Shown: positions 1 through 64,000 of the stretch, piece by piece
Numbering within the stretch: position 1 is the stretch's first letter
How the letters are laid out: every line of letters starts with the position of its first letter
Assembly (NCBI GenBank): GCA_014729085.1
Contig: WJKM01000009.1
Coordinates: 126,590-190,589, forward strand
From: Candidatus Dojkabacteria bacterium
GTDB taxonomy: Bacteria > Patescibacteriota > Dojkabacteria > B142 > WJKM01
Length of the DNA stretch: 64,000 nt
Direction of reading: 5' to 3'
Notes under the pieces: generated by a model
Databases searched by the model: none
The model's input: the letters and a program-made list of their open reading frames with translations, nothing else
What the model was told of the DNA's origin: nothing
Made by a program: the position numbers and the translations under genes

Positions 1-1924
1 ATTTCCATATACCATTCCATTCTGAAATTTTTGAAACTTGCTGAATTCTATTTGTTATTAAGGTTCCACAATAATCTTTGGGTATTTTTGATAGTATTGA
101 TTTTGCTTCTTCAAATTCACTTTTTTGATAGAGTTTGAATCCTTTTTCATAGATTTCTTTAAGTTTTAGATTATTTTTATTATGCTTTAAGGGTTGATAA
201 ATCTTGACTGATTCTGTTTTACCTTTTACTATTACTTCATCAATTAGTCTAAATATAATAGACTGTTTTTTTATGTTTCTCACAACAGAAGCGGTTACTA
301 GAGTTTTAACTTTGTACATTTTAGTCAGCCCTTCAAGTCTAGAACCTAAATTTACATTATCACCAAGAACTGTATAATCAAAACGTTCCTTGCTTCCTAT
401 ATTGCCTACAATAATATTACCTGTATTAATCCCTATCCCAATATTAATCTTGGGAAAATTAGGAAATTTTTTATTAAATTCAAATAATTCAGCTTCGATT
501 TCTAAAGCTGATTTGACTGCGTTGTATTCCTGGAAATTATCATTTACTGGAGCACCCCAGAAAGCCATGATAGCATCTCCGATATATTTATCTATAGTAC
601 CTTCATTATTAATAATAATTTTAGACATTTGGTCTAAGTATTTATTTAATAAATCAATTAATTCTTCTGGATTTAACTTCTCTGAAATCGAGGTAAAACT
701 TCTTATATCACTAAATAAAACAGTGATTTTTTTCCTTTCGCCCCCTAGGTTCAATCTTTCTGGATTCTCTAAAAGTGATTCTAAGAGTTTAGGATTAATG
801 TATTGATTAAAAGCTCGTTTTATAAATTTTTTTTCTTGTCTTTCTGTCACATACTTAAAAATAATCATGAAGATATAAGCAGAAAGAATCAAGACATTTG
901 TTCTAATGAAGTACCAGTTTATTCCAAAATTAAAAATTATTATACCCAGGATATTAAAAAAGAAAATAGTAGCAATCAAAATGATAAAATCTAATCTATT
1001 GCTTTTAATGCCTTTCCATATAGTCATAAGTATTAGATTAATTAATATCATGAAAATAAGAAAAGGAATTACGGGAAGATTATTTTGAAACTTGTTTTCC
1101 AAGAACGAATTAATTATTTGTGCGTGAATTTCTACACCAGGTATGCGATTGCCCGAAATTGATATGAAATTGTCTTGCAGATTCAGCTTCAAGTCTGTTG
1201 CTGTTGAACCAACAAGAATAATTTTATTTTTGAAGTCTTTAGGTTCAAACTCACCATTATATATGTTATGGAAACTATAATATTTAAAATCTTGATCTGA
1301 ATAATTAAATAAAAGTCTTTGAGGATATTCATTCTTTCCTATTAATACCTCAGAATCAGAACAGGTAATTTTTTTGTTTTGTCTAATAAAATGAGAGAAG
1401 ATTGTAGCTGCAAAACTTATGTTGCATTCATTGTCAAGCTCCTCCATTATTACCGTGTTTCTAATTTTTCCATCTGAATCAGGGTAGAAATGAATAAAAC
1501 CATTGTCGGTATTGATGTCATCAAATATACTTTCAAATATATGTCCTTCTATAAGTTTACTTGCAAGGACTATATCTGAATTGGATTGTGAAATAGCCTG
1601 CTTTAATTCTTCATCACCTTCGCGAGTTTCAAGAAACAGAATATCCAGTCCAATAACTTCAGGCGCTTCATGGTTTAAGTTAGTTAATAATTTTGCAAAC
1701 ACATCTCTATCCCAAGGCCAGGCACCAATCTGCTTGAGGCTGTCGTCATCTATCGCAATTATTACAATTTCTTCTCTTGCTTCAATTGCTCCATGCAATT
1801 GATCAATAAATAGGTAGTTAATTTGCGAAAAAAATGGGATTTGGAGTATTGAAGAAATTAATATAAATATAGACAAGTAATATAAATAGAATTTAATGTT
1901 TTTATATGAATTTGTAGGAATCAT
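1..1924 (-). CDS. CHASE2 sensor domain / class III adenylate-guanylate cyclase, 3'-partial (runs off window start)
   Basis: Hand-translated minus strand is open from 1924 to position 1. N-terminal TM plus CHASE2-like region, internal TM block, then cyclase catalytic motifs GGERKKITVLFSDIRSFTSISE and GTIDKYIGDAIMAFWGAP. Absent from the ORF track because it is edge-truncated. Confidence 0.8.
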   Translation of the reverse strand, partial: MIPTNSYKNIKFYLYYLSIFILISSILQIPFFSQINYLFIDQLHGAIEAREEIVIIAIDDDSLKQIGAWPWDRDVFAKLLTNLNHEAPEVIGLDILFLETREGDEELKQAISQSNSDIVLASKLIEGHIFESIFDDINTDNGFIHFYPDSDGKIRNTVIMEELDNECNISFAATIFSHFIRQNKKITCSDSEVLIGKNEYPQRLLFNYSDQDFKYYSFHNIYNGEFEPKDFKNKIILVGSTATDLKLNLQDNFISISGNRIPGVEIHAQIINSFLENKFQNNLPVIPFLIFMILINLILMTIWKGIKSNRLDFIILIATIFFFNILGIIIFNFGINWYFIRTNVLILSAYIFMIIFKYVTERQEKKFIKRAFNQYINPKLLESLLENPERLNLGGERKKITVLFSDIRSFTSISEKLNPEELIDLLNKYLDQMSKIIINNEGTIDKYIGDAIMAFWGAPVNDNFQEYNAVKSALEIEAELFEFNKKFPNFPKINIGIGINTGNIIVGNIGSKERFDYTVLGDNVNLGSRLEGLTKMYKVKTLVTASVVRNIKKQSIIFRLIDEVIVKGKTESVKIYQPLKHNKNNLKLKEIYEKGFKLYQKSEFEEAKSILSKIPKDYCGTLITNRIQQVSKISEWNGIWK

Positions 1925-1955
1925 CTAATAAAAAGCAAAATTAATTTTGTAAGCT

Positions 1956-2966
1956 TTATTGATTACATATTTCTTTTAGTTCAGTAAGTGTATTATAAGT
2001 TGTAAGATATCTTTGGGTTCGATATTCAGAAGGAATTTTGTCTAATTCATTGAGGATCTGCTCGAATTCTTCACTTTGGATATAGTCGCAAATATATTTA
2101 GAAGCATATTCATTTTCAGTTTGGAGTTTGGATAGTTCAAGGTATTGTTTTACAACTTCAAATTGTTCATCCGATAAATGATTTTTTAATATCATTGACC
2201 TTTCTCTTCGTTCTGTCAAAAGTTTTCGTATTTCATCATCTTCCCTAATCTTATCAATTAATATTCTCTGTTTGAATTTGTTAACATTTTGATCATACTT
2301 TTTATCAAATTCTTCATTAAGTTTATACCACATAATATTTCTTTTCTCTTTAGAGATAGGGTTTATTTCAAATTTCTTTTGACTTTGATAATCTTTTATT
2401 TGTGTATATTCTCCAGGTTTTATGATCTTTGGGTTTACTTGTTTCTTAATATTTTGTTTGATTATATATTGAGACACATAGACGTCATTTTCAAGAGCGA
2501 ATATTTCGGAAGTTCCCTTGGAATTTACATCGACAGCAAATTTTGTGCCTCGGACGGAAGCAAATGTAGTAGGAGTTTCGACTTCATATTCTTTTTTAGT
2601 TGTAATATCATTAATTCTGTGCCATGTACTTCCAATTAATTGTTTTATGTTAATTTTCTCAGATTCAAAATTGATTTGGAGTTCGGTGTATTCATCAATT
2701 GAAACTAATGAATTATCTGGGAAGATAATATAAGCAATCCCTTCTTTAGTTTTAACAAATGAGCTGCTGGGTAAAACGATTTCCTCTTCTTCTAATTTCG
2801 AATAAACTGCATCTTCGTCCAGTTTATAATAAACAAAATCCTCTTCTTTAATTAAGGTAAAATCTGCATTCTCTGAGAATTTTAGCTTAAAAAGGAGCAA
2901 TATAAATAGGATACAACAAATAAACAATATCAGAAATAAAATTATGAGGATGGTTTTTCGTTTCAT
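1956..2966 (-). CDS. FecR-domain protein with N-terminal TM and C-terminal coiled coil
   Basis: N-terminal hydrophobic segment; motif ASVRGTKFAVD typical of FecR domain; K/E-rich C-terminus. Confidence 0.45.
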   Translation of the reverse strand: MKRKTILIILFLILFICCILFILLLFKLKFSENADFTLIKEEDFVYYKLDEDAVYSKLEEEEIVLPSSSFVKTKEGIAYIIFPDNSLVSIDEYTELQINFESEKINIKQLIGSTWHRINDITTKKEYEVETPTTFASVRGTKFAVDVNSKGTSEIFALENDVYVSQYIIKQNIKKQVNPKIIKPGEYTQIKDYQSQKKFEINPISKEKRNIMWYKLNEEFDKKYDQNVNKFKQRILIDKIREDDEIRKLLTERRERSMILKNHLSDEQFEVVKQYLELSKLQTENEYASKYICDYIQSEEFEQILNELDKIPSEYRTQRYLTTYNTLTELKEICNQ

Positions 2967-2979
2967 TTGAATTTTAAAT

Positions 2980-3588
2980 TTAGGGATTTTTTAGTTTCTG
3001 TTGTCTATCCCTTTTCTCGGCATTAATTAATTTTTTATCAGTTTTATTTCCATTGCTTTTTATATAGTGTTTCACAAGCGAATCTGAAGCATGGTATTGC
3101 AAAATATCAAATATTTTTTCTGCATCCTCTTTAGTTAGTCCTTCTAATTTAAGTATGGGAGTAGTTTTATCTGTTGAAAGAATGACAATATTGGAAATAC
3201 CAAGTATGCTCTCTATAAAACTGTGATCTTTTGTATAATCTTGTATTCTGTGCATTTCAACAGATTCTAATCTACGCTTGAATACACCATGTCTGAATTC
3301 GACCGAATGCTCAGTTATTTCAATTATAAAATTCTTTGTATATAAAAAAGTATAATAAGCTCTAAAAATTATTATTAACGCACTCAGTAAACCAATTATT
3401 AATGTAATTGCTTCATATTCTTTAAAAACAAAGACTAGAATTCCATCTACAATTAAAAGAAGTAGAGACATTATATATTTTACAAGATGCTTTTTTTGAG
3501 ATGGTCTGCATCTAATTAGTGGTTTCATGGTTGTTTGTTTATAGTTTATATTTCTTGGAGTAGATTTTTTTCGTCTCCTAGTCTCCAA
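2980..3588 (-). CDS. membrane-flanked bacterial PH domain protein (YdbS/YdbT-like, bPH_2)
   Basis: Two TM helices followed by a ~100 aa bPH_2-like domain. The real start is probably the internal Met (MKPLIR), since the first 43 nt overlap the upstream gene. Confidence 0.45.
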   Translation of the reverse strand: METRRRKKSTPRNINYKQTTMKPLIRCRPSQKKHLVKYIMSLLLLIVDGILVFVFKEYEAITLIIGLLSALIIIFRAYYTFLYTKNFIIEITEHSVEFRHGVFKRRLESVEMHRIQDYTKDHSFIESILGISNIVILSTDKTTPILKLEGLTKEDAEKIFDILQYHASDSLVKHYIKSNGNKTDKKLINAEKRDRQQKLKNP

Positions 3589-4811
3589 AATGCTACACCT
3601 TTTAGTTTATATTGTTTAGCAATGTTGATTCTTTGTTTTATGCCATTTTGATCTATATAAACTAGTATCCTAGTTTCTGTACTATCAGTGTCTTCATTTT
3701 GGGTTGTATATGTAAAAAATTTTTCTCCTTGATAAGATTCGGTTTTCCCCTTATATTCATCTAGAATATTTAAAACTTCTGCATATGTATAGGATTTAGT
3801 AATTGAGTCTTCTATTCCTTCGTTTAAATCAGCATCAAAAATAATTTCTTGAGATTTTCTATTATCCTTTTTATAAGACCATTCATAGGAATATAAGTGT
3901 ATCCCAAGGATAATTTTTTCTTTTGGGATTTTCCCAAGTCCATATTCTACAATTTGCTCTACCCATTCTAGGGGAGCGATTGGTCCGGGATACTTTGCAT
4001 TTGTATATGTATAGTCGTAGGCCATAATTCTTATATAGTCAGCGTAATCTTTAATCATATTCCAGTCTTGGACTTGTCGAGTTTCTGGCAAATAGGAATA
4101 CGATATATTATCCCCCCATTTAGGTACTACACTTACGGATAAAATCTTGTCTTGTGCGTGCAGTGCAAAAGATAATAGTTCCAAAAACTCAAAGTACTTA
4201 TCTTTGTCATCAAGTTGAGTTGATTCATAATCCAAATCTATTCCATGATAATTTTGTTCCACAACTTCATCTACAATATTTTTGATATGAATCTCCAATT
4301 TTCTTTCGTCATTTAATACTTCGGAGAATAGTTCATGATCGAACATAATAATAGAAGGTATAAGTTCAATATTGTTTTCGTTGACTAAATCAAATAACAA
4401 TTTTTGATTTTTTTCTTCATAAGTTGATTGTATAGTTCCATCTTCATTAACTTTATACCAAACAGGAGAAACTTGATTTATAAGTTGTGAGTTTAGTTGC
4501 AGGCTTTCATAACCACTTTCAGATGCCCAATCAGGTATCCACCCAACATATGTTAATTCGTGATTCAGATCTATATTTTTATCTACAACGTCCTCAGGTT
4601 CGTTTGAAGGAGTTTCATTTACTATGTTTTGTTCATCAGTTTCAGGTTTGCTTGTTATTGTATTAACATTACTATTTTCGAGATAAGACATAAAAATTGT
4701 ATAAACTAGGAAAATCAATATAAATATTAAACAGGCTTTCCAAATTGGTCTAAGTTTATATTTATTTAGGAATTTTTTCATCGTGTAATTATTTATTAAG
4801 TTTTTCTTCAA
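3546..4811 (-). CDS. glycoside hydrolase family 18-like protein (membrane anchored)
   Basis: N-terminal TM, acidic linker, GH18 catalytic motif HGIDLDYE (DxxDxDxE). Confidence 0.6.
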   Translation of the reverse strand: MKKNLINNYTMKKFLNKYKLRPIWKACLIFILIFLVYTIFMSYLENSNVNTITSKPETDEQNIVNETPSNEPEDVVDKNIDLNHELTYVGWIPDWASESGYESLQLNSQLINQVSPVWYKVNEDGTIQSTYEEKNQKLLFDLVNENNIELIPSIIMFDHELFSEVLNDERKLEIHIKNIVDEVVEQNYHGIDLDYESTQLDDKDKYFEFLELLSFALHAQDKILSVSVVPKWGDNISYSYLPETRQVQDWNMIKDYADYIRIMAYDYTYTNAKYPGPIAPLEWVEQIVEYGLGKIPKEKIILGIHLYSYEWSYKKDNRKSQEIIFDADLNEGIEDSITKSYTYAEVLNILDEYKGKTESYQGEKFFTYTTQNEDTDSTETRILVYIDQNGIKQRINIAKQYKLKGVAFWRLGDEKNLLQEI

Positions 4812-5574
4812 ATGTTATACCTATGGGGCAATGATCTGAACCAGGAACTTCATCTAAAATAAAGGCTTCTTTTATTTTGTTTTTAAGTCTTTTGGAAGCA
4901 CAAATATAGTCAATTCTCCAGCCTACATTCCTTTCTCTGGCATTTGTATAATAACTCCACCATGTATAGTTTCCCCCTTCCTGATTAAATATCCTGAATG
5001 TATCAATAAATCCAGAATTTAAAATATTCGAAAATCCCTGTTTTTCCTCTTGAGTGAATCCATGATTACCTTCATTTTGTTTCGGGTTAGCCAGATCAAT
5101 TTCTTTGTGAGCAACATTTAAATCACCACAGAAAATAACGGGTTTTTTCTTATCTAATCTTTTGATAAAATCTAGAAACTTATCATCCCACTTTTGTCTA
5201 TAGTCAAGTCTAGTTAGGCCTCTTTGGGAATTAGGAGTATATATGTTAACTATATAAAATTTTTCATACTCGAAAGTAAGTACACGGCCTTCTTGATCAT
5301 ATTCTTTTATTCCCATACCTTTGAGTACCTTCATGGGTTTATGTTTTGAAAGTGTCATTGTCCCTGAGTATCCCTTTTTATTTTTAGCTGGATATAATTC
5401 TGTATAATACCCATCGATTGTTTTTAATTCATCAGGAATTTGTTGCTTTACTAATCTAGTTTCTTGTAAACATAATATATCTGGGTCTGTGTCATTAAAC
5501 CAGGATAAAAAGTTTTTTTTGTAAATTGCTCTTAAACCATTTACATTCCATGAGTAAATCGAAATTGAGTCCAT
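4789..5574 (-). CDS. xth: exodeoxyribonuclease III (AP endonuclease)
   Basis: MDSISIYSWNVNGLRA...LCLQETR...CGDLNVAH...SDHCP motifs of the ExoIII/EEP family; 261 aa. Confidence 0.85.
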   Translation of the reverse strand: MDSISIYSWNVNGLRAIYKKNFLSWFNDTDPDILCLQETRLVKQQIPDELKTIDGYYTELYPAKNKKGYSGTMTLSKHKPMKVLKGMGIKEYDQEGRVLTFEYEKFYIVNIYTPNSQRGLTRLDYRQKWDDKFLDFIKRLDKKKPVIFCGDLNVAHKEIDLANPKQNEGNHGFTQEEKQGFSNILNSGFIDTFRIFNQEGGNYTWWSYYTNARERNVGWRIDYICASKRLKNKIKEAFILDEVPGSDHCPIGITFEEKLNK

Positions 5575-5690
5575 AATAAGAGTTAATATATATTCTATCT
5601 TAATTTTAACAGAAGAATGTTAAATATTGTATTAAAACAATATTTTGGGATTATATTTTAATTAGTAGAAATTGTTTATTTTCTATATAA

Positions 5691-6464
5691 TTGAATATCT
5701 TTTTAGAAATAATAATGATTGTAAAAAATTCAACTCAATTGTCAAAAATTAAAACCAGTGCAAAAATTAACCGGGAGTGTTTGTTTTTTCTTAAGGAATT
5801 AACAGAACCTGGAATATCATCTTACGAAGTAAATATAAAAGCAGAGGAGTTTTATTCAAAACACAGAGTGAAACCTGCTTTTAAGGGATATATGGGGTAT
5901 CCTGCTACGATAAATTTTATGATAAACGATGGGGTAGTTCATTGTATACCTAAAAAAGACATAACTGTAAAAGAAGGCGATTTAGTTTCGATAGACACAG
6001 GATGTATATATAAGGGATTTTATTCTGATCAAGCAATTAGTTTTGGTGTTGGGAAAATTAAACCTGAAGATGAGAAATTATTAAATATTGCTGAGATGTC
6101 TATCGAAGCAGGTTGCAACCAATGTATTGCGGGTAATACAGTTGGGGATATTGGTAATGCACAGCAGACTGTGATAGAAATGGCAGGGTTTAATGTTGTG
6201 AGGCAATTTGTTGGTCATGAAATTGGGAAGAAATTACATGATCCCATGAAAATTCCACCTTTTGGTAAACCAGGACAAGGACCAAGGTTGAAAGAAAATT
6301 TACTCCTTGCTATTGAAAATCAGGTATGTGTCGGTAGTAATCGAGTGTATACGGACAAAGAAGATAACTGGTCTACATATACAAAGGATGGCAAAGATTG
6401 CGTTACTTTTGAACATATGGTTATTGTAAAAAATAATGATCCTTACATTATAACCAAGGGGTGA
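5691..6464 (+). CDS. map: methionine aminopeptidase type I
   Basis: Pita-bread fold motifs: DLVSIDTG, FVGHEIGKKLHD, and metal ligands conserved; true start may be the internal MIVKN. Confidence 0.85.
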   Translation: MNIFLEIIMIVKNSTQLSKIKTSAKINRECLFFLKELTEPGISSYEVNIKAEEFYSKHRVKPAFKGYMGYPATINFMINDGVVHCIPKKDITVKEGDLVSIDTGCIYKGFYSDQAISFGVGKIKPEDEKLLNIAEMSIEAGCNQCIAGNTVGDIGNAQQTVIEMAGFNVVRQFVGHEIGKKLHDPMKIPPFGKPGQGPRLKENLLLAIENQVCVGSNRVYTDKEDNWSTYTKDGKDCVTFEHMVIVKNNDPYIITKG

Positions 6465-6474
6465 TATGTAGTTT

Positions 6475-7476
6475 CTATTGGTTGCTCAACTGCCCGCAAG
6501 CGGCATTTACATCTTCTCCCATTGTTACACGAATGGTATATGTAATACCTTTGTCTTCCAATATTTTTGCAAAATTATATATTGTATTTTTAGCGGGAGT
6601 GGAAAAAGTGTCTTCTTTTATTGGATTGTAGGGTATGAGGTTAACATGTGCCAATCTATTATGAAGTAATTCAGCTAATTGCTTTGCATTTTGTTCTGAG
6701 TCATTAATATTTCTAATTAAAACATATTCATAAGAAACCCTTTTATTTGTTTTGTGTGTGTAATTACTTAAGACTCTCATTAAATCTTTGAGCTTATATT
6801 GATTTGCAATTGGGATTAGTACCTCTCTCAAGGTTTGAGTTGGTGCATGCAGACTAATTGCTAATCTCCCTTTGAAATCAGACTTGATTAATTTTCTTAT
6901 ACCTGGAATTATTCCGACAGTTGAAATAGTAATTCGTCTTGTACTCATAGCGAGCTTATCAGGATCTGTAATGACGGCTATAGATTTTTGTACTTCGTTT
7001 AAATTTAATAGGGGTTCCCCCATTCCCATAAATACAATATTTGTAATTTTCTGGTTTTGTGTGTTTAAGTGCCTTTGGAAATAAAGGATTTGATCAATAA
7101 TTTCCTTTGCACTAAGTTTGGCTTTAAAACCCATTTGACCAGTTGCACAAAATTTACAACCAACGGGACAGCCTACCATACAACTAACACAAACAGTATT
7201 GCGATCATCATCATGAAGCATAAGTACGCTTTCAAATTTGTGATTGTCAGATTTTCTTCTAAACAGTACCTTTTGAGTAGCTCTATCTTTCGACATTATT
7301 TTCTTGTCAGCTTTGATAGTTGAAAATTCAATTTTTTCTTTTAGTTTTTTTCTCAAATCCTTTGGCCAGGTAAAAAGTTCATCGAAAGAGTTGATCAATT
7401 CCTTATAATACAAGTTATTAAATTGTTTAATTCTAAATTTTGGTATATTATTTTTATCTGCAAATTCTTCAATCAT
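6475..7476 (-). CDS. rlmN: 23S rRNA m2A2503 methyltransferase RlmN (radical SAM)
   Basis: CVSCMVGCPVGCKFCATGQMG radical-SAM CxxxCxxC plus RlmN/Cfr family architecture; 333 aa. Confidence 0.85.
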   Translation of the reverse strand: MIEEFADKNNIPKFRIKQFNNLYYKELINSFDELFTWPKDLRKKLKEKIEFSTIKADKKIMSKDRATQKVLFRRKSDNHKFESVLMLHDDDRNTVCVSCMVGCPVGCKFCATGQMGFKAKLSAKEIIDQILYFQRHLNTQNQKITNIVFMGMGEPLLNLNEVQKSIAVITDPDKLAMSTRRITISTVGIIPGIRKLIKSDFKGRLAISLHAPTQTLREVLIPIANQYKLKDLMRVLSNYTHKTNKRVSYEYVLIRNINDSEQNAKQLAELLHNRLAHVNLIPYNPIKEDTFSTPAKNTIYNFAKILEDKGITYTIRVTMGEDVNAACGQLSNQ

Positions 7477-7621
7477 TATAAGAATATGACAAAGGTATTT
7501 TAAGTAAGTCTAGTTTTCATTCAACAGGTATTTTAACATTTTGTACAAAAGTCTATTTTATTTAGTTTATAAATATGATACTTTATAATATAACCATTAG
7601 TTAACCTATTAAGTTAAACCT

Positions 7622-8257
7622 ATGAAGAAAAACAAATTTCTCAAATTGTTTATTGTAATGTTTCTAGGAATTTCTTTAACTGCATGTCTGCCTCAACAAG
7701 AGACTGATGATTCAGACTCTTCAGATACAGTTACTCCAACTGAGGATACTAGCTTTAGAGCAACTCCTACAGAAGAAGCAGAAGAAGATGATGATGATGA
7801 GATTAACACATATACTTTCGATAAAGAAAGTGAGGAATATACAGAGGAAGAAGAAAAAGAAGAGGAAGAGGAAGAGGAAATGGAAATGGAAGAGGAGGAT
7901 ATATATGAATCTGATGGAAGTAAAAAAGATCCAAATTATGATTTAAGGGAGGATCAGGCTAATGTTGAAAGTATTAGCTTAGTGTTAAGTGGAACTGAAT
8001 TAAACATAACTGCTGAGGGAAATCATCCTGATTATTGTAAAGGTATTGATAAATATAATTGGCATCGTGACGGAGATAATTTCATCGTAGATTTGACTAT
8101 TAAAGACTTAAGTGTAGAAAATTGCGCACAAGCAGAAAAACCTTTTTCACAGGAAATCAACATCGAGCTGGGATCAATGAATATGGAGGAGGGAATATAT
8201 ACTGTTGAAGTTAATGGGGTAAGTGATACTTTTCAATTATCAGATGCTATTAACTAA
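7622..8257 (+). CDS. lipoprotein with extremely acidic low-complexity region
   Basis: Signal peptide with lipobox LTAC; poly-E/D stretch. The overlapping ORF 7707..7946 in another frame is an artefact of GAA/GAG repeats. Confidence 0.5.
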   Translation: MKKNKFLKLFIVMFLGISLTACLPQQETDDSDSSDTVTPTEDTSFRATPTEEAEEDDDDEINTYTFDKESEEYTEEEEKEEEEEEEMEMEEEDIYESDGSKKDPNYDLREDQANVESISLVLSGTELNITAEGNHPDYCKGIDKYNWHRDGDNFIVDLTIKDLSVENCAQAEKPFSQEINIELGSMNMEEGIYTVEVNGVSDTFQLSDAIN

Positions 8258-8264
8258 ATAAGGA

Positions 8265-9269
8265 CTAGATAACAATTTCCGCAATAAGTGCTCTGTGATC
8301 AGAACCCGGAAAATCCATAATTTCAAAGTTTGATGTCTCGATATTTTTCGAGACAAAAAAATGATCTATGTGTGTCCTTAGGTATTCTTTTTCTCTATGA
8401 TTCCATGTATATCCAAATCCAGAAATTCTTGAAATATTATTAAACTGAACTCCAATTTCTTTACAAAATTTTTGATAATAATAGGACCACGGACTAAGGT
8501 TAAAATCTCCCATTATAATTATATTCTCGGTCTCTTCGTTCCGAATTTCATTAGCAATGATTTTCAATTGTTCATTTCTTTTATGAAAATAATCTTTATT
8601 TATTGGAGCAGTTGTATGAATTAAATATAATTTAAAGTTTTTGTTATTTATATTAACTAAAATATCACTAAAGCCGGAATAATAACCGTTAATGATATTC
8701 TCTTCTGAAGTAAGTATTTTATGTTTGGAAAAGATAATATTTCCAGCAAATGCCCCTCCATCCAAATAATTGTTTATATTCGAATAAGGATAATTCAGAT
8801 CTAGGTAATCTTTTAGTCTTTCATATTGAATATCGGTAAATTCGATTAAGATAAGTATATCTGCATCTTGGTTAGTTAAAAAATTTTTAACATCATTATA
8901 GTTTTTATTTTCCCACCAAAGATTAATACTTAAGATTTTAGTAACATTTTTTTGGTTAAGATTTTCATTATTATTATGAAAAGGTAGATAAAATTGAATA
9001 ATCTTAAATGGAAAAGTTAGGAATATAAGTAGATTTAATATCAAAAGTAGTTTAATTATTTTTATTTTAAATTTCCAAAAGTAAATAAGAACAAATACAA
9101 AGATGTAAAGTATATAAATAATTGTAATTTCGGGTAGAAAACTGGTTGCAATATCGATCCAATAAAGATGATTCAGGAATTGTAATGCCAGGAACGTACA
9201 TAAAGGAAGTATGAGTAAAAGTATGATAATTTTATTTATTATTTTCTTGTATTTTTTTAATTTATTCAT
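8265..9269 (-). CDS. membrane-anchored endonuclease/exonuclease/phosphatase (EEP) family protein
   Basis: Three to four N-terminal TM helices; EEP motifs (SINLWW, DADILILIEF, GDFNLSPWS, SDHRAL). Confidence 0.55.
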   Translation of the reverse strand: MNKLKKYKKIINKIIILLLILPLCTFLALQFLNHLYWIDIATSFLPEITIIYILYIFVFVLIYFWKFKIKIIKLLLILNLLIFLTFPFKIIQFYLPFHNNNENLNQKNVTKILSINLWWENKNYNDVKNFLTNQDADILILIEFTDIQYERLKDYLDLNYPYSNINNYLDGGAFAGNIIFSKHKILTSEENIINGYYSGFSDILVNINNKNFKLYLIHTTAPINKDYFHKRNEQLKIIANEIRNEETENIIIMGDFNLSPWSYYYQKFCKEIGVQFNNISRISGFGYTWNHREKEYLRTHIDHFFVSKNIETSNFEIMDFPGSDHRALIAEIVI

Positions 9270-9323
9270 TATTCCAAAGTTAGAGAATCTATATTTAATA
9301 ACCTAAGATTTGACTAAGCTGTT

Positions 9324-10751
9324 CTATCTCAGAACGCGGAATCCCAACACAACTGGGATCCTTTTGTTTTCTCCCCAATTTAGGAAGCTATAATTTTGAG
9401 AGTAAAAAGCTGTTGAAGAACCTCCATCTAAATTAATAACATCAATAGTCTTGTTTCTTAGAAGAGATAAATGGAGTAAAATATTTGCAATTTGGGAAAG
9501 GGAGACTTCTTCTTTAACTACAATAAAAAACTTTTCATTTTGATCACTCACACCCATTAAGGTTCTTTGATGATAAGTCATACCATTCTTGGAATTTTCT
9601 ATTAAGGCAGATTGAATATTATTCTTTGAAATTACTAAGGGCCCAGTTTGAAATTCTAAAAGATTATAATTCGATTCGATAGGATAGTATTCATCTTTAT
9701 CAATAAACACAACATTATAGTTTGTTTTGTCATATCTTACTATATGAGTTAATTGTTCTGGGACTCCTTGATCATAATATTTTATTGGAGTAATAGGGAT
9801 ACCATAATAGTTAAGCAGTCCTGCATGTTCTGCATCAAGATTAGTTCCGCCAAAGTAAGAACCATTAACTATATATTGATATCCAAGATTTTGAGCTAGG
9901 GTTTGAATTTGAGGTGCATTATTTGGAACATAATTAAAGTCAAATCCTTGTTTTGTAACTAATATTGAAATATTCAAATCATAGTAGTTATAAACTCTAA
10001 AATTTCCATCGGCAATCTTATAATCCGATTCGATACCAGATGATAGGTTGGAATAATCTGGATAATAAGTATTTGAATATATATCTGCATATTGTATTGT
10101 ATTAGTTATCATCTTGGCAGTTTCACCTCTTGTAGCTGAATCAGTTGGACGGAAGTTCTTATGAGAAGTCAGTGTAATTATTTGTTCGTACAAAGCTTCT
10201 TCTTTAGTAGCAGAGTACAATGCTTGAATGTATTCATAAAAAGGTGTTTCGGCATTCAAATCTATGAATTCCATTTCTGCTTTTGCATTAAACAAAGATT
10301 CATTCTTGAGTTTGGCTGAATTATGAATAAATTTAGTAAGTGCGGCTCTGCTGACTATTTGGTCAGGACGGTAGGTATTATCTGAAAAACCTGAAATTAT
10401 ATCGGCTTTTTTGAGTGCATGAATATACTGAAAAAAAGTATGATCGGTGTTAACATCTTGAAAATAATCTGTTTTCTCCATATCGCTTAGATTCAAATCA
10501 ACTTGAAATGCTATTGAGATTATTTTTGCCAATTCTCCCCTCGTTACAAAGTTATCTGGTCTAAAAGTTTGGTCACTGTACCCATTCACAATGCCCTGGA
10601 ATTCCAAGTTATTAACATAGTAACAAAGTATAGAGTTTTCAGGGATATCTTTAAATGAACTTTGACAGGAAAAAGTTGATGCTAGAGGATACCTAGTAAG
10701 GAATACAAGGCAAATTAACGTAAACAATAAAATAGTTAGTTTATTTTTCAA
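9324..10751 (-). CDS. SLH-domain protein with C-terminal phosphodiester-glycosidase (NAGPA-like, DUF2233) domain
   Basis: Signal peptide; three SLH-like repeats (F.DV...G...F.P...TRGELAK); C-terminal VINLDGGSST motif. Paralog of 33378..34769. Confidence 0.6.
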   Translation of the reverse strand: MKNKLTILLFTLICLVFLTRYPLASTFSCQSSFKDIPENSILCYYVNNLEFQGIVNGYSDQTFRPDNFVTRGELAKIISIAFQVDLNLSDMEKTDYFQDVNTDHTFFQYIHALKKADIISGFSDNTYRPDQIVSRAALTKFIHNSAKLKNESLFNAKAEMEFIDLNAETPFYEYIQALYSATKEEALYEQIITLTSHKNFRPTDSATRGETAKMITNTIQYADIYSNTYYPDYSNLSSGIESDYKIADGNFRVYNYYDLNISILVTKQGFDFNYVPNNAPQIQTLAQNLGYQYIVNGSYFGGTNLDAEHAGLLNYYGIPITPIKYYDQGVPEQLTHIVRYDKTNYNVVFIDKDEYYPIESNYNLLEFQTGPLVISKNNIQSALIENSKNGMTYHQRTLMGVSDQNEKFFIVVKEEVSLSQIANILLHLSLLRNKTIDVINLDGGSSTAFYSQNYSFLNWGENKRIPVVLGFRVLR

Positions 10752-10903
10752 TATTGATAGAAACTTAAGTTAATTTAATAAATTTTACATAATTCGAGTT
10801 TTATTTAGCAACTTATATAGTTTATAAATAATATTACTTTAATGGAAATTTATAATACTTGTTATAATCTTTACGAAATAATTAATTTTAAAAATGTTAG
10901 ATT

Positions 10904-11365
10904 ATGTTTTGTCCATATTGCCATAGTGAGGAGACAAGAGTTGTTGATAAAAGAGATAATTCAGAAACGGGAGTTACAAGAAGACGAAGAGAATGTCTTT
11001 CATGCTCGAAAAGGTTCACAACTTATGAAAGAATTGAGTCAATTCCTCTTAATGTAGAAAAACGAAATGGAAATGTTGATGAATTTAATAGAGAGAAGTT
11101 AAAGAAATCAATTCTAAAAGCGGTTCGCAAAAGAGGAATAAAAGAAGAGGTTTTAGAGGATCTTATTGAAGATATTGAGTTGAAATTATTAAATAGAAAA
11201 AAAACAGTGATTAAAACTTCAGATATTGGAAAGATGGTTTTAACAAGACTTAAAAGGATAGATAAAGTTGCATACCTTAGGTATTCATCGGTTTATAATG
11301 ATTTTAATAGTGTTGATGACTTCATTAATGAAATTAATTTATTAAATGAAAATAATGGAAGATAG
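10904..11365 (+). CDS. nrdR: transcriptional repressor NrdR (Zn-ribbon plus ATP-cone)
   Basis: MFCPYCHSEETRVVDKRD...CLSCSKRFTTYERIE zinc ribbon followed by an ATP-cone; 153 aa. Confidence 0.85.
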   Translation: MFCPYCHSEETRVVDKRDNSETGVTRRRRECLSCSKRFTTYERIESIPLNVEKRNGNVDEFNREKLKKSILKAVRKRGIKEEVLEDLIEDIELKLLNRKKTVIKTSDIGKMVLTRLKRIDKVAYLRYSSVYNDFNSVDDFINEINLLNENNGR

Positions 11366-11813
11366 TTTTCATTTAGGGATCAAGGCATTAATTCTAAATC
11401 AAGAAAATGAACTTTTATTATTAAAAGTAAATAAGGAATTACTTAGAGGAAGTAAAAATGACTCTTACTGGGATATACCGGGTGGAAGAATTCAGAAAGG
11501 AGATACTATAGAATCTACAATCAAAAGAGAGGTTAAAGAAGAAACAGGATTAGAAATAAAAGAAATACAATTTTATGATATGGCAATTTCGAATATTAGA
11601 ATACCTGTTGGAGATACGGATGTAGGATTAATTTTGGCTGTATATACATGTAAATGTATAAATAATAAAGAACGAATAAAATTAAGTAGAGAACATGTCG
11701 ATTTTGGATTTTTTAACATCACACAATCTTCGAAATTACTTCAAGTAAAATACCCAAAAAATTTCACGAAAAAAGTAGAAAATTTGCACAATTTTTTTGA
11801 ACAAAAGAATTGA
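11346..11813 (+). CDS. NUDIX hydrolase
   Basis: Nudix box GGRIQKGDTIESTIKREVKEETGL; overlaps the nrdR stop by 20 nt (operon). Confidence 0.75.
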   Translation: MKIMEDSFHLGIKALILNQENELLLLKVNKELLRGSKNDSYWDIPGGRIQKGDTIESTIKREVKEETGLEIKEIQFYDMAISNIRIPVGDTDVGLILAVYTCKCINNKERIKLSREHVDFGFFNITQSSKLLQVKYPKNFTKKVENLHNFFEQKN

Positions 11814-11862
11814 AAATAATTAATTTGAGCATTTAATCTTCAAATTTTTTCTTTGTTTGACA

Positions 11863-11912
11863 ACACAACATATTGTTGTTATCTTAATTAAGAACCCCAA
11901 CGAATTGTGTTG
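11863..11912 (+). promoter_or_regulatory. candidate tandem NrdR boxes upstream of nrdJ
   Basis: ACACAACATATTGTTGT (11863-11879) and CCAACGAATTGTGTTG (11897-11912), centres ~33 bp apart. Both resemble the NrdR-box consensus acaCwAtATaTwGtgt; nrdR is adjacent. Confidence 0.4.
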
Positions 11913-12088
11913 AACAGTTAATTTAAAATAAGGTTGATGGTGCACTATTAGCTATTTTACGTAGCTATTTAAGCTCCTCAAATCTGTCCCTTAAGCAGAA
12001 AATAAAACACGAATTCCAAAGGGTTCAAATCAAACACAATAGTTATTTATAAAATAAATTTATTTATTATTTATTTAATTTTGCTGCC

Positions 12089-15000
12089 ATGCCAAATAGT
12101 TCTAGAATTAGTGAAAAAGATGTTCAAATAAGAGAAAAACAAAATTTAGGTAATAAGGGGTTGAAAATAAACAGAAAATTTACAAAAAATGGAAATGATA
12201 TATATGAAAATATCAATTTTGAATTCCGAACCTCAAAAATTACAGATTCCGACGGTTCAGTGATCTTCGAAATGAACAATGTAGAAGTTCCATCGTTTTG
12301 GTCACAAGTTGCAACTGATATTCTAGCTCAGAAATATCTAAGAAAAAAAGGAGTTCCTCAAAAAGACGAAGAAGGGAATATAAAAAAGGATAGTGAGGGT
12401 AATCCTATCCTCGGCTCCGAAAATTCTATCAAGCAAATAGCTTATAGATTAGCAGGAACATGGAGACACTGGGGAGAAAAATTTGGTTACTTTGATACTG
12501 AGGATGATGCACAAGCTTTTCAAGAGGAGGTACAATGGATGATTGTCAATCAAATGGCCGTTCCCAATAGCCCTCAATGGTTTAATACCGGATTAGCTTG
12601 GGCATATGGAATAAAAGGAAATGCACAAGGCCATTTCTATGTAGATCCTAAAACAGGTAAGGTAAAAAAATCTAAAGATGCTTATACTCATCCTCAACCC
12701 CATGCATGTTTTATCCAAAATATCGAAGATGACTTGGTAAACGAAGGAGGTATTTTCGATTTGATACTTAAAGAGGCCAGACTTTTTAAATATGGTTCTG
12801 GAACAGGAACAAATTTTTCAAAAATCAGAGGTAAGGGAGAGAAATTATCTGGTGGTGGAGAATCTTCTGGATTAATGAGTTTCTTAAAAGTCTTAGATGC
12901 GGGCGCAGGTTCAATTAAATCAGGAGGTACAACCAGAAGAGCTGCAAAGATGGTAATTCTAGATGTAGATCATCCCGAAATAGAAACTTTTATCGAATGG
13001 AAGGTTAAAGAGGAATATAAAGTAGCTTCACTTGTAGCGGGTTCTCACATTAATCATCATTGTTTAAATAATATTGTAAAATCAGCATCTGAAAATGGAA
13101 TAGATCCTGATCAAAATCCTGAGCTAAAAAAGTATATTAAGGAGGCTAAAGACAAGTTTGTGCCTTTGAATTATATTAAGAAGGTACTTATGCTTGTTGA
13201 GAATGGTATGAAGCCTGAAGATTTTACTTTTGATAAGTATAATACTGATTTTAGATCAGAAGCATATTCAACAGTTGATGGACAAAATTCAAATAATTCC
13301 GTAAGAGTAACTAATGATTTTATGCAGGCAGTGGAAGAAGATAAGAAGTGGAATCTTATTAAGCGGACAAATAATAAAGTATACAAATCAATTAATGCTC
13401 AAGAATTATGGAATAAGATTGTTTATTCTGCATGGGCAAGCGCAGATCCTGGATTGCAGTTCCATACAACCGTTAATGATTGGCATACATGTCCAAAAGA
13501 TGGTGAAATTAGAGCAAGTAATCCTTGTTCTGAATACATGTTTCTTGATGAAACAGCATGTAATTTGTATCAAATAAATTTAGGGAAATTTTATAACGAA
13601 GAGGATGGGGAATTTGATATTGAAAAATTTAGACATACTGTAAGACTTTCAACAATAATCCTGGAAATTTCTGTTTTAATGTCGCAGCTTCCAAGTAAAT
13701 CTATGGCAGAAAAAACTTATAAATATAGAACACTTGGACTTGGATTTTCGAATTTAGGTTCGTTACTAATGCGTATGGGATATCCTTATGATAGTAAAGA
13801 AGGATTCGGAACTACTGGAGCTATTTCCGCCATTATGACAGGAGAAGCATACGCGACATCTGCAGAGATGGCAAAAATATTAGGTACTTTTGAACGATAT
13901 AAGAAAAATAAAGAAGATATGCTTAGAGTTATAAGAAATCATAGAAGAGCTGCATACAATGTAGATACTACAGAATACGAACAATTACATATCTTACCAA
14001 AGGGTCTTGATAAAGAATATGTTTCTGAAGATATGTATTATAAAGCTCAGGAAGCTTGGGATTATGCATTAATGCTAGGTGAAAAATACGGGTATAGAAA
14101 CGCACAGGTAAGTTGTCTTGCACCAACAGGGACAACTGGTTTAGTTATGGATTGTGATACAACTGGTCTTGAACCAGATTTTGCATTAGTCAAATTCAAA
14201 AAATTAGTAGGAGGTGGATATTTTAAGATTATGAATCAATCAATAAAGCCTGCGTTAAAGAAATTGGGCTATTCTCAAGAACAGATAAAAAAAATAATAG
14301 AATATGCAGTAGGCACACAGACATTTGAAGGTGCCCCTCATATTAATTCGAAAACCTTGAAATCTAAAGGTTTTACTGATGAAATCATTGAAAAGATTGA
14401 AAAATTACTCCCTACAGTTTTTGAAATTAAATATGCGTTTAACAAATGGTCTTTAGGAGAAGATTTTTGTAAAAACGAATTAAATATTTCAGATGAAAAA
14501 TTTCAGGATCCTGAGTTTAATATTCTTGAATATCTCGGTTTTACTGAGAAACAAATTAAAGAAGCAGATGAGATTATTTGTGGAATTATGACTTTAGAAG
14601 GGGCGCCTCACTTAAAAGATGAGCATCTACCAGTATTTGACTGCGCAAATAAATGTGGAAAAAAAGGAACTAGGTTTATCGCTACAAAAGGACATATCAA
14701 TCAAATGGCAGCTGCTCAACCCTTTTTGTCGGGAGCTATAAGCAAGACAATTAATATGCCTGAAGAAGCTAAATTAGAAGAAGTAGATGACGCATTGACT
14801 AAAAGCTGGAAATCTATGTTAAAAGCAAATGCATTATACAGGGATAGTTCAAAATTGAGTCAGCCTCTTAATACCAATGCAGATCCTAACAGCATCTATG
14901 CAGAATTGTTCAGCTTTGATGATATGGACTTTACTGCCGAGAAAAAGGTAACACCAGAAAAAGCACACGAAAAAATCAAACAAATTTCTCAACACCCACA

Positions 15001-15781
15001 AAGAAAGAAACTTCCAGATGAAAGACATAGTATTACTCATAAATTCGCAATTGCTGGCCACAAAGGTTATTTAACAGTAGGGCTTTATGAAGATGGAATG
15101 CCTGGAGAAATTTTTATTAGAATGAACAAGCAAGGTAGCATAATATCAGGTATTATGGATGCATGGGCTACATCAGTTTCATTTAGTTTACAATACGGAG
15201 TACCACTTGAAGAAATAATAAGAAAACTCGTATTTATGAGATTCGAACCAGCAGGAAGAACTCAAAATTCAGAAATACCAGTCGCACAGTCTATTATGGA
15301 CTATATTGGAAGATGGTTGGCTCTCAGATTTTTAGAGAAGGAAAAGGCCAAGAAATATCATAATGAAATGTTGGTAGAAAAATCATACGAAGAAGGAACA
15401 AATAATAGAATTTTGATTCCTTTTATAAATGGAAAAGGTCATACTGAGATAAAAAGTGACCAAATTGAGCAATTGGTTGAACAAGAGATTAAGAAAGGAC
15501 TAATGAAAAGTAAACAAAGAAAGAAGAATAATTTAGAGCAAATAGAAATGGAAATTACTGAGACAGATACTGAGGTTTCAACTACAAGCAGAAATGAAAC
15601 TCATACTCAAAAGACAAAAAGTGTTATGGTTGATATTGAAATGACCAAAGTTCAACAACAACTTGCCCTTAAGAAAAATAATGAGGATGCACCGGTTTGT
15701 GCAGAATGTGGAAGTATTACACTTAGAAACGGATCATGTTATAAATGTCCAAACTGTGGGGCGACAACAGGGTGTAGTTAA
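12089..15781 (+). CDS. nrdJ: class II (adenosylcobalamin-dependent) ribonucleotide reductase NrdJ
   Basis: SQVATDILAQKY N-terminus, active-site ACNLYQINLG and CLAPTGTTGL, C-terminal Zn ribbon CAECGS...CPNCG; 1230 aa. Confidence 0.9.
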   Translation: MPNSSRISEKDVQIREKQNLGNKGLKINRKFTKNGNDIYENINFEFRTSKITDSDGSVIFEMNNVEVPSFWSQVATDILAQKYLRKKGVPQKDEEGNIKKDSEGNPILGSENSIKQIAYRLAGTWRHWGEKFGYFDTEDDAQAFQEEVQWMIVNQMAVPNSPQWFNTGLAWAYGIKGNAQGHFYVDPKTGKVKKSKDAYTHPQPHACFIQNIEDDLVNEGGIFDLILKEARLFKYGSGTGTNFSKIRGKGEKLSGGGESSGLMSFLKVLDAGAGSIKSGGTTRRAAKMVILDVDHPEIETFIEWKVKEEYKVASLVAGSHINHHCLNNIVKSASENGIDPDQNPELKKYIKEAKDKFVPLNYIKKVLMLVENGMKPEDFTFDKYNTDFRSEAYSTVDGQNSNNSVRVTNDFMQAVEEDKKWNLIKRTNNKVYKSINAQELWNKIVYSAWASADPGLQFHTTVNDWHTCPKDGEIRASNPCSEYMFLDETACNLYQINLGKFYNEEDGEFDIEKFRHTVRLSTIILEISVLMSQLPSKSMAEKTYKYRTLGLGFSNLGSLLMRMGYPYDSKEGFGTTGAISAIMTGEAYATSAEMAKILGTFERYKKNKEDMLRVIRNHRRAAYNVDTTEYEQLHILPKGLDKEYVSEDMYYKAQEAWDYALMLGEKYGYRNAQVSCLAPTGTTGLVMDCDTTGLEPDFALVKFKKLVGGGYFKIMNQSIKPALKKLGYSQEQIKKIIEYAVGTQTFEGAPHINSKTLKSKGFTDEIIEKIEKLLPTVFEIKYAFNKWSLGEDFCKNELNISDEKFQDPEFNILEYLGFTEKQIKEADEIICGIMTLEGAPHLKDEHLPVFDCANKCGKKGTRFIATKGHINQMAAAQPFLSGAISKTINMPEEAKLEEVDDALTKSWKSMLKANALYRDSSKLSQPLNTNADPNSIYAELFSFDDMDFTAEKKVTPEKAHEKIKQISQHPQRKKLPDERHSITHKFAIAGHKGYLTVGLYEDGMPGEIFIRMNKQGSIISGIMDAWATSVSFSLQYGVPLEEIIRKLVFMRFEPAGRTQNSEIPVAQSIMDYIGRWLALRFLEKEKAKKYHNEMLVEKSYEEGTNNRILIPFINGKGHTEIKSDQIEQLVEQEIKKGLMKSKQRKKNNLEQIEMEITETDTEVSTTSRNETHTQKTKSVMVDIEMTKVQQQLALKKNNEDAPVCAECGSITLRNGSCYKCPNCGATTGCS

Positions 15782-15804
15782 ATAGAAAATTAATAATAAT
15801 CTGT

Positions 15805-15832
15805 CAACAGGAGCGCAAGCTCCTGTTTTCGT
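15805..15832 (+). terminator. rho-independent terminator after nrdJ
   Basis: ACAGGAGC-GCAA-GCTCCTGT hairpin followed by TTTTCGTT. Confidence 0.5.
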
Positions 15833-15895
15833 TGTATATAATATCTTTATTTTATAATATAATTAACAAAGAAATATTTCTTTATTTAATAAGTA

Positions 15896-17257
15896 ATGCA
15901 AGAAGTTATTCAACCAGAGAAATTGGATCAAGATTGGTTTACCCTATATGAAGAATATAGGCCTAATGAACCATATGATTACTTTTTTGGTGAAAAGGAG
16001 AAAAGAGAACAACAAAAACAAAAATTTTTAGCTGGGGAAGTAAGAAATCCAACCTTTGATTACCCAAGACTTTCAATTCCACAATTAATACAGACAGAAG
16101 AAAATTTATTAGCTTTAAAAAAGGCATTAATAGATGCAGAAGAAAACGAAATAGTTAAAGAAGCATATAGATGGAAGTTAAATTCGGAAATAATGAGTGT
16201 AAGGCTCATCATGGCATCAGCGACTGGAGATATGGAGATGTTCAAGAAATATACTGAGGCAGTATACGGAGAGCCTTCAATGGATATTTTTGCTCATTTT
16301 GTGAATAGAATACGTACTGAACTTAACCAAGATGAAGAGACAGCTAATGAAGAGTTAGCAGAAGCCATACATAATCTAAAATCGGTTCTACCTGAAGAAT
16401 TACCAAAAGCTAAAATTATTACCCTACCATCAGAGGAGGTTGTTAAAAAGGCACAAAAACAAACCTTAGATGAAATGCAAAAACTCATAGAGTTAACTCG
16501 CGATAAAAAGTATTATAGCCCGGTTGATATTCAAAAGGAGTTCAGAAGAGCAATTGAAACTCTAAATGCAGATAAATGGGATGTCGTAATTGATGATGAA
16601 ACTAATAGAACGGCTTTAGCTGTTAGTTCAAAAGATGAAAAAGTCTATGTACCAGCTAATAGAGCGACCGTTCATGATGAACTCCAGGAACTTATACTCC
16701 ATGAAATTGGTACACATGTAAAAAGAAGAGTTGAGGGAGAACGAAGTAAGTTAATGCTACTTGGAAGTGGACTTGATAGACATGAAAAAGGAGGGGAAGG
16801 TGTTGCAACTATGAGAGAACAAGCTTTACGAGGTAAAGTAAAATCATTTGCTGGTGAAGAGTTGCATTTTGCAATCTCTTTGGCTTATGGACTTGATGGC
16901 AATCCTAGGGATTTTAGGGATGTGTTTGAGGTAATGACAAAACTGTATGAATATAAATTTATAAAAAATGGAATAAATAAAAAACTTGCAAAGATCGCAG
17001 CAGAAGATAATGCGTGGAAAACATGTACTAGAGTATTTCGTGGAACTGATTGTAAAACTCCAGGCACTGCATTTACAAAAGATATTATTTACGCAAAAGG
17101 CAATATAGATATTTGGAACGTAATACAAACAAACCCAGATGAGATGATGAGATTCAGTATAGGTAAATATGATCCAGCAAACCCAAGACATGTCTGGCTT
17201 TTAGACCAGCTTGGTATAAATGAGCAAGATTTGAAAGATATGAAACCTAGATTATAA
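15896..17257 (+). CDS. hypothetical protein with HExxH motif (possible Zn-metallopeptidase-like)
   Basis: LILHEIGTHV motif; no other recognised family; 453 aa. Confidence 0.35.
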   Translation: MQEVIQPEKLDQDWFTLYEEYRPNEPYDYFFGEKEKREQQKQKFLAGEVRNPTFDYPRLSIPQLIQTEENLLALKKALIDAEENEIVKEAYRWKLNSEIMSVRLIMASATGDMEMFKKYTEAVYGEPSMDIFAHFVNRIRTELNQDEETANEELAEAIHNLKSVLPEELPKAKIITLPSEEVVKKAQKQTLDEMQKLIELTRDKKYYSPVDIQKEFRRAIETLNADKWDVVIDDETNRTALAVSSKDEKVYVPANRATVHDELQELILHEIGTHVKRRVEGERSKLMLLGSGLDRHEKGGEGVATMREQALRGKVKSFAGEELHFAISLAYGLDGNPRDFRDVFEVMTKLYEYKFIKNGINKKLAKIAAEDNAWKTCTRVFRGTDCKTPGTAFTKDIIYAKGNIDIWNVIQTNPDEMMRFSIGKYDPANPRHVWLLDQLGINEQDLKDMKPRL

Positions 17258-17511
17258 TTTCTTCTTGTTTCCCCAGGTTACATCATAGTAAAATAAATAG
17301 TTTCAAATATGAGGAATGAAGTGTGAAACTTCAGCTGTGCCGCAACGGTAATTCTATATTTTATTAGAAGAGCCCGATACTCAATTTGAGACATTAGCCC
17401 ATAAATTTATATGGCTTCTCACGAGCATGGGAAGAAAAAGTATTCTTCAAATAATAAGCATAATATTTTTTCCCTAAGCATTGTGAGATCGAATTCTAAA
17501 TATGTTTTTCT

Positions 17512-18807
17512 ATGAGTCTTTCAATAGAACATGAAGTATACAAACAAGAGGGAGATAGCTTTATTGAATATGGTTACCAAATTCAAAATAGAGCAGAATT
17601 TGCAATGTATTTAAGACAGGTGTTTGCAGGAGTAGCTGGTAACTCGATTAATTATGTAGCTGATATTGTAGATTTTCCGGTAGATGATCAAGATAAATTA
17701 AAGGAAGTAAGAGAGAATATATTTACTGCAGTTATCGAGCATCCATTTGCGGAATCGGCGAGTGAATATAGTTATGAATTAGATTGGGAAAAGGATGAGC
17801 AAGGAAATTTACGACTCAAATCTTCATTTGGTTATCTAGATGATATTTATTCAGAATCAATTGAGAATAGTTCAGGTCAAATACCTGAATTTGAAAAAGA
17901 GAGAAATAAAAAGAACAAACAATTATATGAACGATTAAAAAGATATAGAGAAGACGGTTGTTTTAAACCTGTTGTTGAATTTAGTCCTAGTCCTGATTTG
18001 ACCGACGCAGCAATTAAAAGAGGTTACAAAGGATATGATGCAATATTTATTTATGAATATAAAGATGGACAAGAGCAATTAACTCAGTATTGGTTAGATA
18101 ATGAGGATTTAAATAACTATAAAAATTTAATCCTAAAAATGTCCAGATTCAAACATTCAAAATTACCAGGCATACAAAATTTATTTGGAATTATCGAATG
18201 CAGAGATACAGATATTATGAATTGCTCTGGAGTTCTAACAGTGGAGCAATATGAGTACCTTCTTGAATTTATTGAAATGAATAAGCCTGACGTAAATTCT
18301 TATAAACACAGAGTAATTGAGTATGCGAAAACGCAGATTCAACCAAAAATAGATAGGGAAATTTTCCCAAAGGTCCAGAATTTAGCAAAAGATATAGTGA
18401 ATACTTTATTATCAGAAAATGAAATTGAGCAAAGATTGAAAGAGATAATGGATTCGATGTCCCAGATTCAGTTTGAACTGTACCTTACTGCATCATCTCA
18501 AAGAATTGATGTGGGTATTTCATTAGATGAATATCTACAACTGAGTGAAAAAGAAAAGTTAAACTGTCTTGCACGCATCGCGTATGAGTTTACTGGTTGT
18601 GGAATTTCGGAAATTATAGATATGTCAGTAGAAATTTTTGGTAATAGTTCAGGTATGTTTATGGATACCGTAAAACTTTCTTCAACTGAATGGTCAAAGG
18701 TTAGATGCAAAAACCCTAATTGTGTTGGAAATTGGTACGTAATAAATGGTAGATCTGATACTTATAAAGCTGCTTGTCCCGTTTGTGGGACTTCGATGAA
18801 GTGCTAG
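17512..18807 (+). CDS. hypothetical protein with C-terminal zinc ribbon
   Basis: 431 aa; C-terminus CKNPNCVGNW...CPVCGTSMKC; no recognised catalytic motif. Confidence 0.35.
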   Translation: MSLSIEHEVYKQEGDSFIEYGYQIQNRAEFAMYLRQVFAGVAGNSINYVADIVDFPVDDQDKLKEVRENIFTAVIEHPFAESASEYSYELDWEKDEQGNLRLKSSFGYLDDIYSESIENSSGQIPEFEKERNKKNKQLYERLKRYREDGCFKPVVEFSPSPDLTDAAIKRGYKGYDAIFIYEYKDGQEQLTQYWLDNEDLNNYKNLILKMSRFKHSKLPGIQNLFGIIECRDTDIMNCSGVLTVEQYEYLLEFIEMNKPDVNSYKHRVIEYAKTQIQPKIDREIFPKVQNLAKDIVNTLLSENEIEQRLKEIMDSMSQIQFELYLTASSQRIDVGISLDEYLQLSEKEKLNCLARIAYEFTGCGISEIIDMSVEIFGNSSGMFMDTVKLSSTEWSKVRCKNPNCVGNWYVINGRSDTYKAACPVCGTSMKC

Positions 18808-19307
18808 TTATTTAGAATTCTAGCAATAATAAATAACCAGTCCGATAACCTATTCAAATATTTATAAGATAATTTATTTATCTCTCGAGATTTTGAGAGG
18901 GTAATTACTCTTCTTTCTGTTCGTCTGCAAACCGACCTAGCATAATGTATTATTGAACTTGATTTATTCCCGTTTGGTCGGATAAAGCTTGTCAATTTTG
19001 GAAGTTTTGTGTCCCAAATGTCAATTTCAGTTTCAAGTTTATTAATATCTTCTGGTTTTAATCTTTTTTCATTCGAATCTTTAATATCAGATGATATATC
19101 AGCACCTAATATATATAAATTAGTCTGTTCTCTTTCAATTTTCTCTTTTATACTGTTTTTTTCTATAAAACATAAAGCAAGGCCTAATATTGAATTAAGT
19201 TCATCAATTGCTCCTGAAGCTTCAATTAAGGGATTATCTTTAAAAACATTTTCTCCAGAAAGAGCACTGGTTTTGCCTTGATCGCCTTTTTTAGTATATA
19301 TTTTCAC
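18804..19307 (-). CDS. PduO-type ATP:cob(I)alamin adenosyltransferase
   Basis: MKIYTKKGDQGKTSAL...ASGAIDELNS signature of PduO/MMAB family; 167 aa. Confidence 0.8.
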   Translation of the reverse strand: MKIYTKKGDQGKTSALSGENVFKDNPLIEASGAIDELNSILGLALCFIEKNSIKEKIEREQTNLYILGADISSDIKDSNEKRLKPEDINKLETEIDIWDTKLPKLTSFIRPNGNKSSSIIHYARSVCRRTERRVITLSKSREINKLSYKYLNRLSDWLFIIARILNN

Positions 19308-19489
19308 AAATTTTTTCTAAGAACTCATATATCTTATTATATCTTGGAAAGAATAAAATTTGTATTGCGTTAAATTTGTTCATATAGTAAGCTTTTATTT
19401 ACAAGGTAATACAAAATATTATTTATATTTTTACTAATCGCAAACGATTAGTCCAACAACTATATTTTCAGTTTATGGTTAAAAAATGC

Positions 19490-19620
19490 GGGGAACTCTT
19501 GTACTGGTATTAAATTAAAAGTTAGACTGACCTGCTTGCAAGTAGGTTGCCTGATTGGAGGTTGAGATAATCGGACTCATCTCACCCGAGTCGAAGAGGA
19601 GGGGGATATTTTGATTTAAA
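19490..19620 (+). ncRNA. GC-richer structured leader / candidate cis-regulatory RNA upstream of P-type ATPase
   Basis: Locally G+C-rich in an AT-rich intergenic region: GCGGGGAACUC...GAGAUAAUCGGACUCAUCUCACCCGAGUCGAAGAGGAGGGGGA. Has mutually exclusive hairpins (GAGAU/AUCUC versus GACUC/GAGUC). Class not identified. Confidence 0.25.
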
Positions 19621-19670
19621 GGCTGTATACATAGATAATATGGATTAGATTAATTTAACAAATTCAAAGA

Positions 19671-22355
19671 ATGAAAAAAAATTGGCAAAATGAAACAAGT
19701 AAAAACGTATTTAAGATTTTAAATACAAGCCCTAAAGGACTTTCTGAAACAGAAATTAAAAAGCGTAGAGAAGAGTTTGGTCTTAATAAACTTCCTGAAC
19801 AAAAAGATAAAAATATTCTGAGCATATTTCTTAATCAGTTTAAAAGTCCTCTTATTTATATTTTAATTTTCGCAGGTATTGTTGCATTATTTATGCATGA
19901 GTATATAGATAGCGGAGTAATTTTTCTGATAATTATCATTAATAGTCTAATTGGCTTCTACGAGGAAGTTAAAGCCGAAAGAGGTATAGAGTCTTTAAAG
20001 AAGGTAAGTCCACAATACTCAACTGTAATAAGGCAAGGAATTGAAAAAAGAATCAAATCTGAAGAATTAGTAGTTGGAGATATACTTGAACTGAATTCGG
20101 GTGATAAAGTTGGGGCAGATGCTCGATTATTTAAAGCAATTAATTTAAGAACAGATGAGTCTTTATTGACAGGAGAATCCGTACCTGTCAACAAAAAAAC
20201 TGAAACAGCTGATCCGGATTTACACTTATTTGACGCAAAAAATTTAGCATTTTCCGGGACATTAGTAGTTGACGGAAGAGCTAAAGGAATAGTTGTTGCA
20301 ACTGGGGTTAATACACAGATAGGTAAAATTGCCCATAAGGTACAAACTGAAATTAAAGAAAAAACTCCCTTACAAAAAAATTTAGAAAAACTGGGAAGAA
20401 CAATTGGAAAAATTTCAATTGTATTAGTCATTCCAATATTAATACTTGGACTTTATCAGGGTAGAGAATTATTTGAAATTTTTGAAATGTCTGTAAGTTT
20501 AGCTGTCTCGGCTATTCCAGAAGGTTTACCTATTATTATTACTATTACGCTTGCTCTTGGAGTTAACAGAATGCTTAAAAATAATGCTTTGATAAGAAGA
20601 TTGCCCATAGTAGAGGTTTTGGGAAGTACAGATGTAATCTGTACAGATAAAACCGGAACTGTTACAACAAATCAAATAACAGTGAGAAAAGTACATCTGA
20701 AATTCCAAAAGTATTTATTTATAGAAGAGGTTGAGGATGAAGCGTGCAATATATTCTCTGTAAGCGAATATTGCGAGTGGGAAGAAGATGGGAAAAAAAG
20801 TGAAAGATGTAAGATTAATAAGCCAAACAAATTACATGATTTTTTAAAGAATTCAGTATTATGCTGTGATGCAACAGTTGATTTGGGAGACCCAACAGAA
20901 CAAGCATTGATTTTTGCAGCTAAAAAATGCGGAATAGATCCCGTCGAATTAAGAAAACAGAATAAAAGAATAGAAGAAATCCCTTTTTCATCTGATTATA
21001 AATACATGGTTACACATATAGAAGATAGAGGATTTATAATGAAAGGAGCAGTAGAAGAAGTACTTAAAAAATGTAGTTATGTTAGAGAAAATGGAGAAGT
21101 AAGGCCCATAGAAAATGAGGAAAAAGAGAAAATATTAGAACTAAATAAGAAACAAGCCAAAAATGGATTCAGAGTTTTAGGACTTGCACTTAAAGATGTA
21201 TCAAATTCAACCAAACTGATCCAGAATGATTTAGAAGGTTTTGTTTTTATTGGACTAGTAAGTATGATTGATCCTCCGCGTGCAGAAGTAGCGGATGCTA
21301 TTCAGTCCTGTTACGAGGCGGGAATAAGGGTTCTGATGATTACTGGAGATCATGCCTTAACAGCTGAAACCATTGCTGAGGAGGTGGGGATAGAATCTGA
21401 AGGCGTTTTAGAAGGCAAACATATTCAGGAAATGGATGACGAATCTCTTTCCGAAGCTGTTGAAAAGTGTTCGATTTATGCAAGAGTAACATCTGAAGAT
21501 AAATTGCGAATATTAAAAGCCCTACAAAGAAATGGTCATGTAGTAGGAATGGGTGGTGATGGTGTTAATGACGCTCCAGCTCTTAAAAAAGCAGAAGTAG
21601 GTTTTGCAGTTGGCTCAGGGACAGACTTAACCAAAGAAGTATCTGACATGGTTCTACTAGATGATAATTTTGCTACAATACCAAAAGTTATTAAAGAAGG
21701 GCGAGTAATTTATTCTAATATAAAAAATTATTTGAAGCTTCTCCTGTCCTCAAATTTCGATGAAATTCTAGTAGTGCTTGTATCAATTCTTATGAATTTA
21801 CCTTTGTTTTTTGCTCCAATACATATTCTTTGGATCAATCTGCTGAGCGACGGTTTACCTGCAACAGCATTAACTTTGGATCAACCGGATAAAGAAGTTA
21901 TGAAAGAAAAACCTAGGGATCCTAAGCAGTCTATAATTTCAGGAATATTTCCCATAATAATTGTTGCTGGATTAATTGCTTTTACAATGATGTTAATAGT
22001 TTTCTCATATGAATACACTTGGTGGAAGTCATTAACTGTCAATCAGAATTTACCAAAAGCACGAACTATGGTTTTTATTGCTGCAGTTATTTTTGAACTA
22101 GTTCTTGTATTTGTTATTCGTACTAAGAGATTTGCCTTCAATGGTAGTATGTTTAAGAACAAATATCTTATTTATTCAGTTTTATCTTCATTATTGTTAA
22201 TTATTGCCTCTGTTTATATTCCAATATTGAATACATTATTTAAAACTGTACCAATTCAATTAGATGACTGGATTTTCATAATATCGAGCGTTTTATCAGC
22301 AACTGGCCTTATTGAGTTATTCAAACTCTGGTATTATAAAAATAGAAGCTTTTAG
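19671..22355 (+). CDS. cation-transporting P-type ATPase (P2/P3-type, Ca2+/Mg2+-like)
   Basis: ICTDKTGTVTTN phosphorylation motif, MITGDH, GDGVNDAPALKKAEVG; 10 TM; 894 aa. Confidence 0.85.
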   Translation: MKKNWQNETSKNVFKILNTSPKGLSETEIKKRREEFGLNKLPEQKDKNILSIFLNQFKSPLIYILIFAGIVALFMHEYIDSGVIFLIIIINSLIGFYEEVKAERGIESLKKVSPQYSTVIRQGIEKRIKSEELVVGDILELNSGDKVGADARLFKAINLRTDESLLTGESVPVNKKTETADPDLHLFDAKNLAFSGTLVVDGRAKGIVVATGVNTQIGKIAHKVQTEIKEKTPLQKNLEKLGRTIGKISIVLVIPILILGLYQGRELFEIFEMSVSLAVSAIPEGLPIIITITLALGVNRMLKNNALIRRLPIVEVLGSTDVICTDKTGTVTTNQITVRKVHLKFQKYLFIEEVEDEACNIFSVSEYCEWEEDGKKSERCKINKPNKLHDFLKNSVLCCDATVDLGDPTEQALIFAAKKCGIDPVELRKQNKRIEEIPFSSDYKYMVTHIEDRGFIMKGAVEEVLKKCSYVRENGEVRPIENEEKEKILELNKKQAKNGFRVLGLALKDVSNSTKLIQNDLEGFVFIGLVSMIDPPRAEVADAIQSCYEAGIRVLMITGDHALTAETIAEEVGIESEGVLEGKHIQEMDDESLSEAVEKCSIYARVTSEDKLRILKALQRNGHVVGMGGDGVNDAPALKKAEVGFAVGSGTDLTKEVSDMVLLDDNFATIPKVIKEGRVIYSNIKNYLKLLLSSNFDEILVVLVSILMNLPLFFAPIHILWINLLSDGLPATALTLDQPDKEVMKEKPRDPKQSIISGIFPIIIVAGLIAFTMMLIVFSYEYTWWKSLTVNQNLPKARTMVFIAAVIFELVLVFVIRTKRFAFNGSMFKNKYLIYSVLSSLLLIIASVYIPILNTLFKTVPIQLDDWIFIISSVLSATGLIELFKLWYYKNRSF

Positions 22356-22371
22356 TTAAAAGACATTATTT

Positions 22372-23343
22372 ATGAATAAAGACAGAAAAGTAAAAATTGA
22401 TAAAAATGGAAGTTTAAGAATTGAAGATGACATCAATTCAGAAGATTTATGGTTTACTAAACAACAAGTTAAAGAATTACTTGGATTAGATGAAGAAAAA
22501 CTAGTTAAAGGTATGAACATAATTACAGAAAAACAAAGTATAAAAAAGGAAAAGCTATTAAAACAAGTAAGACTTGAAAATGGAACGGAATTTTTCTACA
22601 GCTTAGAAGCCATGTTTTTACTTGCTTATGAGATAGAATCTGAAAACAGTCATTTAATTAAACAATGGGTTTTTAATATATTGAAAAATTATTTAACCAA
22701 GGGATTTGTAATAGATAAAAAGAAACTATTAAGTAAACAAGAAGAACTCCACAATATATTAAAAATGTTAAGAAAAAATGTAACACTTCCTGTTTTTGAC
22801 GGTAAAGAAGATGATATTTTAGCACTGATTGAAGACTACACAACAACCTGGAATGTTTTTCATCATTGGGACAGAGAAACTCTAACTTACGACCGATTGC
22901 ACCATGACTTGAAATATAAATTAACAATTGAAGATACATACTTTGTAATAAACAAGTTAAAAAGTGAATTAACTAAAAAAGAAGAAGCTAGAGAAATATT
23001 CGGCCAGGAAGTAGATGGAGGAATAAGTACTGTAATCGAAAATATTAATCAAGCTGTGGGGGGAAAAGATCTGTATCCAAGCATTGAGGAAAAAGCAGCA
23101 CACATTTTATATCTGACAATCAAAGACCATCCGTTTGTAGATGGCAATAAAAGGATCGGATCTATGCTATTTATTTATTTTTTAAAGAGAAATGATTTTG
23201 TATGGAAAGTAAATAAGGAGCAAAAGATAAATGATAATGCACTTATTGCGCTCGCTTTACTTGTAGCAAGCAGTGATCCAAGAGATAAGGATACCATAAT
23301 CCAGTTAATCGTAAAGATTGTACAGAATGATTACGTTAGATAG
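22372..23343 (+). CDS. RhuM-family protein with C-terminal Fic/Doc domain
   Basis: N-terminal LWFTKQQVKELLG (RhuM-like) and Fic motif HPFVDGNKRIGS. Confidence 0.6.
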   Translation: MNKDRKVKIDKNGSLRIEDDINSEDLWFTKQQVKELLGLDEEKLVKGMNIITEKQSIKKEKLLKQVRLENGTEFFYSLEAMFLLAYEIESENSHLIKQWVFNILKNYLTKGFVIDKKKLLSKQEELHNILKMLRKNVTLPVFDGKEDDILALIEDYTTTWNVFHHWDRETLTYDRLHHDLKYKLTIEDTYFVINKLKSELTKKEEAREIFGQEVDGGISTVIENINQAVGGKDLYPSIEEKAAHILYLTIKDHPFVDGNKRIGSMLFIYFLKRNDFVWKVNKEQKINDNALIALALLVASSDPRDKDTIIQLIVKIVQNDYVR

Positions 23344-23354
23344 CTTATCTCAGA

Positions 23355-24359
23355 TTATTTATCATTATCTGGATTGTCATCGAAATTCACCCAAAAGCTT
23401 GGATCTGAGTTTGTAGCTTCAATCCATGCTAAAGTACTTTCACTAAAACTATCTCCAACCCCATAACCATTAATATGTCCTAAGCTTTTTAATTGGAGTG
23501 CTTCTGCAAGCATTTCAGGTGTTATGTTTTGCGTATAATCCCATGTAATATTAGGATTAAGGTGAGGTTGAATATTTTTCCACTCGGTTGACATGGCAGC
23601 GACTGGTAAATAATCTGCTAGTAAAGCAATTTCTTCTACTGGTACTTGTCCCCCTGCTGAATCAGAAACTTCATTGGAATGTCTTCTGAGAAATTCAGCC
23701 ATTCGTAAAGCAGTATTTCTAATTTCTTTATCCAAGAAATTCTTTTGATAAAAAACAGCCGATTGTGTTGCAATTTGTTCATTATAACCCTGGTTCAGGA
23801 ATACTTGCTTTAAATAATCTAGACTTGGAATTTCTGTATGAATAATGCTACAGACATCTTCACTATCACATAGTGACATAGCCCTACCTCCAAGATCTTG
23901 AACTAATCTGATATCAGAATCTAAACTTACAACGTTTTGAGGTTCTTCTTCTTCGTTGAGCCAAACATCAGTTAACCAGTCCGCATAATCAATTAGTCCA
24001 TCGCCATCAAAGTCTGGATTTCTAGGATCAAGACCTAATTCAGTTTCGATTTCATTTGATACGAAATCACCATCGATATCCGGATCTTGACTATCAGCAA
24101 TGCCATCACCATCTGTATCTTCTTCAATAATTCCTGTAAAATCAGGGTCTACTGGATCGAAGATGCCATCAGTATCATGATCTCCAAATCGTGCAAGACC
24201 TTCTGTTAAAGTACCATCCGGTTCATAAATAATATCTATTAAATCAGAAATACCATTCTGATTAAAGTCTGAATCAGCAAAACCATTGGCAACAAATGTT
24301 ATTTCTTCATCTGAATAATTAGTGAAGATTTGATCCAATTTATCGACAAAGAAACTCAT
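23355..24359 (-). CDS. TSP3-like (DxDxDG) calcium-binding repeat protein; upstream signal peptide interrupted by in-frame TGA
   Basis: Multiple DxDGDG(L/I)xD repeats. The reading frame continues upstream to an ATG at 24599 encoding MEQENKLAWSVLLTTL-TGA-VGATGCALDN, a lipoprotein signal peptide with lipobox, broken by TGA at 24549-24551. Confidence 0.55.
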   Translation of the reverse strand: MSFFVDKLDQIFTNYSDEEITFVANGFADSDFNQNGISDLIDIIYEPDGTLTEGLARFGDHDTDGIFDPVDPDFTGIIEEDTDGDGIADSQDPDIDGDFVSNEIETELGLDPRNPDFDGDGLIDYADWLTDVWLNEEEEPQNVVSLDSDIRLVQDLGGRAMSLCDSEDVCSIIHTEIPSLDYLKQVFLNQGYNEQIATQSAVFYQKNFLDKEIRNTALRMAEFLRRHSNEVSDSAGGQVPVEEIALLADYLPVAAMSTEWKNIQPHLNPNITWDYTQNITPEMLAEALQLKSLGHINGYGVGDSFSESTLAWIEATNSDPSFWVNFDDNPDNDK

Positions 24360-24754
24360 CTCTTCTTCAGTTACAGTTGATGCAAGTCCGGTATTGACTA
24401 GCTCTGAGGCCTCAGGTGTAAAGGTGGGTAGAGCTGTTGGTGTAACCTCAATTTCTTCAGGAATTTGAGGTGTAGGAGAGATAGGTTCGATTGTAAGAGT
24501 AGATGTTGGGTTTTCAGCATTATCTAAGGCACATCCTGTTGCTCCTACTCATAATGTAGTAAGTAGAACACTCCAAGCTAATTTATTTTCCTGTTCCATA
24601 ATAATATATCTAATAAGAAAAATATTGAATGATTATATCATCCTATAACTTAATTTGTGAAGTTTAAATTATTTTTTATTGAAATTGGATTAAGTTAATA
24701 CACATCAAAACTTGGAACTGATATAATTTGTCATTAGATGTTAATTTATGAATA

Positions 24755-25651
24755 ATGAAATTAAATAAGGTTAATTTAGAAAAAACGTATAATTTCTTCA
24801 TTAAAGACCCAAAAAGAAATTCTGTGATAATCAAATGGGGACTTCTGGTTATCTTTACATTTGGAATTATTATAATTTCTTATTTTGGAATATTTCTTCC
24901 CTTTATTTTTTTGGGTGAAGATGGTTCAGAAGGGGTTGCATTTCTTTTCATGTGCTTGTTCTGTATAGGATATCTAGTATTTCTTCTATCTATCTATGGT
25001 TCTTGGTTTTATGCGAAAGGTGCTGGAATAAACAATTATAAATTTATGCGACAAAAAAATAACGAAAATATTATGCTTTCGGATATAAAGAAAAGATCGT
25101 TTATTGTAAACATTATTGAAGGATTGAAAATGGCACTTGTGTCTTTTGTTTATTTACTACCCTATATTTTTATTGTAATTTTATGGATAGTATTTATAAG
25201 TGTTGTTAGTTTTTCTATGGAATCGGGTGGATTTGAAGCAGAGGAACCAGAAGCAGCGTTTATCTTAATATATTTTATCTCAATGTTTCTTTTAGTTGGA
25301 ATACAATTCATTTATTTGTTTTTTTACAGCTGTGTACTCAAACCTATTATTTTCGAAACAATATATTCTAAAGGATATTTAGCGGCATTTAATATTTTTT
25401 ATACTTTAAAGGAATTTATACGATCCCCAAAACAGTATCTCTATAATTCTTTCATTATATTAGTCCCGTATGCTGTATGGATGGCAGTGTATATGCTTAG
25501 TGCAATATTAATGTATTTATGTATTGGAATATTTGTTATTCCTTTTGTTTATGGTTTATACTACATAATTAAAATATATATAGAACCTCATATTATATTT
25601 CTTGCAACTAGAGATAAAAATAGTTCGGAAAACACTGTAATATTAACTTAA
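24755..25651 (+). CDS. polytopic membrane protein, unknown family (paralog of next gene)
   Basis: About 7 TM; C-terminal block CIGIFVIPFVYGLYYIIKIYIEPHIIF shared with 25673..26509. Confidence 0.5.
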   Translation: MKLNKVNLEKTYNFFIKDPKRNSVIIKWGLLVIFTFGIIIISYFGIFLPFIFLGEDGSEGVAFLFMCLFCIGYLVFLLSIYGSWFYAKGAGINNYKFMRQKNNENIMLSDIKKRSFIVNIIEGLKMALVSFVYLLPYIFIVILWIVFISVVSFSMESGGFEAEEPEAAFILIYFISMFLLVGIQFIYLFFYSCVLKPIIFETIYSKGYLAAFNIFYTLKEFIRSPKQYLYNSFIILVPYAVWMAVYMLSAILMYLCIGIFVIPFVYGLYYIIKIYIEPHIIFLATRDKNSSENTVILT

Positions 25652-25672
25652 TTAAAATCTAAAAATCATAGA

Positions 25673-26509
25673 ATGGAAATCGTAAATAAAGCTATCGATT
25701 ATATTTGGAATAGCGAGAATAAGTATAAAATAGGTGCCTGGTGGGCTCTTTGGTTAGTCGCAAGTATTGCAATTATGTTTCCAATTGGATTTGTTTATGG
25801 ATTTTTGTCTTCAATTTTTATGATGGATGGCAATAAAACAATGTATGTTGTTTCATATATTGTTTTTGTCCTGGTAATACCAATATTCCAAGCATTGGTA
25901 CAATCAGTACCTTTAGGAAATTATTTAAGGAATTTTGATTCGGTTTTAAATTCTAATGAAAGCATTATTCTAGAATTCCCTTTTGATAATTTCAAAGAAA
26001 AATTTGTAAAAGGTATTAAGTTTTATGTTGTGTTCTTTTATTATTCACTACCCCTACAGATCATAACAACATCGATCGGTATTTTTCAGGTAGTTAATCA
26101 GGTAAATAATATAAATAATGAAGTGTTGAATCTTATACTTACGGTAATTTCCTGGGGAAGTATTGTACTGTATTCTTTGTTAATGAAATTCTTTTTGAAA
26201 CCTGCAATAACACATGTAGCTGCCCAAAATGGATTTAGAAAGGCATTGTCAATTAAAAAAATTATTGAAGAGGTTAAATTGAATTTTCCGGATATGATGA
26301 GGGTTGGATTAATTCTCTTTCTATTTAGTATGGTCTTTGGGATTGGTCTTATGATTTCAGCATTTTCAATATTATTGTGCATAGGTGTGTTTCTTTTTCC
26401 AATTATGCTTGTTGTACTTCAGATTGTTAATATATACGTCGAACCGTTTTTAATGGCGCAAATATTTATAGATAACAACACGAAAGAGAATCAAGTTGAA
26501 TTAAAATAA
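25673..26509 (+). CDS. polytopic membrane protein, paralog of 24755..25651
   Basis: Same architecture; CIGVFLFPIMLVVLQIVNIYVEPFLMAQIF conserved block. Confidence 0.5.
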   Translation: MEIVNKAIDYIWNSENKYKIGAWWALWLVASIAIMFPIGFVYGFLSSIFMMDGNKTMYVVSYIVFVLVIPIFQALVQSVPLGNYLRNFDSVLNSNESIILEFPFDNFKEKFVKGIKFYVVFFYYSLPLQIITTSIGIFQVVNQVNNINNEVLNLILTVISWGSIVLYSLLMKFFLKPAITHVAAQNGFRKALSIKKIIEEVKLNFPDMMRVGLILFLFSMVFGIGLMISAFSILLCIGVFLFPIMLVVLQIVNIYVEPFLMAQIFIDNNTKENQVELK

Positions 26510-26526
26510 ATTTTATAAATAATGAT

Positions 26527-27225
26527 ATGCAAGATCTACGTTCATATAAAATTAAAAATCCATATAGAGCAGATCAGGAAATTAAACAAGAAGTCAGTAT
26601 CTCACAAAATCTAGTTTATGATTATTCAGATACACCTTGGATTTCAGTTGATACAGAGTATTTATCTTTTAATCCGCTACAGGATAAGTTGTGTGTGATT
26701 CAGATTGCATCTAAAGAAAATGTAGAAGCTGAAAATTTAAGAGTTGAAGTAATTTATGTGTTTGACCAGGAACCAACAGATGAACTTATAAAATTATTTA
26801 CGAATAAAAAAATAGAGAAAATTTTCCATGTCTTTTCTGCAGATGTACCTAGAATAGAGAATTATTTGGGAACGAAAATTAAGGGATCAATTTTTGACAC
26901 AAAAGTAGCGGCCAAAATTGCATGGACAAATACTCAAAATCATGGAATGAAGAGCTTGATTAGAATGTTCGCTGATCCTGATTTTCACCAACTAGATTCA
27001 GATAATGGATTAAATGATTGGGAGATTGGGCCAGAAAATTGGTCTAATGACCAAATATATTACATGATGCAGGATGTAATTTATTTAGATGTTCTTAGAA
27101 ACAGGATCCTTGACATGGCTGAAAGAAGAGGGGTTAAGGAACTTGTCTTAGAAACAATGAAAACTATTCCTGTATTGGTTCAATTATATAGAAATGGCTA
27201 TACAGAAAACGTACTTAGCTACTAA
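26527..27225 (+). CDS. DEDDy 3'-5' exonuclease (RNase D-like)
   Basis: Exo I motif ISVDTEY, Exo III motif YYMMQDVIYL (Y-x3-D). Confidence 0.6.
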   Translation: MQDLRSYKIKNPYRADQEIKQEVSISQNLVYDYSDTPWISVDTEYLSFNPLQDKLCVIQIASKENVEAENLRVEVIYVFDQEPTDELIKLFTNKKIEKIFHVFSADVPRIENYLGTKIKGSIFDTKVAAKIAWTNTQNHGMKSLIRMFADPDFHQLDSDNGLNDWEIGPENWSNDQIYYMMQDVIYLDVLRNRILDMAERRGVKELVLETMKTIPVLVQLYRNGYTENVLSY

Positions 27226-27844
27226 TCTTTCTACTCCGTAATAAGAATAGGGAAATAATTCCTCCAATAAATATTAATATTGCAGATAGAGTAAACAGTA
27301 ATTCAAAATTTTGAGTTTTTGAAACTATGTAACCTCCAGCTGATGAAAAGAATGCAATCGAAATGCAAATAATTACATCATATAAACTATATTCGACTCC
27401 TTCATGACCTTTATCTACAAAATTAGCAAATGTTTTTCTCCAGGCTGGAAGATTAATAGATGTTCCCAAGCCAATCAAAAACTGTATAAAGTATAATTGC
27501 CACGGAAATATAATAAAACGGAAAGAAAAGATTCCAAGAGACATGAGGCAGGCACCGAGAAAAATTGCAACTGATTCATCTATATAAGACTTTTGTTTGT
27601 CTAAGAATTGAGCAATTGGAATTTGAAAGACAGATCTCGAAAACATGAATATTGAAAATCCAAACGCTATAGCTTCTAGGGGATTAACAGCAATTTTGTG
27701 TTCCAGATAAATTGCCACGACAGTATTCATCATGTTATATCCTCCCCAAACAAAACTATCTGAGTAAGTTAAGGTTTGAATAATTTTATTTAATTGTAAT
27801 TTCTGAAATTTTCCGAAAAAATGTTTGTTGTGGTTCATAAGCAA
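27215..27844 (-). CDS. MFS transporter, C-terminal six-TM half only (fragment or half-transporter)
   Basis: 209 aa with ~6 TM and MFS-like loop (FANFVDKGHEG). No N-terminal half is present upstream (27845-27940 is non-coding). Confidence 0.4.
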   Translation of the reverse strand: MLMNHNKHFFGKFQKLQLNKIIQTLTYSDSFVWGGYNMMNTVVAIYLEHKIAVNPLEAIAFGFSIFMFSRSVFQIPIAQFLDKQKSYIDESVAIFLGACLMSLGIFSFRFIIFPWQLYFIQFLIGLGTSINLPAWRKTFANFVDKGHEGVEYSLYDVIICISIAFFSSAGGYIVSKTQNFELLFTLSAILIFIGGIISLFLLRSRKISS

Positions 27845-27941
27845 AGATCTTAATAATTGAGATTGTTAGTAATAAGATTAGAGGATTTTTGGAGTAAATG
27901 CAAAAATAAAGACAGATATACTTTTTTATTTGCTAATTCTT

Positions 27942-28544
27942 TTATTTCTTTAAATCATCCATAATTTTAAAAGCCTTTCCGTTCTCAATCTCTTCTTTTC
28001 TTATTTGTAACTGATTTCTAAAAATTTGATTTGCGGTTTCGGTAAAGAATGAATTTTTAGATCTGAATTCCAAAGCTTCCTGTGGTGTTACATTATATGC
28101 GACAGCATCACTGTAGAAAGATTCTTTATACGTATCTGATAAATTATCTGCATCTACCATACATTCAATATTTTTATCTCCTCCAGGCTTTTTGGATTTA
28201 TGATTTGTAACAACATGAATAATCTGGTATATTTTACTTTTAGAATATTGCAATTCTTGTAAAATTTTTTTAATTAGAGGGACAGCTTTTTCTAAATGCT
28301 GTTTTTCTGCTTCAATTTTATCCTTGTGTGTTTTTGCAAACTGAAATTTTCTGGGAACATTAATCCACCCAATATCATGAAGCATGGCAGCTGGAATTAG
28401 TATATCAGGATTACCTCCTTCACCTTCAATGATTTCTTCCATGGCTCTTGTTACCATTTTACTGTGCAAAACGTAGTCTTTTTTGCCTATCCCGTTTAAC
28501 TTGTTTTTGACTATATCCCATAAATTTTTATATTGTCTCTTCAT
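27942..28544 (-). CDS. HD-domain phosphohydrolase
   Basis: AAMLHDIGW...H...D motif pattern of HD superfamily. Confidence 0.6.
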   Translation of the reverse strand: MKRQYKNLWDIVKNKLNGIGKKDYVLHSKMVTRAMEEIIEGEGGNPDILIPAAMLHDIGWINVPRKFQFAKTHKDKIEAEKQHLEKAVPLIKKILQELQYSKSKIYQIIHVVTNHKSKKPGGDKNIECMVDADNLSDTYKESFYSDAVAYNVTPQEALEFRSKNSFFTETANQIFRNQLQIRKEEIENGKAFKIMDDLKK

Positions 28545-28655
28545 TTTTTTCTTAGTAATTTTAAATCAATAAATTATAATATGCTGAATTAATATAATAA
28601 AGTGAAATTTATAAAATTATGAAAAATAATATATAATACAGAGCAGCATACAAAT

Positions 28656-28729
28656 GGGGTTATAGTTCAGCTGGCTAGAACGTCTCGCTGGCAGCGAGAA
28701 GGTCAGGGGTTCGAGTCCCCTTAACTCCA
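28656..28729 (+). tRNA. tRNA-Ala (anticodon GGC)
   Basis: Cloverleaf GGGGUUA/UAACUCC acceptor with G3:U70 Ala identity pair; anticodon loop CUGGCAG; T-arm AGGGG-UUCGAGU-CCCCU; CCA not encoded. Confidence 0.85.
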
Positions 28730-28773
28730 CTTAAGTTAAGAAATATTTTATAAGAAGACTAAGTCACTATATG

Positions 28774-29919
28774 TCAATATCCTTCAAGCGCTGCTAAATA
28801 TGCTGCACCGCTGTTAGATAAATTTCCACTTGGAACATTTCCAGATAGTACTACTTGGGGACGTGCATCAGTATAACTTGTTAAATATTGATCTGTTTTC
28901 CAAGGGTACCCTGGAATTTTATCAAAAAGAGAACCATGTAAACCCACTGCTACTCCGTCCAGATTACCAGGGAGAGAGGTAGCATGTGCTATTCCTAATG
29001 CAGCATGAGCTCCAATTCTAGCAGCATTATCGTACAAATCAACAGCTGTTTCATAACCAACACCGAATAATCTTCCAATATCTGGACCAGTAAGTGTTGG
29101 ATTATCATACAATCGCCGGGCTAAACTTTCAACTCCTTTTCCAGAACCGACCCATTCAAGGCAAGTACGTTGATCATCATGTACTGAGCAGTGCTGAAGG
29201 GTTTGTTCGTGAGGATTCAAATTAGGATCTAGACGTGGATGTCCACCTTCAGTAGGAATAACTCTACCAGAAATAGGATCCCATACTGCAACTCCAAGAC
29301 CTGTACCCTGAATTAGTAAAATGGCACCATTTTCTGTGAGGTCTGGGTGTTCTGCTACTAAACCAGTAACTCCAGCTTCTGCATCATTTAGACTTACTAC
29401 AGTTGTACCTTCTGGGAACAAACATCTGAGATCAAATTCATGTTGTTGTAAATATTGTCTGAAGCCGGGTGAATTTGTTGGTATATATTTGTGTCCATCA
29501 TGCCTTCCAGCTGCGTTAAATGCTATTGGAATAGCAGGATCTAGTTCACTAGAGATTCCTCCAATAAAATCAGCATAACTTTTACCAGTTGGGTCATTTA
29601 ATCTGAATGCATTTTGTTCGCATAATTCATCGGTTGGTACAAATAATCCCTCTTCATTAATTTGACCAGGACGGAACCAACAGTTTGTTCCACCTACTTC
29701 AAAAACTGCAACTGGTGGTTTACTCTCTCCAATTTCTCGCAACTTGTCTTTCATCTCAGCAGGATGAATAATTCGGCCACTTGGGCGGATTAATGCTGAT
29801 TCCGTTGTAAAAGCATCAATTTGAGTAGGTACGTAAGGTAAGGGTTTTCTTTGAAGGAACATTTGCTCCCCTTCACACGGAGATTTTTCAGGAGGGAAAG
29901 GGTTTAAGATTTCTTCCAT
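28774..29919 (-). CDS. glk: glucokinase (Glk family) with ~60 aa N-terminal extension; compositionally atypical
   Basis: EVGGTNCWF, IQGTGLGVAV...PTEGGHPRLDP, SGKGVESLARRLY align to the E. coli Glk motifs (DVGGTNARLA, GAGTGLGVAH...PGEGGHVDFAP). The protein is G/P/A/H-rich and local GC is clearly above the window background. Confidence 0.75.
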   Translation of the reverse strand: MEEILNPFPPEKSPCEGEQMFLQRKPLPYVPTQIDAFTTESALIRPSGRIIHPAEMKDKLREIGESKPPVAVFEVGGTNCWFRPGQINEEGLFVPTDELCEQNAFRLNDPTGKSYADFIGGISSELDPAIPIAFNAAGRHDGHKYIPTNSPGFRQYLQQHEFDLRCLFPEGTTVVSLNDAEAGVTGLVAEHPDLTENGAILLIQGTGLGVAVWDPISGRVIPTEGGHPRLDPNLNPHEQTLQHCSVHDDQRTCLEWVGSGKGVESLARRLYDNPTLTGPDIGRLFGVGYETAVDLYDNAARIGAHAALGIAHATSLPGNLDGVAVGLHGSLFDKIPGYPWKTDQYLTSYTDARPQVVLSGNVPSGNLSNSGAAYLAALEGY

Positions 29920-30033
29920 TTTATTTGAATAATATAACCTATAATTTTGAATTGCTTGAATTATATCATATTAATATAAGTTATAAATTTGATAATTATT
30001 ATAAATTCAAAGTAAAAATGATAAAATTTAAAT

Positions 30034-31320
30034 ATGCAAAATTCTAAACAACCCAAAATTCTCGCCCCGGCCGGTTCATTTGATTCATTGACAGCTGCTA
30101 TTAAAGCAGGTGCAGATGCAGTATATTTTGGAATTGCTGACTTTAATATGAGAGCTTCTGCTGCAAGAAATTTTAAAAAAGAAAATCTTGGGAAAATTGT
30201 TAAGCAGTGCAAAAAAAATAATGTAGAAACAAATCTAACAGTGAATACTGTTCTATACAACCAAGAAATAGAGAAAATGAAGAGAATTATAGATAGTGCT
30301 AAAGATTCTGGAATAGATGCAATAATATGTGCTGACCAAGCAGCAATACAGTATGGTCACTCAAAAGGACTAAGGGTAAACATATCCACTCAGGTGTCTG
30401 TATCAAACACAGAAACTGTTAAATTTTACTCAAATTTTGCGGACAGAATCATACTTGCTCGTGAATTAACATTAAATCAAGTACAAGAAATTTGCAATGA
30501 TATTAAGAAACAAGAGATAAAAGGTCCCTCTGGTAATTTGGTTGAAATTGAGGTATTTGCACATGGCGCTTTATGTGTTGCGGTGTCTGGAAGATGTGCT
30601 ATGAGTTTGTATCATTATAATACTTCTGCAAATAGAGGTAGATGTGCTCAAATTTGTAGAAGACGTTTTAGACTGACGGATATAGAAACAAATAAAGAAG
30701 TAGACGTAGACCATAATTATATAATGAGCTCAGCAGATTTATGTACAATTGGGATGCTTCCCGAGATTGTAGAAACTGGAGTTGATATTTTAAAGTTTGA
30801 AGGTCGAGGAAGACCTCCAGAATATGTCAAGACGGTTGTAACCTGCTATAAAGAAGCATTGGATGCTATTGCAGATAAAACTTTTACAGAAGATAAAGTA
30901 GAGAAGTGGAATCAAAGATTAGGGACAGTTTTTAATAGAGGATTTTGCACTGGTTTTTATATGGGAAGAAAAATTGATGAATGGGCAAAAGCTCATGGAA
31001 GCAAATCAACGGAGGAGAAAACAATTGCAGGGTATGTTGAACACTATTATGATAAGATTAAAGTTGCACATGTAAAAATAGATGCGGATATTGAAATAAA
31101 TAATAAAGACAAGTTTTTAATTACCGGCCCAACCACAGGTGCTGTAAGTGGGAAGTTAACTGGGATGATGATTGATGATAAAGAAGTTAACAAAGCTAAG
31201 CAGGGAGATGATCTAACTTTTAAAGTACCAGAAAAAGTTCGTAAAAACGATAAGTTTTTTATAGTACGAAGAAGAAATTCATTCATACCAAGAGGAAAAG
31301 AAAAATTATTAAATAATTGA
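30034..31320 (+). CDS. peptidase U32 family protein (collagenase-like; RlhA/TrhP-type RNA hydroxylation family)
   Basis: U32 signature EVFAHGALCVAVSGRCAMS; 428 aa. Antisense ORF 29961..30260 is spurious. Confidence 0.8.
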   Translation: MQNSKQPKILAPAGSFDSLTAAIKAGADAVYFGIADFNMRASAARNFKKENLGKIVKQCKKNNVETNLTVNTVLYNQEIEKMKRIIDSAKDSGIDAIICADQAAIQYGHSKGLRVNISTQVSVSNTETVKFYSNFADRIILARELTLNQVQEICNDIKKQEIKGPSGNLVEIEVFAHGALCVAVSGRCAMSLYHYNTSANRGRCAQICRRRFRLTDIETNKEVDVDHNYIMSSADLCTIGMLPEIVETGVDILKFEGRGRPPEYVKTVVTCYKEALDAIADKTFTEDKVEKWNQRLGTVFNRGFCTGFYMGRKIDEWAKAHGSKSTEEKTIAGYVEHYYDKIKVAHVKIDADIEINNKDKFLITGPTTGAVSGKLTGMMIDDKEVNKAKQGDDLTFKVPEKVRKNDKFFIVRRRNSFIPRGKEKLLNN

Positions 31321-31322
31321 TA

Positions 31323-32228
31323 TTATTCCGGATCATATTCATAGACATTAATGAATACATAATCACTCCATGTCCATGCATAAATATCCATTAATTTCCC
31401 AAGAGTGGGAAATTGATAAAGTTCTCCCTCACCTAATTTAGTTTCAAAAACTAATTCTCCCTCCATATTTTCTACAACTCTAGCTGAATGGTAATAAGCC
31501 ATTCCTTCGAAAGATATTATATCTCCTTCTTCTAAATGATCTGCATAGGCTCTTTCATTTAGTTCATCAATTGTAAGATTACCTTCAAGAGTAACTGGAG
31601 TAATTATGATATCTTTACGTGAAAAATAATTGTCAATCAAAGTACTTAGTGAATTATGATGATCTTCACCATCAAAGATAGTACCACTTTCTAACCACAA
31701 TTTTTTATAAAATGGAAACCAATATCCAAATGAATGACTATGACAATTATAATTAGGATTGGGTGGTTCCAGAATGATTGCATCGTCAAATGGTTCTGGA
31801 TTGAGCCCTTCCACTATTTCTTCAATACCATCAATAGAATCATAGAATTCCAAAGTATAAATTGATACAGGAGAATCTGCATCATTTTTATCCCATAACC
31901 GTATTGTTTGACCGTTAGGAAGTTCGTAGATATGTACTTCCGGAGCAAATTCAAAAAATTCGGGGTCATTTTCAATTATTTCTATTAATTCAAGATTTTG
32001 AAAGCCTGTTTCAGAGGGAGTAAGATCTATGTTTCCATCAAAATGCTGAGTAAGATAATCTTGAGTTGTTAAACCAGTTGGGTTCATGAAATTGTTGTTT
32101 TCTAGTGCAGTAGATAGACCATCCTCATCGTAATCAGGTTCAGGTTGTACATCCATACACCCTGAAAGTAAGGGGGTTAATAAGAGAATGATTGGTATAT
32201 AGTTTTTAAGTTCTAGTTCCTGTTCCAT
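31323..32228 (-). CDS. lipoprotein with TSP3-like acidic repeats
   Basis: Signal peptide with lipobox LLSGC; DYDEDGL repeats; paralogous N-terminus (MEQE...) to 23355..24599. Confidence 0.5.
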   Translation of the reverse strand: MEQELELKNYIPIILLLTPLLSGCMDVQPEPDYDEDGLSTALENNNFMNPTGLTTQDYLTQHFDGNIDLTPSETGFQNLELIEIIENDPEFFEFAPEVHIYELPNGQTIRLWDKNDADSPVSIYTLEFYDSIDGIEEIVEGLNPEPFDDAIILEPPNPNYNCHSHSFGYWFPFYKKLWLESGTIFDGEDHHNSLSTLIDNYFSRKDIIITPVTLEGNLTIDELNERAYADHLEEGDIISFEGMAYYHSARVVENMEGELVFETKLGEGELYQFPTLGKLMDIYAWTWSDYVFINVYEYDPE

Positions 32229-32438
32229 AACGATTATTAAAGACCTATAATTATATCATTTTAATTTTGCGGATTGTGTTAAAAAGCCTGTAACTTGAAC
32301 ATAGACTATTTTGTAATGAATTAAGCTTGATAACATAAACTTAGGCCTATATATTGAAATATTCTGTGCTGAAAGACTTATATATTAATTCTGATTGATA
32401 TCTTGTTATAATAATTTGATTTATTAGGACTATTTATA

Positions 32439-33395
32439 ATGTTAGTAGATAAAATTCGCGTGGATTTTAAATCCGGAAAAGGTGGAAACGGTGTTGCCCG
32501 TTTTTTTCGTAATAGAAAACCCTCAGGAGGCAATGGAGGGGACGGTGGTGATGTATACCTCCAAGGTACTAGAAATTTATATGACTTAAGACCTCTGGCT
32601 CATATTAGAAAATTTCATGCCGAAGATGGAGAAGATGGGCAAGGTAATTTAAAAAAAGGTTCTAAAGGAAGAGATGAAATCGTAAAAGTACCTCTTACCA
32701 CCATAGTCTATTCTTTGGATAATAAAAAGATATTAAGTATCGAAAAAGACGGTCAAAAAGAATTGCTTTTAGAAGGAGGCCAGGGTGGTCTAGGTAATTA
32801 CGAATTTAGACGTAAACAAAGAGTTAGTCGAAAAAAAATAACGTTAGGCAAACCAGGGGAAAAACTAAAAGCATTCTTAGAGCTTAGGTTAAAGGCCGAT
32901 GTAGTTTTTATTGGCTTTCCAAATGCCGGGAAATCAAGCATGCTAAACGCATTAACAAATGCAAGCGTTGCTGTTGCTGCTTATCCATTTACAACTGTCG
33001 AACCTCATTTAGGGATAGCCCAGGATTATATTCTTATGGATTTTCCGGGACTTATTGAAGGAACATTTGAAGGTAAAGGTCTTGGGAGAAAACATATTCA
33101 ACATGCCGAAATGACGGAGCTAGTCGCACATTTTGTTAGTCTTGAAAATGAAAAGATTGATCAAACTTACGAAAAAATGAGAGATGAGTTATCGAAATTA
33201 AGTAAAAATTTATTTAATAAACCTGAAATTATAGTTTTAACAAAATCCGATATGTTTGAGGAAAATGAGATAGAAAAGAAAAAACAACAACTCGAAAAAT
33301 TCAAGGTTCCAATTATTGTAACTTCAGCATTTAAACTAGACGAACTTGGACATATAGTAGATGCTTTTCATAAACAACTATCTAAGTCCAACTAG
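32439..33395 (+). CDS. obg: GTPase Obg/CgtA (short form lacking C-terminal extension)
   Basis: Gly-rich Obg fold N-terminus (GKGGNGVARF, GGNGGDGGDVYL), G1 GFPNAGKSS, G3 DFPG, G4 TKSD; 318 aa. Confidence 0.8.
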   Translation: MLVDKIRVDFKSGKGGNGVARFFRNRKPSGGNGGDGGDVYLQGTRNLYDLRPLAHIRKFHAEDGEDGQGNLKKGSKGRDEIVKVPLTTIVYSLDNKKILSIEKDGQKELLLEGGQGGLGNYEFRRKQRVSRKKITLGKPGEKLKAFLELRLKADVVFIGFPNAGKSSMLNALTNASVAVAAYPFTTVEPHLGIAQDYILMDFPGLIEGTFEGKGLGRKHIQHAEMTELVAHFVSLENEKIDQTYEKMRDELSKLSKNLFNKPEIIVLTKSDMFEENEIEKKKQQLEKFKVPIIVTSAFKLDELGHIVDAFHKQLSKSN

Positions 33396-34769
33396 AATAG
33401 GGAGTCTTTTATACGGATAGAAATTGATTTCAGGATGATTTTTTGAATATAGAGTTGTTGATGATCCACCATCTAAATTAATTACATCAAGTGACTTGCC
33501 TTCAAATAGTTCAAGAGATAATAGAAAATCCCCGACTTCATGGATTTTAGCAGGTTTTCGAGTTATTATAAAAAATTTTTCATACCCATCGGTTGTTCCA
33601 AGCATAGTTCTTAAAGCGCTTTTAGTACCGTTTTTTGAAGGATTAACATATTGATATTGTATTTTTCTGTCAATCATTACAATGGGGCCTGTTTGAAATT
33701 CCAGAGTATTTATATCTGTATTATTTGTTTCAAAATCATTTCTATCAATAAATTCCATCCTATTCTCTGATTTGATAAACCTAACAATATGAGTTAATTG
33801 GTTTGAGGCTTCGGGTGGTTTAAAATGAGAATAGTGCGTTCCGTAATAATTTAAAAAACCTGCATGCGAGCAAGATTTCCAACTGCCCCCATAAAATGAT
33901 CCGTTTACAACATATGTAAAATTATTAAATCTAGCATATTCTTCTACTTTTGCGGCCATATAAGGATGATACAAGAAATCGAATTCTTTGTGCGTAGAGA
34001 TAATTGTTAAACCCAAATGTTCATAATAATAAATAATATATCCGCTGTCATAAATTGTATAAGTTGGTGGGATCTGAGTTCCCGATTTTGGATATTTTGT
34101 TTTCTGAATTAATTTATGTGAATTAGTAAGAATTTTTGTAGCTTCATAGTTAGTCAAATTACTAGCAGGTCTAAATTTTTTTGCTTTTGTTAAAGTAAGA
34201 ATTTGTTCTTCTGTGGGTAAACCTTTTGTAGATAGATAAGCAGACTGTACATAAGAGTAAAATGGGTTCGTATAAGGAAGATCAATATAATCGAGCTCTC
34301 CTCTTTGATAGAATAGATCATAGTTATCAATTCTTCCGGCTTTAACGACATATTTGATTGCTTCTGCACGTGAAATATAGTCATTAGGTCTAAAGCTATT
34401 TTTATTTCTGTATCCTAAGATATTTAATTCTTTAGCTGTATAGATTGGATCAAAATAAGGATTTCTTTTTTTAACATCTGAAAACGATGGGAGGTTTTCG
34501 TAACCTGAAATATCAGCTTTCAGACTGAAAACTTCAACAATTTGTCTAATCAATTCACCTCTTGTGATAAATTTGTTCGGTTCAAATGAAGATTTAGAAT
34601 CGTCTATTACATTTAAATAATCTAGATAGTTCACATGTAGACAAATAGAGTTTTGGTGAGGTATGTCATCAAACCTTGTATTGCAATTGGTTTCCGCATA
34701 AGATGCATTATGAAATAAACTCAATAGAATAAGAGGAATAGTAATAGTTAATAAAAATTTTCTTTTCAT
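33378..34769 (-). CDS. SLH-domain protein with NAGPA-like phosphodiester-glycosidase domain (paralog of 9324..10751)
   Basis: Signal peptide, SLH repeats, C-terminal VINLDGGSST. Confidence 0.6.
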   Translation of the reverse strand: MKRKFLLTITIPLILLSLFHNASYAETNCNTRFDDIPHQNSICLHVNYLDYLNVIDDSKSSFEPNKFITRGELIRQIVEVFSLKADISGYENLPSFSDVKKRNPYFDPIYTAKELNILGYRNKNSFRPNDYISRAEAIKYVVKAGRIDNYDLFYQRGELDYIDLPYTNPFYSYVQSAYLSTKGLPTEEQILTLTKAKKFRPASNLTNYEATKILTNSHKLIQKTKYPKSGTQIPPTYTIYDSGYIIYYYEHLGLTIISTHKEFDFLYHPYMAAKVEEYARFNNFTYVVNGSFYGGSWKSCSHAGFLNYYGTHYSHFKPPEASNQLTHIVRFIKSENRMEFIDRNDFETNNTDINTLEFQTGPIVMIDRKIQYQYVNPSKNGTKSALRTMLGTTDGYEKFFIITRKPAKIHEVGDFLLSLELFEGKSLDVINLDGGSSTTLYSKNHPEINFYPYKRLPILVGLR

Positions 34770-34917
34770 TATTTTTATAGCTGCTAATCCTATAAATAAA
34801 TTAATTGTTTGGAATTATACAATATTATAAAAAATTTTTTGAAATTATTTTAAGATTTTATACTTTTTAAAAGTAATGTTATACTTAATAAACTTCAAGA
34901 AAATCATTTAGATATAT

Positions 34918-35586
34918 ATGAAACAAACAAATTTTTATAATCAATATTCCTGGACAAGACAACATCTAAATGACGTTATACTTCACGGCAAACATAAGAT
35001 TATCTCAAATAAACTATTAAGCCAAGCCTTTAAAAACATCGACAGAGCTGATTTTGTTCCAGAAGACCAACGAAAATTTGCTTACAATGATACAGAAATT
35101 GATATAGGCTTTGGTCAAAAATTAGATAAACCTACATTAATTGCCGAACAGTTAGATTTACTTAGTCCTCAAAAAAATGGAAGATATCTAGATCTAGGTG
35201 CTGGATCCGGCTATACTGCTGCTATTTTAGGTGAAATTGTTAAAAATAAAGGTAAAGTTTTTGCCCTCGAACGTATACTTTATTTAGTAGAACAGATGCG
35301 TTCCAACTTAAGTAAATATAAAGATTTAACAAATACAGTTGAGATACTATTTAAAGATGGATCAAAGGGTTATCCCGATATGGCCCCTTATGATGGAATT
35401 ATCAGTTCGGTTGCATTTAAACAGATACCTCCTGAGTTGATTAAACAACTGAAAATAGGCGGAAAATTAGTAATTCCAACCCACGAGTTGGAGCTTAAAG
35501 CTGTGACCAGAGTCGATAAAGATAATACAAAAGAAGAAATACACCATGGTTATGTTTTTGATAAAGCAAAAAGTGGAGTAGAGTAG
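34918..35586 (+). CDS. pcm: protein-L-isoaspartate O-methyltransferase
   Basis: SAM motif YLDLGAGSGYTAAILG, post-I FALERI, PIMT-like C-terminus; 222 aa. Confidence 0.7.
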   Translation: MKQTNFYNQYSWTRQHLNDVILHGKHKIISNKLLSQAFKNIDRADFVPEDQRKFAYNDTEIDIGFGQKLDKPTLIAEQLDLLSPQKNGRYLDLGAGSGYTAAILGEIVKNKGKVFALERILYLVEQMRSNLSKYKDLTNTVEILFKDGSKGYPDMAPYDGIISSVAFKQIPPELIKQLKIGGKLVIPTHELELKAVTRVDKDNTKEEIHHGYVFDKAKSGVE

Positions 35587-35648
35587 AGTACTTAATAACA
35601 AAGAATGAATAATTCGAATAAATATTTTAATTTATAAAACAGAAATCT

Positions 35649-35954
35649 ATGTCTAATAAAGAGAGACAAAAACTAGAATCGCAGGAATTTAAAGACCTAT
35701 ATTCAGCTTTTCTTAAGCTTAGAAATGAAAGCGAAGTCATGAAATTCATGAGAGATCTAATGACTATGAAAGAAATGGAATCATTGGCTTCTAGATGGAA
35801 AGCTGCTCGTATGTTAGACAAAAAAATTCCTTACATTGAAATCGAAAGACTTACCGGTTTAAGTTCCGCAACTATTGCTCGTGTAAGTGAATATTTAAAA
35901 TATGGCTATGATGGTTATAGATTAGTACTAGACAGAATAAAAAAAAGAAAATAA
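35649..35954 (+). CDS. TrpR-like YerC/YecD family DNA-binding protein
   Basis: ASRWKAARML...ERLTGLSSATIARVSEYLKYG matches the YerC/YecD (Trp-repressor-like) family. Confidence 0.7.
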   Translation: MSNKERQKLESQEFKDLYSAFLKLRNESEVMKFMRDLMTMKEMESLASRWKAARMLDKKIPYIEIERLTGLSSATIARVSEYLKYGYDGYRLVLDRIKKRK

Positions 35955-36042
35955 GAAGAATTTTCAATATATTTTTTGAAACATATATAATATAATTTTC
36001 AATATAAAGTATTTGGTATATATTATTTTTTAAAGAGTCACT

Positions 36043-36636
36043 ATGCCTATTCCCAAACTCTTTCAACAAAATACCTTTGTTGTAAACCAAAAAGCCGGAC
36101 TATTTAAAATGGCAAATCAATATCAACTTCAGGACGAACAACAGAATGATATTGGGTTTGTACAGGAAGTAGTTCCCGGTTGGGCTAAGTTCGCACGTTT
36201 TTTTCTTAATAAACAATTACTCCCTTTTGAGTTGAGCATTATGGACGAAAATCAAAATCTACTTGCTAAAATCAAAAGAGGATTTACACTTGCAATGCCT
36301 AAAGTGCAAGTATTTGATGCAAATGAAAAATTAATTGGTACTTTTAGAGGAAAATTTAAATTACTTGGAGTTAAATTTGAAATACAAGATGAGGAAGGAA
36401 ATATAGTCGGAGAAATAAATGGTAATTGGAAAGGATGGGATTTCACCATTACAGACCAAAATGGAAATCAAATAGGAACTGTAAATAAAAAATGGGCTGG
36501 TGCTATGAAAGAAATTTTTACAACAGCAGATCGATACAAAGTTGAAATCAACCCAAGTGTCGCAGAAGATGAAAATAAAATTTTAATGGTTGCTGTAGCT
36601 ATCTCTATAGATATGATTTTGAAGAACGGTAAATAG
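36043..36636 (+). CDS. scramblase/LURP-one-related (tubby C-terminal-like) family protein
   Basis: Repeated G.F...F.I.DE.GN.IG...G beta-barrel pattern typical of LOR/DUF567. Confidence 0.5.
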   Translation: MPIPKLFQQNTFVVNQKAGLFKMANQYQLQDEQQNDIGFVQEVVPGWAKFARFFLNKQLLPFELSIMDENQNLLAKIKRGFTLAMPKVQVFDANEKLIGTFRGKFKLLGVKFEIQDEEGNIVGEINGNWKGWDFTITDQNGNQIGTVNKKWAGAMKEIFTTADRYKVEINPSVAEDENKILMVAVAISIDMILKNGK

Positions 36637-36686
36637 ATAAACATTGTCATGCAAAATAAATTAAGCTAATATTTAAAGAGTTACAA

Positions 36687-37220
36687 GTGATACTTTCAGA
36701 TCAAGATATATTTCAAAAGATTATTAAGGAAGATATCAAAATTGAACCTTTTGATAAAAATAACATTCATCCCGCCAGTTACATCTTTACTTTGGGTAAT
36801 AACTTACTGAAACCTTTACAAACAAAAGTCATAGATATTAAAAATAATCAAATTCCTGAGTATAAGAAAATTAGTTTGGATGAAATAGGATATGGTTTAG
36901 AACCAGGTGAGCTTGTTTTAGGACAAACATTGGAAAAATTAACTTTACCCCGAGATGTAGCTATGATAATTGAGGGTAGATCTACACTTGCTAGAATGGG
37001 TATCGAAATTATCCAAGAATCAAGTTTTATTGAGCCGGATCATTCTAATTCAATTATTACATTAGAAATTATTAATAATAGCCAGAGCCCAATTATTTTA
37101 TATCCCGGAATGGAATGCGCAAAAGGGATCTTCATAAAATTGACCAGCGAATATAGTGGTGATTTCTCTTCATCTACTTATACAACCCAAACGGAAGTTG
37201 AAGGGCCAAAGTTTGAATAG
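36687..37220 (+). CDS. dcd: dCTP deaminase (dUTPase superfamily)
   Basis: MILSDQDI N-terminus, ASY, IEGRSTLARMGI motifs of the Dcd family. Confidence 0.7.
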   Translation: MILSDQDIFQKIIKEDIKIEPFDKNNIHPASYIFTLGNNLLKPLQTKVIDIKNNQIPEYKKISLDEIGYGLEPGELVLGQTLEKLTLPRDVAMIIEGRSTLARMGIEIIQESSFIEPDHSNSIITLEIINNSQSPIILYPGMECAKGIFIKLTSEYSGDFSSSTYTTQTEVEGPKFE

Positions 37221-37289
37221 TAATTTTTTCTCGAAACCCTGTTTCCAAGTAATATTACTCTAATAATCACGGCTAACTATAGTTGTTTT

Positions 37290-37937
37290 CTAGTGAGCAA
37301 TGTAATCAGCCAATATATCCTTTAATCTTTTCTCTAGTTTTTCATAGGGAAGCTTGTTTTCGTTGTATGAAAACTCGCTTTCAAATTCCCAATATTCAGG
37401 ACATTCTTCTTGAGTAATCTCAACAGTATCTTCAAAAATAAGATTAGCTGTTCTAGCTTCATATAACTTAATTTCGTATTCAGCATCATAAAGATTCACA
37501 AACCCAGGCAAGGAATCATCATCTATTTCGTATTCGCACACATCACTGTTTGATTCGGTCTTATCAAGTAGTTTAACGCATAAAACAAGTTGCGTATTTT
37601 CTTCTTCTTTATACTTAGTTTGCCATTCATAAGGTAATTCCCATTTATGATTAAGAGGATCTGGTTCTGTATATTCGTTAGACAACTGATCCCATACGTA
37701 AGTAGCTGTTAAAGATATGTTTCCTTCTGATCTCTCATATTTAGCTACTTCTTCAATTCCTTCCTGCGAAATACAGAATTGTTCTAGATCTGAACGGATT
37801 TGATCTTGGTCATAAGTAGATGGAGAGGGATCTGCAGAATTATTTTTGGTTGGTTGTTGTACACATCCCGTTAGGAGTAACGAAGCGAAAAATATGATTA
37901 CTATATTTGAAATTAACTTCAACTCAATTTTTTTCAT
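37290..37937 (-). CDS. lipoprotein, unknown function
   Basis: Signal peptide with lipobox LLTGC; acidic. Confidence 0.45.
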   Translation of the reverse strand: MKKIELKLISNIVIIFFASLLLTGCVQQPTKNNSADPSPSTYDQDQIRSDLEQFCISQEGIEEVAKYERSEGNISLTATYVWDQLSNEYTEPDPLNHKWELPYEWQTKYKEEENTQLVLCVKLLDKTESNSDVCEYEIDDDSLPGFVNLYDAEYEIKLYEARTANLIFEDTVEITQEECPEYWEFESEFSYNENKLPYEKLEKRLKDILADYIAH

Positions 37938-38193
37938 TTTTGATTAAAGATTTAAAATATAATTTAAAATATTACATAATAATCCGAATGATTAAATTAT
38001 TGAAGTATATCAAGTATTTTTTTAAATTCCAATATCTTAAAAAAATATAAAGATTGTATGTTAGCTGTGATTTAGATATAATGCTAAAGCTTGATTGATA
38101 GCAAAGTATCAAAATATATAGTAGACACCTTGAGGCAAGAAAGTATATAATTTAGATATTGAAGTTTGAAAACTTAAAATAAAACTATGGTAT

Positions 38194-38268
38194 GGCCCCA
38201 TAGTATAACGGCTAGTACACCGGGTTTTCATCCCGGCGATAGGGGTTCGATTCCCCTTGGGGTCACCA
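38194..38268 (+). tRNA. tRNA-Glu (anticodon UUC), CCA encoded; target of an integrative element
   Basis: GGCCCCA acceptor, anticodon stem-loop CCGGG-UUUUCAU-CCCGG, T-arm AGGGG-UUCGAUU-CCCCU, UGGGGUC-A-CCA 3' end. Confidence 0.85.
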
Positions 38269-39739
38269 TCATAGAATTTTTCACTTCAAATGCTTCATTT
38301 AACTCAACTGACAATGGTTTTGTTGGTGTTGTAAAATTTTCATTTTTGTATATCAATCCTTGAGGAAATATGAATTTTTCGAACTTATTTTGCTGAAATT
38401 CATCCATCTTTGTCCATGCTTTACTCATATTTTTTAAAAGAACAACGCTAAATTTTATTAATTTCTCCTCGTCTTTCTCTGGGTCTGAGTACCTAGTTAG
38501 CTCAATATCAATTTTAGAAATCTTTTCTTCTAAATCTCCAATATACCTTTTTGATAACTTGTCGTTATAAATACCATTTAAATTTTTCTCAACAACTTTA
38601 TCTTGTTTTGCTCTTAATGTTCTTTTTTCTTTCTTAAGTAGATTTACTTTACTTTGTATTTCCTTGGTCCGATTTTTCCAATTTAAGATAATTGCTTCTT
38701 TTACCAATTTACCAACATCTTTCTTTAGTTTTATCTCTTTTAGATACTCTATAAAATTCTCTTCTACATCATACTTCCCTAAATTTATTCCACTACACTT
38801 AGTGCATCTATAATAACCATATTTTTTATATTTCCCCTGAGACCAGTTAGAAGTTAAGTAATTTCCACATTTTGCACATCTCAATACTCCTCTCAATGGA
38901 AAATCAGGATTAATCTTTTTATAAATTGGCAACTTTTTTGCTTTCCCATCCAAAATTAACTGCACGATATTGAAAAGTTTCGGAGTAACTATTGGTTCAA
39001 AACTACCTTTTAAATTCAATCCCATACTTGGCACATCAATATATCCCTTATAAACAGGATTTCTAAGCATTTTATAAAAGTGTGATTTACTTAACTTTTT
39101 ACCATTTTTCTTTTTCATTCCTATCTTATTAGCGTACTGCCTAACCTCTTCTTGACTTTTGTATCCTTTAGATATCTCTTGAAATACCTTTCTAATCTTA
39201 GGTTTTAGTTCTTTTACTGGAACAATGTTTGAGTTTCCACGTCCTCCTATATTCTTATATCCATATGGAGCCTTAAAAATATACCTACCTTGCTTAAGAG
39301 CCTCTACCATTCCAGCTTTAGTTCTATCCGCCCTGATTTCATTATCAAGCTGAGCGATATTTGCCATGGTATTTTCCATAAATCTTCCTATTGGATTGTC
39401 TTCAAAAGGCTCTGTTATAGAAATAACTTCGATTCCACAACTTCTAAAGAAGATTCTCAACTGTCCATAATCTGTGGAATTTCTTGAAAGTCTATCAACC
39501 TTGTATATCAATAAGGCATCATATTTCTTATCATTCAGTTTACAAAACCTCATCATTTTCTGAAGTTCCGTTCTGTCTACAGTTTTTGCACTTTCACCTC
39601 TTTCCACAAAAACCTTCTCAACTTCTATATCATTTTTTGAAGCATAATCTTTACAAAGCCTTTCCTGTGATTGAAGACTCATACCCTCTTCAGCCTGTTC
39701 GGTTGTGGACACCCTACAGTAGATTATTCCCTTTTTCAC
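38228..39739 (-). CDS. large serine recombinase (integrase)
   Basis: N-terminal resolvase catalytic domain GIIYCRVSTTEQ...LLIYKVDRLSRN, recombinase domain, Zn ribbon RCAKCGN...YYRCTKC, coiled coil; 503 aa. GTG start. The last 13 codons (MMVTPRGIEPLSPG) are the reverse complement of the tRNA-Glu 3' end. Confidence 0.85.
   Translation of the reverse strand: MKKGIIYCRVSTTEQAEEGMSLQSQERLCKDYASKNDIEVEKVFVERGESAKTVDRTELQKMMRFCKLNDKKYDALLIYKVDRLSRNSTDYGQLRIFFRSCGIEVISITEPFEDNPIGRFMENTMANIAQLDNEIRADRTKAGMVEALKQGRYIFKAPYGYKNIGGRGNSNIVPVKELKPKIRKVFQEISKGYKSQEEVRQYANKIGMKKKNGKKLSKSHFYKMLRNPVYKGYIDVPSMGLNLKGSFEPIVTPKLFNIVQLILDGKAKKLPIYKKINPDFPLRGVLRCAKCGNYLTSNWSQGKYKKYGYYRCTKCSGINLGKYDVEENFIEYLKEIKLKKDVGKLVKEAIILNWKNRTKEIQSKVNLLKKEKRTLRAKQDKVVEKNLNGIYNDKLSKRYIGDLEEKISKIDIELTRYSDPEKDEEKLIKFSVVLLKNMSKAWTKMDEFQQNKFEKFIFPQGLIYKNENFTTPTKPLSVELNEAFEVKNSMMVTPRGIEPLSPG
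38255..38268 (+). repeat. attL core (direct repeat copy 1, inside tRNA-Glu 3' end)
   Basis: Exact 14-mer CCTTGGGGTCACCA. Confidence 0.7.
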
Positions 39740-39888
39740 TTTTTATTCTCTTGTAAATATAAGTCAATTATCAGATTCGAAAAGCCATTAATTTGTTCTA
39801 TCAAAGAATCGATTTGATCTTGATCTTTGAAACCTAAGTTTTTCAACCTTTGACATAATACCTTATAGCTTTCATCAATTTTTTGCAT
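39736..39888 (-). CDS. small ORF (50 aa) translationally coupled to the recombinase; candidate RDF/regulator
   Basis: Hand-found: MQKIDESYKVLCQRLKNLGFKDQDQIDSLIEQINGFSNLIIDLYLQENKK. Its TGA overlaps the recombinase GTG start (GTGA). Below the ORF-track size cutoff. Confidence 0.3.
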   Translation of the reverse strand: MQKIDESYKVLCQRLKNLGFKDQDQIDSLIEQINGFSNLIIDLYLQENKK

Positions 39889-39983
39889 AGGCTAAAACAA
39901 TATACTGTCTTAGCCTGAGTGCCTCTCAGCGTCTAATTAATATTTAAAATTAGTTTAATATCCTGCTTTTTTTAGCTTAGATA

Positions 39984-40817
39984 CTAAACTTTGTAAACAT
40001 CTTCGAGTTTCATATTTACGATTTTTCCATCTCTTTTTGTAATTTGCACATTTGAGTAATTTTTGCTTTTAATTTGGTTGATTAAATCAAGTTCTGTTAA
40101 TGCTTTATCTGTATTATTTTCTTCACCATATACAGTGTAGGATTTATCAATATTTTTTTTAATTTTTATTTGCTTATAAGCACTATCCCTAATAATATTT
40201 ATGATTTCCTTTTCTTGTTGTGTTAGCTTTTCGTTCATTTCCTCAATATATTCACTCAACTCTTTATAATATGAAACTTCTATTCCGATTCCTGATTTTT
40301 TTATTGCTTCTATAACTATTTCATTAAAATTGAAATATACAAAAGAGTCATGTTTAGTCATTAAGTATGCAAAAGAATTTATATCAGAAAAATATACATA
40401 ACCTTCTGATGTAATTACTAGATAAATCTTAACTGTTCCTATTACACTTAAGAAAAGTATATCTAGAGGTGGGTTTGTTACACTGTGCTGTTTTTCTAGA
40501 TTTTTATAAAAGTCCTTATCATAAAAAATATGTTTTAGATTTTGAAGTTGTTCGTTTGTTAGATTATATTTTCTAGCTTCATGTATGCATTGTAGATAGG
40601 TTAGATCCTTTATGCTGAATTTTCTCCACCCCTTTGATTTATCTCTTGAGTCTACTAACATTTCATCATTATCTAAAGAATTTATCTGCCTGTAAGTGAG
40701 TACACTATCTTTGACAGTATAAACCCTCTCTTCAAATGACTCGATGAAATCAGAACAATCTTTTCTCTTTCTGAGTCCCTTATATTGTTCTATTAAGTTT
40801 GGTGTAAGTAAAATCAT
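39984..40817 (-). CDS. hypothetical protein (element cargo)
   Basis: 277 aa, no recognised motif. Confidence 0.4.
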   Translation of the reverse strand: MILLTPNLIEQYKGLRKRKDCSDFIESFEERVYTVKDSVLTYRQINSLDNDEMLVDSRDKSKGWRKFSIKDLTYLQCIHEARKYNLTNEQLQNLKHIFYDKDFYKNLEKQHSVTNPPLDILFLSVIGTVKIYLVITSEGYVYFSDINSFAYLMTKHDSFVYFNFNEIVIEAIKKSGIGIEVSYYKELSEYIEEMNEKLTQQEKEIINIIRDSAYKQIKIKKNIDKSYTVYGEENNTDKALTELDLINQIKSKNYSNVQITKRDGKIVNMKLEDVYKV

Positions 40818-40894
40818 GGAATTATATGTTAATGTATAATTTATCTTACATGAATAGAATTATACAGTCAAGTATAATTTAAAGAGTTTTAAAA

Positions 40895-41275
40895 CTATGA
40901 AGCTGCAATTATTGAAAGTATCTTTGTGGTTTGTTCTTTTGTAAGTTCTGGATGAGGGTATATTCCTTTTCTGTAAGCTGTTATTATTCTTTCAATTAAG
41001 TTGAAAGGAATAGTCTTTGTCTGGTCCGTTGTCTCGAATCTAATTTGAACAGGGAACCTACCTTGCCAAGCATTACCTTCAATATTAATATTTGGAGCTG
41101 TAGTAGGTTTGTAGGGACCTGAAAATTCGAATGTTGATGTGTTGTACAAAAAGAGATAATCTTCAAGAGTAATTTTCATCATACTAGCTTTGACTGCTTC
41201 TTCTTCACCAAAAAGCATACGTTCAAATACTTCATCTTTTGTTTTGTCGTTGCATCTAAAAATATAACCTTTCAT
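40895..41275 (-). CDS. DCD (Development and Cell Death)-like PUA-fold domain protein
   Basis: Alignment by eye to plant DCD domains, hedged. GYIFRCNDKTKDEVFERMLFG ~ G(V/F)IFMCxxxTxxEClxxxLFGLP; LFLYNTSTFEFSGPY ~ LFLFNYSDRKLHGIF; NINIEGNAW ~ NINPYGW; PVQIRFE ~ PAQVQIRV; TKILSIIAAS ~ SKLISLLAS. 126 aa; start overlaps upstream gene stop (ATGA). Confidence 0.5.
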   Translation of the reverse strand: MKGYIFRCNDKTKDEVFERMLFGEEEAVKASMMKITLEDYLFLYNTSTFEFSGPYKPTTAPNINIEGNAWQGRFPVQIRFETTDQTKTIPFNLIERIITAYRKGIYPHPELTKEQTTKILSIIAAS

Positions 41276-41694
41276 TTTCTTACCTTTTTAGTTTCTAAAT
41301 GATTTTGAGTAATTGCAATAATATACATGTACTTACCAGCATAGAAATAAAATAATCTGGAAGTTTGAGCCCCTTTATGCTCTCTCAACTCTTCTACATC
41401 TTCTGGTAATTTCCTAAATAGCTTCTTATATTCTCCACTACAATATACCCTTTGTCTTTTAATATTATTTTTATCCAATGTTGTATTATTACACCCGCCT
41501 ATTGTTCTGATATCTTTAACAAACCTTTTGGATGCACTACCTGACAATGAAGATATTTCACTAATCTTATCATTAAAAAATTGAAAAGATATTAAAAAAG
41601 GTTCCCCTTCAGGATCTCCTCTATATGGATTTAAAGCAACTTTTTCGGGAATATATTTATTTGTAGCTGTTGTCTTTGGATCGGGTATTTGCAT
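41272..41694 (-). CDS. possible RelE/HigB(Gp49)-fold toxin-like protein
   Basis: C-terminus SRLFYFYAGKYMYIIAITQNH resembles the RelE/HigB C-terminal beta-strands (R-I-I-Y-x-F...Y-L-L-x-I). Weak. Overlaps both neighbours (translational coupling). Confidence 0.3.
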   Translation of the reverse strand: MQIPDPKTTATNKYIPEKVALNPYRGDPEGEPFLISFQFFNDKISEISSLSGSASKRFVKDIRTIGGCNNTTLDKNNIKRQRVYCSGEYKKLFRKLPEDVEELREHKGAQTSRLFYFYAGKYMYIIAITQNHLETKKVRK

Positions 41695-42221
41695 TAAGAA
41701 GACTTTTTAATTAAAGAAGAATAGTAAGCCTTCATATCTTCCAAACTAATAACATTATTTGAGCTAACAGATGCATGAATTTGCCCCCTTGCATTCTGCC
41801 ATGGATCTTCGTTATGTGACAACTGTTCTAAATAATCGCCATCATATTTCCCATATACCCTCCATATCTCCTCTAGTAAGTCCTGATTAGGTATATCTGA
41901 AATTTCTGCATCATTTACTTTCAGTTCAATTGGTCTATATCCATATTTCTTATATTTGTTGTATACTACCTTAATTGCAGGACCATGTACCCATGCTTCA
42001 ATTTCTTCTTTGAATATTGGCTCTTCCTTGTATACCAGATGCCAAGCTTGTGAATAGTACAAGAGCTTTTGTAATTGTTTATTTGTAATACTCTTACCTT
42101 CTTTGGACGCTTTCCAAATAAAAAATTTAGCGATATCTAATGCTGATTTCGTTTTTTGTTTTTTTGGTTTATTCATAAAAAGAAAGTAAGAACTTAACAT
42201 TATTATAAACGTAATTTTCAA
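41694..42221 (-). CDS. Panacea-domain (DUF4065, PanA/SocA-like) antitoxin-like protein
   Basis: KQLQKLLYYSQAWHLVYKEEPIFKEEIEAWVHGPAIKVVY matches the DUF4065 core (LQKLLYYaQ..hL...g.PLF.e.feAW.hGPV). Confidence 0.6.
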   Translation of the reverse strand: MKITFIIMLSSYFLFMNKPKKQKTKSALDIAKFFIWKASKEGKSITNKQLQKLLYYSQAWHLVYKEEPIFKEEIEAWVHGPAIKVVYNKYKKYGYRPIELKVNDAEISDIPNQDLLEEIWRVYGKYDGDYLEQLSHNEDPWQNARGQIHASVSSNNVISLEDMKAYYSSLIKKSS

Positions 42222-42239
42222 CTTTTCAATTCACTTTTA

Positions 42240-43289
42240 TCACTTTTTATAATCCAAATACTTCTTAATCTTATTATATTCTAAACACTTCATGTAGTTC
42301 TCCATATATTCGAAGTCTGGTTGATTTTGATTATTCATAGGTAACATTATTTTCTGTCGTTTTAATCTTGCTGTACCCATCTTGTAACCATAGCCATATT
42401 TAGCACGTTGTCTTGTTATCTGTTGAGATATAAATATACCTATATGTTTAGATGGGTTATTTAACCGTAATTTTCTACAATCATTTGAAAACAATGCCTC
42501 GTATGAATGATAAAAAGAATAGCCAACAGACCCATTTCGATTTACAGAAAGGCAACCTGCTTCTTTCGTTTTATTATCGTTGCTTACAAAATATCCGATA
42601 CCATTATTATTTGCAGTTGATGATACATAAGGCGTATTACCTGATATTCTTTCCTTTGCATAAATATCACGTCCAGATTCAATAGTGGCTACATCTTGAA
42701 TAAAAAACTCACCCCATTCTTTATCTTCTAATGGCTCAACATCTTTATAATCCTGCAATTCTGCTAATCTTTTTGAAACAACCTTTTTGTATTTATCCAA
42801 CTTATTTTGTTCTTTTTGCCTCATATAGGCTTCCATAAATTCATAGTCTGGGTTGCATTGTGAGTTGGTTGGTAAAAGTATTTTGCTTCTTCTCAATCTG
42901 GTTAGGGTTGCACCATTACTGCCCCAATTGAACTTATCCATTTGTCGAATGATTAAGGGGATAAGAAATTGTGCTATATCTTTGTTAAGGAACTCACTTC
43001 TTAAAACTTGGATATTCTGCCCTGTGTAAAACGATTTAGGCTGGTAGAAAACGGTTTGTGTATCAAGTCCAATTGTAATTACATTCCCTTCATCTAATTT
43101 GAATTTTTCTGCTTGCTTACCAATAAATGAATCCCACCCGTTATCTTTCTCAGAACGAGTTATATAAGGTGTATTACCTGTCTTATTACTTAATTTGTTA
43201 CGGTCGATACTACTTGATGAAGAATCAATATCAAAAGTATCTTCAAAAGTAAATTCCTTCCAGTTTTTATCTTCTAAACTTAATTTCAT
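42240..43289 (-). CDS. restriction-modification specificity subunit (HsdS-like; BcgIB-like)
   Basis: Two target-recognition-domain halves, each followed by a conserved TRLRRSKILLP/ARLKRQKIMLP ... PDYEFME/PDFEYME block; 349 aa. Confidence 0.75.
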   Translation of the reverse strand: MKLSLEDKNWKEFTFEDTFDIDSSSSSIDRNKLSNKTGNTPYITRSEKDNGWDSFIGKQAEKFKLDEGNVITIGLDTQTVFYQPKSFYTGQNIQVLRSEFLNKDIAQFLIPLIIRQMDKFNWGSNGATLTRLRRSKILLPTNSQCNPDYEFMEAYMRQKEQNKLDKYKKVVSKRLAELQDYKDVEPLEDKEWGEFFIQDVATIESGRDIYAKERISGNTPYVSSTANNNGIGYFVSNDNKTKEAGCLSVNRNGSVGYSFYHSYEALFSNDCRKLRLNNPSKHIGIFISQQITRQRAKYGYGYKMGTARLKRQKIMLPMNNQNQPDFEYMENYMKCLEYNKIKKYLDYKK

Positions 43290-43291
43290 AG

Positions 43292-45190
43292 TTATTTATC
43301 GTCATTTTCAAATAAATAATCTCTGCCTTGCATAATCATATTAAACTCAAAGGTAAGGTAATCACCTATAGTTTGCTCAAAGTCTTCTGGCTTTGGTATT
43401 TCGTCATTAAAGTAATAGAAAGAATGTAGCCATTCGTCATCTGGTTCTATGGTTGTTTTCACCATAAATTTAGTATCTGCTGGTGCATCATGTAGCCAAC
43501 AACTTAGTAAATGTTCTTTTCTTTCTTTTGCTCTCTCAGTTTCTACAAGTCCGATATGCTTACTTACCACAAATCCATCATCTTCAAAGTTAATAAATTT
43601 ACAATACTTTTTGAGGTTATGTGGTTTATGAGATGTAAATATGGCTATGCATGGATTAGTTCCAATACCATAGAATGTATCCTTATTTAGTGTAATTACA
43701 CCTTCCAAAGTATGTTTTTCTAATATTCTTTTTTTAACCTGTCTATCTTCTTTTGTTTTACCTACCATAGTTGATTGAGGAATTATGACAGCTGCTCGTC
43801 CTTTGTCAGTTAGACTATCAAGTAAATGTTCAATGAAATGTATTTCTGATAAATGTGCAGTATCTTTTCCTTTGGCTTGTGAATAAGGAGGATTCATTAA
43901 ACCTACAGTATAATTATTTTTCCTCATCTCTTCTGCACTTCTCTTGAGAAAGTCATCTTTTAAAAGATTACTCTTTCCATCTCCACGTAAAATCATATTA
44001 GTAGTTGCAATGGCAAACATATCTTCTCTAATTTCTATTCCGTGTATTTGTTCTCTTTTAATTTTATTCTGTTTATTCTTATCTGCCTTCTTTAACATCT
44101 TATACATTGCGGTAATCAAAAAACTTCCTGTACCACATGTGGGGTCAAAGACAATATCATTTGGTTTTATATCCAATAAATCACAAAATAATTCAGTAAT
44201 ATGACTAGGAGTTAATACAACACCCAAAGTTTGACCATCACCACCACTATATCTAATAAATTCACCATAAAAACGTCCTAGAACATCCTCTTTAGAGTTT
44301 GCTACAACGCTATCAAAAACATTCTTTTTTAAATATTCAGTAAAGTATTTCAGCGGTGTTTTCTCTAGTCTTTTATCTACCTGATTAAGTATAGTTCTAT
44401 CCATTACAATATTAAATTGACTCAAAACTTGCTCCTTTTTGATTTCTGGCTTTACCTCAACACGTGTCATGTGTGTAGATAAAGCATCAAATATTATATT
44501 TCCATCTGTTTTTACGCTATCTCCTTTTAATAAGTCTGGAATATCTGGATTCTCATTTAAAGCTAGGAGAATAGCAGATACGACAAGGGGTTTTTCCTTA
44601 TCTCCAAGTTGTCCATAGTTTCTTAAATCTTCGTGAAGTGCTTTCGATTTCTTTAGTATTACTTCTAATTCAACCGTTTCGGGTGGCGTTTCATTAAGTA
44701 CCTGTTCTTTATAGTATCGTACGATATTTTCTTTAGAAAAATTTTCAAAATTTTCAACTGGTTCTAATAATATATATTCGTTTTCATTGACATATATAGG
44801 TCGAATCATGTGATGTTTCTCATCACCAGAACAACCAAAAGCAAATACCTTTTTGAAATTTGTTTTCTGTACTATTTGCCTAGCATAGTGCAAAGCCCCA
44901 TTTTCTGCATATTCAGTTATCGATTTTGTATCTGTTGCGAGATGAGAGTTGCTCTCATCTTCATATCTTGCTTGTTTGTCTAAATCAGCTTTATCCTCCA
45001 TTACAAGAATAAACTCATCTGATTTAGCTGTAAATTCTGGAAAGCCTACATTCCCTGTACCTTTCTTTGATGAAGTTTTTAGTGCATTTTCTATCTCTTT
45101 AATCCCACTTCCATTTGGTGTAAATTTAATGCCCACCTTGCCAAGTAATTTACCAACAAAGAAGTCAGTTATTTTTTCATTTTTACTCAT
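43292..45190 (-). CDS. fused endonuclease/N6-adenine methyltransferase subunit (BcgIA-like Type IIB/IIG; alternatively HsdM)
   Basis: Gamma-class MTase motifs FDPTCGTGSFL (motif I) and NPPYS (motif IV); N-terminal region with candidate PD-(D/E)xK (SDEFILVMEDK). 632 aa and 349 aa partner sizes resemble BcgI A/B (about 637/341 aa from memory); no HsdR is present in the element. Confidence 0.65.
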   Translation of the reverse strand: MSKNEKITDFFVGKLLGKVGIKFTPNGSGIKEIENALKTSSKKGTGNVGFPEFTAKSDEFILVMEDKADLDKQARYEDESNSHLATDTKSITEYAENGALHYARQIVQKTNFKKVFAFGCSGDEKHHMIRPIYVNENEYILLEPVENFENFSKENIVRYYKEQVLNETPPETVELEVILKKSKALHEDLRNYGQLGDKEKPLVVSAILLALNENPDIPDLLKGDSVKTDGNIIFDALSTHMTRVEVKPEIKKEQVLSQFNIVMDRTILNQVDKRLEKTPLKYFTEYLKKNVFDSVVANSKEDVLGRFYGEFIRYSGGDGQTLGVVLTPSHITELFCDLLDIKPNDIVFDPTCGTGSFLITAMYKMLKKADKNKQNKIKREQIHGIEIREDMFAIATTNMILRGDGKSNLLKDDFLKRSAEEMRKNNYTVGLMNPPYSQAKGKDTAHLSEIHFIEHLLDSLTDKGRAAVIIPQSTMVGKTKEDRQVKKRILEKHTLEGVITLNKDTFYGIGTNPCIAIFTSHKPHNLKKYCKFINFEDDGFVVSKHIGLVETERAKERKEHLLSCWLHDAPADTKFMVKTTIEPDDEWLHSFYYFNDEIPKPEDFEQTIGDYLTFEFNMIMQGRDYLFENDDK

Positions 45191-45266
45191 TTGAGAATTA
45201 TATTTTTAAACATAAAGAAATTACTATTTTTATAATAAAGCACTTAGCTATAGATAGCAAACTACC

Positions 45267-46403
45267 TTAGACAAGGTTTATTTGACATTTTTCTGTATTC
45301 ATTTTTTCTTCAGATAGCAACTCATTAGTAATGGATTTGAACTCTGAAATTTGTGCATTAATTTCATTTCGAATATTTGAATATTCATAATCATCAAATT
45401 CTTTTAAAACTTTCTTACATAATTTCCATACTCTTTTAGTAGTAGTGTTGCTATATCTATTTTCAAAAATCTCTTTTGCCTTATGAATACCTAAATCACT
45501 ACATAACCTAAAACAAGTAATAATTGCCCATTCCTCACTTGGTTTTATGTCTTGGTCCCAAATATATTCATACATTCTTTTGATAGTAGGTAATCGCATA
45601 GGAATAAACTTAAATTCATCAGAAAACAAGCTCTTATTCAAATCATAGAGTAGTATCTTTTTGCTTAAACCACTATCAAAGATATCTTTAAGTGTAAGGC
45701 GTTCAACTTTCCTTCCTAATGCCCATGAATATTTTGCGTTTGTTCTCTGATAATTTTGCATGCGATATTCAAATCTTAGAATATTATTTTGTTTTAAATT
45801 CTGAACAAGTCCTTTTTCTTTATCTGTTTTATGATTAATCGCAACTAAAGAGGGGGCTTTTGCATATATTCCAATTCCCGTTGAAGTTGTAAATTCTCGA
45901 ATGGAAACACCATTTTCTTTATAATTTTCAAACTTTAAAGAGTGTCTCCATTTCCACCATAATCTTCTTGTAAATTCAATAAACTCAGTAGCTCCAACTG
46001 GACCATCTAGAATTATATTTTTCGATACTGTAGCAAAAGACACATAGCTATTTTTAAGTGCTTCGTTTGATATATTTATTCCCATATCATAAAGCTTTTT
46101 AGTAAAGTTACCTATAAAGTCATCGAAATCTTCATTTGATAACTCTTCTACATTATTTTCAAATAGTATTTTAGGAGCAGAAAATTCAATGTAAAGCTTG
46201 CCATTACCTCGAAAAGTTAAACTTGGATAATACTCACCTGTTGTATCTATCAACTGACCTTGCTTTATAAATCGTTTCTCCTTGATATCCATCTCGGGCT
46301 TTCTTAACATAAGGACTTTATAAACTTTCCCATAAATATCTTGAACTTGAATAGGTTTAATTATTTGATAGTTTGTTGTGTTTATTTTTATTGTATCTAG
46401 CAT
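45267..46403 (-). CDS. hypothetical protein (element cargo; possible replication/partition function)
   Basis: 378 aa, first large gene inward of attR; no confident motif. Confidence 0.35.
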   Translation of the reverse strand: MLDTIKINTTNYQIIKPIQVQDIYGKVYKVLMLRKPEMDIKEKRFIKQGQLIDTTGEYYPSLTFRGNGKLYIEFSAPKILFENNVEELSNEDFDDFIGNFTKKLYDMGINISNEALKNSYVSFATVSKNIILDGPVGATEFIEFTRRLWWKWRHSLKFENYKENGVSIREFTTSTGIGIYAKAPSLVAINHKTDKEKGLVQNLKQNNILRFEYRMQNYQRTNAKYSWALGRKVERLTLKDIFDSGLSKKILLYDLNKSLFSDEFKFIPMRLPTIKRMYEYIWDQDIKPSEEWAIITCFRLCSDLGIHKAKEIFENRYSNTTTKRVWKLCKKVLKEFDDYEYSNIRNEINAQISEFKSITNELLSEEKMNTEKCQINLV

Positions 46404-46684
46404 TTTTACTCTGGTAACCAGTTATATCAGTTCTCTTATCAATTTTAATTAAGATTTCAAAGAATTTAACTAACCTTTGCATTTCTAATTCTGTTAGTTT
46501 TAAAGATTCTTTTTTCTTCATGATTGCTAGTTTAAGAAATAATTAACTAGCTTTTTATCATGAACCAAGTATTTTTGTATTACACGGCGGTATATATTCA
46601 AACAAGAAGCGGTTGAAGTTTGAAATTCTTAATGAAGTAACCAAGCTCTACAAGCCTTTCGTGGAAAGTGTTGTAAAATGATTT

Positions 46685-46698
46685 CCTTGGGGTCACCA
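46685..46698 (+). repeat. attR core (direct repeat copy 2, tRNA-Glu 3' fragment)
   Basis: Exact 14-mer CCTTGGGGTCACCA preceded by GATTT (near-match to tRNA GATTCC). Confidence 0.7.
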
Positions 46699-46709
46699 AA
46701 AAATAAAAT

Positions 46710-46737
46710 CCACCTTTATGGTGGTTTTTTGTTTTTT
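46710..46737 (+). terminator. rho-independent terminator (probably the original tRNA-Glu terminator displaced by the insertion)
   Basis: CCACC-TTTAT-GGTGG hairpin followed by TTTTTTGTTTTTTT, located 12 bp after attR. Confidence 0.5.
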
Positions 46738-47022
46738 ATAATCTTCTGAAATTAAACGGACGGTTCTACATTTTTCGTCAGAAATTGATAACTTTTCGGA
46801 AAACGCTAAGGTAGGAAACTTTTATTATACAACCAACTCATAGTTCCTTTATTCTGGGTGCAGAATGTAAATGAGGACAGAATTCCAAGTTTAATTAGAA
46901 TTTACAGATTTCTATCAAAAGATTATGAATGCATTAAAGTTGACTAAGAAAGAAAAGGTCTATTTATCTGAGATAAATTTTTATGATAATTGAAAGTGAT
47001 TTTTTAGAGTTTTCATTCAAAA

Positions 47023-47040
47023 TTTGTATTGCAATACAAA
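47023..47040. promoter_or_regulatory. perfect 18-bp palindrome upstream of rhs (candidate operator)
   Basis: TTTGTATTGCAATACAAA, ~120 bp upstream of the rhs start codon. Confidence 0.35.
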
Positions 47041-47161
47041 GTCAAATTAAAAATATTCTAATATAATTAAAAAACAATCAGAGGAAATTTTTATATACAA
47101 AGGGTTAGATACTATCAATTAAATTTCTAATTAAAATCAATTTATTTATTATTTTCTTCTA

Positions 47162-50100
47162 ATGACCAAACCGCTCAAAAAGGTCTTGATTGAAACTATC
47201 CACATTATTCACAATACAGTAAAAAGAGTACAGCTAAAAAACTTAAAGCTGTATTTTTTTATTTTGCCTTTTTTGCTTTTAACATTTACACCTGTTTTTG
47301 CTCAAACGACAGACGAATATAATTACTCAGATTGTGGATTTGTTATCGATGATTCAGATTCAGGTTGTTCAGAAGCATATGGTAATTGGAAACTACAGAA
47401 AATAGGAAATAAAGGGACATCATTACTTTCTCCAAAAGACACTTTCTTGCCTTCTGTTACATGGGTTCCAGATTATAAAAACCTGAAAGGGCAGGTTGAG
47501 GTATTTGCAACCATTCCAAGAATTGAGGGAGAAAATTTGTCCGAAGTTGCTTGGTACAAAATAAAACATAGTGAGGGTACAAGCGATTATTTTGTAAATC
47601 AAAAAGAAAATGCAGGAGATATAGTATCACTTGGAATATATAATTTCGATGGAACCGAAGTTTCAATAGATTTATATGGATCTGGTGGTGAGGTAGTTGT
47701 GGCAGATACTGTTTGTTTTGGTAGATGCTCAATAGGTGACATAACTCCACCAAGGATTGAAGAAGTTAAAGGACATAGTTATATGGGAGAATTACATGTT
47801 CAGTCAAAAATAACAGATGAAGGGACAGGTGTAAAGAATGCTTATGTATCAATTCAGGGAAATATTTACCCTATGAATGCAAAAGGAGATATTTATTCAG
47901 CGATTGTTCCATATATTCCAGGAACTGATTTGGAATGGTATATTCTTACATATGACAACGCAGGAAATGAAGCTATATGGGAACCTGGGCGTGGATATGT
48001 AACAAGAGGGGGAGGTTTAAATTTAGGAGTACCACCTGAGGCTGTTGATTTTGTTTGCTATAAAGAAGAGTTTAATAATACAGTCCCACCTGCAACACCA
48101 GGATCAGATCCATGTGAATGGACAACAGGAGATCCTGTAAATACTGTAAACGGAAATTTAATGGAAAGTGTAAATTTAATAAATATTTCCGGACGTCCTT
48201 CAATTAACCTTACTATCTACTATAACAGTCAAGGTACAGGTCTCTCAATTTTCGGTGAAAGTTGGCTTTATGATTATAATTACCATGTAACAGAGATGGA
48301 TAACGCTGACTTCAGTGGGGCTTTTGTGCAATATCCTTCAGGTAGCAATGCAATGTTCGAAAACTTCAAGTCTCCAGATGGAGTAAGAGACAAACTTGAA
48401 AAAATAGGAGATGGGTATCTTCTTACTCTTCAAGATCAGACAAAAATCTATTTTGATTCAAATGGAGATATTTCTAGATGGGAAGATATTAATAGAAATG
48501 GTCTAAACTTTGAATACTCAGAACAGATTAAATTTGTAAATTTTTCAAAGCTGTCAAAGATAACAGCAGATTCAGGTAGAAAAATTACATTTGAATACAA
48601 TGATGTTGGTTTAGTTTCTCAAATAAACGCACCAGAGAATAAAATTATCAAATTCGAATACAATGACACAGATGATTTAATTAAAATAATCAAACCTAAA
48701 GAAAGAGGGATTATATTTGAATACGATAATCACAGCATTACAAAAAAAATCAGTCCACAGGGACATGCATACTACGAAAATATCTTCGATAATCAAAGAA
48801 GAGTTATAAAACAAGTTGCAGGTACATCATTTACGCAGGAATATATTTATAATGACAATGAAACAATAGTTAAAAATCTTAACGGTTCACAAGCTGTCTA
48901 TAGTTATAACGAGGATTACTTAATGGTCAGCAATACAGATGAAGTTGGGAATACCAAGACATTTGAATACAACAATAAAAAGCAGATAATAGCTGAAATC
49001 GACGCTGAAGGGAAACGATATGAATACACATATGATGAAAATGGCAACCAGATACATATAAAAGATCCAATGGGATATGAGATAGAAAGAGAATTCAATG
49101 AATTTAATAAACCTGTAAAAGAAATCAACCAGAATGGAAAAGAAACTAGATGGGAATATGACAAAAAGGGAAATTTAGTCAAAATAATTAACTCAAATGG
49201 CAACGAAAAAATATTCAGCTATAACGAATATGGACAACTAATTGAGCAAACAGACTTTAATGGAAATAAAACTGTTTTCAAGTATACAGCTGAAGGTGAT
49301 CTTAAAAAGATAATAGATGCAGATGGAAATGAAATTGTATATACATACGATGAACTTGGAAGAATATTGACTGAAACAAACAAACGTGGGATTACCTACA
49401 CATACACCTATGATGTAAATGACAATCTTCTTAAAATTGAGGGACCTCTTGGATATACAAAATCATTTGAATATGACAAAAATAACAGACTTATTAAAGA
49501 GACTGACTCTAAACAAGAAATGATTTCGTATACATACGACAATTCGGAAAATATTTCTTCCATCTCAAATCAACTGCAATTTGTTACGAGTATGGAGTAC
49601 GGATCAATGAACGAATTTGCAAAAGGAATAGATGCTGAGGGACATATAACTGAATATGCATATCATCCTACGTACAAAATATCTCAAGTTAGACAGGCAG
49701 CTGGAACCTCAAAAGAAGCTATTTCTAATTTTGAATATAACAACGTAAAACTTCAAAAAAGAATTATAGATGCAGAAGGAAAGATTACCGAGTTTGTATA
49801 TGATGATTTATATAGAATAGTTAAAAAAATTGGAGACGTGAACGGAATTGAAATTGAAACACGTTTTAAGTACAATCCTGTTGGAGCCCTTGTTAAACAA
49901 ATCGATCCAAACGGAAATGCAGTTGAATATACTTTAGATAATTTAGATAGAGTAATCGAGCAAAAAGATGCCGAAGGAAACATTACAAAGTACGAATACG
50001 ACCCGAACTCAAACATTATAAGCACAACCAATCCAAGAGGCTTTAAGACAAAATTTGAATACAATAAGTTAAACCAACTTGTAAAGCAAATCAATTCAAT

Positions 50101-53100
50101 TGGTGCAGAAACAGAATACGAATATGACGGAAATGGGAATTTAGTTAAACAGGTTAATCCAAACGAAACAAGTACCAAGTTTATCTACGATGAGCTTGAT
50201 CGAATGGTAAGAGAAGAAAAATACTCAGAAGAAGATGAATTGTTAATTCAAATAAGATATGAATATGACTTAAATGGAAACATAACCAAAATAATAAATC
50301 CAAGAGGCTTTGAAACAAAATTTGAGTACGATGCAGCGAATCAAAATACAAAGATAATAGATGCCTATGGCAACATTATTGAATTTAAATACGATAAAGT
50401 AGGAAACAAGATTGAAACAATAGACAGAAATGGAAATTCAACAACAAATGTATATGACGAACTTAATAGAATAGTTGCAGAGATAAATGCAGAAAATAAT
50501 AAAACAAGTTATGGATACAACAAAGTAAATAACTTAACAAACATAACTGATGCAAAAGGCAACATTACAACATTAAAATATGATGGAGTAAACAGACTTA
50601 TTCAAAAAATTGATCCTTTGTCTGGTGAAACAAAAAAAGAATACGATCCTGCTGGAAATGTTTTAAAAGATATAGATCAGAATGGTCATGAGACAATCAA
50701 TGAATATGACAAAATAAACAGACTAATTAAAACAACCAATGCAGAAGGAGGAGTAAAAGAAATAAAATATGACAAAAATAGCAATATCGTAGAAATAAAA
50801 GACGAAAATGGAAATATTTCTCAAAATACATACGACAAACTCGATAGACTAGTTAAAACAGTAGATGCAGAAAATCAGGTAACAAAATACGAATATGATG
50901 TAATGGGAAATATGATTAAAAAGACAAATCCAAGAGGATATGAAACAAAATATGAATACGACGCTCTAAATAGACTTACTAAAACTATCGATGCAAAAGA
51001 AGGAGAAACAATATTTGAATATGATGAAAACTCAAATGTAGTTAAAACAATAGACCCAAATGGGATTTCTACAAAACACATCTATGATAAGTTAGATAGA
51101 CTGATTACTAAAATAGAAGCTCATGAATCCCTCCTTCATCAAGATTCCGGAGGGCAGGCAGGTGGAGGAGAAGCTGATACCAATGTCACAACACAATATA
51201 AATACGACAAAGAAGGAAATATTATTGAAGTAGTAAATCCAAAAGGAAATTCAACAAAGTTTGAATACGACAAGATATACAGACAAACGAAAATTACAGA
51301 TGCAAAAGGGAACTATACAAAATTTAAATACGATGAGGTAGATAATGTAGTACAAGTAACGGATAGAAATGGAAATGTTTCTACAAAGGAATATGACGCA
51401 CTAAGAAGAATTGTAAAGGAAATAAATGCAGAAAACCATAAGACAGAATATAGATATGATCCAAAAGGAAATATTAAAACAACAATAGACCCAAGAGGAA
51501 ATCCAACAAAGTTTGAGTACGACAAAATAGACAGATTAACTCAGACAATAGACGCCCTGGGCGGAGTTTGGAAAACCGAATACGATGCAGTGGGGAATGT
51601 TTTAAAAGAAACAGATGCAAATGGACATGCCAATAAGTACGAATACGACAAAGTATACAGGACTACAAAACAAACAAATGCAGAAGAACATTTTTCAAAA
51701 TTCAAATACGATGAAAATGGGAATGTCATTGAGACGCAAGACAACAATGGAAATGTAACATCATTCACATATGATGAACTAGATAGACTTGTTAAAAAAA
51801 TAGATGCGGAAGATGGAGAATGGTTATACGAATACGATGCAGTAGGAAATCTTCTATCTGAAACAGATGCAAACGAACACACAGACACGTACGAATACGA
51901 TAATATGTACAGATTATCGGTTCTCACAGACGCAGAAGGAAATACAACAAAATATGTTTACGACCTAAATGGCAATACAGTAGAAATAATAGATGGGAAT
52001 GGAAATTCAACAGAGAATGAAGTTGACGCTCTAGACCTCGTTATCAAAGTAACAAATGCTGAAAACGAGACAACAGAATATACTTACGATAAAGAGGAAA
52101 ATAAGATAAATAAGATAGATCCGGATGGTGTTGTTACTCACTTTGATTACGACAAGATTTATCAGCTTGTTAAAGTAACTCTGAATTACAAAGATACAAA
52201 CTTTACTGACTTTGATACAAATGTAGACACAAGCTACGAATATGATCCAAATGGGAATTTAACTAAAATCACAGATCCGAAAGTAAATGCTACAACTTTT
52301 GAGTACGATGCTTTAAATAGACAAATAAAGGAAATAGATGCAGAAGGAAATATTTGGAGATTTGAATATGATCCTGTTGGAAATAAAACAAAGAGAATAG
52401 ATGCAAACGGTAATTCTACAGTTTATGGATATTACGCAGACGATCAACTTCAAAATATCAGTTATTACGATGGGACAAACACATCATATGAATACGATCC
52501 AAATAACAATAAGATAAATATGCAGGATAGAATTGGAACAACAGATTGGACGTATGATGCATTAAATAGAAATACTTATGTAAATGATGCATTGAACAGA
52601 GAACTCACATACACATATGATCCAGTTGGAAACAGAACAAGTATGAAATATCCTGACGGAAAAATAGTAAAGTATTCCTACCTAAAAAATGACTGGATAA
52701 ACACATTCACAGATCCAGAACAAGGAGTAGTTAAATACGATAAAGACCATGTAGGAAATACAGTATTTATAGATAACCCAAATCAGACACAAACAACAAT
52801 AGATTATGATCGTGTATACAGACCTACAGAAATTCTCAATGAACAAATAGAGCAGGCTGCAAAAACAAACTCCAGATTTGAATATACATACAACGAAGTA
52901 GGACTTAAAACAGAAGTAGAAGCAGAATATGCGTGGAGAAAACCAAGTGTAGTTAGAACAGAGTACGTTTACGACAAGCTAAGAAGACTAAAGGAATCGG
53001 AAGATTCAGAAAACAAGTATTACGAATATCTTTATGACAGAGCAAGCAATAGAACCCGGATGCAAACTAACGACGATGAAACAACACCAAACCAATATGA

Positions 53101-55342
53101 CGGAATAAAACAAGGCTATAAATACAATAATATAAATCAGGTAATAGAAATAATAGAAGAAGGTGTGAGTGATATAACGAAAAAAAGAACACAAGGAAGA
53201 AGTCAGACATTTATTTATTTAGAAAATACTCTAGGTTTAAGAAATAAATATCACAATTTGGTAAATGAAATTGAGGCTCAACGAGGAGGACATATACCCG
53301 AAGAAACAGCAGAAGAACTTCTAGATTTATTGGAAAGGTTAGAGATGTTAGAAGGAGAAGAGAGTACAATTCTTTATGAGGATGCGATATTAATAATTGA
53401 AGAAGTAATAACAATAATAGAAGACGAAGTAGTACATGAAGGAACATTAAACAGCTTGCTTGCAAAAGTAGATGATGTAGAGCTAGAGGCAAAAGAGAAA
53501 GGCAGAGAAGTTGAGTGGAAAGAAAAGAAAGAGATAAATACACAAAAAAAGAATCTACTGAAGACAACAACATTTAGATACGATAATAATGGAAATAGAA
53601 TAAACGAACAATGGACCATGCCTAACGGCAGGCAGACCGGATCAACAGGACCTGCCTACCAAGGATTTGATTTTGGATATGATCCTGAAAATAGATTAAC
53701 AATTGCAATGAACTATCAACAAAATGACACAGGGAACAGAGTAGATAGAGGAGTAACAACAATGAATTACGATGGAGATGGAAGAAAACTAGTTAAGGTA
53801 TTTGATCCAAAAAGTCCGTTGGGGGAATGGGCAGATCCAAATCCACTTGATCCAGCATATGGAGTAGATGGAGGAGCTAAGAACATAGAATACGTATACG
53901 ACAATCTAGATCCAGTAGCTGAATATAATACATGGAACTCTCAACACGACAACTTCTACCGTGCCAGAGGGCAGGCAGGTAGAGGAGACATGAATAGAAT
54001 AGTAATGATGCAAAACTTCAAATCAGGGACACAGGGTCAGCGTTATTGGTACCACTATGATGCTTTAGGTTCAACTGTGGGACTTACAAAACACTCAGGA
54101 CAGTCACACCACAACTATAGATACGGAGATTTTGGACTTATTGAGACTATTACTGGGAAATCTGGAAACACATCAGGAGGAACATTTACAGATCCACATA
54201 ACCACTACACCTACACAGGGCAGGAGTGGGATGACCATATGAATGTATATGAATTCTACTCAAGAACTTACGATCCCTATACCGGCAGCTGGATGAGGCA
54301 GGATGATTATAGAGGGGATATCTCAGATCCAATGTCACTTCATAGGTATATGTATGTGAATCAAAATCCTATTAATTGGTGGGATTTATATGGTTACAAG
54401 ACAAATAATATTCCTATTTTGGGTCCTATTAATCATAAAAGTAATCAAATTAATAAAAGTATTAATTATGAACCTACCGTACTTACTCAACAAATCATGG
54501 AGTCTGTCAGACTAAGTTATGATCCATGCAATCGACAAACTTTTGATAAAGGATTCTTAATACCTACCGAATTGGAATCTCTTGCTGGAGGAGCAGCATT
54601 TGTACATAGGATGGGTTATAATATGTCAGATGGATTGTTTCTTGGTTCAATTGAGAATACTATATATATGCAAGAATCACAGAAAGATTTTGCAAGAAGA
54701 ATTTTCGATCAAGAATATAGAGAGAATGCTTTATATCCAGAACGATATCCTTTAAGAAAAACAAGAGAAGATTGGAGAGAGTTTAATGACAAGATTACAT
54801 TTTCTCTTGGAGTAAATCCACACAAACAAGTAAATAATGGATTGGCAACAAACATATTTGAAGGAACAGTAAATTCACTAACAGATCCACAGCCTGTAGG
54901 TTCAACACAATGGACATATGACACATTAAATATGGGTTTTGAGGGATATATGGTGTATAGTACGGTTACAGCAATAGATGACTTTTTAATGAAGAGAATA
55001 CCTGGAAATAATTCTATAAGTAGAAGACCAGCACAAGATGTGGTGCAGTATGAGATGTATAAGGAGCAGCTCAAATCGCAGCAAGCAGCTACAGTATTTA
55101 CTCAAAATGGGGAGTTGAAACCAAACGTGATTAGTAATAGTCATAGCATTATCGATGGAAAAGATTTGAAAAATCCTAGTGTAATTAAAGAATTGACTAA
55201 AGATGGATCAAAGATAGATAGTTGGGAGAAAATGAGTACTGATTCATACCCTAGTCCATCGGGAGATTTTCAAGTTCATTATTATCAAAATAAGGATACC
55301 GGTAAGATATATTATAATATTGATTATAAGGCTAAATTTTAA
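47162..55342 (+). CDS. rhs: RHS/YD-repeat polymorphic toxin (signal peptide, N-terminal domain, YD-repeat shell, RHS core, variable C-terminal toxin)
   Basis: Signal peptide; DPVNTVNGNL plug motif; dozens of YD repeats (YEYDxxGNL...); RHS core end YDPYTGSWMRQDDYRGDISDPMSLHRYMYVNQNPINWWDLYGY (degenerate DPxGL); ~310 aa unique C-terminal domain. 2726 aa. Confidence 0.9.
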   Translation: MTKPLKKVLIETIHIIHNTVKRVQLKNLKLYFFILPFLLLTFTPVFAQTTDEYNYSDCGFVIDDSDSGCSEAYGNWKLQKIGNKGTSLLSPKDTFLPSVTWVPDYKNLKGQVEVFATIPRIEGENLSEVAWYKIKHSEGTSDYFVNQKENAGDIVSLGIYNFDGTEVSIDLYGSGGEVVVADTVCFGRCSIGDITPPRIEEVKGHSYMGELHVQSKITDEGTGVKNAYVSIQGNIYPMNAKGDIYSAIVPYIPGTDLEWYILTYDNAGNEAIWEPGRGYVTRGGGLNLGVPPEAVDFVCYKEEFNNTVPPATPGSDPCEWTTGDPVNTVNGNLMESVNLINISGRPSINLTIYYNSQGTGLSIFGESWLYDYNYHVTEMDNADFSGAFVQYPSGSNAMFENFKSPDGVRDKLEKIGDGYLLTLQDQTKIYFDSNGDISRWEDINRNGLNFEYSEQIKFVNFSKLSKITADSGRKITFEYNDVGLVSQINAPENKIIKFEYNDTDDLIKIIKPKERGIIFEYDNHSITKKISPQGHAYYENIFDNQRRVIKQVAGTSFTQEYIYNDNETIVKNLNGSQAVYSYNEDYLMVSNTDEVGNTKTFEYNNKKQIIAEIDAEGKRYEYTYDENGNQIHIKDPMGYEIEREFNEFNKPVKEINQNGKETRWEYDKKGNLVKIINSNGNEKIFSYNEYGQLIEQTDFNGNKTVFKYTAEGDLKKIIDADGNEIVYTYDELGRILTETNKRGITYTYTYDVNDNLLKIEGPLGYTKSFEYDKNNRLIKETDSKQEMISYTYDNSENISSISNQLQFVTSMEYGSMNEFAKGIDAEGHITEYAYHPTYKISQVRQAAGTSKEAISNFEYNNVKLQKRIIDAEGKITEFVYDDLYRIVKKIGDVNGIEIETRFKYNPVGALVKQIDPNGNAVEYTLDNLDRVIEQKDAEGNITKYEYDPNSNIISTTNPRGFKTKFEYNKLNQLVKQINSIGAETEYEYDGNGNLVKQVNPNETSTKFIYDELDRMVREEKYSEEDELLIQIRYEYDLNGNITKIINPRGFETKFEYDAANQNTKIIDAYGNIIEFKYDKVGNKIETIDRNGNSTTNVYDELNRIVAEINAENNKTSYGYNKVNNLTNITDAKGNITTLKYDGVNRLIQKIDPLSGETKKEYDPAGNVLKDIDQNGHETINEYDKINRLIKTTNAEGGVKEIKYDKNSNIVEIKDENGNISQNTYDKLDRLVKTVDAENQVTKYEYDVMGNMIKKTNPRGYETKYEYDALNRLTKTIDAKEGETIFEYDENSNVVKTIDPNGISTKHIYDKLDRLITKIEAHESLLHQDSGGQAGGGEADTNVTTQYKYDKEGNIIEVVNPKGNSTKFEYDKIYRQTKITDAKGNYTKFKYDEVDNVVQVTDRNGNVSTKEYDALRRIVKEINAENHKTEYRYDPKGNIKTTIDPRGNPTKFEYDKIDRLTQTIDALGGVWKTEYDAVGNVLKETDANGHANKYEYDKVYRTTKQTNAEEHFSKFKYDENGNVIETQDNNGNVTSFTYDELDRLVKKIDAEDGEWLYEYDAVGNLLSETDANEHTDTYEYDNMYRLSVLTDAEGNTTKYVYDLNGNTVEIIDGNGNSTENEVDALDLVIKVTNAENETTEYTYDKEENKINKIDPDGVVTHFDYDKIYQLVKVTLNYKDTNFTDFDTNVDTSYEYDPNGNLTKITDPKVNATTFEYDALNRQIKEIDAEGNIWRFEYDPVGNKTKRIDANGNSTVYGYYADDQLQNISYYDGTNTSYEYDPNNNKINMQDRIGTTDWTYDALNRNTYVNDALNRELTYTYDPVGNRTSMKYPDGKIVKYSYLKNDWINTFTDPEQGVVKYDKDHVGNTVFIDNPNQTQTTIDYDRVYRPTEILNEQIEQAAKTNSRFEYTYNEVGLKTEVEAEYAWRKPSVVRTEYVYDKLRRLKESEDSENKYYEYLYDRASNRTRMQTNDDETTPNQYDGIKQGYKYNNINQVIEIIEEGVSDITKKRTQGRSQTFIYLENTLGLRNKYHNLVNEIEAQRGGHIPEETAEELLDLLERLEMLEGEESTILYEDAILIIEEVITIIEDEVVHEGTLNSLLAKVDDVELEAKEKGREVEWKEKKEINTQKKNLLKTTTFRYDNNGNRINEQWTMPNGRQTGSTGPAYQGFDFGYDPENRLTIAMNYQQNDTGNRVDRGVTTMNYDGDGRKLVKVFDPKSPLGEWADPNPLDPAYGVDGGAKNIEYVYDNLDPVAEYNTWNSQHDNFYRARGQAGRGDMNRIVMMQNFKSGTQGQRYWYHYDALGSTVGLTKHSGQSHHNYRYGDFGLIETITGKSGNTSGGTFTDPHNHYTYTGQEWDDHMNVYEFYSRTYDPYTGSWMRQDDYRGDISDPMSLHRYMYVNQNPINWWDLYGYKTNNIPILGPINHKSNQINKSINYEPTVLTQQIMESVRLSYDPCNRQTFDKGFLIPTELESLAGGAAFVHRMGYNMSDGLFLGSIENTIYMQESQKDFARRIFDQEYRENALYPERYPLRKTREDWREFNDKITFSLGVNPHKQVNNGLATNIFEGTVNSLTDPQPVGSTQWTYDTLNMGFEGYMVYSTVTAIDDFLMKRIPGNNSISRRPAQDVVQYEMYKEQLKSQQAATVFTQNGELKPNVISNSHSIIDGKDLKNPSVIKELTKDGSKIDSWEKMSTDSYPSPSGDFQVHYYQNKDTGKIYYNIDYKAKF
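48400..53200 (+). repeat. tandem YD-repeat coding array within rhs
   Basis: Recurrent xYxYDxxGN(L/I)xxxxD units at protein and DNA level; these generate the spurious antisense ORFs listed in the track. Confidence 0.8.
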
Positions 55343-55351
55343 CTTTTAAAT

Positions 55352-55861
55352 ATGAAAAAACAAAATATATGGGGTAACTTTAATAAATTAATAAATTCTG
55401 ACATATCTATTAAAGATTTTGAAGAATGGATCTATACAGATAAAACTATAGAAAAGATAATTGGTAAAGATAATTACGTCACACTTGTATCAATGAATTA
55501 CACTAAATCTGATAGTAAAGAAAAAGTACAAAAATACTTAGTTGAGTTATTTGAATCGTTAGAACCCGAGTTATATGATAAGTATAGAGTTTATAATATA
55601 TTAAAAGGGATGTTAGATGGACAAAAGGATTTAGTATCTGGGTGTAGAAGGTTAGTTCAATTAAGAAAAAGAGGACTGGAATTTATACCTAAAATTTTTG
55701 TAGGTTTTGATTCTGAACTAGATGATGTTCCTCTTCCTGAGCAATATTCACAATGGAACAAAAATGCTTTAGGAGAGAAATTAAAAAAAATTGATTATTA
55801 CAGGGAAGATATTATTAAATATTCAAAGAAATTAATTAAGGAATTAGATATTAGAAAATAA
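55352..55861 (+). CDS. putative cognate immunity protein for the rhs C-terminal toxin
   Basis: 169 aa, cytoplasmic, starts 9 bp after the rhs stop; position-based inference. Confidence 0.5.
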   Translation: MKKQNIWGNFNKLINSDISIKDFEEWIYTDKTIEKIIGKDNYVTLVSMNYTKSDSKEKVQKYLVELFESLEPELYDKYRVYNILKGMLDGQKDLVSGCRRLVQLRKRGLEFIPKIFVGFDSELDDVPLPEQYSQWNKNALGEKLKKIDYYREDIIKYSKKLIKELDIRK

Positions 55862-56230
55862 TTAGTATCTACTAACCTTGAATTTAGTTATAAGTTTGTA
55901 GAAAAATCAAGGGATGGATATTCTTTTATGGATATGTTAATTTATGCTTTTTGAATAAATTGTTTTTGTTTTCGTACCTATACCAGACACATAAATTTCT
56001 ATGGGATCGCCTTTACTCTTAATTGGAACATCAATTCCCCAAGTTGTTTCTTCAATTTTACATTTTTTTATCAGTTGCTGAACTATCCATAATAATGTCA
56101 CTATTCTGTGGCAAATATTTTTCAACATATCTTCCGTCATCTTTTTTTGTCGAAAAATTTGATAGTATCAATATTACAACACAAAGTGAATTTGCCAAAC
56201 TAATAGAAGGTATCGGAAATAATAGTAATC

Positions 56231-56362
56231 ATGTCTAATGGAAGAGTTGCTTACTGGGATGATATAACCCAAACTGTAGTCATTAAGAATCCAAATACAG
56301 TCTATGGTGGAACTTCTTTCAGGGCAATTAATGGGAAGGATTATTGTGACAATTTAAGATAA
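56231..56362 (+). pseudogene. decayed toxin-tip remnant (44-aa C-terminal fragment, frameshifted relative to ORF 56023..56238)
   Basis: MSNGRVAYWDDITQTVVIKNPNTVYGGTSFRAINGKDYCDNLR resembles a toxin-domain C-terminus. It overlaps the upstream ORF's stop (ATGTCTAA), so a single frameshift would fuse the two. Confidence 0.3.
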
Positions 56363-56390
56363 ATATTTAATAACTTATTAAAATTTAAAT

Positions 56391-56576
56391 ATGAAAATTA
56401 TTGACGAAAAGGATCAAGAATTGACTTTAAAGCTTTCTTACAGTGAGCTTCTGATCCTAAACAATGCTCTGAATGAAATCATAAATGGGATTGAAATCCC
56501 TGAATCTAATACAAGAATTGGGTATTCTAAAGAATATGTTACGAGCCTGTTGAATAAAATTAACAAATTATTATAA
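56391..56576 (+). CDS. small protein (61 aa), candidate immunity protein of the decayed toxin tip
   Basis: Starts 28 bp after the remnant; position-based inference only. Confidence 0.3.
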   Translation: MKIIDEKDQELTLKLSYSELLILNNALNEIINGIEIPESNTRIGYSKEYVTSLLNKINKLL

Positions 56577-56587
56577 ATATATTCTTT

Positions 56588-57135
56588 AAAAATCAGGACA
56601 GTCACACCACAACTATAGATACGGAGATTTTGGACTTATTGAAACCGTTACTGGGAAATCTGGAAACACATCAGGAGGAACATTTACAGATCCACATAAC
56701 CACTACACCTACACAGGACAGGAGTGGGATGACCATTTAAATATGTATGAGTTTTATGCAAGAGCTTATGATCCATATACAGGAGTATGGATGAGGCAGG
56801 ATAATTATAGAGGAGAAATACGAAACCCAATGAGTTTGCATAGGTATATGTATGTAAAGAATTCTCCTGTAAATTATATAGACATGTATGGGTATACATC
56901 TGGTTACTATATTGGTTGGGATGATTACAAAGAAGATTGGCATGAATTTTTAGATGATGTAGAAAATCAAAATCCACAATCTTATAGAGAATATCATGAT
57001 TTGATATCAAGTAATGGTGGTCAATACAAAGAATTTTCAAAAGTGAATCCTTGTGCTGGGAAAACACTTTTTGATGTTTATTCTGATGTTTCAAAAGAAT
57101 ATAGTTTTAAGTCTGGAAAGTTTTTATCTCATTGA
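56588..57135 (+). other. orphan rhs C-terminal toxin cassette (start-less core homology plus alternative toxin tip)
   Basis: 56588-56745 is ~95% identical to rhs 54095-54250 and stays in frame with continuing homology to ~56890 (DMYGY), then a novel 80-aa tip. A TAA sits immediately upstream and the first ATG (56743) is internal. Confidence 0.7.
56743..57135 (+). CDS. orphan RHS C-terminal toxin fragment (as an ORF from the first ATG)
   Basis: MYEFYARAYDPYTGVWMRQDNYRGEIRNPMSLHRYMYVKNSPVNYIDMYGY is paralogous to the rhs core end, followed by a different C-terminal domain. Confidence 0.6.
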   Translation: MYEFYARAYDPYTGVWMRQDNYRGEIRNPMSLHRYMYVKNSPVNYIDMYGYTSGYYIGWDDYKEDWHEFLDDVENQNPQSYREYHDLISSNGGQYKEFSKVNPCAGKTLFDVYSDVSKEYSFKSGKFLSH

Positions 57136-57232
57136 ATTCCAATTGATGTAAATCTTGATAAGTAGGCTATTGCCATTTATATTATTATCTGGTAGAGTAT
57201 GTCAATATCCGTTTACATAGATTAGAATTATT

Positions 57233-57541
57233 ATGGATAATTGTTGCAGTACAAATTCACAAAACTTTGCACAGATAGACAAATCAATAAATCTGCTAAA
57301 TGCTGTTAGTGAACCAAACAGGCTCAGAATTCTTTGTGTTCTTTCTAAGATGGATATCTGTGTTTGTGAACTCGCTGAAAAACTCAATGTTTCTCATAAT
57401 CTAATCTCACATCATTTAAAAGTATTATATGATGCAAGTGTTTTAGACAAAAGACGAGATGGAAATCAGTTCTTTTATTTTATTAAAAAAGTATGGAAGC
57501 CACGAATCAAACACCTTTTTGATTTTGTAAAAATTAGTTAA
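57233..57541 (+). CDS. arsR: ArsR/SmtB-family metalloregulator
   Basis: HTH with metal-binding ICVCELAEKLNVSHNLISHHLKVL (the CVC As(III)/metal site of ArsR). Confidence 0.8.
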   Translation: MDNCCSTNSQNFAQIDKSINLLNAVSEPNRLRILCVLSKMDICVCELAEKLNVSHNLISHHLKVLYDASVLDKRRDGNQFFYFIKKVWKPRIKHLFDFVKIS

Positions 57542-57559
57542 TTTATTATTGTCCAAACA

Positions 57560-57847
57560 ATGAAAATTCAAGTTTTAGGTTCAGGGTGTTCTACATGCAA
57601 GTCTCTTTATGAGATGGTTCAAAAGTCAGCAAAAGAAATGGGAACCGCTGATGAGGTAGAATACATTACAGATATAAATAAATTAGTAGAAGAAGGTATT
57701 GCTACAAGTCCAGTATTGAAAATTGATGGAAAAATTGTTTGTGCTGGTAGAATACCTTCAGAAGATGAGATCAAAGAATATATCACGAAACCTTCAGATA
57801 AAAATAGTCTTACAAACCAAGGTTGTGCATGTGGAGGCAGATGTTAA
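57560..57847 (+). CDS. thioredoxin-fold redox-active disulfide protein (TM0996/MTH895-like)
   Basis: MKIQVLGSGCSTCKSL CxxC N-terminus, 95 aa, C-terminal CACGGRC. Confidence 0.6.
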   Translation: MKIQVLGSGCSTCKSLYEMVQKSAKEMGTADEVEYITDINKLVEEGIATSPVLKIDGKIVCAGRIPSEDEIKEYITKPSDKNSLTNQGCACGGRC

Positions 57848-57867
57848 TTAAAAAAATTTAAAAAACT

Positions 57868-59031
57868 ATGAATAAATTAAAAAAAATACTAAAACAAAAT
57901 TGGATATTATTACTTCTGTTTAGTTCATATTTTGTTATTTTTATTTGGCAAAATCAGATCGATGGGTATTTAGGAAATGAAAGTACCCAAAAAATAGTTG
58001 GAGAAAGTATCTATCAAGGGTGGCTTGGACTTGTCGACTATCTATCTGCACATGTTTTATTCTGTCTTATTCCTGCATTTTTTATAGCTGGAGCTATTAA
58101 CACCCTCATAGACTCTCAAAAAATTTTTAAATACTTAAGCGGTCAGACCAAAAAATGGCTTGCATATCTAATTGCATCGGTCGGAGGTTTTTTTATGGAA
58201 GTCTGTTCCTGTACAATACTCCCACTTTTTGCTGGTATCTGGAAAAAAGGTGCCGGACTTGGTATTGCTACAACTTTTCTTTATGCAGGCCCAGCAATTA
58301 ATATTGTTACATTCATACTGACAGGGCAGAGGTTGGGCTGGGATTTAGGAATAGTACGTTTAATTCTATCTGTGCTATTTTCTATCCTTGTTGGATTAAT
58401 TATGGAATTCGTTTTTAGGAAAGAAAAAAATGTTCAAGGAGATATAGTTTTTGGAGATGAGAAGAAAATTTCAATACAAGGTAGAAAACGTAAAATATTT
58501 TGGATATCGCTTTTAGCGATATTACTTGTGGGTACTGCTCCTATTGATAGTTTTATCAAATACTCAGTTGTAGCAGTACTGGTATTTACACAAGTTCTAA
58601 TGACTTTCTTTTGGTTATCAAAACAGGAAAGAAAAGCATGGTGGAAAGAAACAATTAAATTCACAACAGATATTTTCCCATTGCTTTTAATAGGGGTTTT
58701 TGCAGCAGGAGCTATTACTCATTTGATACCTCAGGAAAAATTTCAAAAATTCTTAGGACAGAATACAATATTAACTAACTTTGTAGCAGTTATTTTTGGA
58801 GCTATTGCTTATTTCCCTGCTCTTGTCGAAGTACCTATTGCAGAAAATTTTCTAAAACTCGGCATGCACGAAGGTCCATTAATGGCGTATTTACTTTCTG
58901 ATCCTGTTCTTTCACTACAAGGATTGTTAATTATTTCAAAAGTGATTGGAATAAAGAAAACCCTAATCTATGCATCTTCAATTGTTGTATTAACGACCTT
59001 TGCAGGCTATATTTTTGGAATTTTATATTAA
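57868..59031 (+). CDS. ArsP-like permease (COG0701/DUF318 family)
   Basis: Polytopic membrane protein. FFMEVCSCTILPLF corresponds to the conserved (T)PFCSCS motif of ArsP organoarsenical efflux permeases. Sits in an operon with arsR and the thioredoxin-like gene. Confidence 0.6.
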   Translation: MNKLKKILKQNWILLLLFSSYFVIFIWQNQIDGYLGNESTQKIVGESIYQGWLGLVDYLSAHVLFCLIPAFFIAGAINTLIDSQKIFKYLSGQTKKWLAYLIASVGGFFMEVCSCTILPLFAGIWKKGAGLGIATTFLYAGPAINIVTFILTGQRLGWDLGIVRLILSVLFSILVGLIMEFVFRKEKNVQGDIVFGDEKKISIQGRKRKIFWISLLAILLVGTAPIDSFIKYSVVAVLVFTQVLMTFFWLSKQERKAWWKETIKFTTDIFPLLLIGVFAAGAITHLIPQEKFQKFLGQNTILTNFVAVIFGAIAYFPALVEVPIAENFLKLGMHEGPLMAYLLSDPVLSLQGLLIISKVIGIKKTLIYASSIVVLTTFAGYIFGILY

Positions 59032-59108
59032 ATAAATATTAAACTTTGTTTTTTATGTATTCCAAACTTGGTGATATAATTTAGTTTCATAATTATTATT
59101 GTTTCAGA

Positions 59109-59636
59109 ATGAATCAAGAACTAGAAAAATACATTAAAAGCGCGTATACGAAATCCGCAAGATCAAGTATCCTCGCAGGTATAATTATATTCGTATTTTC
59201 TTTGTTCCTAGTAGTTGTATTGTTCCTTGATAAATCTATGAATAATGCAACTCTTATTCTGGCAGTATTATTTACTATATTTATATTTATCTTAGCTTTA
59301 TATATGATAATAAGGGGCATTAAACTCCTAAACCCTAATAATTCGCGTGTTTTAGATATTCTCAAAAATGAACCTCATAAGGTTGTATGGATATATGAAG
59401 TTAGAGTATCTCATAGATCGACTAAGAATGTTAAGACCAATGTTGGTAAACAAAGCCTTGTTAAACTCATGCTTGATAATGGCAAACAACTCTTCGCGTT
59501 CCAGACAGTTCCGGATGATGCACAAAAGTTAGTTGCTGTTTTTAAAAAATTATTACCCCATGCTACTGTTGGATACACAAAAGAAAGAATGGCCCAATAT
59601 AAAAAAAATCCCGAAAGTTTACGAATAAAAAAATAA
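59109..59636 (+). CDS. membrane protein, unknown (2 TM plus soluble domain)
   Basis: Hydrophobicity only. Confidence 0.4.
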   Translation: MNQELEKYIKSAYTKSARSSILAGIIIFVFSLFLVVVLFLDKSMNNATLILAVLFTIFIFILALYMIIRGIKLLNPNNSRVLDILKNEPHKVVWIYEVRVSHRSTKNVKTNVGKQSLVKLMLDNGKQLFAFQTVPDDAQKLVAVFKKLLPHATVGYTKERMAQYKKNPESLRIKK

Positions 59637-60083
59637 TGAACGAACAAGAAAGATGATCAAATTGTATAAGTTATATTAAAGGGAAGAGAAGAAAGGAAAA
59701 TAGATGCAAAGTATTTATGAATAGATTCGGAGTTTACAGTTTATACTTTAAAAGTTCTTAATCTTCAAATAATTCTTCGACTGTCTGCTCTCCAAACTCC
59801 CATCCAGCTCCAACTACAGCACTTGCAGCAAAAACTGTTAATAAAGAACCTAATGCAAATAATAAAGTTTTCCCAATACCTGGTTTTTCATAGTTCGACC
59901 AAGAGTGGATTTCTCCTTCCTTTGGTAACCAATCCTTGCTTTTTTCATCAATATATTCAAATAAGTTATCAAAATTGAATTCAACTACGTGAGTTTGTTT
60001 ACGATTATCTAGTGATTCTTGCATCATATTGGAAATTAAAATTATCAGAAATTATAACACCAACGTATATTATCATTTGTTTT

Positions 60084-60536
60084 CTAACTATTTTCTTCCC
60101 ACTCCTTAATTATTTCTAAAGCTTCTTTTTCAAATTCAGAAAGATGGATTAATTCAATCTCTTGATCGAAATTATCTACAATAGCTTGAATTGATCTATG
60201 AGTCTCAAAATATTCTAAATTTACCTTAAGTTGAGAACAAGCATAGACTATCTTACGAATCCCTGCCCAGTACGCTCTTGATATGCACATTAGACATGGT
60301 ATCATTGAGGAATATAAAACAGCGTCTGTTAGTTTACCATTTATTTTTTCAAAAGAATTGTCTATAGCTTTTGAATCTGCATGCCTATGATCTGGATACG
60401 GTGAACTAATCTCTTCGGCAAGTATATCGTTATTTAAAACTACTAAAGCACCAGCAGGAAACCTTCCTTGTTTCTGTGATACATTAGAAAGCTTAATTGC
60501 TTTTTTAATGAATTTACGATGAATTGACTGATTCAT
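60084..60536 (-). CDS. CMP/dCMP-type (cytidine/nucleoside) deaminase family protein
   Basis: Zn-binding HxD/E ... PCLMC pattern (HRHAD...PCLMCISRAY); catalytic Glu appears replaced by Asp. Confidence 0.55.
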   Translation of the reverse strand: MNQSIHRKFIKKAIKLSNVSQKQGRFPAGALVVLNNDILAEEISSPYPDHRHADSKAIDNSFEKINGKLTDAVLYSSMIPCLMCISRAYWAGIRKIVYACSQLKVNLEYFETHRSIQAIVDNFDQEIELIHLSEFEKEALEIIKEWEENS

Positions 60537-60542
60537 TACGGA

Positions 60543-61424
60543 CTATTTATATTTATTTTTAATTTTATCTAGATTATTTAGTAAATTTTCTCTTGGATAA
60601 AATATTCCAAACGTTTTAGGTTTATATTCCCCAGTTTTATAGAAATGCTTTCTACGTTTATTTCTTGTAGAAAATTCAAATTGTTTCCAATATTTTCCAT
60701 TTGGAAGTGCATCGCCAACAAAATACCTTCTACCAACGAGTAAATTATCTTTTAAAAATGTAAAACGACAATACGGTCTGCCATCGCTTGCTTTATTATA
60801 TACAAATGGATCAAACACCCAGGAATCTTCGCAAAAATATCCTTTTATGTCTGGATTGCTATTTAAGACCTGAGATGCTTTTATAAGTGCATCTACATAG
60901 TATTCTACAACCCAATGAGCATGGGGAACACTATACCCGAACCTTGTTAATTCATATCGTTCATTGTTGGAAATTACGTGAAGATGCAAGACTTGAGAAC
61001 TTTCTGTTACCCCGATCTTATTCAATTGTTTTAAAAACTTAGGAGCTACTTTTTCTTTAGAGATGATGAAGTTTTCAAAGGCAATTCCAGGATTTGCAAT
61101 AGACCATATATTTGTTGCGTATTTTATATAAGGATTATTATCAGAAAAAAATTCAATAATTGAATTCTTGTTCAATTTTGATGAGTTTCTTAATTTTTTA
61201 ATTTTCGATTCTAATACTTTTACGAAGAAAGTTCTATTGTCAAAAAGAAATTCAATGTTTTTGTATCCTTTCCAACCAATCGGATTATTGAAAAGGTTGG
61301 ATAAAGAGATAAATATTTCATTTGCATCATCTATATTATAATGCTTGAAGTACTCTTTTAAATACTCTTCTACTTTATTTCCATATCTAGCGGTAACAAT
61401 CTGTCTTATTAGTTTATGTTTCAT
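60543..61424 (-). CDS. hypothetical protein
   Basis: 293 aa, no motif recognised; upstream of and co-oriented with the deaminase. Confidence 0.4.
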   Translation of the reverse strand: MKHKLIRQIVTARYGNKVEEYLKEYFKHYNIDDANEIFISLSNLFNNPIGWKGYKNIEFLFDNRTFFVKVLESKIKKLRNSSKLNKNSIIEFFSDNNPYIKYATNIWSIANPGIAFENFIISKEKVAPKFLKQLNKIGVTESSQVLHLHVISNNERYELTRFGYSVPHAHWVVEYYVDALIKASQVLNSNPDIKGYFCEDSWVFDPFVYNKASDGRPYCRFTFLKDNLLVGRRYFVGDALPNGKYWKQFEFSTRNKRRKHFYKTGEYKPKTFGIFYPRENLLNNLDKIKNKYK

Positions 61425-61568
61425 GTTCGATTTAATATTAATATGATGTAATTATATTCTAATCATTATCTTAATTAAAAGTAGATAAATTTGACAAGAT
61501 ATAAAATATAATTTAGTATATACCTATACCTAAGGATATGGTTTAGATAAATTATTAACATTATACAT

Positions 61569-61772
61569 ATGAAAAGATTTCATCATGATCCAGTTTGTGG
61601 AGTAAGGCTTACAAAGGGTAAAGCTTATTATTTTGAAGTAGTTGACGACGAAGAGTATTTACTCTGTTGTCCCGAATGTCAAACTAAATTTATCGATAAA
61701 AAACGATTTTATATTAAAGAACTTAAAAGAAAATATGAAAAAAATAAAAATATAACAAAAAATAGAATTTAA
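61569..61772 (+). CDS. YHS/TRASH-like metal-binding small protein
   Basis: DPVCGVRL...YYF...CCPECQTKF matches the YHS domain (DPVCGM.V...YYFCS..C...F). Confidence 0.6.
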   Translation: MKRFHHDPVCGVRLTKGKAYYFEVVDDEEYLLCCPECQTKFIDKKRFYIKELKRKYEKNKNITKNRI

Positions 61773-61788
61773 TTTTTAACATTAAATT

Positions 61789-61995
61789 ATGAAAACTTTC
61801 TCTTACGATCCTGTGTGTGGAAAAAAGATGAACGATAAAGAATCCTATGTAGATACAACGCGAAGAATTCATGAAAACATTTATAAATTTTCTTTATGTT
61901 GTCCCGAATGCCATAACAAATTCGAACAAGATAGTATGCATTATTTCTATCAAGCATTAAAATTAGAAAAAAAAGCTAAAGATATGCAAATTTAA
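61789..61995 (+). CDS. YHS/TRASH-like metal-binding small protein (tandem paralog)
   Basis: YDPVCGKKM...CCPECHNKF. Confidence 0.6.
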   Translation: MKTFSYDPVCGKKMNDKESYVDTTRRIHENIYKFSLCCPECHNKFEQDSMHYFYQALKLEKKAKDMQI

Positions 61996-62269
61996 CAGAA
62001 TAATTTATAGTATCAATTTTTATTAATTCTATTATTAGAAAGTATAAACTATATAATTTATTAGCATAAATACCTTTACTTCCACTTCCTCCTATTCGTA
62101 TTAATCCAAATAAGTATATAAGCATATTCCATTTCAACTCTTTACAAATAAATCTAAAGGTGTGTGTACTTGTGCAAACAGTTAATAGTTAAGAATTAAA
62201 TCTGATAGAATAGTTATATATCAACTACCCTATAATATATAAACTATTTTATTTATTATTTTAAATTAT

Positions 62270-63058
62270 ATGTCAAATTTCGAAGCACCCTTGTTTCAAG
62301 GCGGGGATACAGATTTTGATCAAGACGGGCTTACATATGATCAGGAGTTAACTTTCGGAACTGACCCAAACCTATGGGATACGGATGGAGATGGTCTTTC
62401 CGATGCACAAGAAGTTCTTGGATGGGTAAATGTAGGAGATTATACAAGGTATTTTACATCTGATCCAACGCTATGGGATTCAGATGGAGATGGTCTCTCA
62501 GACGGCTGGGAAGTTAAATACGGACCATATTCTGATCCAAATGAAGTTAATTATCATAAATCAGATGCTGATAAGGATGGGTTAAGTGATTATGATGAAA
62601 AGTACGTTTATGGAACTGACCCTTTTCATAATGACACAGATCGAGATGGTTTATCTGATGGGGATGAAGTAGTAAACGCTAAGCGAGTAGGGGAAGTTAA
62701 TATTTATTGGGATGCGGATCCATTAGACGCATATTCAAATGGTGATCAAGTCTATAACGTTGAAACAGAACAATGGGAAAGTTTGACTGATGGCCAAGCA
62801 GCAAGGTGTATGCCTTATGGGGAAACAGCTTGTTTAATAGGAGATACTAATTCACAGGGGTATCCTCCATCTTCTTTTATCCCATTTAATCGAGAGACTG
62901 CAGAGAGAGGTTTACAAGAAGTATCACCAACTCCTACACCAGAACCAACAGTAAGACCAACGAGTTCACCAACAACAGGTGAACAAGGAATACAGATGGC
63001 ACCTGCTTGGTGTGATAAATTAGGCCCATGGGCAAAGTGGGTCCCAGGATGTAGATAA
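62270..63058 (+). CDS. TSP3-like calcium-binding repeat protein with Pro/Thr linker and Cys-containing C-terminus
   Basis: Repeated D.DGDGLSD motifs; no signal peptide detected from the annotated start. Confidence 0.5.
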   Translation: MSNFEAPLFQGGDTDFDQDGLTYDQELTFGTDPNLWDTDGDGLSDAQEVLGWVNVGDYTRYFTSDPTLWDSDGDGLSDGWEVKYGPYSDPNEVNYHKSDADKDGLSDYDEKYVYGTDPFHNDTDRDGLSDGDEVVNAKRVGEVNIYWDADPLDAYSNGDQVYNVETEQWESLTDGQAARCMPYGETACLIGDTNSQGYPPSSFIPFNRETAERGLQEVSPTPTPEPTVRPTSSPTTGEQGIQMAPAWCDKLGPWAKWVPGCR

Positions 63059-63069
63059 ATTTTTCAATA

Positions 63070-63100
63070 AAAAAAGGGAGGCTATGTGCCTCCCTTTTTT
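63070..63100. terminator. bidirectional rho-independent terminator between convergent genes
   Basis: AAAAA-GGGAGGC-TATGT-GCCTCCC-TTTTTT. Confidence 0.6.
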
Positions 63101-63117
63101 GATATATATTGATTTGT

Positions 63118-63330
63118 TTACTCTTCGTCAACTAATTCAATATTTATAGCATTTAAGCCTTTTTCCGTCTCTTCTATATCAAAGGTAACTACGTCACCTT
63201 TTCTTAGTTTTCTAACGGCAAGTTCACCTTCTAAGGAGTTTTCATGATAGAAAACGTCTTTTTCAGCTTCTTCTGTTTCGATAAAGCCGAATCCTCGTCC
63301 AGTTACTGTTTTTACAGTACCTTTTGCCAT
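63118..63330 (-). CDS. cold-shock protein (CspA family)
   Basis: GTVKTVTGRGFGFIE RNP1 motif and VFYHENSL; 70 aa. Confidence 0.85.
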   Translation of the reverse strand: MAKGTVKTVTGRGFGFIETEEAEKDVFYHENSLEGELAVRKLRKGDVVTFDIEETEKGLNAINIELVDEE

Positions 63331-63447
63331 ATTTGGTTTCTTACAAGTTAAATAATTAAGATTAGAAATAGTTAGATATTTCTAATCTTGCTATCTATTA
63401 TACACCATAAATCATATTTTACTTCCGAAATATCAACAAAAACAATT

Positions 63448-64000
63448 TTATTTGAAGTATCTTACATAGCCAACCTCATCAATAACCTCTTGCCCATGAG
63501 GGCTTAGAAGCCAATTTTTAAGTATATTTGCTTGTTCATTTTCATTATCTTTTCTCATTACAATATATACATAAGTAGTAAGTTCATATTTTTCCGCAGA
63601 AATCGTGTCTTTAGTTGGTAAAATATTATTGATTTTCAATAGTTCAACATTGTCTGCGTATGTCATGGCATTTTTATAGTAAAAAAATGAATATCCGAGA
63701 CCATTTGGATCTGAATCTAGTTTATTAATTAAACCAATCATACTCGGTTTGATCATTTCCTCCATTTCTATTAACTCAGCTCCCTGCATAATTAATAATT
63801 TCATAGTTTCCTGACTACCTGAGTTAGGATTTCTAACATATGCGTTGATTTTATTTTCTTTGCTACATAGATCTTCCCAATTTGAAATTTTTCCACTATA
63901 AATTTCTTTTAAATTTGTAAGACTTAAACTTTCAACTGGATTTTCTTTATGCTTCAAAAAAATAAATGCATCTTTAGCAATCGGAGTAAGTTCAACTTGA
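63448..64000 (-). CDS. PstS-like phosphate-binding protein, 5'-partial (N-terminus beyond window end)
   Basis: The frame stays open upstream of the listed TTG (QVELTPIAKDAFIFLKHKENPVESLSLTNLKEIYSGKISNWEDL), typical of PstS-family substrate-binding proteins. Confidence 0.55.
   Translation of the reverse strand, partial: QVELTPIAKDAFIFLKHKENPVESLSLTNLKEIYSGKISNWEDLCSKENKINAYVRNPNSGSQETMKLLIMQGAELIEMEEMIKPSMIGLINKLDSDPNGLGYSFFYYKNAMTYADNVELLKINNILPTKDTISAEKYELTTYVYIVMRKDNENEQANILKNWLLSPHGQEVIDEVGYVRYFK

What the first reader, a model, noticed from the sequence alone, without database searches (positions are those of the whole stretch)
38194..46737. Integrative element inserted in tRNA-Glu by a large serine recombinase whose ORF reads through the tRNA 3' end
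A 14-bp exact direct repeat (CCTTGGGGTCACCA) occurs at the tRNA-Glu 3' end and again 8.4 kb downstream. Everything between is on one strand and starts with a 503-aa large serine recombinase. An isolated hairpin terminator sits just past attR, as expected for the displaced original tRNA terminator. Unusually, the recombinase ORF extends across the att core and uses the antisense tRNA body for its last codons (…RGIEPLSPG*). The C-terminus would therefore differ between integrated and excised forms. Serine rather than tyrosine recombinase use of a tRNA site with a long identity block is also uncommon.
Basis: seen in the sequence. Interest (0 to 1): 0.7.

Follow-up and report, generated by a model that had tools for sequence, protein, structure and literature searches.

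The report
tRNA-inserted element that splits its integrase
An 8.4-kb mobile defence island sits at the very end of a tRNA-Glu gene in a Candidatus Dojkabacteria genome, put there by a serine integrase whose own gene is cut by the insertion; the same layout recurs in relatives from many bacterial phyla.

Summary
In detail: tRNA-Glu(UUC) at 38194-38268, a unique 14-bp direct repeat at 38255-68 and 46685-98, a terminator at 46710-24, ten minus-strand genes between them, and a 503-aa large serine recombinase (LSR) whose last 13 codons are antisense tRNA. The host is a Candidatus Dojkabacteria bacterium with no close relative on record, so no empty site or circle of this copy could be found. The read-through is a family trait. 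In 48 of 80 related loci from many phyla the LSR ORF ends inside an antisense tRNA, against 0 of 78 generic phage LSRs. Rejoining the two element ends in silico extends the ORF in frame to 523 aa and adds a conserved amphipathic C-terminal helix. The same "tail exon" lies at the far end of about 20 related integrated elements, after cores of only 6-16 bp. Two related circular contigs carry the full-length gene. So attP lies inside the integrase gene and integration swaps its C-terminus, as in the tyrosine-integrase phage Mx8, but here in a serine integrase. What the swap does is untested. tRNA use by serine integrases has only been noted computationally. Cargo includes a BcgI-like restriction system and a Panacea toxin-antitoxin pair. 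Verdict: new variant of a known kind.

The parts
38194..38268 (+). tRNA-Glu(UUC) gene, complete, with CCA encoded. This is the target gene, regenerated by the element-borne core.
   Evidence: ARAGORN; Rfam RF00005, 65.9 bits.
38255..38268 (.). attL core: 14-bp copy CCTTGGGGTCACCA, covering the last 2 bases of the T-stem, the acceptor 3' strand, the discriminator and CCA. The crossover is inferred to lie near tRNA positions 71-74 (38263-38266).
   Evidence: Unique two-copy repeat. Intersection of the cores of 19 related loci.
38228..39739 (-). Large serine recombinase, integrated form, 503 aa. Residues 491-495 (MVTPR) are encoded by the core and 496-503 (GIEPLSPG) by antisense tRNA body. The TGA stop is at 38228-38230.
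   Evidence: Pfam Resolvase 1e-31, Recombinase 3.5e-11, Zn_ribbon_recom 8.7e-07. Invariant R9/S11/D82-R83-R86 in alignment A1. Translation.
39736..39888 (-). 50-aa ORF overlapping the LSR start by 4 nt. It is a conserved small helical protein and a candidate regulator or directionality factor (inferred).
   Evidence: Homologous small ORFs sit in the same position in L001, L002, L084, L088 and L089.
39984..40817 (-). 277-aa conserved backbone protein with a MerR-like DNA-binding N-terminal half.
   Evidence: tblastn hits just upstream of the LSR in 12 related loci. Weak Pfam MerR_1 hit. AF2 model pLDDT 66; the top Foldseek hit is the MerR-type CvkR 7xn2, E 0.016, prob 0.99.
40895..41275 (-). 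126-aa DCD (development and cell death) domain protein; cargo.
   Evidence: Pfam PF10539, 2.3e-20.
41272..41694 (-). 140-aa partner of the Panacea protein, a putative toxin; cargo.
   Evidence: Weak Gp49 hit. Conserved as a pair with the Panacea gene in L001, L083 and L084.
41694..42221 (-). 175-aa SocA/Panacea-domain antitoxin; cargo.
   Evidence: Pfam PF13274, 3.5e-20.
42240..43289 (-). 349-aa specificity subunit of a BcgI-like type IIB/IIG restriction-modification system.
   Evidence: Pfam Methylase_S 2.6e-33. PADLOC Specificity_II PDLC03591, 2.2e-55.
43292..45190 (-). 632-aa fused restriction endonuclease-methyltransferase (type IIG).
   Evidence: PADLOC REase_MTase_IIG PDLC03602, 8.5e-180 over the full length. 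Pfam N6_Mtase 7.8e-38.
45267..46403 (-). 378-aa protein of unknown function. A replication role is possible but unsupported.
   Evidence: No hit in Pfam, PADLOC, PHROGs or NCBIfam. No homologue in related loci.
46357..46521 (-). 54-aa ORF of unknown function.
   Evidence: ORF list; no family hits.
46598..46684 (-). Detached 'tail exon': 28 codons plus stop (KSFYNTFHERLVELGYFIKNFKLQPLLV*). After excision it continues the LSR ORF in frame across the core and encodes the conserved C-terminal helix.
   Evidence: Translation and reconstruction. It is 59% identical to the L002 tail, with 8 of 19 conserved residues using different codons. It is homologous to the natural tail of the circular L088 LSR.
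46685..46698 (.). attR core: second copy of CCTTGGGGTCACCA, the displaced tRNA 3' fragment.
46710..46735 (+). Displaced original tRNA terminator: hairpin CCACCTTTATGGTGG plus T-run, which is the B' side of attB.
   Evidence: Terminator scan. The outer flank of attR also shows a hairpin followed by a T-run in several related loci, e.g. L075, L056, L060, L048, L070, L047.

Best explanation
Window 38255-46698 holds one integrated copy, about 8.43 kb, of a small integrative element that is not a phage. It carries defence cargo: a BcgI-like type IIB restriction-modification system, a Panacea toxin-antitoxin pair and a DCD-domain protein. It belongs to a large, previously uncharacterised clade of large serine recombinases (LSRs) that target the extreme 3' end of tRNA genes. 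In the free circular form, attP lies inside the integrase gene. It sits in the disordered linker-coding stretch between the last folded part of the zinc-ribbon domain and a conserved C-terminal amphipathic helix. Recombination with attB (the tRNA acceptor end followed by its terminator) has three consequences. First, it regenerates the tRNA from a short element-borne core, which is 14 bp here and as short as 6 bp in relatives. Second, it carries the helix-coding 'tail exon' to the far end of the element, next to attR. Third, it leaves the integrase ORF to run into the antisense tRNA and stop there. The integrated state therefore encodes a 503-aa enzyme lacking the helix, and the excised state a 523-aa enzyme carrying it. 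The anatomy, the family-wide conservation and the existence of circular relatives are shown. Three things are inferred: that this copy can still excise, where exactly the 2-bp crossover lies, and that the C-terminal swap changes integrase activity, stability or directionality.
For: Anatomy of this locus. No tyrosine recombinase or phage structural genes. Cargo. Family trait: 75 of the 120 closest homologues end in antisense-tRNA peptides. In 48 of 80 related GTDB loci, spanning Patescibacteria, Acidobacteriota, Myxococcota, Planctomycetota, Gammaproteobacteria and Verrucomicrobiota, the LSR stop lies in or next to an opposite-strand tRNA. The targets are Glu 27, Ala 7, Lys 5, Met 4, Leu 2, Arg 2, Pro 1. 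The control is 0 of 78 generic LSR loci from IMG/VR. Tail exon: repeat-anchored reconstruction gives an in-frame helix tail in the window, L002, L006, L013 and L037. A profile of natural helix tails finds the exon upstream on the same strand, with 21 hits in 19 loci against 1 on the opposite strand at score >=10. In the loci where the junction was resolved, the exon is preceded in frame by a 6-10 bp core identical to the tRNA 3' end, and in many of them by a terminator-like outer flank. Protein-level selection: the window tail is 59% identical to the L002 tail, as is the LSR body (58.9%), and 8 of 19 conserved residues use different codons. Natural excised forms: L088 has a 30-bp terminal overlap and a 582-aa ORF across the junction. 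L171 has a 24-bp overlap and a Prim-Pol/PriCT/AAA_25 ORF across the junction. Both are circular, lack tRNAs and carry the full-length helix-type LSR. P0004 (tRNA tail) and P0008 (helix tail) are 89% identical up to ...GNSTMV and then diverge. In the AF2 model of the circular-form LSR P0015, folded domains end near residue 493, the linker at 497-510 that holds the crossover is disordered, and residues 510-524 are helical.
Against: No empty tRNA-Glu site and no circular junction could be found for this element. The genome has no relative closer than about 70% protein identity. Base composition does not differ from the flanks. The tail helix has low pLDDT (41-55) and no predicted docking site, so its function is open. 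Helix-type full-length copies also occur in long chromosomal contigs with no tRNA within 10 kb, so 'helix type = excised' is not a general rule. No non-palindromic dinucleotide is shared by all cores, and the dyad-symmetry scan of att sites gave no clear centre. No recombination directionality factor has been identified.
Confidence: 0.85

Rival explanations
1. Neutral by-product. The element and its LSR are real, but the ORF runs across attP only because the site happens to abut the gene end. On this view the two C-termini are functionally equivalent and the 'tail exon' is conserved only as the DNA of the attP P' arm.
For: LSR C-terminal tails are generally variable. The tail helix is not confidently docked in the AF2 model. 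The read-through occurs in more than one frame relative to the tRNA, e.g. GIEP versus GIRT or GNRT tails, so the tRNA-encoded peptide itself is probably not selected.
Against: The helix motif (xxWNxIxxELxxLxxIL) is conserved at the amino-acid level across phyla, and synonymous codon changes are seen in the one pair examined, window versus L002. It extends 45-75 nt beyond the crossover, further than a typical LSR half-site of about 25 bp. It is kept in frame in about 20 integrated elements where it belongs to no ORF. It is also present in clade members with no tRNA nearby.
Confidence: 0.2
2. Immobile relic. The island integrated once and is now a fixed, domesticated defence locus whose recombinase no longer acts.
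For: There is no compositional contrast with the host. No empty site, second copy or circular junction was found. The integrated LSR lacks the conserved helix.
Against: The LSR ORF is intact with all catalytic residues. Both cores are perfect 14-mers. The tail exon is an open 28-codon frame that still matches its family. The translationally coupled small ORF and the conserved 277-aa gene are intact.
Confidence: 0.12
3. Artefact or chance. On this view the 14-mer repeat is coincidental, the contig is chimeric at one boundary, or a different recombinase moved the element.
For: None beyond the general possibility in metagenome-assembled genomes.
Against: 0 matches are expected by chance. The boundaries fall exactly at a tRNA 3' end and in front of a terminator. 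The same anatomy is seen in about 20 independent assemblies. No other recombinase gene lies in the element. The standard genetic code fits the window, with TGA used as a stop in 5 of 37 long ORFs.
Confidence: 0.02

Closest known systems
Myxophage Mx8 integrase (intP converted to intX on integration)
   Same: attP lies inside the integrase coding sequence. Integration creates a recombinant gene with a new 3' end and an altered enzyme (PMC6070905, citing Tojo 1996 and Magrini 1999). From my own knowledge, the Mx8 attB sites lie in tRNA-Asp genes.
   Different: Mx8 Int is a tyrosine recombinase of a 49-kb phage. Here the enzyme is a large serine recombinase of 4.6-10-kb non-phage elements. The removed part is a short tethered helix, and the arrangement is conserved across a whole multi-phylum clade.
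SSV1-type integrases of Sulfolobus fuseloviruses (own knowledge: Reiter et al. 1989; She et al. 2001)
   Same: attP lies within the int gene, and integration into a tRNA gene partitions int into two pieces at the two ends of the provirus.
   Different: These are archaeal tyrosine recombinases, and the split removes a large part of the gene and inactivates it. Here only the last 20-40 codons are detached and all folded domains stay intact.
Classical phage large serine integrases (phiC31, Bxb1, A118, TP901-1)
   Same: They share the domain order resolvase, recombinase, then zinc ribbon with a coiled coil. They use short att sites with little identity, and the gene lies next to attP.
   Different: Only the catalytic domain aligns with solved LSRs (TP901-1 5e-10, Bxb1-like 9iu2 3e-06). 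Known enzymes target protein-coding or intergenic sites, and their ORFs are not interrupted by attP. In the control set, 0 of 78 generic phage LSR ORFs end in a tRNA.
tRNA-targeting genomic islands with tyrosine integrases (Islander signature; P4-like, NBU1-like)
   Same: The signature is an intact tRNA gene plus a displaced 3' fragment flanking an island, with int next to the tRNA.
   Different: The recombinase family differs. [quoted passage not shown] The crossover here is at the extreme acceptor end, so the identity block can be as short as 6 bp.
S-Int islands in t(m)RNA genes flagged by TIGER (Mageeney et al. 2020, PMC7192596)
   Same: That is a computational observation that 14 of 297 single-integrase S-Int elements sit in t(m)RNA genes. 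The authors call it previously unreported and in need of experimental proof.
   Different: In the passages I searched I found no description of a dedicated clade, of attP inside the ORF, or of a detached conserved C-terminal exon. Whether those 14 cases belong to this clade was not checked.

Membership tests
Large serine recombinase (serine integrase) | N-terminal resolvase-type catalytic domain with the nucleophilic serine and conserved Arg/Asp residues | tested here: met
   PF00239 1e-31, residues 5-153. Y7, R9, S11, Q15, D82, R83 and R86 are invariant in 32 clade members.
Large serine recombinase (serine integrase) | Recombinase domain followed by a zinc-ribbon domain with an inserted coiled coil | tested here: met
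   PF07508 3.5e-11 and PF13408 8.7e-07. The AF2 model of relative P0015 shows long antiparallel helices at 349-396 and 402-424, between the strands at 306-330 and 471-479.
Large serine recombinase (serine integrase) | Recombination at a 2-bp crossover between short attP and attB sites that share little identity | not testable with these tools
   The data are consistent with it: cores are 6-16 bp, all at tRNA positions around 68-76. The dinucleotide is not assignable and the symmetry scan was inconclusive.
Integrative genetic element in a tRNA gene (Islander signature) | An intact tDNA plus a displaced 3' tDNA fragment in direct orientation flank the island, with an integrase gene inside | tested here: met
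Integrative genetic element in a tRNA gene (Islander signature) | The integrase belongs to the tyrosine recombinase family | tested here: not met
   No Phage_integrase domain occurs in any of the ten element ORFs. The only recombinase is a serine recombinase.
Integrative genetic element (mobility) | Sporadic occurrence: an empty attB in relatives, or a detectable circular attP form of the same element | tested here: inconclusive
   There were 0 hits for the attB/attP pattern and for the tRNA 3' half in metagenome contigs. The nearest relative is at about 70% protein identity. Circular forms exist only for related elements L088 and L171.
Elements whose attP lies inside the integrase gene (Mx8 and SSV1 type) | The integrase ORF is continuous across attP and is recombined into a different ORF on integration | tested here: met
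   Window: 503 aa integrated versus 523 aa reconstructed. Natural continuous ORFs occur in circular L088 and L171. About 20 integrated relatives have a detached in-frame tail.
Elements whose attP lies inside the integrase gene (Mx8 and SSV1 type) | Tyrosine recombinase chemistry | tested here: not met
   The enzyme is a serine recombinase. The element works like these cases at the gene-architecture level but is not a member of the group.
Temperate phage / prophage | Capsid, tail, terminase or lysis genes | tested here: not met
   There were no structural-gene hits in Pfam or PHROGs. The element is only 8.4 kb. The clade is almost absent from IMG/VR, with 1 full-length member among the 80 best loci.
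BcgI-like type IIB/IIG restriction-modification system (cargo) | A fused endonuclease-methyltransferase subunit of about 630 aa plus a separate specificity subunit of about 340 aa | tested here: met
   PDLC03602 8.5e-180 (4-629 of 632 aa) and PDLC03591 2.2e-55 (12-339 of 349 aa). Enzymatic activity was not tested.

The most novel reading that the evidence does not exclude
The C-terminal swap may be a built-in state sensor for a serine integrase. On this reading the tethered helix, present only when attP is intact, sets activity or directionality. For example, it could be required for attP x attB synapsis, or it could mask the coiled coil. The helix-less enzyme made from the integrated copy would then be biased towards excision, or be silenced. 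This would give a whole multi-phylum clade of tRNA-targeting LSRs control of directionality that is hard-wired into the recombination product rather than supplied by a separate directionality factor.
Probability: 0.3. Interest if true: 0.85.

Novelty: new variant of a known kind. Interest (0 to 1): 0.72.

Why it matters
Two textbook generalisations are qualified. The first is that tRNA genes are the preserve of tyrosine integrases. The second is that serine integrases disrupt the genes they enter. This clade uses the last few bases of a tRNA, restores it with as little as 6 bp of identity, and is spread over many phyla, including ultra-small CPR bacteria whose mobile elements are poorly known. 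The split-gene layout yields two integrase isoforms tied to the integration state. That makes LSR directionality control directly testable, by comparing the 523-aa and 503-aa proteins on four defined att substrates. LSRs are prime genome-engineering tools, so enzymes whose natural attB is a highly conserved tRNA end could serve as ready-made landing-pad integrases for uncultivated or genetically intractable bacteria. The elements are also compact vehicles for restriction-modification systems, Gabija-like genes, OLD-family ATPases and toxin-antitoxin modules.

Tried and rejected
Several approaches led nowhere.
- Exact-sequence look-ups of the window LSR, of the upstream 215-aa protein and of the 277-aa protein found no contigs.
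One used a degenerate pattern matching attL, attR, attB and attP; the other used the tRNA-Glu 3' half.
- The composition profile shows no G+C contrast.
- A dyad-symmetry scan of 16 reconstructed attP and attB sites gave no consistent centre. Combined with the core intersection, no single non-palindromic dinucleotide fits all loci.
- The near-identical pair P0004 (integrated) and P0008 (helix tail) could not be closed into a before/after proof, because the P0004 contig ends inside the element.
- PHROGs, NCBIfam and PADLOC gave nothing for the 378-aa, 54-aa, 50-aa and 126-aa ORFs or for the 140-aa partner.
- A phmmer census with the C-terminal 87 aa returned only 82 clusters, mostly fragments, so it gives no usable clade size.

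Four ideas were considered and rejected.
- An alternative genetic code that would extend the ORF past TGA: the window is densely coding under table 11, and TGA ends 5 of 37 long ORFs.
- A prophage.
- A hidden tyrosine integrase.
- A helix-type tail always meaning an excised form: helix-type copies also sit in long chromosomal contigs, and L170 and L172 are not circular.

Full report
OBSERVATION. ARAGORN and Rfam place a complete tRNA-Glu(UUC) gene at 38194-38268 on the plus strand. Its last 14 bases, CCTTGGGGTCACCA, occur once more in the 64-kb window, at 46685-46698. This holds even with one mismatch allowed, and shuffles give no match. Twelve bases after the second copy lies the hairpin CCACCTTTATGGTGG followed by a T-run. 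Between the copies, ten ORFs fill the minus strand. The one nearest the tRNA, 38228-39739, is a 503-aa protein with Resolvase, Recombinase and zinc-ribbon domains. Its final codons...NSMMVTPRGIEPLSPG*, are the reverse complement of the tRNA 3' part. The one check that does not discriminate is base composition, which is about 0.30 G+C inside and outside.

HOST AND CARGO. The window's class II ribonucleotide reductase and its 277-aa element protein are 100% identical to NCBI proteins of a Candidatus Dojkabacteria bacterium, on a 198-kb contig. The next relative of the reductase is only 70% identical, and two metagenome scans for the junction sequences and for the tRNA 3' half found nothing. A comparative empty site for this copy is therefore not obtainable with the collections at hand. 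The standard code applies. The cargo has three parts. One is a BcgI-like restriction-modification pair: a 632-aa fused endonuclease-methylase (E 8.5e-180) and a 349-aa specificity subunit (E 2.2e-55). The second is a SocA/Panacea antitoxin with a 140-aa partner, and the third is a DCD-domain protein. There is no tyrosine recombinase and there are no phage structural genes.

THE READ-THROUGH IS A FAMILY TRAIT. The 120 closest homologues (34-59% identity) carry few source names, and those that do are labelled Patescibacteria. Of these, 75 end in peptides that are recognisably antisense tRNA, such as ...VTPRGIEPRLPG...VDPTGLEPATPSLQMRCSTR and ...VDPRRFELLTSS. I then took 80 related loci from species-representative genomes, drawn from Patescibacteria, Acidobacteriota, Myxococcota, Planctomycetota, Gammaproteobacteria, Verrucomicrobiota and Bacteroidota. 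In 48 of them the LSR stop codon lies in or beside a tRNA gene on the opposite strand, and 8 more run off a contig end. Among the loci analysed further, the targets are Glu (27), Ala (7), Lys (5), Met (4), Leu (2), Arg (2) and Pro (1). As a control, none of 78 generic LSR genes from IMG/VR viral contigs ends in a tRNA, and only one full-length clade member turned up there. This is a dedicated tRNA-targeting LSR clade that is not typical of phages.

THE OTHER C-TERMINUS IS A CONSERVED HELIX. The homologues that do not end in tRNA antisense diverge from the tRNA-type proteins right after a conserved ...S-x-x-V position. After a variable linker they share an amphipathic motif, roughly xxWNxIxxELxxLxxIL. 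Joining the window's two ends as excision would (LSR 3' end, core, then the sequence left of the attR core) extends the ORF in frame. The result is ...MVTPR|KSFYNTFHERLVELGYFIKNFKLQPLLV*, 523 aa, and it fits that motif. The same reconstruction, anchored only on the direct repeat, gives an in-frame helix tail in L002, L006, L013 and L037. A profile of natural helix tails was searched in all six frames upstream of the tRNA-type LSRs. At score >=10 it hits 21 times, in 19 loci, on the LSR strand and once on the other strand. In the loci where the junction was resolved, the hit is preceded in frame by a 6-10 bp core identical to the tRNA 3' end (TGGTAGCCC, GTGACCC, GTGGAC, GTGCGCC, TGGCGACCC and others). 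The outer flank is often a hairpin followed by T's, which is the displaced tRNA terminator. Element sizes are 4.6-8.9 kb. The window tail is 59% identical to the L002 tail, the same as the enzyme bodies (58.9%), and 8 of the 19 conserved residues use different codons. In the closer pair L060/L056 the tail has 3 synonymous changes and 1 non-synonymous change. Conservation therefore looks protein-level, for a sequence that belongs to no ORF while the element is integrated.

NATURAL EXCISED FORMS. Two contigs carrying helix-type LSRs are circular. L088 (9,595 bp) has a 30-bp terminal overlap and a 582-aa ATPase ORF that is continuous across the junction. L171 (10,324 bp) has a 24-bp overlap and a 637-aa open frame across the junction. 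From its first Met, that frame encodes a 631-aa Prim-Pol/PriCT/AAA_25 replication protein. Neither contig has a tRNA. The L088 tail (MTLR|EPFSNGLLNQLTEIYFFIKQANIQPF) is clearly homologous to the window's reconstructed tail. P0004 (tRNA tail, in a 319-kb chromosomal contig) and P0008 (helix tail) are 89% identical up to ...GNSTMV and then diverge. At least some family members therefore exist as replicating circles with an uninterrupted integrase gene.

WHERE THE CUT FALLS. All cores cover the acceptor end of the tRNA. Their intersection is three to four bases, corresponding to tRNA positions about 71-74, which in the window is GTGA on the LSR strand at 38263-38266. No non-palindromic dinucleotide is common to all loci, and a symmetry scan was uninformative, so the exact crossover is unresolved. 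The crossover is so close to the 3' end that the element needs to supply only a few bases to regenerate the tRNA. This explains cores as short as 6 bp and shows that the 14-bp identity in the window is not a mechanistic requirement. In the AF2 model of the circular-form enzyme (mean pLDDT 86.5), the folded part ends near residue 493. The crossover maps to the disordered linker at 497-510, and residues 510-524 are helical but of low confidence. Integration therefore removes a tethered helix and leaves all folded domains intact.

MECHANISM. Four things are shown: attP lies inside the integrase ORF; integration exchanges the C-terminus; both isoform-encoding states are maintained by selection across phyla; and the backbone also holds a conserved ~50-aa ORF translationally coupled to the LSR and a conserved MerR-like 277-aa protein. 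What is inferred is that the swap matters functionally. By analogy with Mx8, where integration alters the integrase C-terminus and its properties (PMC6070905), the helix may be needed for integrative synapsis, or may modulate the coiled coil that sets LSR directionality. Its loss could alternatively tune stability or expression. A neutral by-product cannot be excluded, and I give it about 0.2.

COMPARISON WITH WHAT IS KNOWN. [quoted passage not shown] A review of integrative mobilisable elements places serine-recombinase sites within genes (PMC5704250). The large LSR survey preprint does not mention tRNA at all. Mageeney et al. 2020 found 14 of 297 serine-integrase elements in t(m)RNA genes, and called this previously unreported and in need of experimental proof (PMC7192596). 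Full-text searches for serine recombinases combined with Patescibacteria, CPR or tRNA targeting returned nothing relevant. The gene-splitting principle is known for tyrosine integrases: Mx8, and SSV1 from my own knowledge. The finding is therefore a new variant of a known kind. It combines a serine-integrase clade specialised on tRNA 3' ends with an attP-in-gene architecture.

CAVEATS. Mobility of this copy is not demonstrated. Helix-type copies also occur in long chromosomal contigs without a nearby tRNA, and L001 shows an integrase-less 2.1-kb insert between the tRNA and the element. The family therefore has arrangements I have not explained. The tail profile of the second round included tails found in the first round, so the strand asymmetry and the independent core and terminator evidence are the unbiased parts of that test.

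Noticed in passing
window 47162-55342 (+): A 2,726-aa ORF lies directly downstream of the element. Its internally repeated segments hit one region of the Acidobacterium locus L077 many times at 22-32% identity. It is probably a giant surface or repeat protein.
   Followed up: no
window 40895-41275 (-): A 126-aa protein matches the 'development and cell death' (DCD) domain, PF10539, at 2.3e-20. From memory this family is best known from plants. Here it sits between a toxin-antitoxin pair and the recombination module of a CPR mobile element.
   Followed up: no
L001 2320-6007: An LSR with an attP-type helix tail is followed by 2.1 kb without an integrase (HIT, DUF7347 and small ORFs), and only then by an intact tRNA-Glu. 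An 11-bp repeat CGGTAGGGTCA marks both ends. This looks like a tandem or integrase-less insert that might be mobilised in trans.
   Followed up: partly
L064 about 11630-13210: A repeat of at least 30 nt, CGGCTTCAATGAGGCCGCGACTGATCAGTC, starts 34 nt after the stop of a helix-type LSR. It recurs at +823, +1468 and +1610, which are multiples of about 71.7 nt. This is a CRISPR-like array abutting the recombinase in an Acidobacteriota chromosome.
   Followed up: no
L009, L011, L014, L027, L030 (Bacteroidota); L064, L071, L074, L076, L077 (Acidobacteriota): Full-length helix-type LSRs sit in long chromosomal contigs with no tRNA within 10 kb. Several keep a tRNA-like V-P-(L/P)-T-G stretch before the helix. 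Their targets and att positions are unknown.
   Followed up: partly
L083, L087, L088, L089, L171: Related elements share the backbone (277-aa gene, small ORF, LSR) but swap cargo. L083 has Dcm plus HinP1I-type R-M and Panacea TA. L089 has type III R-M. L087 has Gabija-like OLD/UvrD genes plus PLD. L088 has an AAA_15/OLD-like ATPase. L171 has a Prim-Pol replicase. Together they look like a modular family of mini defence islands.
   Followed up: partly
L080 nt 4438 and 5445; L055 about 225 bp upstream of the LSR (- strand): L080 has two tail-exon copies on one side of its element. L055 has an inverted tail-like exon next to the LSR. These may be remnants of earlier insertions or rearrangements.
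   Followed up: no
window 38269-38400 (+): After integration the tRNA-Glu gene has lost its terminator. The scan of 37000-48000 reports no plus-strand terminator between the tRNA and a weak hit at 43377. tRNA read-through transcripts would therefore be antisense to the LSR mRNA, which could be a silencing route.
   Followed up: no
P0248 (50% representative library): A 265-aa protein is 100% identical over its last 87 residues, the only part compared, to the C-terminus of the window's LSR, including the tRNA-encoded tail. The same locus may therefore have been called as a fragment in some assembly. The source was not examined.
   Followed up: no

What the first reader, a model, noticed from the sequence alone, without database searches (positions are those of the whole stretch)
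40895..42221. Translationally coupled three-gene cassette: Panacea (DUF4065) antitoxin-like protein, possible RelE/HigB-fold protein, DCD-like PUA-fold protein
Three minus-strand genes overlap by 1 and 4 nt (ATGA junctions), which implies co-translation. The first is a clear DUF4065/PanA-type antitoxin domain. The second has a RelE/HigB-like C-terminus (call is weak). The third looks like a DCD domain. Panacea domains are known to pair with many unrelated toxin domains, so this looks like an undescribed toxin-antitoxin or abortive-infection module. It has a nucleic-acid-modification reader-like third component and rides on a mobile element next to an RM system. I do not recognise this tripartite arrangement as a described system.
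Basis: partly seen in the sequence, partly recalled or inferred. Interest (0 to 1): 0.8.

Follow-up and report, generated by a model that had tools for sequence, protein, structure and literature searches.

The report
Toxin-antitoxin pair plus restriction-linked DCD gene
Three overlapping genes on a small mobile element of a candidate-phylum bacterium are a Panacea antitoxin with a RelE-like toxin, followed by a modified-base-reader gene that elsewhere always accompanies restriction enzymes, so this looks like two known defence modules side by side, not a new three-part system.

Summary

ORF2 belongs to an unannotated family of ~140-aa proteins (204 cluster representatives). In all five lineages examined, including the window, a ~160-aa Panacea gene sits directly upstream, and one 306-aa protein fuses the two. 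No lineage outside the window has a DCD gene next to the pair.

The DCD protein's relatives (about 20 loci, candidate-phylum bacteria where named) never have Panacea or ORF2 nearby. Nearly all sit beside restriction genes: type I in at least 12 lineages, and a GmrSD-like type IV enzyme in one.

The trio is therefore a single occurrence: a PanA/RelE-fold toxin-antitoxin pair sitting between a type IIG/IIB-like RM system and an RM-linked DCD reader. All are cargo of an 8.4-kb element integrated at tRNA-Glu. Each part is a new member of a known kind. A sensor role for DCD towards the toxin is not excluded.

The parts
41694..42176 (-). panA: standalone Panacea (DUF4065/SocA-like) antitoxin, about 160 aa. 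The mechanical ORF extends to a TTG at 42221.
   Evidence: Pfam PF13274 E 3.5e-20. NCBIfam SocA_antitoxin E 9e-19, below the equivalog cut-off. PHROG 1281 E 1.5e-46. 56% identical to the 162-aa PanA of L001-L003. Start chosen from the homolog alignment and the promoter-like site.
41272..41694 (-). Candidate panT toxin: 140-aa RelE/ParE-superfamily fold, member of an unannotated family. Overlaps panA by 1 nt.
40895..41275 (-). Standalone DCD (Development and Cell Death, PUA-like) domain protein, 126 aa. Overlaps ORF2 by 4 nt (ATGA).
   Evidence: Pfam PF10539 E 2.3e-20, full length. 36 homologs at 47-62% identity; the four named by a source are candidate-phylum bacteria. Invariant R7, C8, K11, T12, E15, W70, Q77.
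42202..42229 (-). Promoter-like site (TTGAAA-16-TATAAT) in the gap between the S gene and panA.
   Evidence: Best match of the region, 11 of 12. This is a consensus match only: the number of such sites in the region is not above the shuffled expectation.
42240..43289 (-). Specificity (S) subunit of the RM system.
   Evidence: Pfam Methylase_S E 2.6e-33. PADLOC Specificity_II E 2.2e-55.
43292..45190 (-). Bifunctional restriction endonuclease / N6-adenine methyltransferase (type IIG/IIB-like, BcgI-type two-subunit layout).
   Evidence: PADLOC REase_MTase_IIG E 8.5e-180, full length. Pfam N6_Mtase E 7.8e-38. NPPY motif in the translation.
39984..40817 (-). 277-aa element backbone protein with weak MerR-like HTH.
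   Evidence: 33% identical (E 3e-41) to the 269-aa protein at the same position in sister element L002. MerR_1 E 0.002, below cut-off.
38228..39739 (-). Large serine recombinase (integrase of the element). Its 3' end overlaps tRNA-Glu.
   Evidence: Resolvase E 1e-31, Recombinase and Zn_ribbon_recom. 55% identical to the L002 recombinase.
38194..38268 (+). tRNA-Glu(UUC), the integration target. Its last 14 nt (38255-38268) are one copy of the att repeat.
   Evidence: ARAGORN. Direct repeat D7.
46685..46698 (+). Second copy of the 14-nt repeat CCTTGGGGTCACCA. Marks the far end of the 8.4-kb element.
   Evidence: Only two copies in the window, none expected in 100 shuffles. Alignment.
45267..46403 (-). 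378-aa element protein of unknown function.
   Evidence: No hit in Pfam, PADLOC, PHROGs or NCBIfam. Lies inside the repeat-bounded element.

Best explanation
The cassette is two defence or addiction modules placed side by side and probably co-transcribed. It is not one three-part machine.

(1) panA plus ORF2 is a type II toxin-antitoxin pair of the PanAT kind. The standalone Panacea protein binds and neutralises a RelE/ParE-fold toxin (inferred). The toxin most likely cleaves mRNA on the ribosome, using the conserved E105, R113, H132 and Y89 (inferred). Toxin would be freed when PanA is lost or triggered, either by phage infection or by loss of the element. That would arrest growth, giving abortive infection and/or stabilising the 8.4-kb element and its RM genes (inferred).

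(2) The DCD protein is a small PUA-like reader of modified bases. It belongs functionally with restriction systems, here the adjacent N6-adenine type IIG/IIB-like RM. It probably recognises methylated or otherwise modified nucleic acid or nucleotides (inferred from family knowledge and context).

Shown here: gene structure, domain and fold identities, independent conservation of the pair and of the DCD-RM linkage, and the element boundaries.

For: DCD. Among about 20 homolog loci, none has a Panacea or ORF2 homolog (BLAST 1e-4). RM genes are adjacent in L004, L005 group, L008/L011, L010/L018, L013/L035, L019, L021, L025, L037 and L038 (type I), and MTases in L014 and L024. In L034 the DCD gene lies between a SMODS gene and a GmrSD-like type IV enzyme. 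This agrees with Bell et al. 2020.

Sister element L002 keeps REase (R.HinP1I) - panA - ORF2 - X - 269 aa - 54 aa - serine recombinase, with an unrelated 139-aa gene in place of DCD.
Against: In the window DCD overlaps ORF2 by ATGA and has no promoter-like gap of its own. It is therefore expressed with the TA pair, which would also fit a functional link.

DCD relatives are tightly coupled (overlap or gaps of 21 nt or less) to whatever gene precedes them: HsdR, HsdS, SMODS, a YgjP-like peptidase, or unknown proteins. The closest relative is followed by a Fic gene after a 16-nt gap. That pattern could mean DCD is a plug-in partner of neighbouring effectors, not simply an RM accessory.

No toxicity, binding or cleavage was tested. 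ORF2 does not reach any Pfam RelE/HigB/ParE threshold. Only five lineages of the pair were inspected, counting the window. PanA could instead act as a protease adaptor, as SocA does.
Confidence: 0.6

Rival explanations
1. This is a genuine tripartite system. DCD is the sensor or specificity subunit of the PanA/RelE-fold module. It binds a modified base or nucleotide, for example m6A-containing DNA, RNA or m6-dAMP released from the methylated host chromosome during infection. It then either releases the toxin from PanA or directs it to its target.
For: ATGA translational coupling of ORF2 and DCD, and a single promoter-like site upstream of panA. DCD relatives are operonically coupled to varied toxin-like neighbours: Fic, SMODS and GmrSD, proteins with RNxxxH HEPN-like motifs, and PIN nearby. 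A 2026 preprint shows a PUA-like domain sensing m6-dAMP to switch on an effector, and reports PUA-like domains embedded in N6-adenine RM operons and paired with diverse effectors (10.64898/2026.01.15.699771). Kurata et al. found 25 accessory third-gene clusters with PanAT pairs.
Against: The trio was seen only once. The pair exists without DCD in four lineages and in the syntenic sister element. DCD exists without the pair in about 20 loci. Most DCD neighbours are RM subunits, not toxins. The HEPN assignments are below threshold, and the neighbour proteins are not similar to each other.
Confidence: 0.2
2. ORF2 is a ParE-like gyrase poison or a non-enzymatic RelE-fold protein, not a ribosome-dependent mRNase. 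The pair is still a TA module but with a different target.
Confidence: 0.15
3. The DCD protein is an enzyme, not a passive reader. It could be an ASCH/YqfB-type hydrolase that removes or processes a base modification, acting as an RM accessory or detoxifier.
For: R7, C8, K11, T12, E15, W70 and Q77 are invariant across 33 homologs. The related ASCH protein YqfB is an N4-acylcytidine amidohydrolase (PMC12707154).
Against: No catalytic activity is known for any DCD domain in the papers read. Conservation fits a binding pocket equally well. No structure or docking was done here.
Confidence: 0.08
4. The panA-ORF2 pair is not a toxin-antitoxin module. It could be a regulatory or phage-derived pair with no toxicity.
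For: No PADLOC model hits either protein. ORF2 is below all family thresholds. PanA matches phage protein families of unknown function.
Against: The conserved bicistronic layout meets the published PanAT prediction criteria. ORF2 has a toxin-type fold. There is a fusion protein. The pair lies next to restriction genes in the window (type IIG/IIB-like RM) and L002 (R.HinP1I), and about 2.5 kb from an N6_N4 methyltransferase and endonuclease in L029.
Confidence: 0.12

Closest known systems
PanAT toxin-antitoxin systems (Panacea/DUF4065 antitoxins; Kurata et al. 2022 PMC8832971; Ernits et al. 2023 PMC10440598)
   Same: A standalone Panacea protein is encoded immediately upstream of, and overlapping, a small toxin-fold gene. 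The bicistronic layout is conserved across species. The location is on mobile or defence DNA. RelE/ParE-fold (ParE-domain) toxins are already among reported PanA partners.
   Different: The toxin belongs to a sequence family with no Pfam, NCBIfam, PADLOC or PHROG model. It carries a roughly 30-residue low-confidence N-terminal extension. It is found in candidate-phylum MAGs and on one contig with a type IX secretion (Por_Secre_tail) gene, genomes that a RefSeq-based survey would probably have missed (my assumption about the survey's sampling, not checked). Here a DCD gene is appended. No experimental validation exists.
RelE/ParE superfamily toxins (RelE, HigB/Gp49, YoeB, YafQ, ParE)
   Different: Sequence identity to solved structures is 9-14%. 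There is no significant sequence-model hit. The protein is 140 aa, against about 85-105. The partner is Panacea, not RelB, HigA, YefM, DinJ or ParD.
Standalone EVE/DCD PUA-like proteins linked to restriction systems (Bell, Wolf and Koonin 2020, PMC7641849)
   Same: A small standalone PUA-like reader is encoded at the edge of an RM operon. Relatives sit next to type I HsdR, HsdM and HsdS, and one sits next to a type IV GmrSD-like enzyme.
   Different: That paper describes prokaryotic DCD as rare and mostly archaeal or hyperthermophilic. This family's named members are all mesophile-type candidate-phylum (Dojkabacteria/WS6, Woesebacteria) MAGs. Here the RM partner is type IIG/IIB-like, and a TA pair lies between RM and DCD.
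PUA-Cal-HAD m6-dAMP-sensing defence system (bioRxiv 10.64898/2026.01.15.699771)
   Same: A PUA-like domain is associated with N6-adenine methylation systems and with varied effectors. It offers a tested precedent for a PUA-like domain acting as an infection sensor.
   Different: The window has no calcineurin-CE or HAD partner. DCD is a separate protein, not fused to an effector. Whether the PUA-like family of that paper includes DCD was not established here.
Three-component TA systems (TAC chaperone systems, paaR-paaA-parE, mazEF-mazG)
   Same: Three small co-oriented, overlapping genes include a RelE/ParE-fold toxin and its antitoxin.
   Different: In those systems the third gene is conserved with the pair. 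Here it is not: it was tested and not met.

Membership tests
PanAT (Panacea-antitoxin TA module) | Antitoxin carries the Panacea/DUF4065 domain above the Pfam threshold | tested here: met
   PF13274 E 3.5e-20, 73.4 bits against 25.7
PanAT (Panacea-antitoxin TA module) | [quoted passage not shown] | tested here: met
   Window has a 1-nt overlap. Four other lineages range from an 8-nt overlap to a 15-nt gap. Fusion protein P0088.
PanAT (Panacea-antitoxin TA module) | Partner is toxic and PanA neutralises it, forming a complex | not testable with these tools
   Needs expression assays or complex prediction. Only single-chain AF2 was available.
RelE/ParE toxin superfamily | Characteristic alpha/beta fold (beta1-alpha1-alpha2-beta2-beta3-beta4) | tested here: met
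RelE/ParE toxin superfamily | Significant match to a sequence model of the superfamily (Gp49/HigB, RelE, ParE, YoeB, YafQ) | tested here: not met
   Gp49 E 0.0039, 17.7 bits, below the 23.9 cut-off. Only 5 of 68 family members give even a weak hit. The family profile finds no PDB toxin. Foldseek E-values are all above 1e-3.
RelE/ParE toxin superfamily | Catalytic residues for ribosome-dependent mRNA cleavage | tested here: inconclusive
   Y89, R113, F115 invariant and E105, H132 near-invariant. No residue-level superposition on a known active site was possible.
DCD domain (PF10539), PUA-like superfamily | Full-length match to the DCD model above threshold | tested here: met
   E 2.3e-20, 73.1 bits against 27.8, profile positions 2-125 of 126. 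All 36 homologs carry PF10539.
DCD domain (PF10539), PUA-like superfamily | Binds modified bases in nucleic acids | not testable with these tools
   This is a prediction in PMC7641849 only. No DCD structure prediction or ligand analysis was done here.
RM-associated standalone EVE/DCD readers (Bell et al. 2020) | Gene lies in or beside a restriction(-modification) operon | tested here: met
   In the window, RM genes lie 1 kb upstream on the same strand. RM genes are adjacent in at least 12 relative lineages and GmrSD in L034.
Conserved three-gene TA system (pair plus accessory gene) | Third gene co-occurs with the pair in more than one genome | tested here: not met
   No DCD next to any other ORF2-family pair. 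No Panacea or ORF2 homolog in any DCD locus.
PUA-Cal-HAD defence system | PUA-like domain with calcineurin-CE effector and HAD phosphatase | tested here: not met
   No such domains among the element's proteins. One relative locus (L008) has a HAD gene after DCD but no calcineurin hit.
Type IIG/IIB (BcgI-like) restriction-modification | Fused endonuclease-methyltransferase subunit plus a separate specificity subunit | tested here: met
   PADLOC REase_MTase_IIG E 8.5e-180 over 4-629 of 632 aa, and Specificity_II E 2.2e-55. The BcgI comparison itself is from memory.

The most novel reading that the evidence does not exclude
The standalone DCD proteins of candidate-phylum bacteria are plug-in sensors of modified bases or nucleotides. 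They couple translationally to whichever effector precedes or follows them (HsdR, GmrSD, SMODS, Fic, HEPN-like proteins). In this window the effector would be a PanA-guarded RelE-fold toxin. That would make the cassette a methylation-sensing abortive-infection switch tied to the neighbouring N6-adenine RM system. It would also be a prokaryotic precedent for the cell-death role of DCD in plants.
Probability: 0.2. Interest if true: 0.75.

Novelty: new member of a known kind. Interest (0 to 1): 0.36.

Why it matters
The work defines a previously unannotated RelE/ParE-fold toxin family (about 200 sequence clusters) that pairs consistently with Panacea antitoxins, extending the PanAT network into candidate-phylum bacteria. 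It also shows that bona fide DCD domains are recurrent terminal genes of restriction operons in these bacteria. That supports and widens the Bell et al. prediction that DCD reads modified bases in defence. If DCD turned out to control neighbouring effectors, it would give a tractable bacterial model for a domain whose biochemical function in plant cell death is still unknown. As it stands, the three-gene arrangement is a one-off juxtaposition on a small integrative element.

Tried and rejected
- The first AF2 run of ORF2 used a 2-sequence alignment and was unusable (pLDDT 44). It was replaced by a 52-sequence run.
- A profile of the ORF2 family against PDB sequences found nothing relevant (uL22, E 0.53).
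- Pfam on 68 family members gave only 5 weak Gp49 hits.
- PADLOC has no model for any of the three proteins. PHROGs hits only PanA.
- NCBIfam gave ORF2 a weak MAG6450_fam hit (E 0.007, below cut-off), which was not pursued.
- The genome-contig scan for DCD returned only 3 loci. The viral-contig scan returned none. The viral scan with the ORF2 alignment failed for lack of a conserved stretch. The afdb50 fold library was unavailable.
- I tested whether DCD has a conserved HEPN partner. Several neighbours carry RNxxxH motifs, but they are not similar to each other by BLAST, and the Pfam HEPN hits are below threshold. The idea is kept only as a hint.
- I considered a PUA-Cal-HAD-type system and rejected it for the window, which has no calcineurin or HAD genes.
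- I considered the 175-aa TTG start for PanA and rejected it in favour of the ATG at 42176.

Full report
**Source and observation.** The ORF2 and DCD proteins of the window are 100% identical to proteins of a Candidatus Dojkabacteria (WS6, candidate phyla radiation) assembly.

The three minus-strand ORFs are present as described: 41694-42221, 41272-41694 and 40895-41275. The junctions are TAATG (1-nt overlap) and ATGA (4-nt overlap).

- ORF1 matches SocA_Panacea PF13274 (E 3.5e-20).
- ORF3 matches Dev_Cell_Death PF10539 over its whole length (E 2.3e-20).
- ORF2 has only a sub-threshold Gp49/HigB hit (E 0.0039, 17.7 bits against a 23.9 cut-off).
- PADLOC has no model for any of the three.

The PanA start is better placed at the ATG at 42176 (160 aa). 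Homologs are 156-162 aa and align from that point. The strongest promoter-like site of the region (TTGAAA-16-TATAAT, 42229->42202) lies in the S-panA gap. That site is a consensus match only.

**Surroundings.** Directly upstream on the same strand lie two RM genes.

- A fused endonuclease / N6-adenine methyltransferase at 43292-45190 (PADLOC REase_MTase_IIG E 8.5e-180; NPPY motif).
- Its specificity subunit at 42240-43289.

Downstream lie a 277-aa weak-MerR-like protein, a 50-aa ORF and a large serine recombinase (38228-39739). The recombinase 3' end overlaps tRNA-Glu (38194-38268).

The last 14 nt of the tRNA (CCTTGGGGTCACCA) recur once, at 46685-46698, with zero matches expected by chance. 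The whole block is therefore cargo of an 8.4-kb element integrated at tRNA-Glu.

**What ORF2 is.** The word-indexed search found only one relative (P0002, 51% identity). A full HMMER scan of 1.84 billion representatives with the two-sequence profile found 204 proteins at E<=1e-3 and 85 at E<=1e-10. Most are 135-150 aa.

- Y89, R113 and F115 are invariant, and E105 and H132 near-invariant.
- No Pfam family and no PDB sequence matches the family.
- With a 52-sequence alignment, AlphaFold2 gave pLDDT 82.7, above 88 for residues 30-130. The element order is beta-alpha-alpha-beta-beta-beta.
- Foldseek listed the same families, but with E-values above 1e-3.

ORF2 is not a member of any existing sequence family.

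**The Panacea-ORF2 pair is a conserved unit.** In every lineage whose context could be read, a Panacea gene of 156-162 aa lies immediately upstream of the ORF2 homolog, in otherwise unrelated surroundings.

| Locus | ORF2 identity | Surroundings |
|---|---|---|
| L001-L003 | 51% | see sister element below |
| L027/L028 | about 40% | contig with a Por_Secre_tail gene |
| L029 | about 30% | Vogelbacteria, just upstream of the S14-S8-L6 ribosomal genes |
| L030/L031 | 27% | after a 1680-aa helicase |

P0088 (306 aa) fuses a Panacea domain to an ORF2-family domain.

This meets the published operational criteria for PanAT loci (PMC8832971). That paper already lists ParE-domain toxins among PanA partners. 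Ernits et al. show that standalone Panacea neutralises directly (PMC10440598).

None of these loci has a DCD gene. L002 is a sister element with the same backbone: a 269-aa protein 33% identical to the 277-aa one, a 54-aa ORF, and a serine recombinase 55% identical. Its pair sits directly after an R.HinP1I endonuclease gene. An unrelated 139-aa gene stands where the window has DCD.

**The DCD gene travels with restriction systems, not with the pair.** It has 36 homologs at 47-62% identity. The four that a source names are Dojkabacteria (two), Woesebacteria and WS6. I collected about 20 distinct loci and compared all ORFs with reference proteins. No locus has a Panacea or ORF2 homolog.

| Context of the DCD gene | Loci |
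|---|---|
| Directly after type I HsdR | L004, L005 group, L010/L018, L016 |
| After HsdR plus one unknown gene | L008/L011, L038 |
| After HsdS | L021, L025 |
| Divergent from a type I operon | L013/L035, L019, L037 |
| Beside an N6-methyltransferase | L014, L024 |
| Before an HsdM-like start | L017 |
| After a YgjP-like peptidase | L026 |
| Between SMODS and a GmrSD_N/HNH type IV enzyme | L034 |
| Followed by Fic on another small element, upstream side cut off | L032 (closest relative, 62%) |

Bell et al. 2020 already reported prokaryotic DCD, and standalone EVE, beside type I RM, and predicted modified-base reading. No DCD relative was found in viral contigs.

**Reading.** The simplest account is accretion of two modules in the cargo region of the element. 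One is a PanA/RelE-fold TA pair. The other is an RM-linked DCD reader. Both sit downstream of a type IIG/IIB-like RM and are probably transcribed from the promoter-like site before panA.

I commit to this mechanism.

1. PanA sequesters the toxin.
2. On PanA loss or triggering, the toxin cleaves translating mRNA, through E105, R113, H132 and Y89.
3. The cell stops growing, giving abortive infection and/or post-segregational retention of the element.
4. DCD binds methylated or otherwise modified nucleic acid or nucleotides, in support of restriction.

All four steps are inferred. Only the anatomy, the folds and the conservation patterns are shown.

**What keeps the tripartite idea alive (about 0.2).**

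- DCD overlaps ORF2 by ATGA.
- DCD relatives are likewise coupled, by overlap or gaps of 21 nt or less, to very different upstream genes, and are sometimes followed by toxin-like genes (Fic, GmrSD, proteins with RNxxxH motifs).
- A 2026 preprint shows a PUA-like domain sensing m6-dAMP to activate an effector. It notes PUA-like domains inside N6-adenine RM operons.

Against it:

- The trio is a singleton.
- The HEPN assignments are sub-threshold.
- The neighbour proteins are mutually dissimilar.

**Verdict.** Each component is a new member of a known kind, and the specific three-gene arrangement is not a conserved system. Interest is moderate to low (0.36). It would be higher only if DCD proves to regulate neighbouring effectors.

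Noticed in passing
window 38194-46698: An 8.4-kb integrative element at tRNA-Glu is bounded by a 14-nt direct repeat of the tRNA 3' end. The serine recombinase ORF runs into the tRNA gene. A sister element (L002) shares the backbone but carries different cargo (R.HinP1I instead of the type IIG/IIB-like RM, and a 139-aa gene instead of DCD).
   Followed up: partly
window 47162-55342 (and 55352-55861): Just outside the element lies a 2726-aa RHS-repeat protein (21 RHS repeats, DUF6531, Golvesin_C), followed by a 169-aa ORF with no family. This looks like a polymorphic toxin with a possible immunity gene.
   Followed up: partly
L005/L006/L009, about 605-2170 in L005: A reverse transcriptase gene (RVT_1, 521 aa) sits between HsdS and HsdR of a Dojkabacteria type I RM operon that ends with a DCD gene.
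   Followed up: no
L034 28-3477: A tight three-gene block with gaps of 5 and 4 nt: SMODS+AGS_C nucleotidyltransferase, DCD, then a GmrSD_N/HNH type IV restriction-like protein. This is a CBASS-like gene joined to a modified-base reader and a modification-dependent nuclease.
   Followed up: partly
L032 18-1509: The closest DCD relative (62%) is followed 16 nt later by a Fic_N+Fic protein, on a contig that also carries a tyrosine integrase, a serine recombinase and an HTH_17 protein. The upstream side is cut by the contig end.
   Followed up: no
L029 3512-4718: In a Vogelbacteria MAG the Panacea/ORF2-family pair lies 88 nt upstream of the ribosomal protein genes S14-S8-L6-L18-S5-L15-SecY. An N6_N4 methyltransferase and a His-Me endonuclease lie about 2.5 kb further upstream. 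Defence cargo seems to be inserted at the ribosomal protein cluster.
   Followed up: no
L008 4399-5995: In WS6 OLB20-like contigs, DCD overlaps a preceding 198-aa protein with a hydrophobic C-terminal half (ATGA). It is followed by a HAD-family hydrolase and, further on, a Macro-domain gene. This is reminiscent of, but not matching, PUA-effector-HAD systems.
   Followed up: partly
P0088 (306 aa): A single polypeptide has a Panacea domain (34-128) and an ORF2-family domain (184-306). It is either a fused toxin-antitoxin or a gene-call read-through. Its DNA context was not examined.
   Followed up: partly
window 36687-37220: A dCTP deaminase-like protein (Pfam family also abbreviated 'DCD', PF22769) lies about 1 kb from the element. 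It is unrelated to the Development and Cell Death domain but is a possible source of annotation confusion.
   Followed up: no

Follow-up and report, generated by a model that had tools for sequence, protein, structure and literature searches.

A bare DCD (Development-and-Cell-Death) domain of 126 aa, encoded in a metagenome-assembled genome of Candidatus Dojkabacteria (WS6, candidate phyla radiation, CPR), belongs to a clade whose genes are persistently tied to restriction–modification (RM) systems with an N6-adenine methyltransferase. An RM system of this kind lies within 0–3 genes of the DCD gene in 17 of the 17 independent informative loci of the clade, including the one described here, which was found in a stretch of 64,000 nucleotides (hereafter the window). 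The best explanation that we can offer for the whole is that the protein is an RM-linked accessory reader of foreign modification that feeds restriction. We put the probability of this explanation at a little under one half (about 0.48), taking the confidence of the whole to be that of its least certain step.

The DCD protein, its relatives and its fold

The DCD gene (40895..41275, minus strand) comprises 126 uninterrupted codons, starts with ATG and is preceded by a Shine-Dalgarno-like AAAGGT 7–8 nt upstream of the start. In a scan of Pfam-A, its product matches PF10539 (Dev_Cell_Death) with 73.1 bits and E=2.3e-20, above the curated gathering threshold of 27.8 bits. Residues 3–122 align with profile positions 2–125 of 126, so that the full domain is covered, including the N-terminal IFxCN..T..E block and the LFG, LFL(Y/F)N and FPxQ(I/V) blocks. 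The first-pass annotation, which had compared the protein by eye with plant DCD domains and found a likeness along its full length, is borne out by this match. The conserved blocks that it had picked out coincide with invariant or near-invariant columns across 34 relatives; in the alignment of these relatives I5, R7, C8, K11, T12, E15, G23, F42, L43, G53, W70, F74 and Q77 are invariant. The DCD domain makes up all 126 aa of the protein, and a catalytic domain is absent. PADLOC has no defence-system model that recognises it; a match to AbiEii (E=0.015) is at chance level.

An identical protein has already been deposited as a hypothetical protein. We collected 36 homologues with 47–62% identity, every one of them a bare domain of about 125 aa with a precomputed PF10539 match; those with a named source come from Dojkabacteria, Woesebacteria and WS6. 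With a profile of this clade, HMMER retrieved 1773 proteins at E≤1e-3 when all of 1.84 billion cluster representatives were searched. Members of the clade score above 120 bits, with a clear gap below them. Under the gap, at 70–100 bits per domain, lies a continuum of mixed groups, namely DCD proteins of eukaryotes (from plants, green algae and one dinoflagellate), a stand-alone protein of Methanobacteriaceae, tandem DCD proteins and a family whose members, about 250 aa long, have a PD-(D/E)XK-like domain fused C-terminally to DCD. The plant, green-algal and dinoflagellate proteins are retrieved by the bacterial profile at about 75–88 bits per domain, and the eukaryotic matches among those looked up come from Zizania, Kingdonia, Solanum, Panicum, Cymbomonas, Neomeris and Polykrikos. 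A weaker variant of the self-mark reading discussed below would take the CPR DCDs as the prokaryotic group nearest to the eukaryotic domain, marking its source. With the plant DCD proteins (NRP and DCD-containing stress and cell-death proteins) the window protein has in common that it matches the Pfam model, which derives from plants, along its entire length. However, eukaryotic DCD proteins are multidomain or multi-DCD proteins of 250–1200 aa, whereas the window protein is a bare domain, one that gene context alone ties to DNA restriction.

A high-confidence structure model of the DCD protein falls into the EVE/YTH branch of the PUA-like superfamily. Its structural neighbours (scores in brackets) are the EVE protein PH1033 (13.8), the YTH domains of Mmi1, CPSF30, MRB1, YTHDC1/2 and YTHDF1 (10.7–12.5), the EVE-HNH enzyme VcaM4I (10.2), THYN1 with bound 5mC DNA (8.7), the N-domain of Thermococcus gammatolerans McrB (TgMcrB-N, 8.0) and ASCH (7.8). 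According to their entry descriptions, VcaM4I, THYN1 and TgMcrB-N bind DNA with 5mC/5hmC or m6A, and YTH binds m6A. The presence of PH1033 and the YTH domains in this list agrees with the PUA-like (EVE/YTH) fold that had been proposed from the sequence, and the outcome that would have spoken against it, a stronger match to some other, unrelated fold, did not arise. A search of the BFVD viral library returned weak, generic PUA/ASCH-like matches, the best with E=9e-4. We consider the assignment of the 126-aa protein to the DCD family and the PUA-like fold to be close to certain.

At the level of sequence, the clade profile finds no match among PDB chains at E<1, the best hit (Dda helicase, E=1.5) being due to chance, and thus no solved DCD structure is detectable by sequence among these chains. 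Comparison of the clade profile by hhalign with the YTH domain of YTHDC1, whose sequence was checked against 4r3h, gave a probability of 0.1% and no alignment. The relationship between DCD and YTH is therefore structural only, and the cage residues cannot be mapped by sequence. Judged by the order of secondary-structure elements, L21-F22-G23, W70 and F74 may stand at the places of W377, W428 and L439 of YTHDC1. In the DCD clade W70 and F74 are invariant, and L21-F22-G23 is conserved. Aromatic residues at topologically matching places would thus be shared with YTH (YTHDC1, Mmi1, CPSF30-YTH) and EVE proteins (PH1033, THYN1, N-domain of VcaM4I); unlike these, the window protein has no detectable sequence similarity to them and a neutral rather than basic pI. 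The median pI of the clade is 6.7 and its net charge 0, in contrast to pI values of 8.6–9.8 in most nuclease-fused DCD domains and 9.6 in the YTH domain of YTHDC1. A neutral clade is a poor fit to autonomous binding of a nucleic-acid polymer.

A five-gene cluster in an island at tRNA-Glu

Five minus-strand genes, closely spaced and with DCD at their end, encode, in order, a BcgI-like enzyme, its S subunit, a Panacea-domain protein, a 140-aa protein and the DCD protein. The cluster sits in an 8.4-kb serine-recombinase island at tRNA-Glu. The integration target, tRNA-Glu (UUC) (38194..38268, plus strand; predicted by ARAGORN), ends in the attL core CCTTGGGGTCACCA, which occupies its last 14 nt (38255–38268). 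The second copy, attR, lies at 46685..46698 on the plus strand and is directly followed by a terminator-like hairpin with a T-run (46710–46734). This 14-nt sequence occurs exactly twice in the window, whereas 100 shuffles gave an expectation of 0.00. Given the repeat at 46685–46698, the genes at 38228–46403 make up an 8.4-kb island integrated at tRNA-Glu.

The island integrase is a large serine recombinase (38228..39739, minus strand) with Resolvase, Recombinase and Zn_ribbon_recom domains, and the 3' end of its gene overlaps tRNA-Glu. Between the recombinase gene and that of a 277-aa backbone protein lies a 50-aa ORF (39736..39888, minus strand) that has no family match and, from its position, is possibly an excision or directionality factor. 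The backbone protein itself (39984..40817, minus strand) resembles a MerR_1-like HTH below the cut-off (E=0.002). At the far end of the island a 378-aa conserved hypothetical protein (45267..46403, minus strand) is without a match in Pfam, NCBIfam and PADLOC; its homologues, with 54–66% identity, lie on Patescibacteria-type metagenome contigs. One contig (L032) carries a sister island, with a recombinase 55% identical to that of the window, a 54-aa ORF in the slot of the 50-aa ORF, and a 269-aa gene in the position of the 277-aa gene, the two products being 33% identical over their full length (E=1e-42). Beyond the island, the genes of the window are housekeeping ones, apart from a locus for an RHS toxin.

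Judged by sequence, the RM genes at 42240–45190 are a BcgI-like type IIB system. The larger one (43292..45190, minus strand) encodes a 632-aa BcgI-A-like fusion of restriction endonuclease and N6-adenine methyltransferase, which matches the PADLOC model REase_MTase_IIG (PDLC03602; E=8.5e-180, positions 4–632 of 637) and PF02384 (N6_Mtase; E=7.8e-38). A P51-E52...E65-D66-K67 motif is visible in its N-terminal extension. The 349-aa specificity subunit (S/B; 42240..43289, minus strand) matches PF01420 (Methylase_S) in two stretches (E=2.6e-33) and the PADLOC model Specificity_II (PDLC03591; E=2.2e-55, positions 9–330 of 341). Neither the island nor its vicinity holds an HsdR-like ORF. The two-gene unit recurs at 53% identity on plasmids of Clostridium and Lactobacillaceae (Firmicutes), again without HsdR. 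We base the name on these plasmid homologues, on the P-E...E-D-K motif and on the sizes of the BcgI subunits, which we take to be 637 and 341 aa. The unit conforms to the two-gene make-up of BcgI-like systems, in which the A subunit (N-terminal nuclease and N6-adenine methyltransferase) measures about 635 aa and the B/S subunit about 340 aa, and HsdR is absent.

Between the S gene and the DCD gene lie two further genes. The first (41694..42221, minus strand) encodes a protein with a Panacea (SocA-like) antitoxin domain (PF13274, SocA_Panacea, E=3.5e-20); its match to the NCBIfam model SocA_antitoxin (E=9e-19) is under the cut-off of that model. The true start of the gene is probably an internal ATG near 42176, and the homologues on three other contigs (L031–L033) are 162 aa long. 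The second (41272..41694, minus strand) encodes the 140-aa protein, a putative toxin and Panacea partner by the position of its homologues after Panacea genes. It has weak matches to Gp49/HigB-like proteins (E=0.0039) and to the MAG6450 family (E=0.007), and a single-sequence AlphaFold model of it was unusable (pLDDT 41.6). The Panacea gene and the 140-aa gene overlap by 1 nt, the gaps farther upstream in the cluster measure 18 nt and 2 nt, and the stop of the 140-aa gene overlaps the DCD start by 4 nt (ATGA). A promoter scan gave no enrichment over shuffles.

This 4-nt overlap, together with the common orientation of the three genes, would be in line with the DCD protein being the third part of a tripartite Panacea toxin–antitoxin(–chaperone/sensor) module, all the more so as EVE domains are known inside toxin–antitoxin-like modules (Bell et al., PMC7641849). 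The gene-context data largely refute this idea; we rejected it and leave it only a marginal probability. Among 5.8 billion clusters, just one family is homologous to the 140-aa protein (51% identity), and its members directly follow a Panacea gene in the three contigs named above, in each case without DCD. The cargo of the sister island in L032 consists of an R.HinP1I-type restriction gene, a Panacea gene, a 140-aa homologue and then, in the DCD slot, a 139-aa gene whose product is unrelated to DCD (hhalign probability 0.2%). Among the loci of about 20 DCD relatives, none contains a Panacea gene or a homologue of the 140-aa protein. Since other contigs have the Panacea–toxin pair but no DCD, the pair is an insert independent of DCD; and since the operons of the DCD relatives hold other unrelated inserts, the adjacency of toxin–antitoxin genes to DCD is incidental. 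The upstream Panacea gene and its small partner are reminiscent of PanAT systems (Kurata et al., PNAS 2022, PMC8832971), although the DCD gene stands outside this conserved pair and is not a member of the PanAT module, and the 140-aa partner falls in no defined toxin family. The pair, we infer, forms a module of its own, for addiction or abortive infection, that entered the operon between the S gene and DCD.

RM systems beside the DCD genes of the clade

To place the window gene among its relatives, we gathered their loci by exact-protein look-up and by pattern scans. The latter used narrow patterns and yielded 3 loci in GTDB species genomes and 15 in metagenomes, a sample rather than a census. 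Neighbouring genes were classed by precomputed Pfam matches, Pfam scans and BLAST against annotated HsdR, HsdM and HsdS. Loci were counted as informative when they had enough flank, with redundant contigs collapsed; five loci were uninformative, four of them on contigs of 1–2.2 kb (L018, L020, L021, L024) and one on a contig that ends 17 nt upstream of the gene (L025).

The arrangement of the DCD gene relative to the RM genes varies. Most often DCD directly follows HsdR (L001/2/7, L003/4/13, L005/6, L008/16, L014, L027), or follows it after one intervening gene (L009, L035/36). In one locus it closes an R-M-S-DCD series (L023) and in another it follows HsdS (L019). DCD may also precede the N-terminus of HsdM (L010, L015) or be divergent from the hsd operon (L011, L017, L022, L028). 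One relative is separated by a 259-aa gene from an M-S fusion (L012), a tandem DCD gene is separated by one gene from a type IIG enzyme (L034), and in the window the Panacea–toxin pair stands between the type IIB system and DCD. The linked systems are thus mostly of type I, but there are also type IIB and type IIG systems and one M-S fusion. Since DCD is found after R, before M or divergent from the operon, we read the association as a functional linkage and not as one inherited arrangement, and a functional coupling of DCD to RM appears probable.

In a clustering of the neighbours at ±2 positions, only HsdR and the methyltransferase/S families are common to independent loci; classical RM subunits aside, no dedicated nuclease partner recurs beside DCD. 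Two other candidates for a partner were discarded. The genes of about 250–275 aa that lie 3' of DCD show no relationship to one another (KilA-N, a Cthe_2314-like HEPN, unknowns) or to the 277-aa protein of the window. Likewise, the proteins of about 200–260 aa encoded between HsdR and DCD have no similarity to one another and no Pfam match. The type I operons of the relatives moreover hold inserts for a reverse transcriptase (RVT), OLD-like proteins, AAA_13/15/21 ATPases, AbiEii and DUF2321. The first-pass annotation had stressed both RM and toxin–antitoxin genes beside DCD in a mobile element. Both are indeed there; as a meaningful neighbour, however, only RM recurs.

The partner nucleases of the clade fall into three unrelated architectures (HsdR, the N-domain of BcgI-A and an MmeI-like nuclease). 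What the linked systems have in common is a gamma-type N6-adenine methyltransferase with a target recognition domain (TRD), the product of which is m6A. Outside the close clade, a more distant stand-alone relative (P0068, 102 bits) lies 3' of a gene pair for a histidine kinase and a response regulator, and no RM genes are in view near it. The rule of RM linkage therefore holds for the close clade and perhaps does not extend to all prokaryotic DCDs.

Possible roles of the DCD protein and its place among known systems

The link between bacterial DCD domains and RM, which the first-pass annotation had treated as if it would be new, is already in the literature, so that its idea was correct but published. 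Bell, Wolf and Koonin (BMC Biol 2020, PMC7641849) assigned DCD to the PUA/EVE superfamily and catalogued the prokaryotic domains, which they found to be rare and mostly confined to archaea and hyperthermophilic bacteria. They reported links to type I RM, PD-(D/E)XK and McrB-like domains and fusions with methyltransferases, noted that prokaryotic DCD and stand-alone EVE proteins adjoin type I RM systems, and proposed that such RM-linked stand-alone readers target modified DNA for restriction. Later papers in the searched literature only cite this work; an experimental study of a prokaryotic DCD, be it of binding or of restriction, was not found there, and neither was a report of modified-base binding by any DCD domain. 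The window protein belongs to the class of Bell et al., that of reader-only proteins with recurrent RM adjacency, and shares with it PF10539, the PUA-like fold, the stand-alone position beside hsdR/M/S genes and the predicted role. It differs in that its clade is found in Dojkabacteria, Woesebacteria and WS6 (CPR or Patescibacteria occur 0 times in PMC7641849), in that its partner is a BcgI-like type IIB system and not type I, and in that the gene rides a serine-recombinase island at tRNA-Glu. The CPR clade, the linkage to type IIB and IIG systems, the tRNA-Glu island, the high-confidence model and the neutral charge are new here.

Gene context points to a conflict-system function for the DCD protein. 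Lacking a catalytic domain, it would act as an accessory reader. A flipped-out modified base would be captured in a conserved pocket, predicted to consist of the invariant N-terminal segment R7-C8-N9/K11-T12/E15 and the aromatics F22, W70 and F74, which by topology would be placed like the m6A cage of YTH. In trans with the RM enzyme encoded beside it, the protein would provide a modification-dependent, type IV-like input and mark or recruit foreign-modified DNA that is beyond the reach of the classical RM arm. We prefer this direction, in which foreign modification is read and restriction is fed, because fusions to PD-(D/E)XK-like nucleases exist among the relatives and because the structural neighbours serve type IV-like enzymes as readers; its chances are nearly even. 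The PD-(D/E)XK fusions share the layout of modification-dependent nucleases, which suggests that DCD is a targeting module for modified DNA. With type IV-like nucleases (EVE-HNH VcaM4I, YTH/EVE-McrB, DCD-PD-(D/E)XK) the window protein has the reader fold in common. In contrast to them, its 126 aa contain no nuclease or NTPase domain, and it is thus no restriction enzyme by itself; nor is it a type IV restriction enzyme, its reader being neither joined to nor obligately paired with an effector. The RM-free surroundings of P0068 and the neutral charge of the clade count against reading of foreign modification in the service of restriction. Moreover, a direct hand-off from reader to nuclease would need three different interfaces, given the three nuclease architectures.

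The nuclease architectures and the neutral charge lend some weight to the main rival, in which DCD would read the self mark of its neighbour, the N6-methyladenine written by the adjoining methyltransferase, and regulate or report on RM. The protein might sense hemi- or fully methylated sites in DNA, assist in maintenance methylation or dampen restriction; alternatively, it might read free m6-dAMP released from degraded methylated DNA, as in the PUA-Cal-HAD system. Three points speak for this rival: the N6-adenine methyltransferase with its TRD is the sole constant of the linked systems, whose nucleases have three architectures; the clade shows no net charge (median pI 6.7); and a recent report describes a PUA domain as a sensor of m6-dAMP. 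Yet the DCD protein has no effector or output domain, no conserved partner beyond RM was seen, Bell et al. (PMC7641849) argue for the opposite polarity, and fusions of DCD to nucleases would be suicidal if the domain generally read a common self mark. We think a self-mark reader rather unlikely, and the specific form in which the bare DCD binds the N6-methyladenine of the adjoining methyltransferase, in DNA or as m6-dAMP, and feeds back to the RM or toxin–antitoxin cargo, somewhat less likely again.

Two further explanations are less likely still. The protein could read modified RNA (tRNA, rRNA or mRNA) or have a housekeeping role, with RM adjacency reflecting mere co-residence in defence or mobile islands. 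YTH and many PUA/ASCH domains do bind RNA, Bell et al. (PMC7641849) predict that eukaryotic DCD binds modified RNA, and P0068 lies by a two-component system without RM; but co-residence sits badly with an RM system at 0–3 genes' distance in 17/17 informative loci of the close clade, in several arrangements, and we hold this explanation to be quite improbable. That DCD is an anti-restriction factor, coating newly m6A-methylated sites or the modified DNA of the island against type IV nucleases of a new host once the RM cassette has been transferred, is purely speculative and seems very improbable. It would suit a protein without an enzymatic domain, and DCD is carried on serine-recombinase islands with RM cargo in the window, L019 and L025; most relatives, however, belong to type I operons of the chromosome and have no recombinase in their vicinity.

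Work on DCD proteins in plant stress and cell death goes back about two decades. If a bare DCD does read the m6A of its neighbouring methyltransferase, this would give the first defined DCD ligand, from a CPR clade, and would predict the plant DCD/NRP cell-death proteins to be m6A readers. For prokaryotic defence, the new clade extends the published picture without changing it. The gene context narrows the candidate ligands of DCD to modified DNA bases, m6A first, and because the domain is minimal and confidently modelled and its context narrows the ligand, the bare 126-aa protein is convenient for binding screens and crystallography. The operons that combine RM and DCD are small enough for reconstitution in E. 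coli. The chief value of this clade is thus practical: it offers a minimal DCD domain with which to find what DCD domains bind.

DCD genes at type I operons and in other settings

The CPR type I restriction-modification (RM) operons at loci L001, L005, L008, L027, L028 and L035 hold varied genes between hsdM, hsdS and hsdR, and the DCD gene is placed at the operon edge. The embedded genes encode a reverse transcriptase, an OLD-like ATPase-TOPRIM protein, AAA_13 and AAA_15/21 proteins, AbiEii and DUF2321, and the same set of operons includes an HsdR with an SLFN/AlbA_2 domain. At a further locus, L014, the DCD ORF has only 67 codons (2305-2508). It lies behind an HsdR sharing 93% identity with its L001 counterpart, and this copy has probably been frameshifted or is decaying.

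Two DCD domains stand in tandem in a single 383-aa protein at L034 (6079-7230). Upstream of it are a type IIG (MmeI/Eco57I-like) enzyme of 1194 aa and another methyltransferase-like gene. The more distant stand-alone DCD protein P0068 (L037, 6001-6372) is an exception to the rule that an N6-adenine RM system lies within three genes of the close-clade DCD. Its gene is directly 3' of a pair made up of a Cache/PAS histidine kinase and its response regulator, and no RM genes were found near it in L037.

Another family, of about 250 aa (P0066, P0095, P0101 and others), combines an N-terminal DCD domain with a C-terminal domain for which there is no Pfam model. In the alignment of these proteins (A2), D-G-H, S..E..ID.WL, DF and an E-x-W-G motif are invariant in the C-terminal domain, which looks PD-(D/E)XK-like. 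The fusion proteins are probably solitary modification-dependent nucleases; at L038, one of the family's loci, housekeeping genes lie all round. Nuclease-fused DCD domains mostly have a pI of 8.6-9.8, and YTHDC1 has a pI of 9.6. The RM-linked stand-alone clade is neutral, with a median pI of 6.7 and a net charge of 0 (alignment A1, n=34). Possible explanations for this neutrality are that the domain is a docked subunit or that its ligand is a small molecule.

Other genes of the window

The window also encodes a 2726-aa RHS/YD-repeat protein (47162-55342) with 17 RHS repeats, DUF6531 and Golvesin_C. The 169-aa ORF behind it (55352-55861), which matches no family, is probably its immunity gene. 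A 300-nt stretch from the 3' part of the RHS gene (54090-54389) recurs 2.5 kb downstream (56588-56887) with 83% identity, and this repeat resembles an orphan toxin-tip cassette.

The class II ribonucleotide reductase (12089-15781) may contain an insertion or intein, given its length of 1230 aa and a barrel domain matched in two stretches, together with a TSCPD domain. A 453-aa protein (15896-17257) matches the MATCAP (microtubule-associated tyrosine carboxypeptidase) family at E=6e-25, which is odd in a CPR bacterium.

The tRNA-Glu island and its cargo

Two copies of the 14-nt direct repeat CCTTGGGGTCACCA mark the limits of an 8.4-kb island. Its integrase, a large serine recombinase, is of a type unusual for a tRNA target. 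The first copy (38255-38268) forms the tRNA-Glu 3' end; directly after the second (46685-46698) comes the displaced tRNA terminator.

Within the island, the BcgI-like type IIB RM pair (43292-45190 and 42240-43289) is 53% identical to two-gene plasmid units of Clostridium perfringens, Ligilactobacillus and Lactiplantibacillus. This identity points to horizontal exchange of the RM cassette, with Firmicutes plasmids on one side and a CPR bacterium on the other. The 140-aa partner of the Panacea antitoxin (pair at 41272-42221) has only one homologue cluster among 5.8 billion clusters and shows only sub-threshold similarity to the Gp49/HigB-like and MAG6450 families; it may represent a new family of PanT toxins.

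A sister island, L032 (1-4677; JGI Ga0307928_10019599), has a backbone in common with the window island, including the recombinase (55% identical), a protein of 269 aa (33% identical), one small ORF and the Panacea and 140-aa pair. An R.HinP1I-type restriction gene is present in L032, and the DCD slot is filled by a 139-aa gene unrelated to DCD. Such small islands may thus make up a family in CPR bacteria that moves RM and toxin-antitoxin cargo around.

Follow-up and report, generated by a model that had tools for sequence, protein, structure and literature searches.

The window, a 64,000-nucleotide stretch of a Candidatus Dojkabacteria genome, carries an rhs locus dominated by one very long gene, whose product is divided as follows.

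47162-55342, plus strand: rhs gene, 2726 aa, ATG start and TAA stop (MBD3362702.1, annotated 'hypothetical protein', Candidatus Dojkabacteria bacterium)
47162-47302, plus strand: aa 1-47, a predicted Sec signal peptide seen on inspection of the translated sequence
47342-47719, plus strand: Golvesin_C-like domain, aa 61-186 (Pfam E 3e-12; 47.2 bits against a cut-off of 31.6)
48128-48343, plus strand: DUF6531, aa 323-394, bordering the YD repeats on their N-terminal side (Pfam E 3.8e-8)
48344-54181, plus strand: YD/RHS repeat shell, about aa 395-2340, bounds approximate (36 RHS_repeat and 28 YD_repeat_2x stretches)
53126-53584, plus strand: acidic insertion of about 150 aa within the repeats, aa 1989-2141, helical by eye (translation reading)
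54182-54394, plus strand: Rhs-associated core, the aspartyl autoprotease plug, aa 2341-2411 (TIGR03696, 44.2 bits against a cut-off of 32.5)
54383-54397, plus strand: boundary motif DLYGY, aa 2408-2412, within PINWWDLYGY (PxxxxD-L-x-G-Y), from the translation
54398-55045, plus strand: N-terminal part of the C-terminal region (CT), aa 2413-2628, soluble; a homologue search matches only its own protein
55046-55339, plus strand: toxin domain, aa 2629-2726, a widespread unannotated family (sequence matches, alignments and AF2 model)

Downstream of this gene lie a putative immunity gene, gene remnants (region 55862-56590) and an orphan rhs cassette.

55352-55861, plus strand: putative immunity protein, 169 aa, basic, predicted all-helical (MBD3362703.1); the ORF begins 9 bp past the rhs stop codon
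56231-56362, plus strand: 43-codon ORF that may be a remnant of another toxin's C-terminus (...VVIKNPNTVYGGTSFRAINGKDY...); speculative, no Pfam match
56391-56576, plus strand: 61-aa ORF, possibly the leftover immunity gene of that remnant; speculative
56590-57135, plus strand: orphan rhs cassette, a core fragment of about 97 codons with a different 79-aa CT (nucleotide alignment)

An earlier note, made from the sequence alone, had described an RHS/YD-repeat protein of 2726 residues and a 169-aa gene 9 bp downstream, and that observation held. The ORF is present, Pfam RHS_repeat (PF05593) matches 36 stretches of its product (E 1.8e-192), the NCBIfam YD repeats (TIGR01643) match 28, and the shell ends in a matched Rhs core; an 8.2-kb ORF with 36 YD-repeat matches cannot be a product of chance. 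At the N-terminus, basic residues lead into the hydrophobic core LYFFILPFLLLTFTPVFA and then QT, an arrangement legible in the translation as a likely Sec-type signal peptide. The Golvesin_C-like domain possibly serves in glycan or cell-surface binding, and the acidic insertion matched no family, Pfam included. Several marks of an RHS polymorphic toxin were found: multiple YD/RHS repeats closed by a Rhs-associated core, a CT toxin domain common to other carriers, a neighboring gene of immunity type, and an orphan cassette. Two narrower assignments were rejected: the enterobacterial RHS element core protein (the NF041261 equivalog scored 447 bits against a cut-off of 2000), and a type VI secretion system (T6SS) Rhs effector, as Pfam showed no PAAR, prePAAR or VgrG-associated domain and the N-terminus is instead a signal-peptide-like segment followed by Golvesin_C.

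The rhs core ends in NQNPINWWDLYGY. Comparison with the PxxxxDPxGL motif of other Rhs proteins, in which the Asp of the second DPxGL motif is catalytic (PMC8636562), shows that the proline, the spacing, D2408 and G2411 are kept, with Leu in place of Pro and Tyr in place of the final Leu. Among 22 related RHS proteins the motif reads DPxG in 19, DAxGL in two and DHDGR in one. The motif had been called degenerate; the departure from DPxGL is real, but PxxxxDLYGY appears to be a variant rather than a decayed form, because the Asp at the catalytic position, the Gly and the PxxxxD spacing persist. The orphan core fragment, 87.5% identical at the nucleotide level over 271 bp to 54088-54357, ends in DMYGY at 56881 before its own CT, and this recurrence, together with the retained Asp and spacing, suggests a lineage-specific but maintained motif. 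Cleavage is predicted directly after Y2412 (Y2412/K2413). The orphan cassette was absent from the earlier note, and it completes a classic rhs locus.

These observations bear on a different reading of the gene, in which an episymbiont uses the protein chiefly for adhesion or host interaction and not as a weapon against other bacteria, or in which the locus is decaying and the non-canonical motif never releases the toxin. A life attached to hosts is generally ascribed to CPR bacteria, and a Golvesin_C-like domain at the N-terminus, the departure of DLYGY from DPxGL and the gene remnants downstream would all suit it. However, the 8.2-kb ORF is intact, the catalytic Asp and PxxxxD spacing are preserved with DMYGY repeated in the orphan cassette, every invariant residue of the toxin domain is retained, and an immunity-type gene together with an orphan cassette is typical of active rhs loci, so that this reading is quite improbable.

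After DLYGY, the CT comprises 314 aa (2413-2726) and gave no Pfam, NCBIfam or PDB sequence match. The earlier description of a CT of about 310 aa with no assignable motif was correct in that no curated family was found, but not in treating it as one domain, since only the last 98 or so residues are conserved; the CT is bipartite, with 216 aa lacking relatives followed by the conserved 98. By analogy, the first part may be an entry or adaptor module, although its hydrophobicity, lower than in the corresponding stretches of related RHS toxins, speaks against such a role. The second part found 517 cluster representatives at E<=1e-3, aligned solely to the last 93-100 or so residues of the CT, and 180 at E<=1e-10 (E 1.6e-25 to P0001). 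Full-length proteins with the domain carry RHS_repeat, eCIS_core, DUF637 (CdiA) or NPCBM domains, and it forms the C-terminus in many RHS, CdiA-type and eCIS-type carriers. The family consensus is ...DW.KY.T...SPSG.FQVHFY.N..TG....DYK..F, in which K2690, H2706, Y2708 and N2710 are invariant (alignments of 30 and 32 sequences) and W2688, D2721 and K2723 nearly so; the Dojkabacteria domain keeps all of these columns. A match of the CT to a well-known toxin family, which could have overturned the earlier proposal, was not seen in Pfam, NCBIfam, PHROGs, PADLOC, PDB or Foldseek searches. Every curated family considered (Pfam Ntox/Tox-*, NCBIfam, PHROGs, PADLOC, PDB) was rejected for want of a profile match to the domain or its relatives, and 30 family members searched against curated families gave no recurrent match. 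Judged by these profile searches, the toxin tip belongs to a large family undescribed in curated databases.

In the AF2 model of the toxin domain (pLDDT 88.3) the invariant residues sit on beta-strands. As strand residues alternate, H2706, Y2708 and N2710 would share one face, with W2688/K2690 and D2721/K2723 as neighbors on adjacent strands, and the active site is probably this exposed face of the sheet. Foldseek comparison of the domain with PDB, which bears on BECR or microbial RNase-like toxin folds (barnase, colicin D/E5, RelE, EndoU) among others, gave nothing under E 0.16, and the 50 matches listed included no known toxin fold; a PDB profile search was likewise empty. Neither fold nor family matches thus back RNase activity or another chemistry, and the uneven charge of the family's toxin domains, which are not consistently basic (mean pI 6.9), also counts against a particular assignment. 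As to chemistry, metal-independent RNA cleavage is a tentative guess, action on another nucleic-acid or nucleotide substrate is rated somewhat below it, and the remaining share goes to something else.

Across the family, the toxin gene is almost always directly followed by a small immunity-like gene. Its usual product is conserved, acidic (pI about 4.8) and about 120 aa long (MKVKC...GFWE.YFDDD), and its gene directly follows the toxin in 57 of 60 related loci (16/16 from genomes, 37/40 from metagenomes and 4/4 further loci). The usual immunity family is not encoded in any of the six frames of the window (hmmsearch --max, best E 0.18). The 169-aa protein was rejected as a member of that family by hhalign (probability 0.5%), and it is basic (pI 8.9). 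Against 5.8 billion proteins it matched its own sequence alone, and its AF2 model, from the single sequence, has a pLDDT of 68.9. Residues 87-165 (nt 55610-55846) are nevertheless homologous to a 100-aa ORF placed directly behind an orphan toxin from this 98-aa family in an RHS locus, L058, of a Candidatus Gracilibacteria MAG (28% identity, BLASTP E 4e-8; Smith-Waterman z = 11.4, with 0/2000 shuffles attaining the score), whereas control comparisons gave E > 1. Because its C-terminal half resembles a protein in the same position at L058, the 169-aa protein supports a second immunity type, so far in two CPR genomes only.

That the 169-aa protein has some other role, as a chaperone, as a regulator or as the product of an unrelated small gene, with the producer intrinsically insensitive or its immunity encoded elsewhere, is improbable: its isolation in sequence space, its basic charge and the lack of the usual immunity protein in the window are what such a gene would show, but the 9-bp same-strand gap is the canonical immunity position, and neither the homology to an ORF right after a same-family toxin in an independent CPR genome nor the failure of the controls fits it. 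The 169-aa gene had been put forward as the expected immunity gene; its position and the L058 homology support the role, while its dissimilarity to the family's usual protein does not fit the word 'expected', and no annotated immunity partner was matched that would contradict the proposal. Its immunity role, putative as it is, is supported by position and one homologous case.

Neither immunity type has a hydrophobic N-terminus, signal peptide or TM-like segment, and from this we infer a cytoplasmic target and a cytoplasm-acting enzyme, possibly an RNase. Action beyond the cytoplasm, at the envelope or in cell division, must be weighed with the computationally discovered PT1-PT9 toxins (Nachmias et al., bioRxiv 10.1101/2021.10.19.465003), which resemble the present domain, PT6 especially, in being short (<150 aa), Pfam-negative C-terminal domains in varied carriers including DUF4157/eCIS and Rhs proteins. 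PT6, from Moraxella canis, is 85 aa long and joined to DUF4157, an eCIS marker; it harms E. coli solely after targeting to the periplasm, where it leads to filamentation, and yeast is killed as well (bioRxiv 10.1101/2021.10.19.465003). Likened by description, it is similarly short at about 85 aa, shares with the toxin domain the lack of a Pfam match and its DUF4157/eCIS and Rhs carriers, and its range of Firmicutes, Actinobacteria and Proteobacteria overlaps that of the toxin family. However, PT6 has no reported immunity gene (bioRxiv 10.1101/2021.10.19.465003) whereas the toxin family has a very consistent one, and the immunity proteins of both types, as noted, point to the cytoplasm; identity with PT6, or action at the envelope, is therefore unlikely. 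PT1 and PT7 have crystal structures (bioRxiv 10.1101/2021.10.19.465003), and the empty PDB profile search argues against both, provided that the PDB copy searched includes them.

In the proposed mechanism, the RHS protein would be exported by Sec from a presumably single-membraned organism (no PAAR/T6SS domain being found), with the CT enclosed by the YD shell. The aspartyl autoprotease would cut past DLYGY at Y2412/K2413; contact with a target cell would be followed by entry via the 216-aa N-terminal CT part, by analogy with bipartite CdiA-CTs; and the 98-aa domain would act as an enzyme inside the target cytoplasm, while the producer would be protected by the cytosolic 169-aa protein binding the toxin. 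Homologous recombination with the orphan cassette could then swap toxins. The overall reading, an rhs-type polymorphic-toxin locus in a CPR bacterium with this proposed mode of action, is given high confidence.

Known systems offer partial counterparts. Bacillus subtilis WapA/WapI pairs a Sec-exported, wall-associated YD/RHS toxin having a tRNase CT with a cognate immunity protein. Like WapA, the Dojkabacteria protein is a YD-repeat protein of more than 2300 aa with a predicted signal peptide, a polymorphic CT after the Rhs core and a putative immunity gene just downstream, in a bacterium presumably lacking an outer membrane; unlike WapA, it shows a Golvesin_C-like domain where cell-wall-binding repeats were sought and not found, and the toxin domain and immunity protein are unrelated to Pfam toxin/immunity families. 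T6SS Rhs effectors such as Photorhabdus laumondii Rhs1-Tre23 (PMC8636562), and TcB/TcC cocoons, share the YD shell and C-terminal aspartyl-protease plug; in these systems a PxxxxDPxGL-type motif marks off the toxin and orphan cassettes are common, but the Dojkabacteria protein has no PAAR, VgrG-binding or TMD N-terminus, belongs to a CPR host, and has PxxxxDLYGY as its motif, with DPMSL as its first DPxGL-like motif and a spacer of 14 rather than 17 residues. Bipartite CdiA-CT toxins, in which a variable entry domain precedes a C-terminal nuclease, likewise join a variable N-terminal segment to a conserved C-terminal module, and DUF637/CdiA proteins are themselves among the carriers of the 98-aa module; in Dojkabacteria it rides on an RHS protein and not on a two-partner-secretion filament, and an entry role for aa 2413-2628 is proposed by analogy.

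As a bacterial weapon the locus is genuine yet rather ordinary, and it leaves the current picture of polymorphic toxins unchanged. What it adds is a large toxin-domain family with a conserved immunity partner, neither described in Pfam, NCBIfam, PHROGs, PADLOC or PDB, in which the invariant K/H/Y/N are ready mutagenesis targets. The pairing of one toxin family with different immunity in two CPR lineages is a small natural experiment in the evolution of immunity specificity. The more ambitious proposal, that the 98-aa module represents an enzymatic toxin of new fold or chemistry and not a known fold or a diverged RNase, spread over more than 500 protein clusters of RHS, CDI, eCIS and phage MuF-like carriers and met by two unrelated immunity solutions, one so far only in CPR, is made with low confidence. 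To our knowledge, RHS weapons in Patescibacteria have barely been studied; that a reduced genome keeps an 8.2-kb toxin gene intact, with an orphan cassette beside it, suggests that antagonism matters to these episymbionts. On the more ambitious proposal, ultra-small episymbionts would wage contact-dependent warfare via a Sec-exported RHS weapon.

Upstream, a 14-nt direct repeat, CCTTGGGGTCACCA, coincides with the 3' end of tRNA-Glu at 38255-38268 and recurs at 46685-46698, bracketing an element that bears a serine recombinase. As the second copy ends at 46698, the rhs gene begins 463 bp beyond the element, in agreement with its earlier placement immediately outside it.

The genes encoding the giant RHS protein and the 169-aa protein that follows it are annotated as 'hypothetical protein' (GF362_03215 and GF362_03220, respectively) of Candidatus Dojkabacteria bacterium, which belongs to a candidate-phylum (CPR) lineage, and both products are singletons in a collection of 15 billion proteins. 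The earlier note had described a giant rhs-type toxin ORF with a 169-aa gene 9 bp downstream; both ORFs are present, and matches to RHS, YD-repeat and core families bear out the classification. The features of the locus are as follows, CT denoting the C-terminal region after the RHS core.

47162..55342 (+): rhs ORF, 8,181 nt, 2726 aa, by translation
aa 61-186 of the RHS protein: Pfam Golvesin_C, E 3e-12
aa 323-394 of the RHS protein: Pfam DUF6531, E 3.8e-8
36 stretches of the RHS protein: Pfam RHS_repeat, E 1.8e-192
28 stretches of the RHS protein: TIGR01643 YD repeat, E 4.2e-152
aa 2341-2411 of the RHS protein: TIGR03696 Rhs_assc_core, 44.2 bits (cut-off 32.5)
55352..55861 (+): 169-aa ORF, 9 bp past the rhs stop codon
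56231-56362 (+): short ORF resembling the tail of another toxin
56391-56576 (+): 61-aa ORF
56590-57135 (+): orphan rhs cassette made up of a core fragment of about 97 codons, DMYGY and a distinct CT of 79 aa

The enterobacterial RHS_core model NF041261 was matched only partially (447 bits, below the cut-off of 2000). The N-terminus, LYFFILPFLLLTFTPVFA followed by QT, reads as a putative Sec signal peptide, and the locus probably comprises a Sec-exported cocoon toxin of the RHS kind, its cognate immunity gene and a cassette for recombination. The RHS toxin finding is real and correctly classified. Within the YD-repeat shell lies a very acidic insertion of about 150 aa (aa 1989-2141, 53126-53584; EETAEELLDLLERLEMLEGEE...), helical by eye and with no family match, that perhaps serves as a lid or external handle.

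The RHS core ends in ...DISDPMSLHRYMYVNQNPINWWDLYGY, with DLYGY at aa 2408-2412. In P. laumondii Rhs1 the boundary is PxxxxDPxGL, a first DPxGL-like motif precedes it, the catalytic Asp belongs to the second motif, cleavage being lost in the D1338N variant, and the toxin begins directly after the motif Leu (PMC8636562). Compared with Rhs1, the window boundary retains P-x4-D and the Gly, with Leu replacing Pro and Tyr replacing Leu, and the first motif is DPMSL; because P-x4-D and Gly are kept, D2408 is a candidate catalytic Asp. Among 22 RHS proteins with the same toxin domain the boundary motif is DPxG in 19, DAxGL in two and DHDGR in one, and the final position of the motif is free to vary. 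The earlier note had termed the cleavage motif degenerate. It does differ from DPxGL, but since the Asp, Gly and spacing are kept, relatives vary, and the orphan cassette of the window has DMYGY, it is better regarded as a lineage variant than as a wreck. Autoproteolysis would likely occur after Y2412, and the CT is predicted to comprise aa 2413-2726 (314 aa).

This region had been taken as a single domain of about 310 aa with no assignable motif, and no curated family indeed matches it; however, it consists of two parts, of which only the last 98 aa (aa 2629-2726) form a conserved module. A single relative, P0001, emerged when the CT was run against 5.8 billion proteins in a word-indexed search; it is an RHS tip of 313 aa, from a MAG of Acidimicrobiales, and matches only the last 115 aa (50% identity). 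Among 1.84 billion cluster representatives searched exhaustively with HMMER, 517 matched at E<=1e-3, of which 180 reached E<=1e-10; other than the window protein, these cover the last ~93-100 residues, a few reaching some tens of residues further upstream. P0003, a protein-search match listed at '96% identity', was rejected as a close relative, being 100% identical and hence the window protein itself. When metagenomes were scanned with the entire CT (310-aa query), no close relative turned up. The remaining part, aa 2413-2628, is a soluble orphan segment with a maximum Kyte-Doolittle-19 score of 0.87 and little Gly and Ala; equivalent segments in related RHS toxins span 43-344 aa, are mostly mutually unrelated, and are usually more hydrophobic and higher in Gly and Ala.

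In full-length relatives the module follows RHS repeats, the eCIS core domain (DUF4157), DUF637 (CdiA-type) or NPCBM, and a Campylobacter concisus plasmid copy, annotated 'hypothetical protein', lies within a filamentous-haemagglutinin locus. Such promiscuous attachment to the C-termini of different carriers is the hallmark of polymorphic-toxin domains, and the module is read as one on that account. A match of the tip to a known toxin family would have spoken against the earlier note, and none was found in Pfam, NCBIfam, PHROGs, PADLOC or the PDB: the first four gave no match for the CT or module of the window or for 30 toxin-family members, PDB sequence and profile searches with the toxin domain found no relative, and Foldseek comparison of its AlphaFold2 model with the PDB gave no significant match. 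A full-text literature search for family motif strings such as FQVHFY matched no papers.

Alignments of the family show the Lys of W-x-K and the H-x-Y-x-N motif to be invariant and D-Y-K nearly so, corresponding in the window copy to W2688/K2690, H2706/Y2708/N2710 and D2721/K2723. The AlphaFold2 model of the module (32-sequence alignment, pLDDT 88.3) consists of a long helix at the N-terminus, a pair of short helices and a beta-meander. The conserved residues fall on adjacent strands, and the i, i+2, i+4 spacing read from the DSSP string would place H, Y and N on a single sheet face. In BFVD, Foldseek matched the model only to probable homologues that carry no function: a 'putative hemagglutinin', a 'minor capsid protein' of a phage and an uncharacterised protein of 99 aa. 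The first two (Indivirus A0A1V0SD22_2 and phage A0A8S5QZ36) show the toxin fold again at low significance, which hints that phage MuF-type polymorphic toxins may also use the module. Two related loci (L037 2455-3096 and L038 2149-2790) have a frameshift in the SPSG-FQVH segment of the toxin domain, which then continues in-frame into the downstream immunity protein, which looks like a pseudogenised toxin with its immunity kept.

Directly after the toxin domain, related loci encode a conserved acidic protein (pI ~4.8) of ~115-130 aa, with the consensus MKVKC...W..GK.Y.VL...FEI...P..W...P..W...GFWE.YFDDD. This usual immunity protein was present at 16 of 16 loci in species-representative genomes of several phyla (the set included Acidimicrobiales, Nocardia, Paenibacillus, Pseudomonas, Prosthecobacter and Acidobacteriaceae), at 37 of 40 metagenome loci, some of them near-duplicates, and at all four loci on further contigs. 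Of the three metagenome exceptions, one is an insertion-sequence-disrupted copy, one has a toxin extended at its C-terminus, and the last, L058, is an RHS locus in a Candidatus Gracilibacteria MAG. The family has no match in Pfam, NCBIfam, PHROGs or PADLOC and only weak SH3-like matches in the PDB (E ~0.05). Typical examples are found at L007 5292-5675 and L063 3448-3831, and the L059 and L062 members carry a Cys-rich C-terminal extension. No member occurs in the six frames of the window.

The 169-aa protein, which had been put forward as the expected immunity protein, is unrelated to this family (hhalign probability 0.5%). It is basic (pI 8.9) and predicted from its single sequence to be all-helical (pLDDT 68.9). 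It had no structural match by Foldseek of the AF2 model against the PDB, one chance-level match among PDB sequences (E 0.46), none in Pfam, NCBIfam, PHROGs or PADLOC, and nothing on record in an exact-sequence contig look-up. At L058, an orphan cassette bears a diverged version of the toxin domain and is followed by a basic protein of 100 aa that aligns with residues 87-165 of the 169-aa protein (BLASTP E 4e-8 at 28% identity; Smith-Waterman z = 11.4, the score being reached in 0 of 2000 shuffles; control comparisons E > 1). By this alignment, related proteins occupy the immunity position of the same toxin family in two independent CPR genomes, and this homology in the same position is the chief argument for taking the 169-aa protein as a putative immunity protein of a second type. 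The proposed role is therefore strengthened by the L058 relative, but the protein is not the one usual for the family. The sole near-miss in curated libraries was a sub-threshold DUF2489 match of the 100-aa protein (E 6.5e-5, 23.4 bits, cut-off 27). The main CT of L058 (95-2295) is of another type, ending ...HIPVDQFKYSN, and is followed by its own 169-aa immunity-position protein; this was rejected as a relative of the window protein, to which it is unrelated. Internal duplication was likewise rejected for the 169-aa protein of the window.

Both immunity types lack a signal peptide or TM segment, which points to the cytoplasm as the probable site of toxin action. By analogy with CdiA-CTs, aa 2413-2628 may be an entry or adaptor module, and the 98-aa module would be an enzyme working in the target cytoplasm. 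RNases predominate among polymorphic toxin tips of ~100 aa; from this, the domain size and the Lys/His/Tyr/Lys set on the sheet face, RNA cleavage is a tentative best guess for its chemistry. Foldseek against the PDB and BFVD gave no fold match supporting this guess, and the toxin domains of the family (mean pI 6.9) lack the consistent basicity that a nucleic-acid binder might show. One lead, by description only, is that the family may be PT6 (WP_078255899.1), an 85-aa, Pfam-negative Moraxella canis protein linked to DUF4157/eCIS and Rhs carriers, which is toxic in E. coli only in the periplasm, causes filamentation, and is toxic in yeast too (Nachmias et al., bioRxiv 10.1101/2021.10.19.465003). 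Were this so, the family would already be named and an envelope target likelier; the consistently cytoplasmic immunity proteins, however, speak against the identity. The analysis adds a bipartite CT, a large unannotated toxin family with a conserved immunity partner, an alternative immunity type in two CPR genomes, and the orphan cassette.

The core fragment of that cassette has 87.5% DNA identity to 54088-54357, and its 79-aa CT has no Pfam match. It is not followed by an immunity candidate; downstream come genes for an ArsR regulator, a thioredoxin-like protein and an ArsP permease. Upstream of the cassette, 56146-56576 (+) holds what may be the frameshifted remains of a third toxin tail (...VVIKNPNTVYGGTSFRAINGKDYCDNLR) and then the 61-aa ORF, perhaps the immunity gene left over from it; no family matched either of them.

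To the left of rhs lies an integrative element of ~8.4 kb at tRNA-Glu (38194-46698), bounded by a 14-nt direct repeat, CCTTGGGGTCACCA:

38194-38268: tRNA-Glu, whose last 14 nt are the left-hand repeat
38228-39739 (-): serine recombinase
42240-43289 (-): specificity subunit, by reading
43292-45190 (-): type I restriction-modification methylase with NPPY motif, by reading
46685-46698: second copy of the repeat, the two copies bracketing the serine-recombinase element

Since this second copy ends before rhs begins, the gene is outside the element, and its start 463 bp beyond the right-hand repeat agrees with the earlier placement immediately outside. Further along the window, 62270-63058 (+) encodes a 262-aa protein with a Pro/Thr-rich tail and many D-x-D-x-D-G-L-S-D repeats, which by eye resemble thrombospondin type 3-like calcium-binding motifs.
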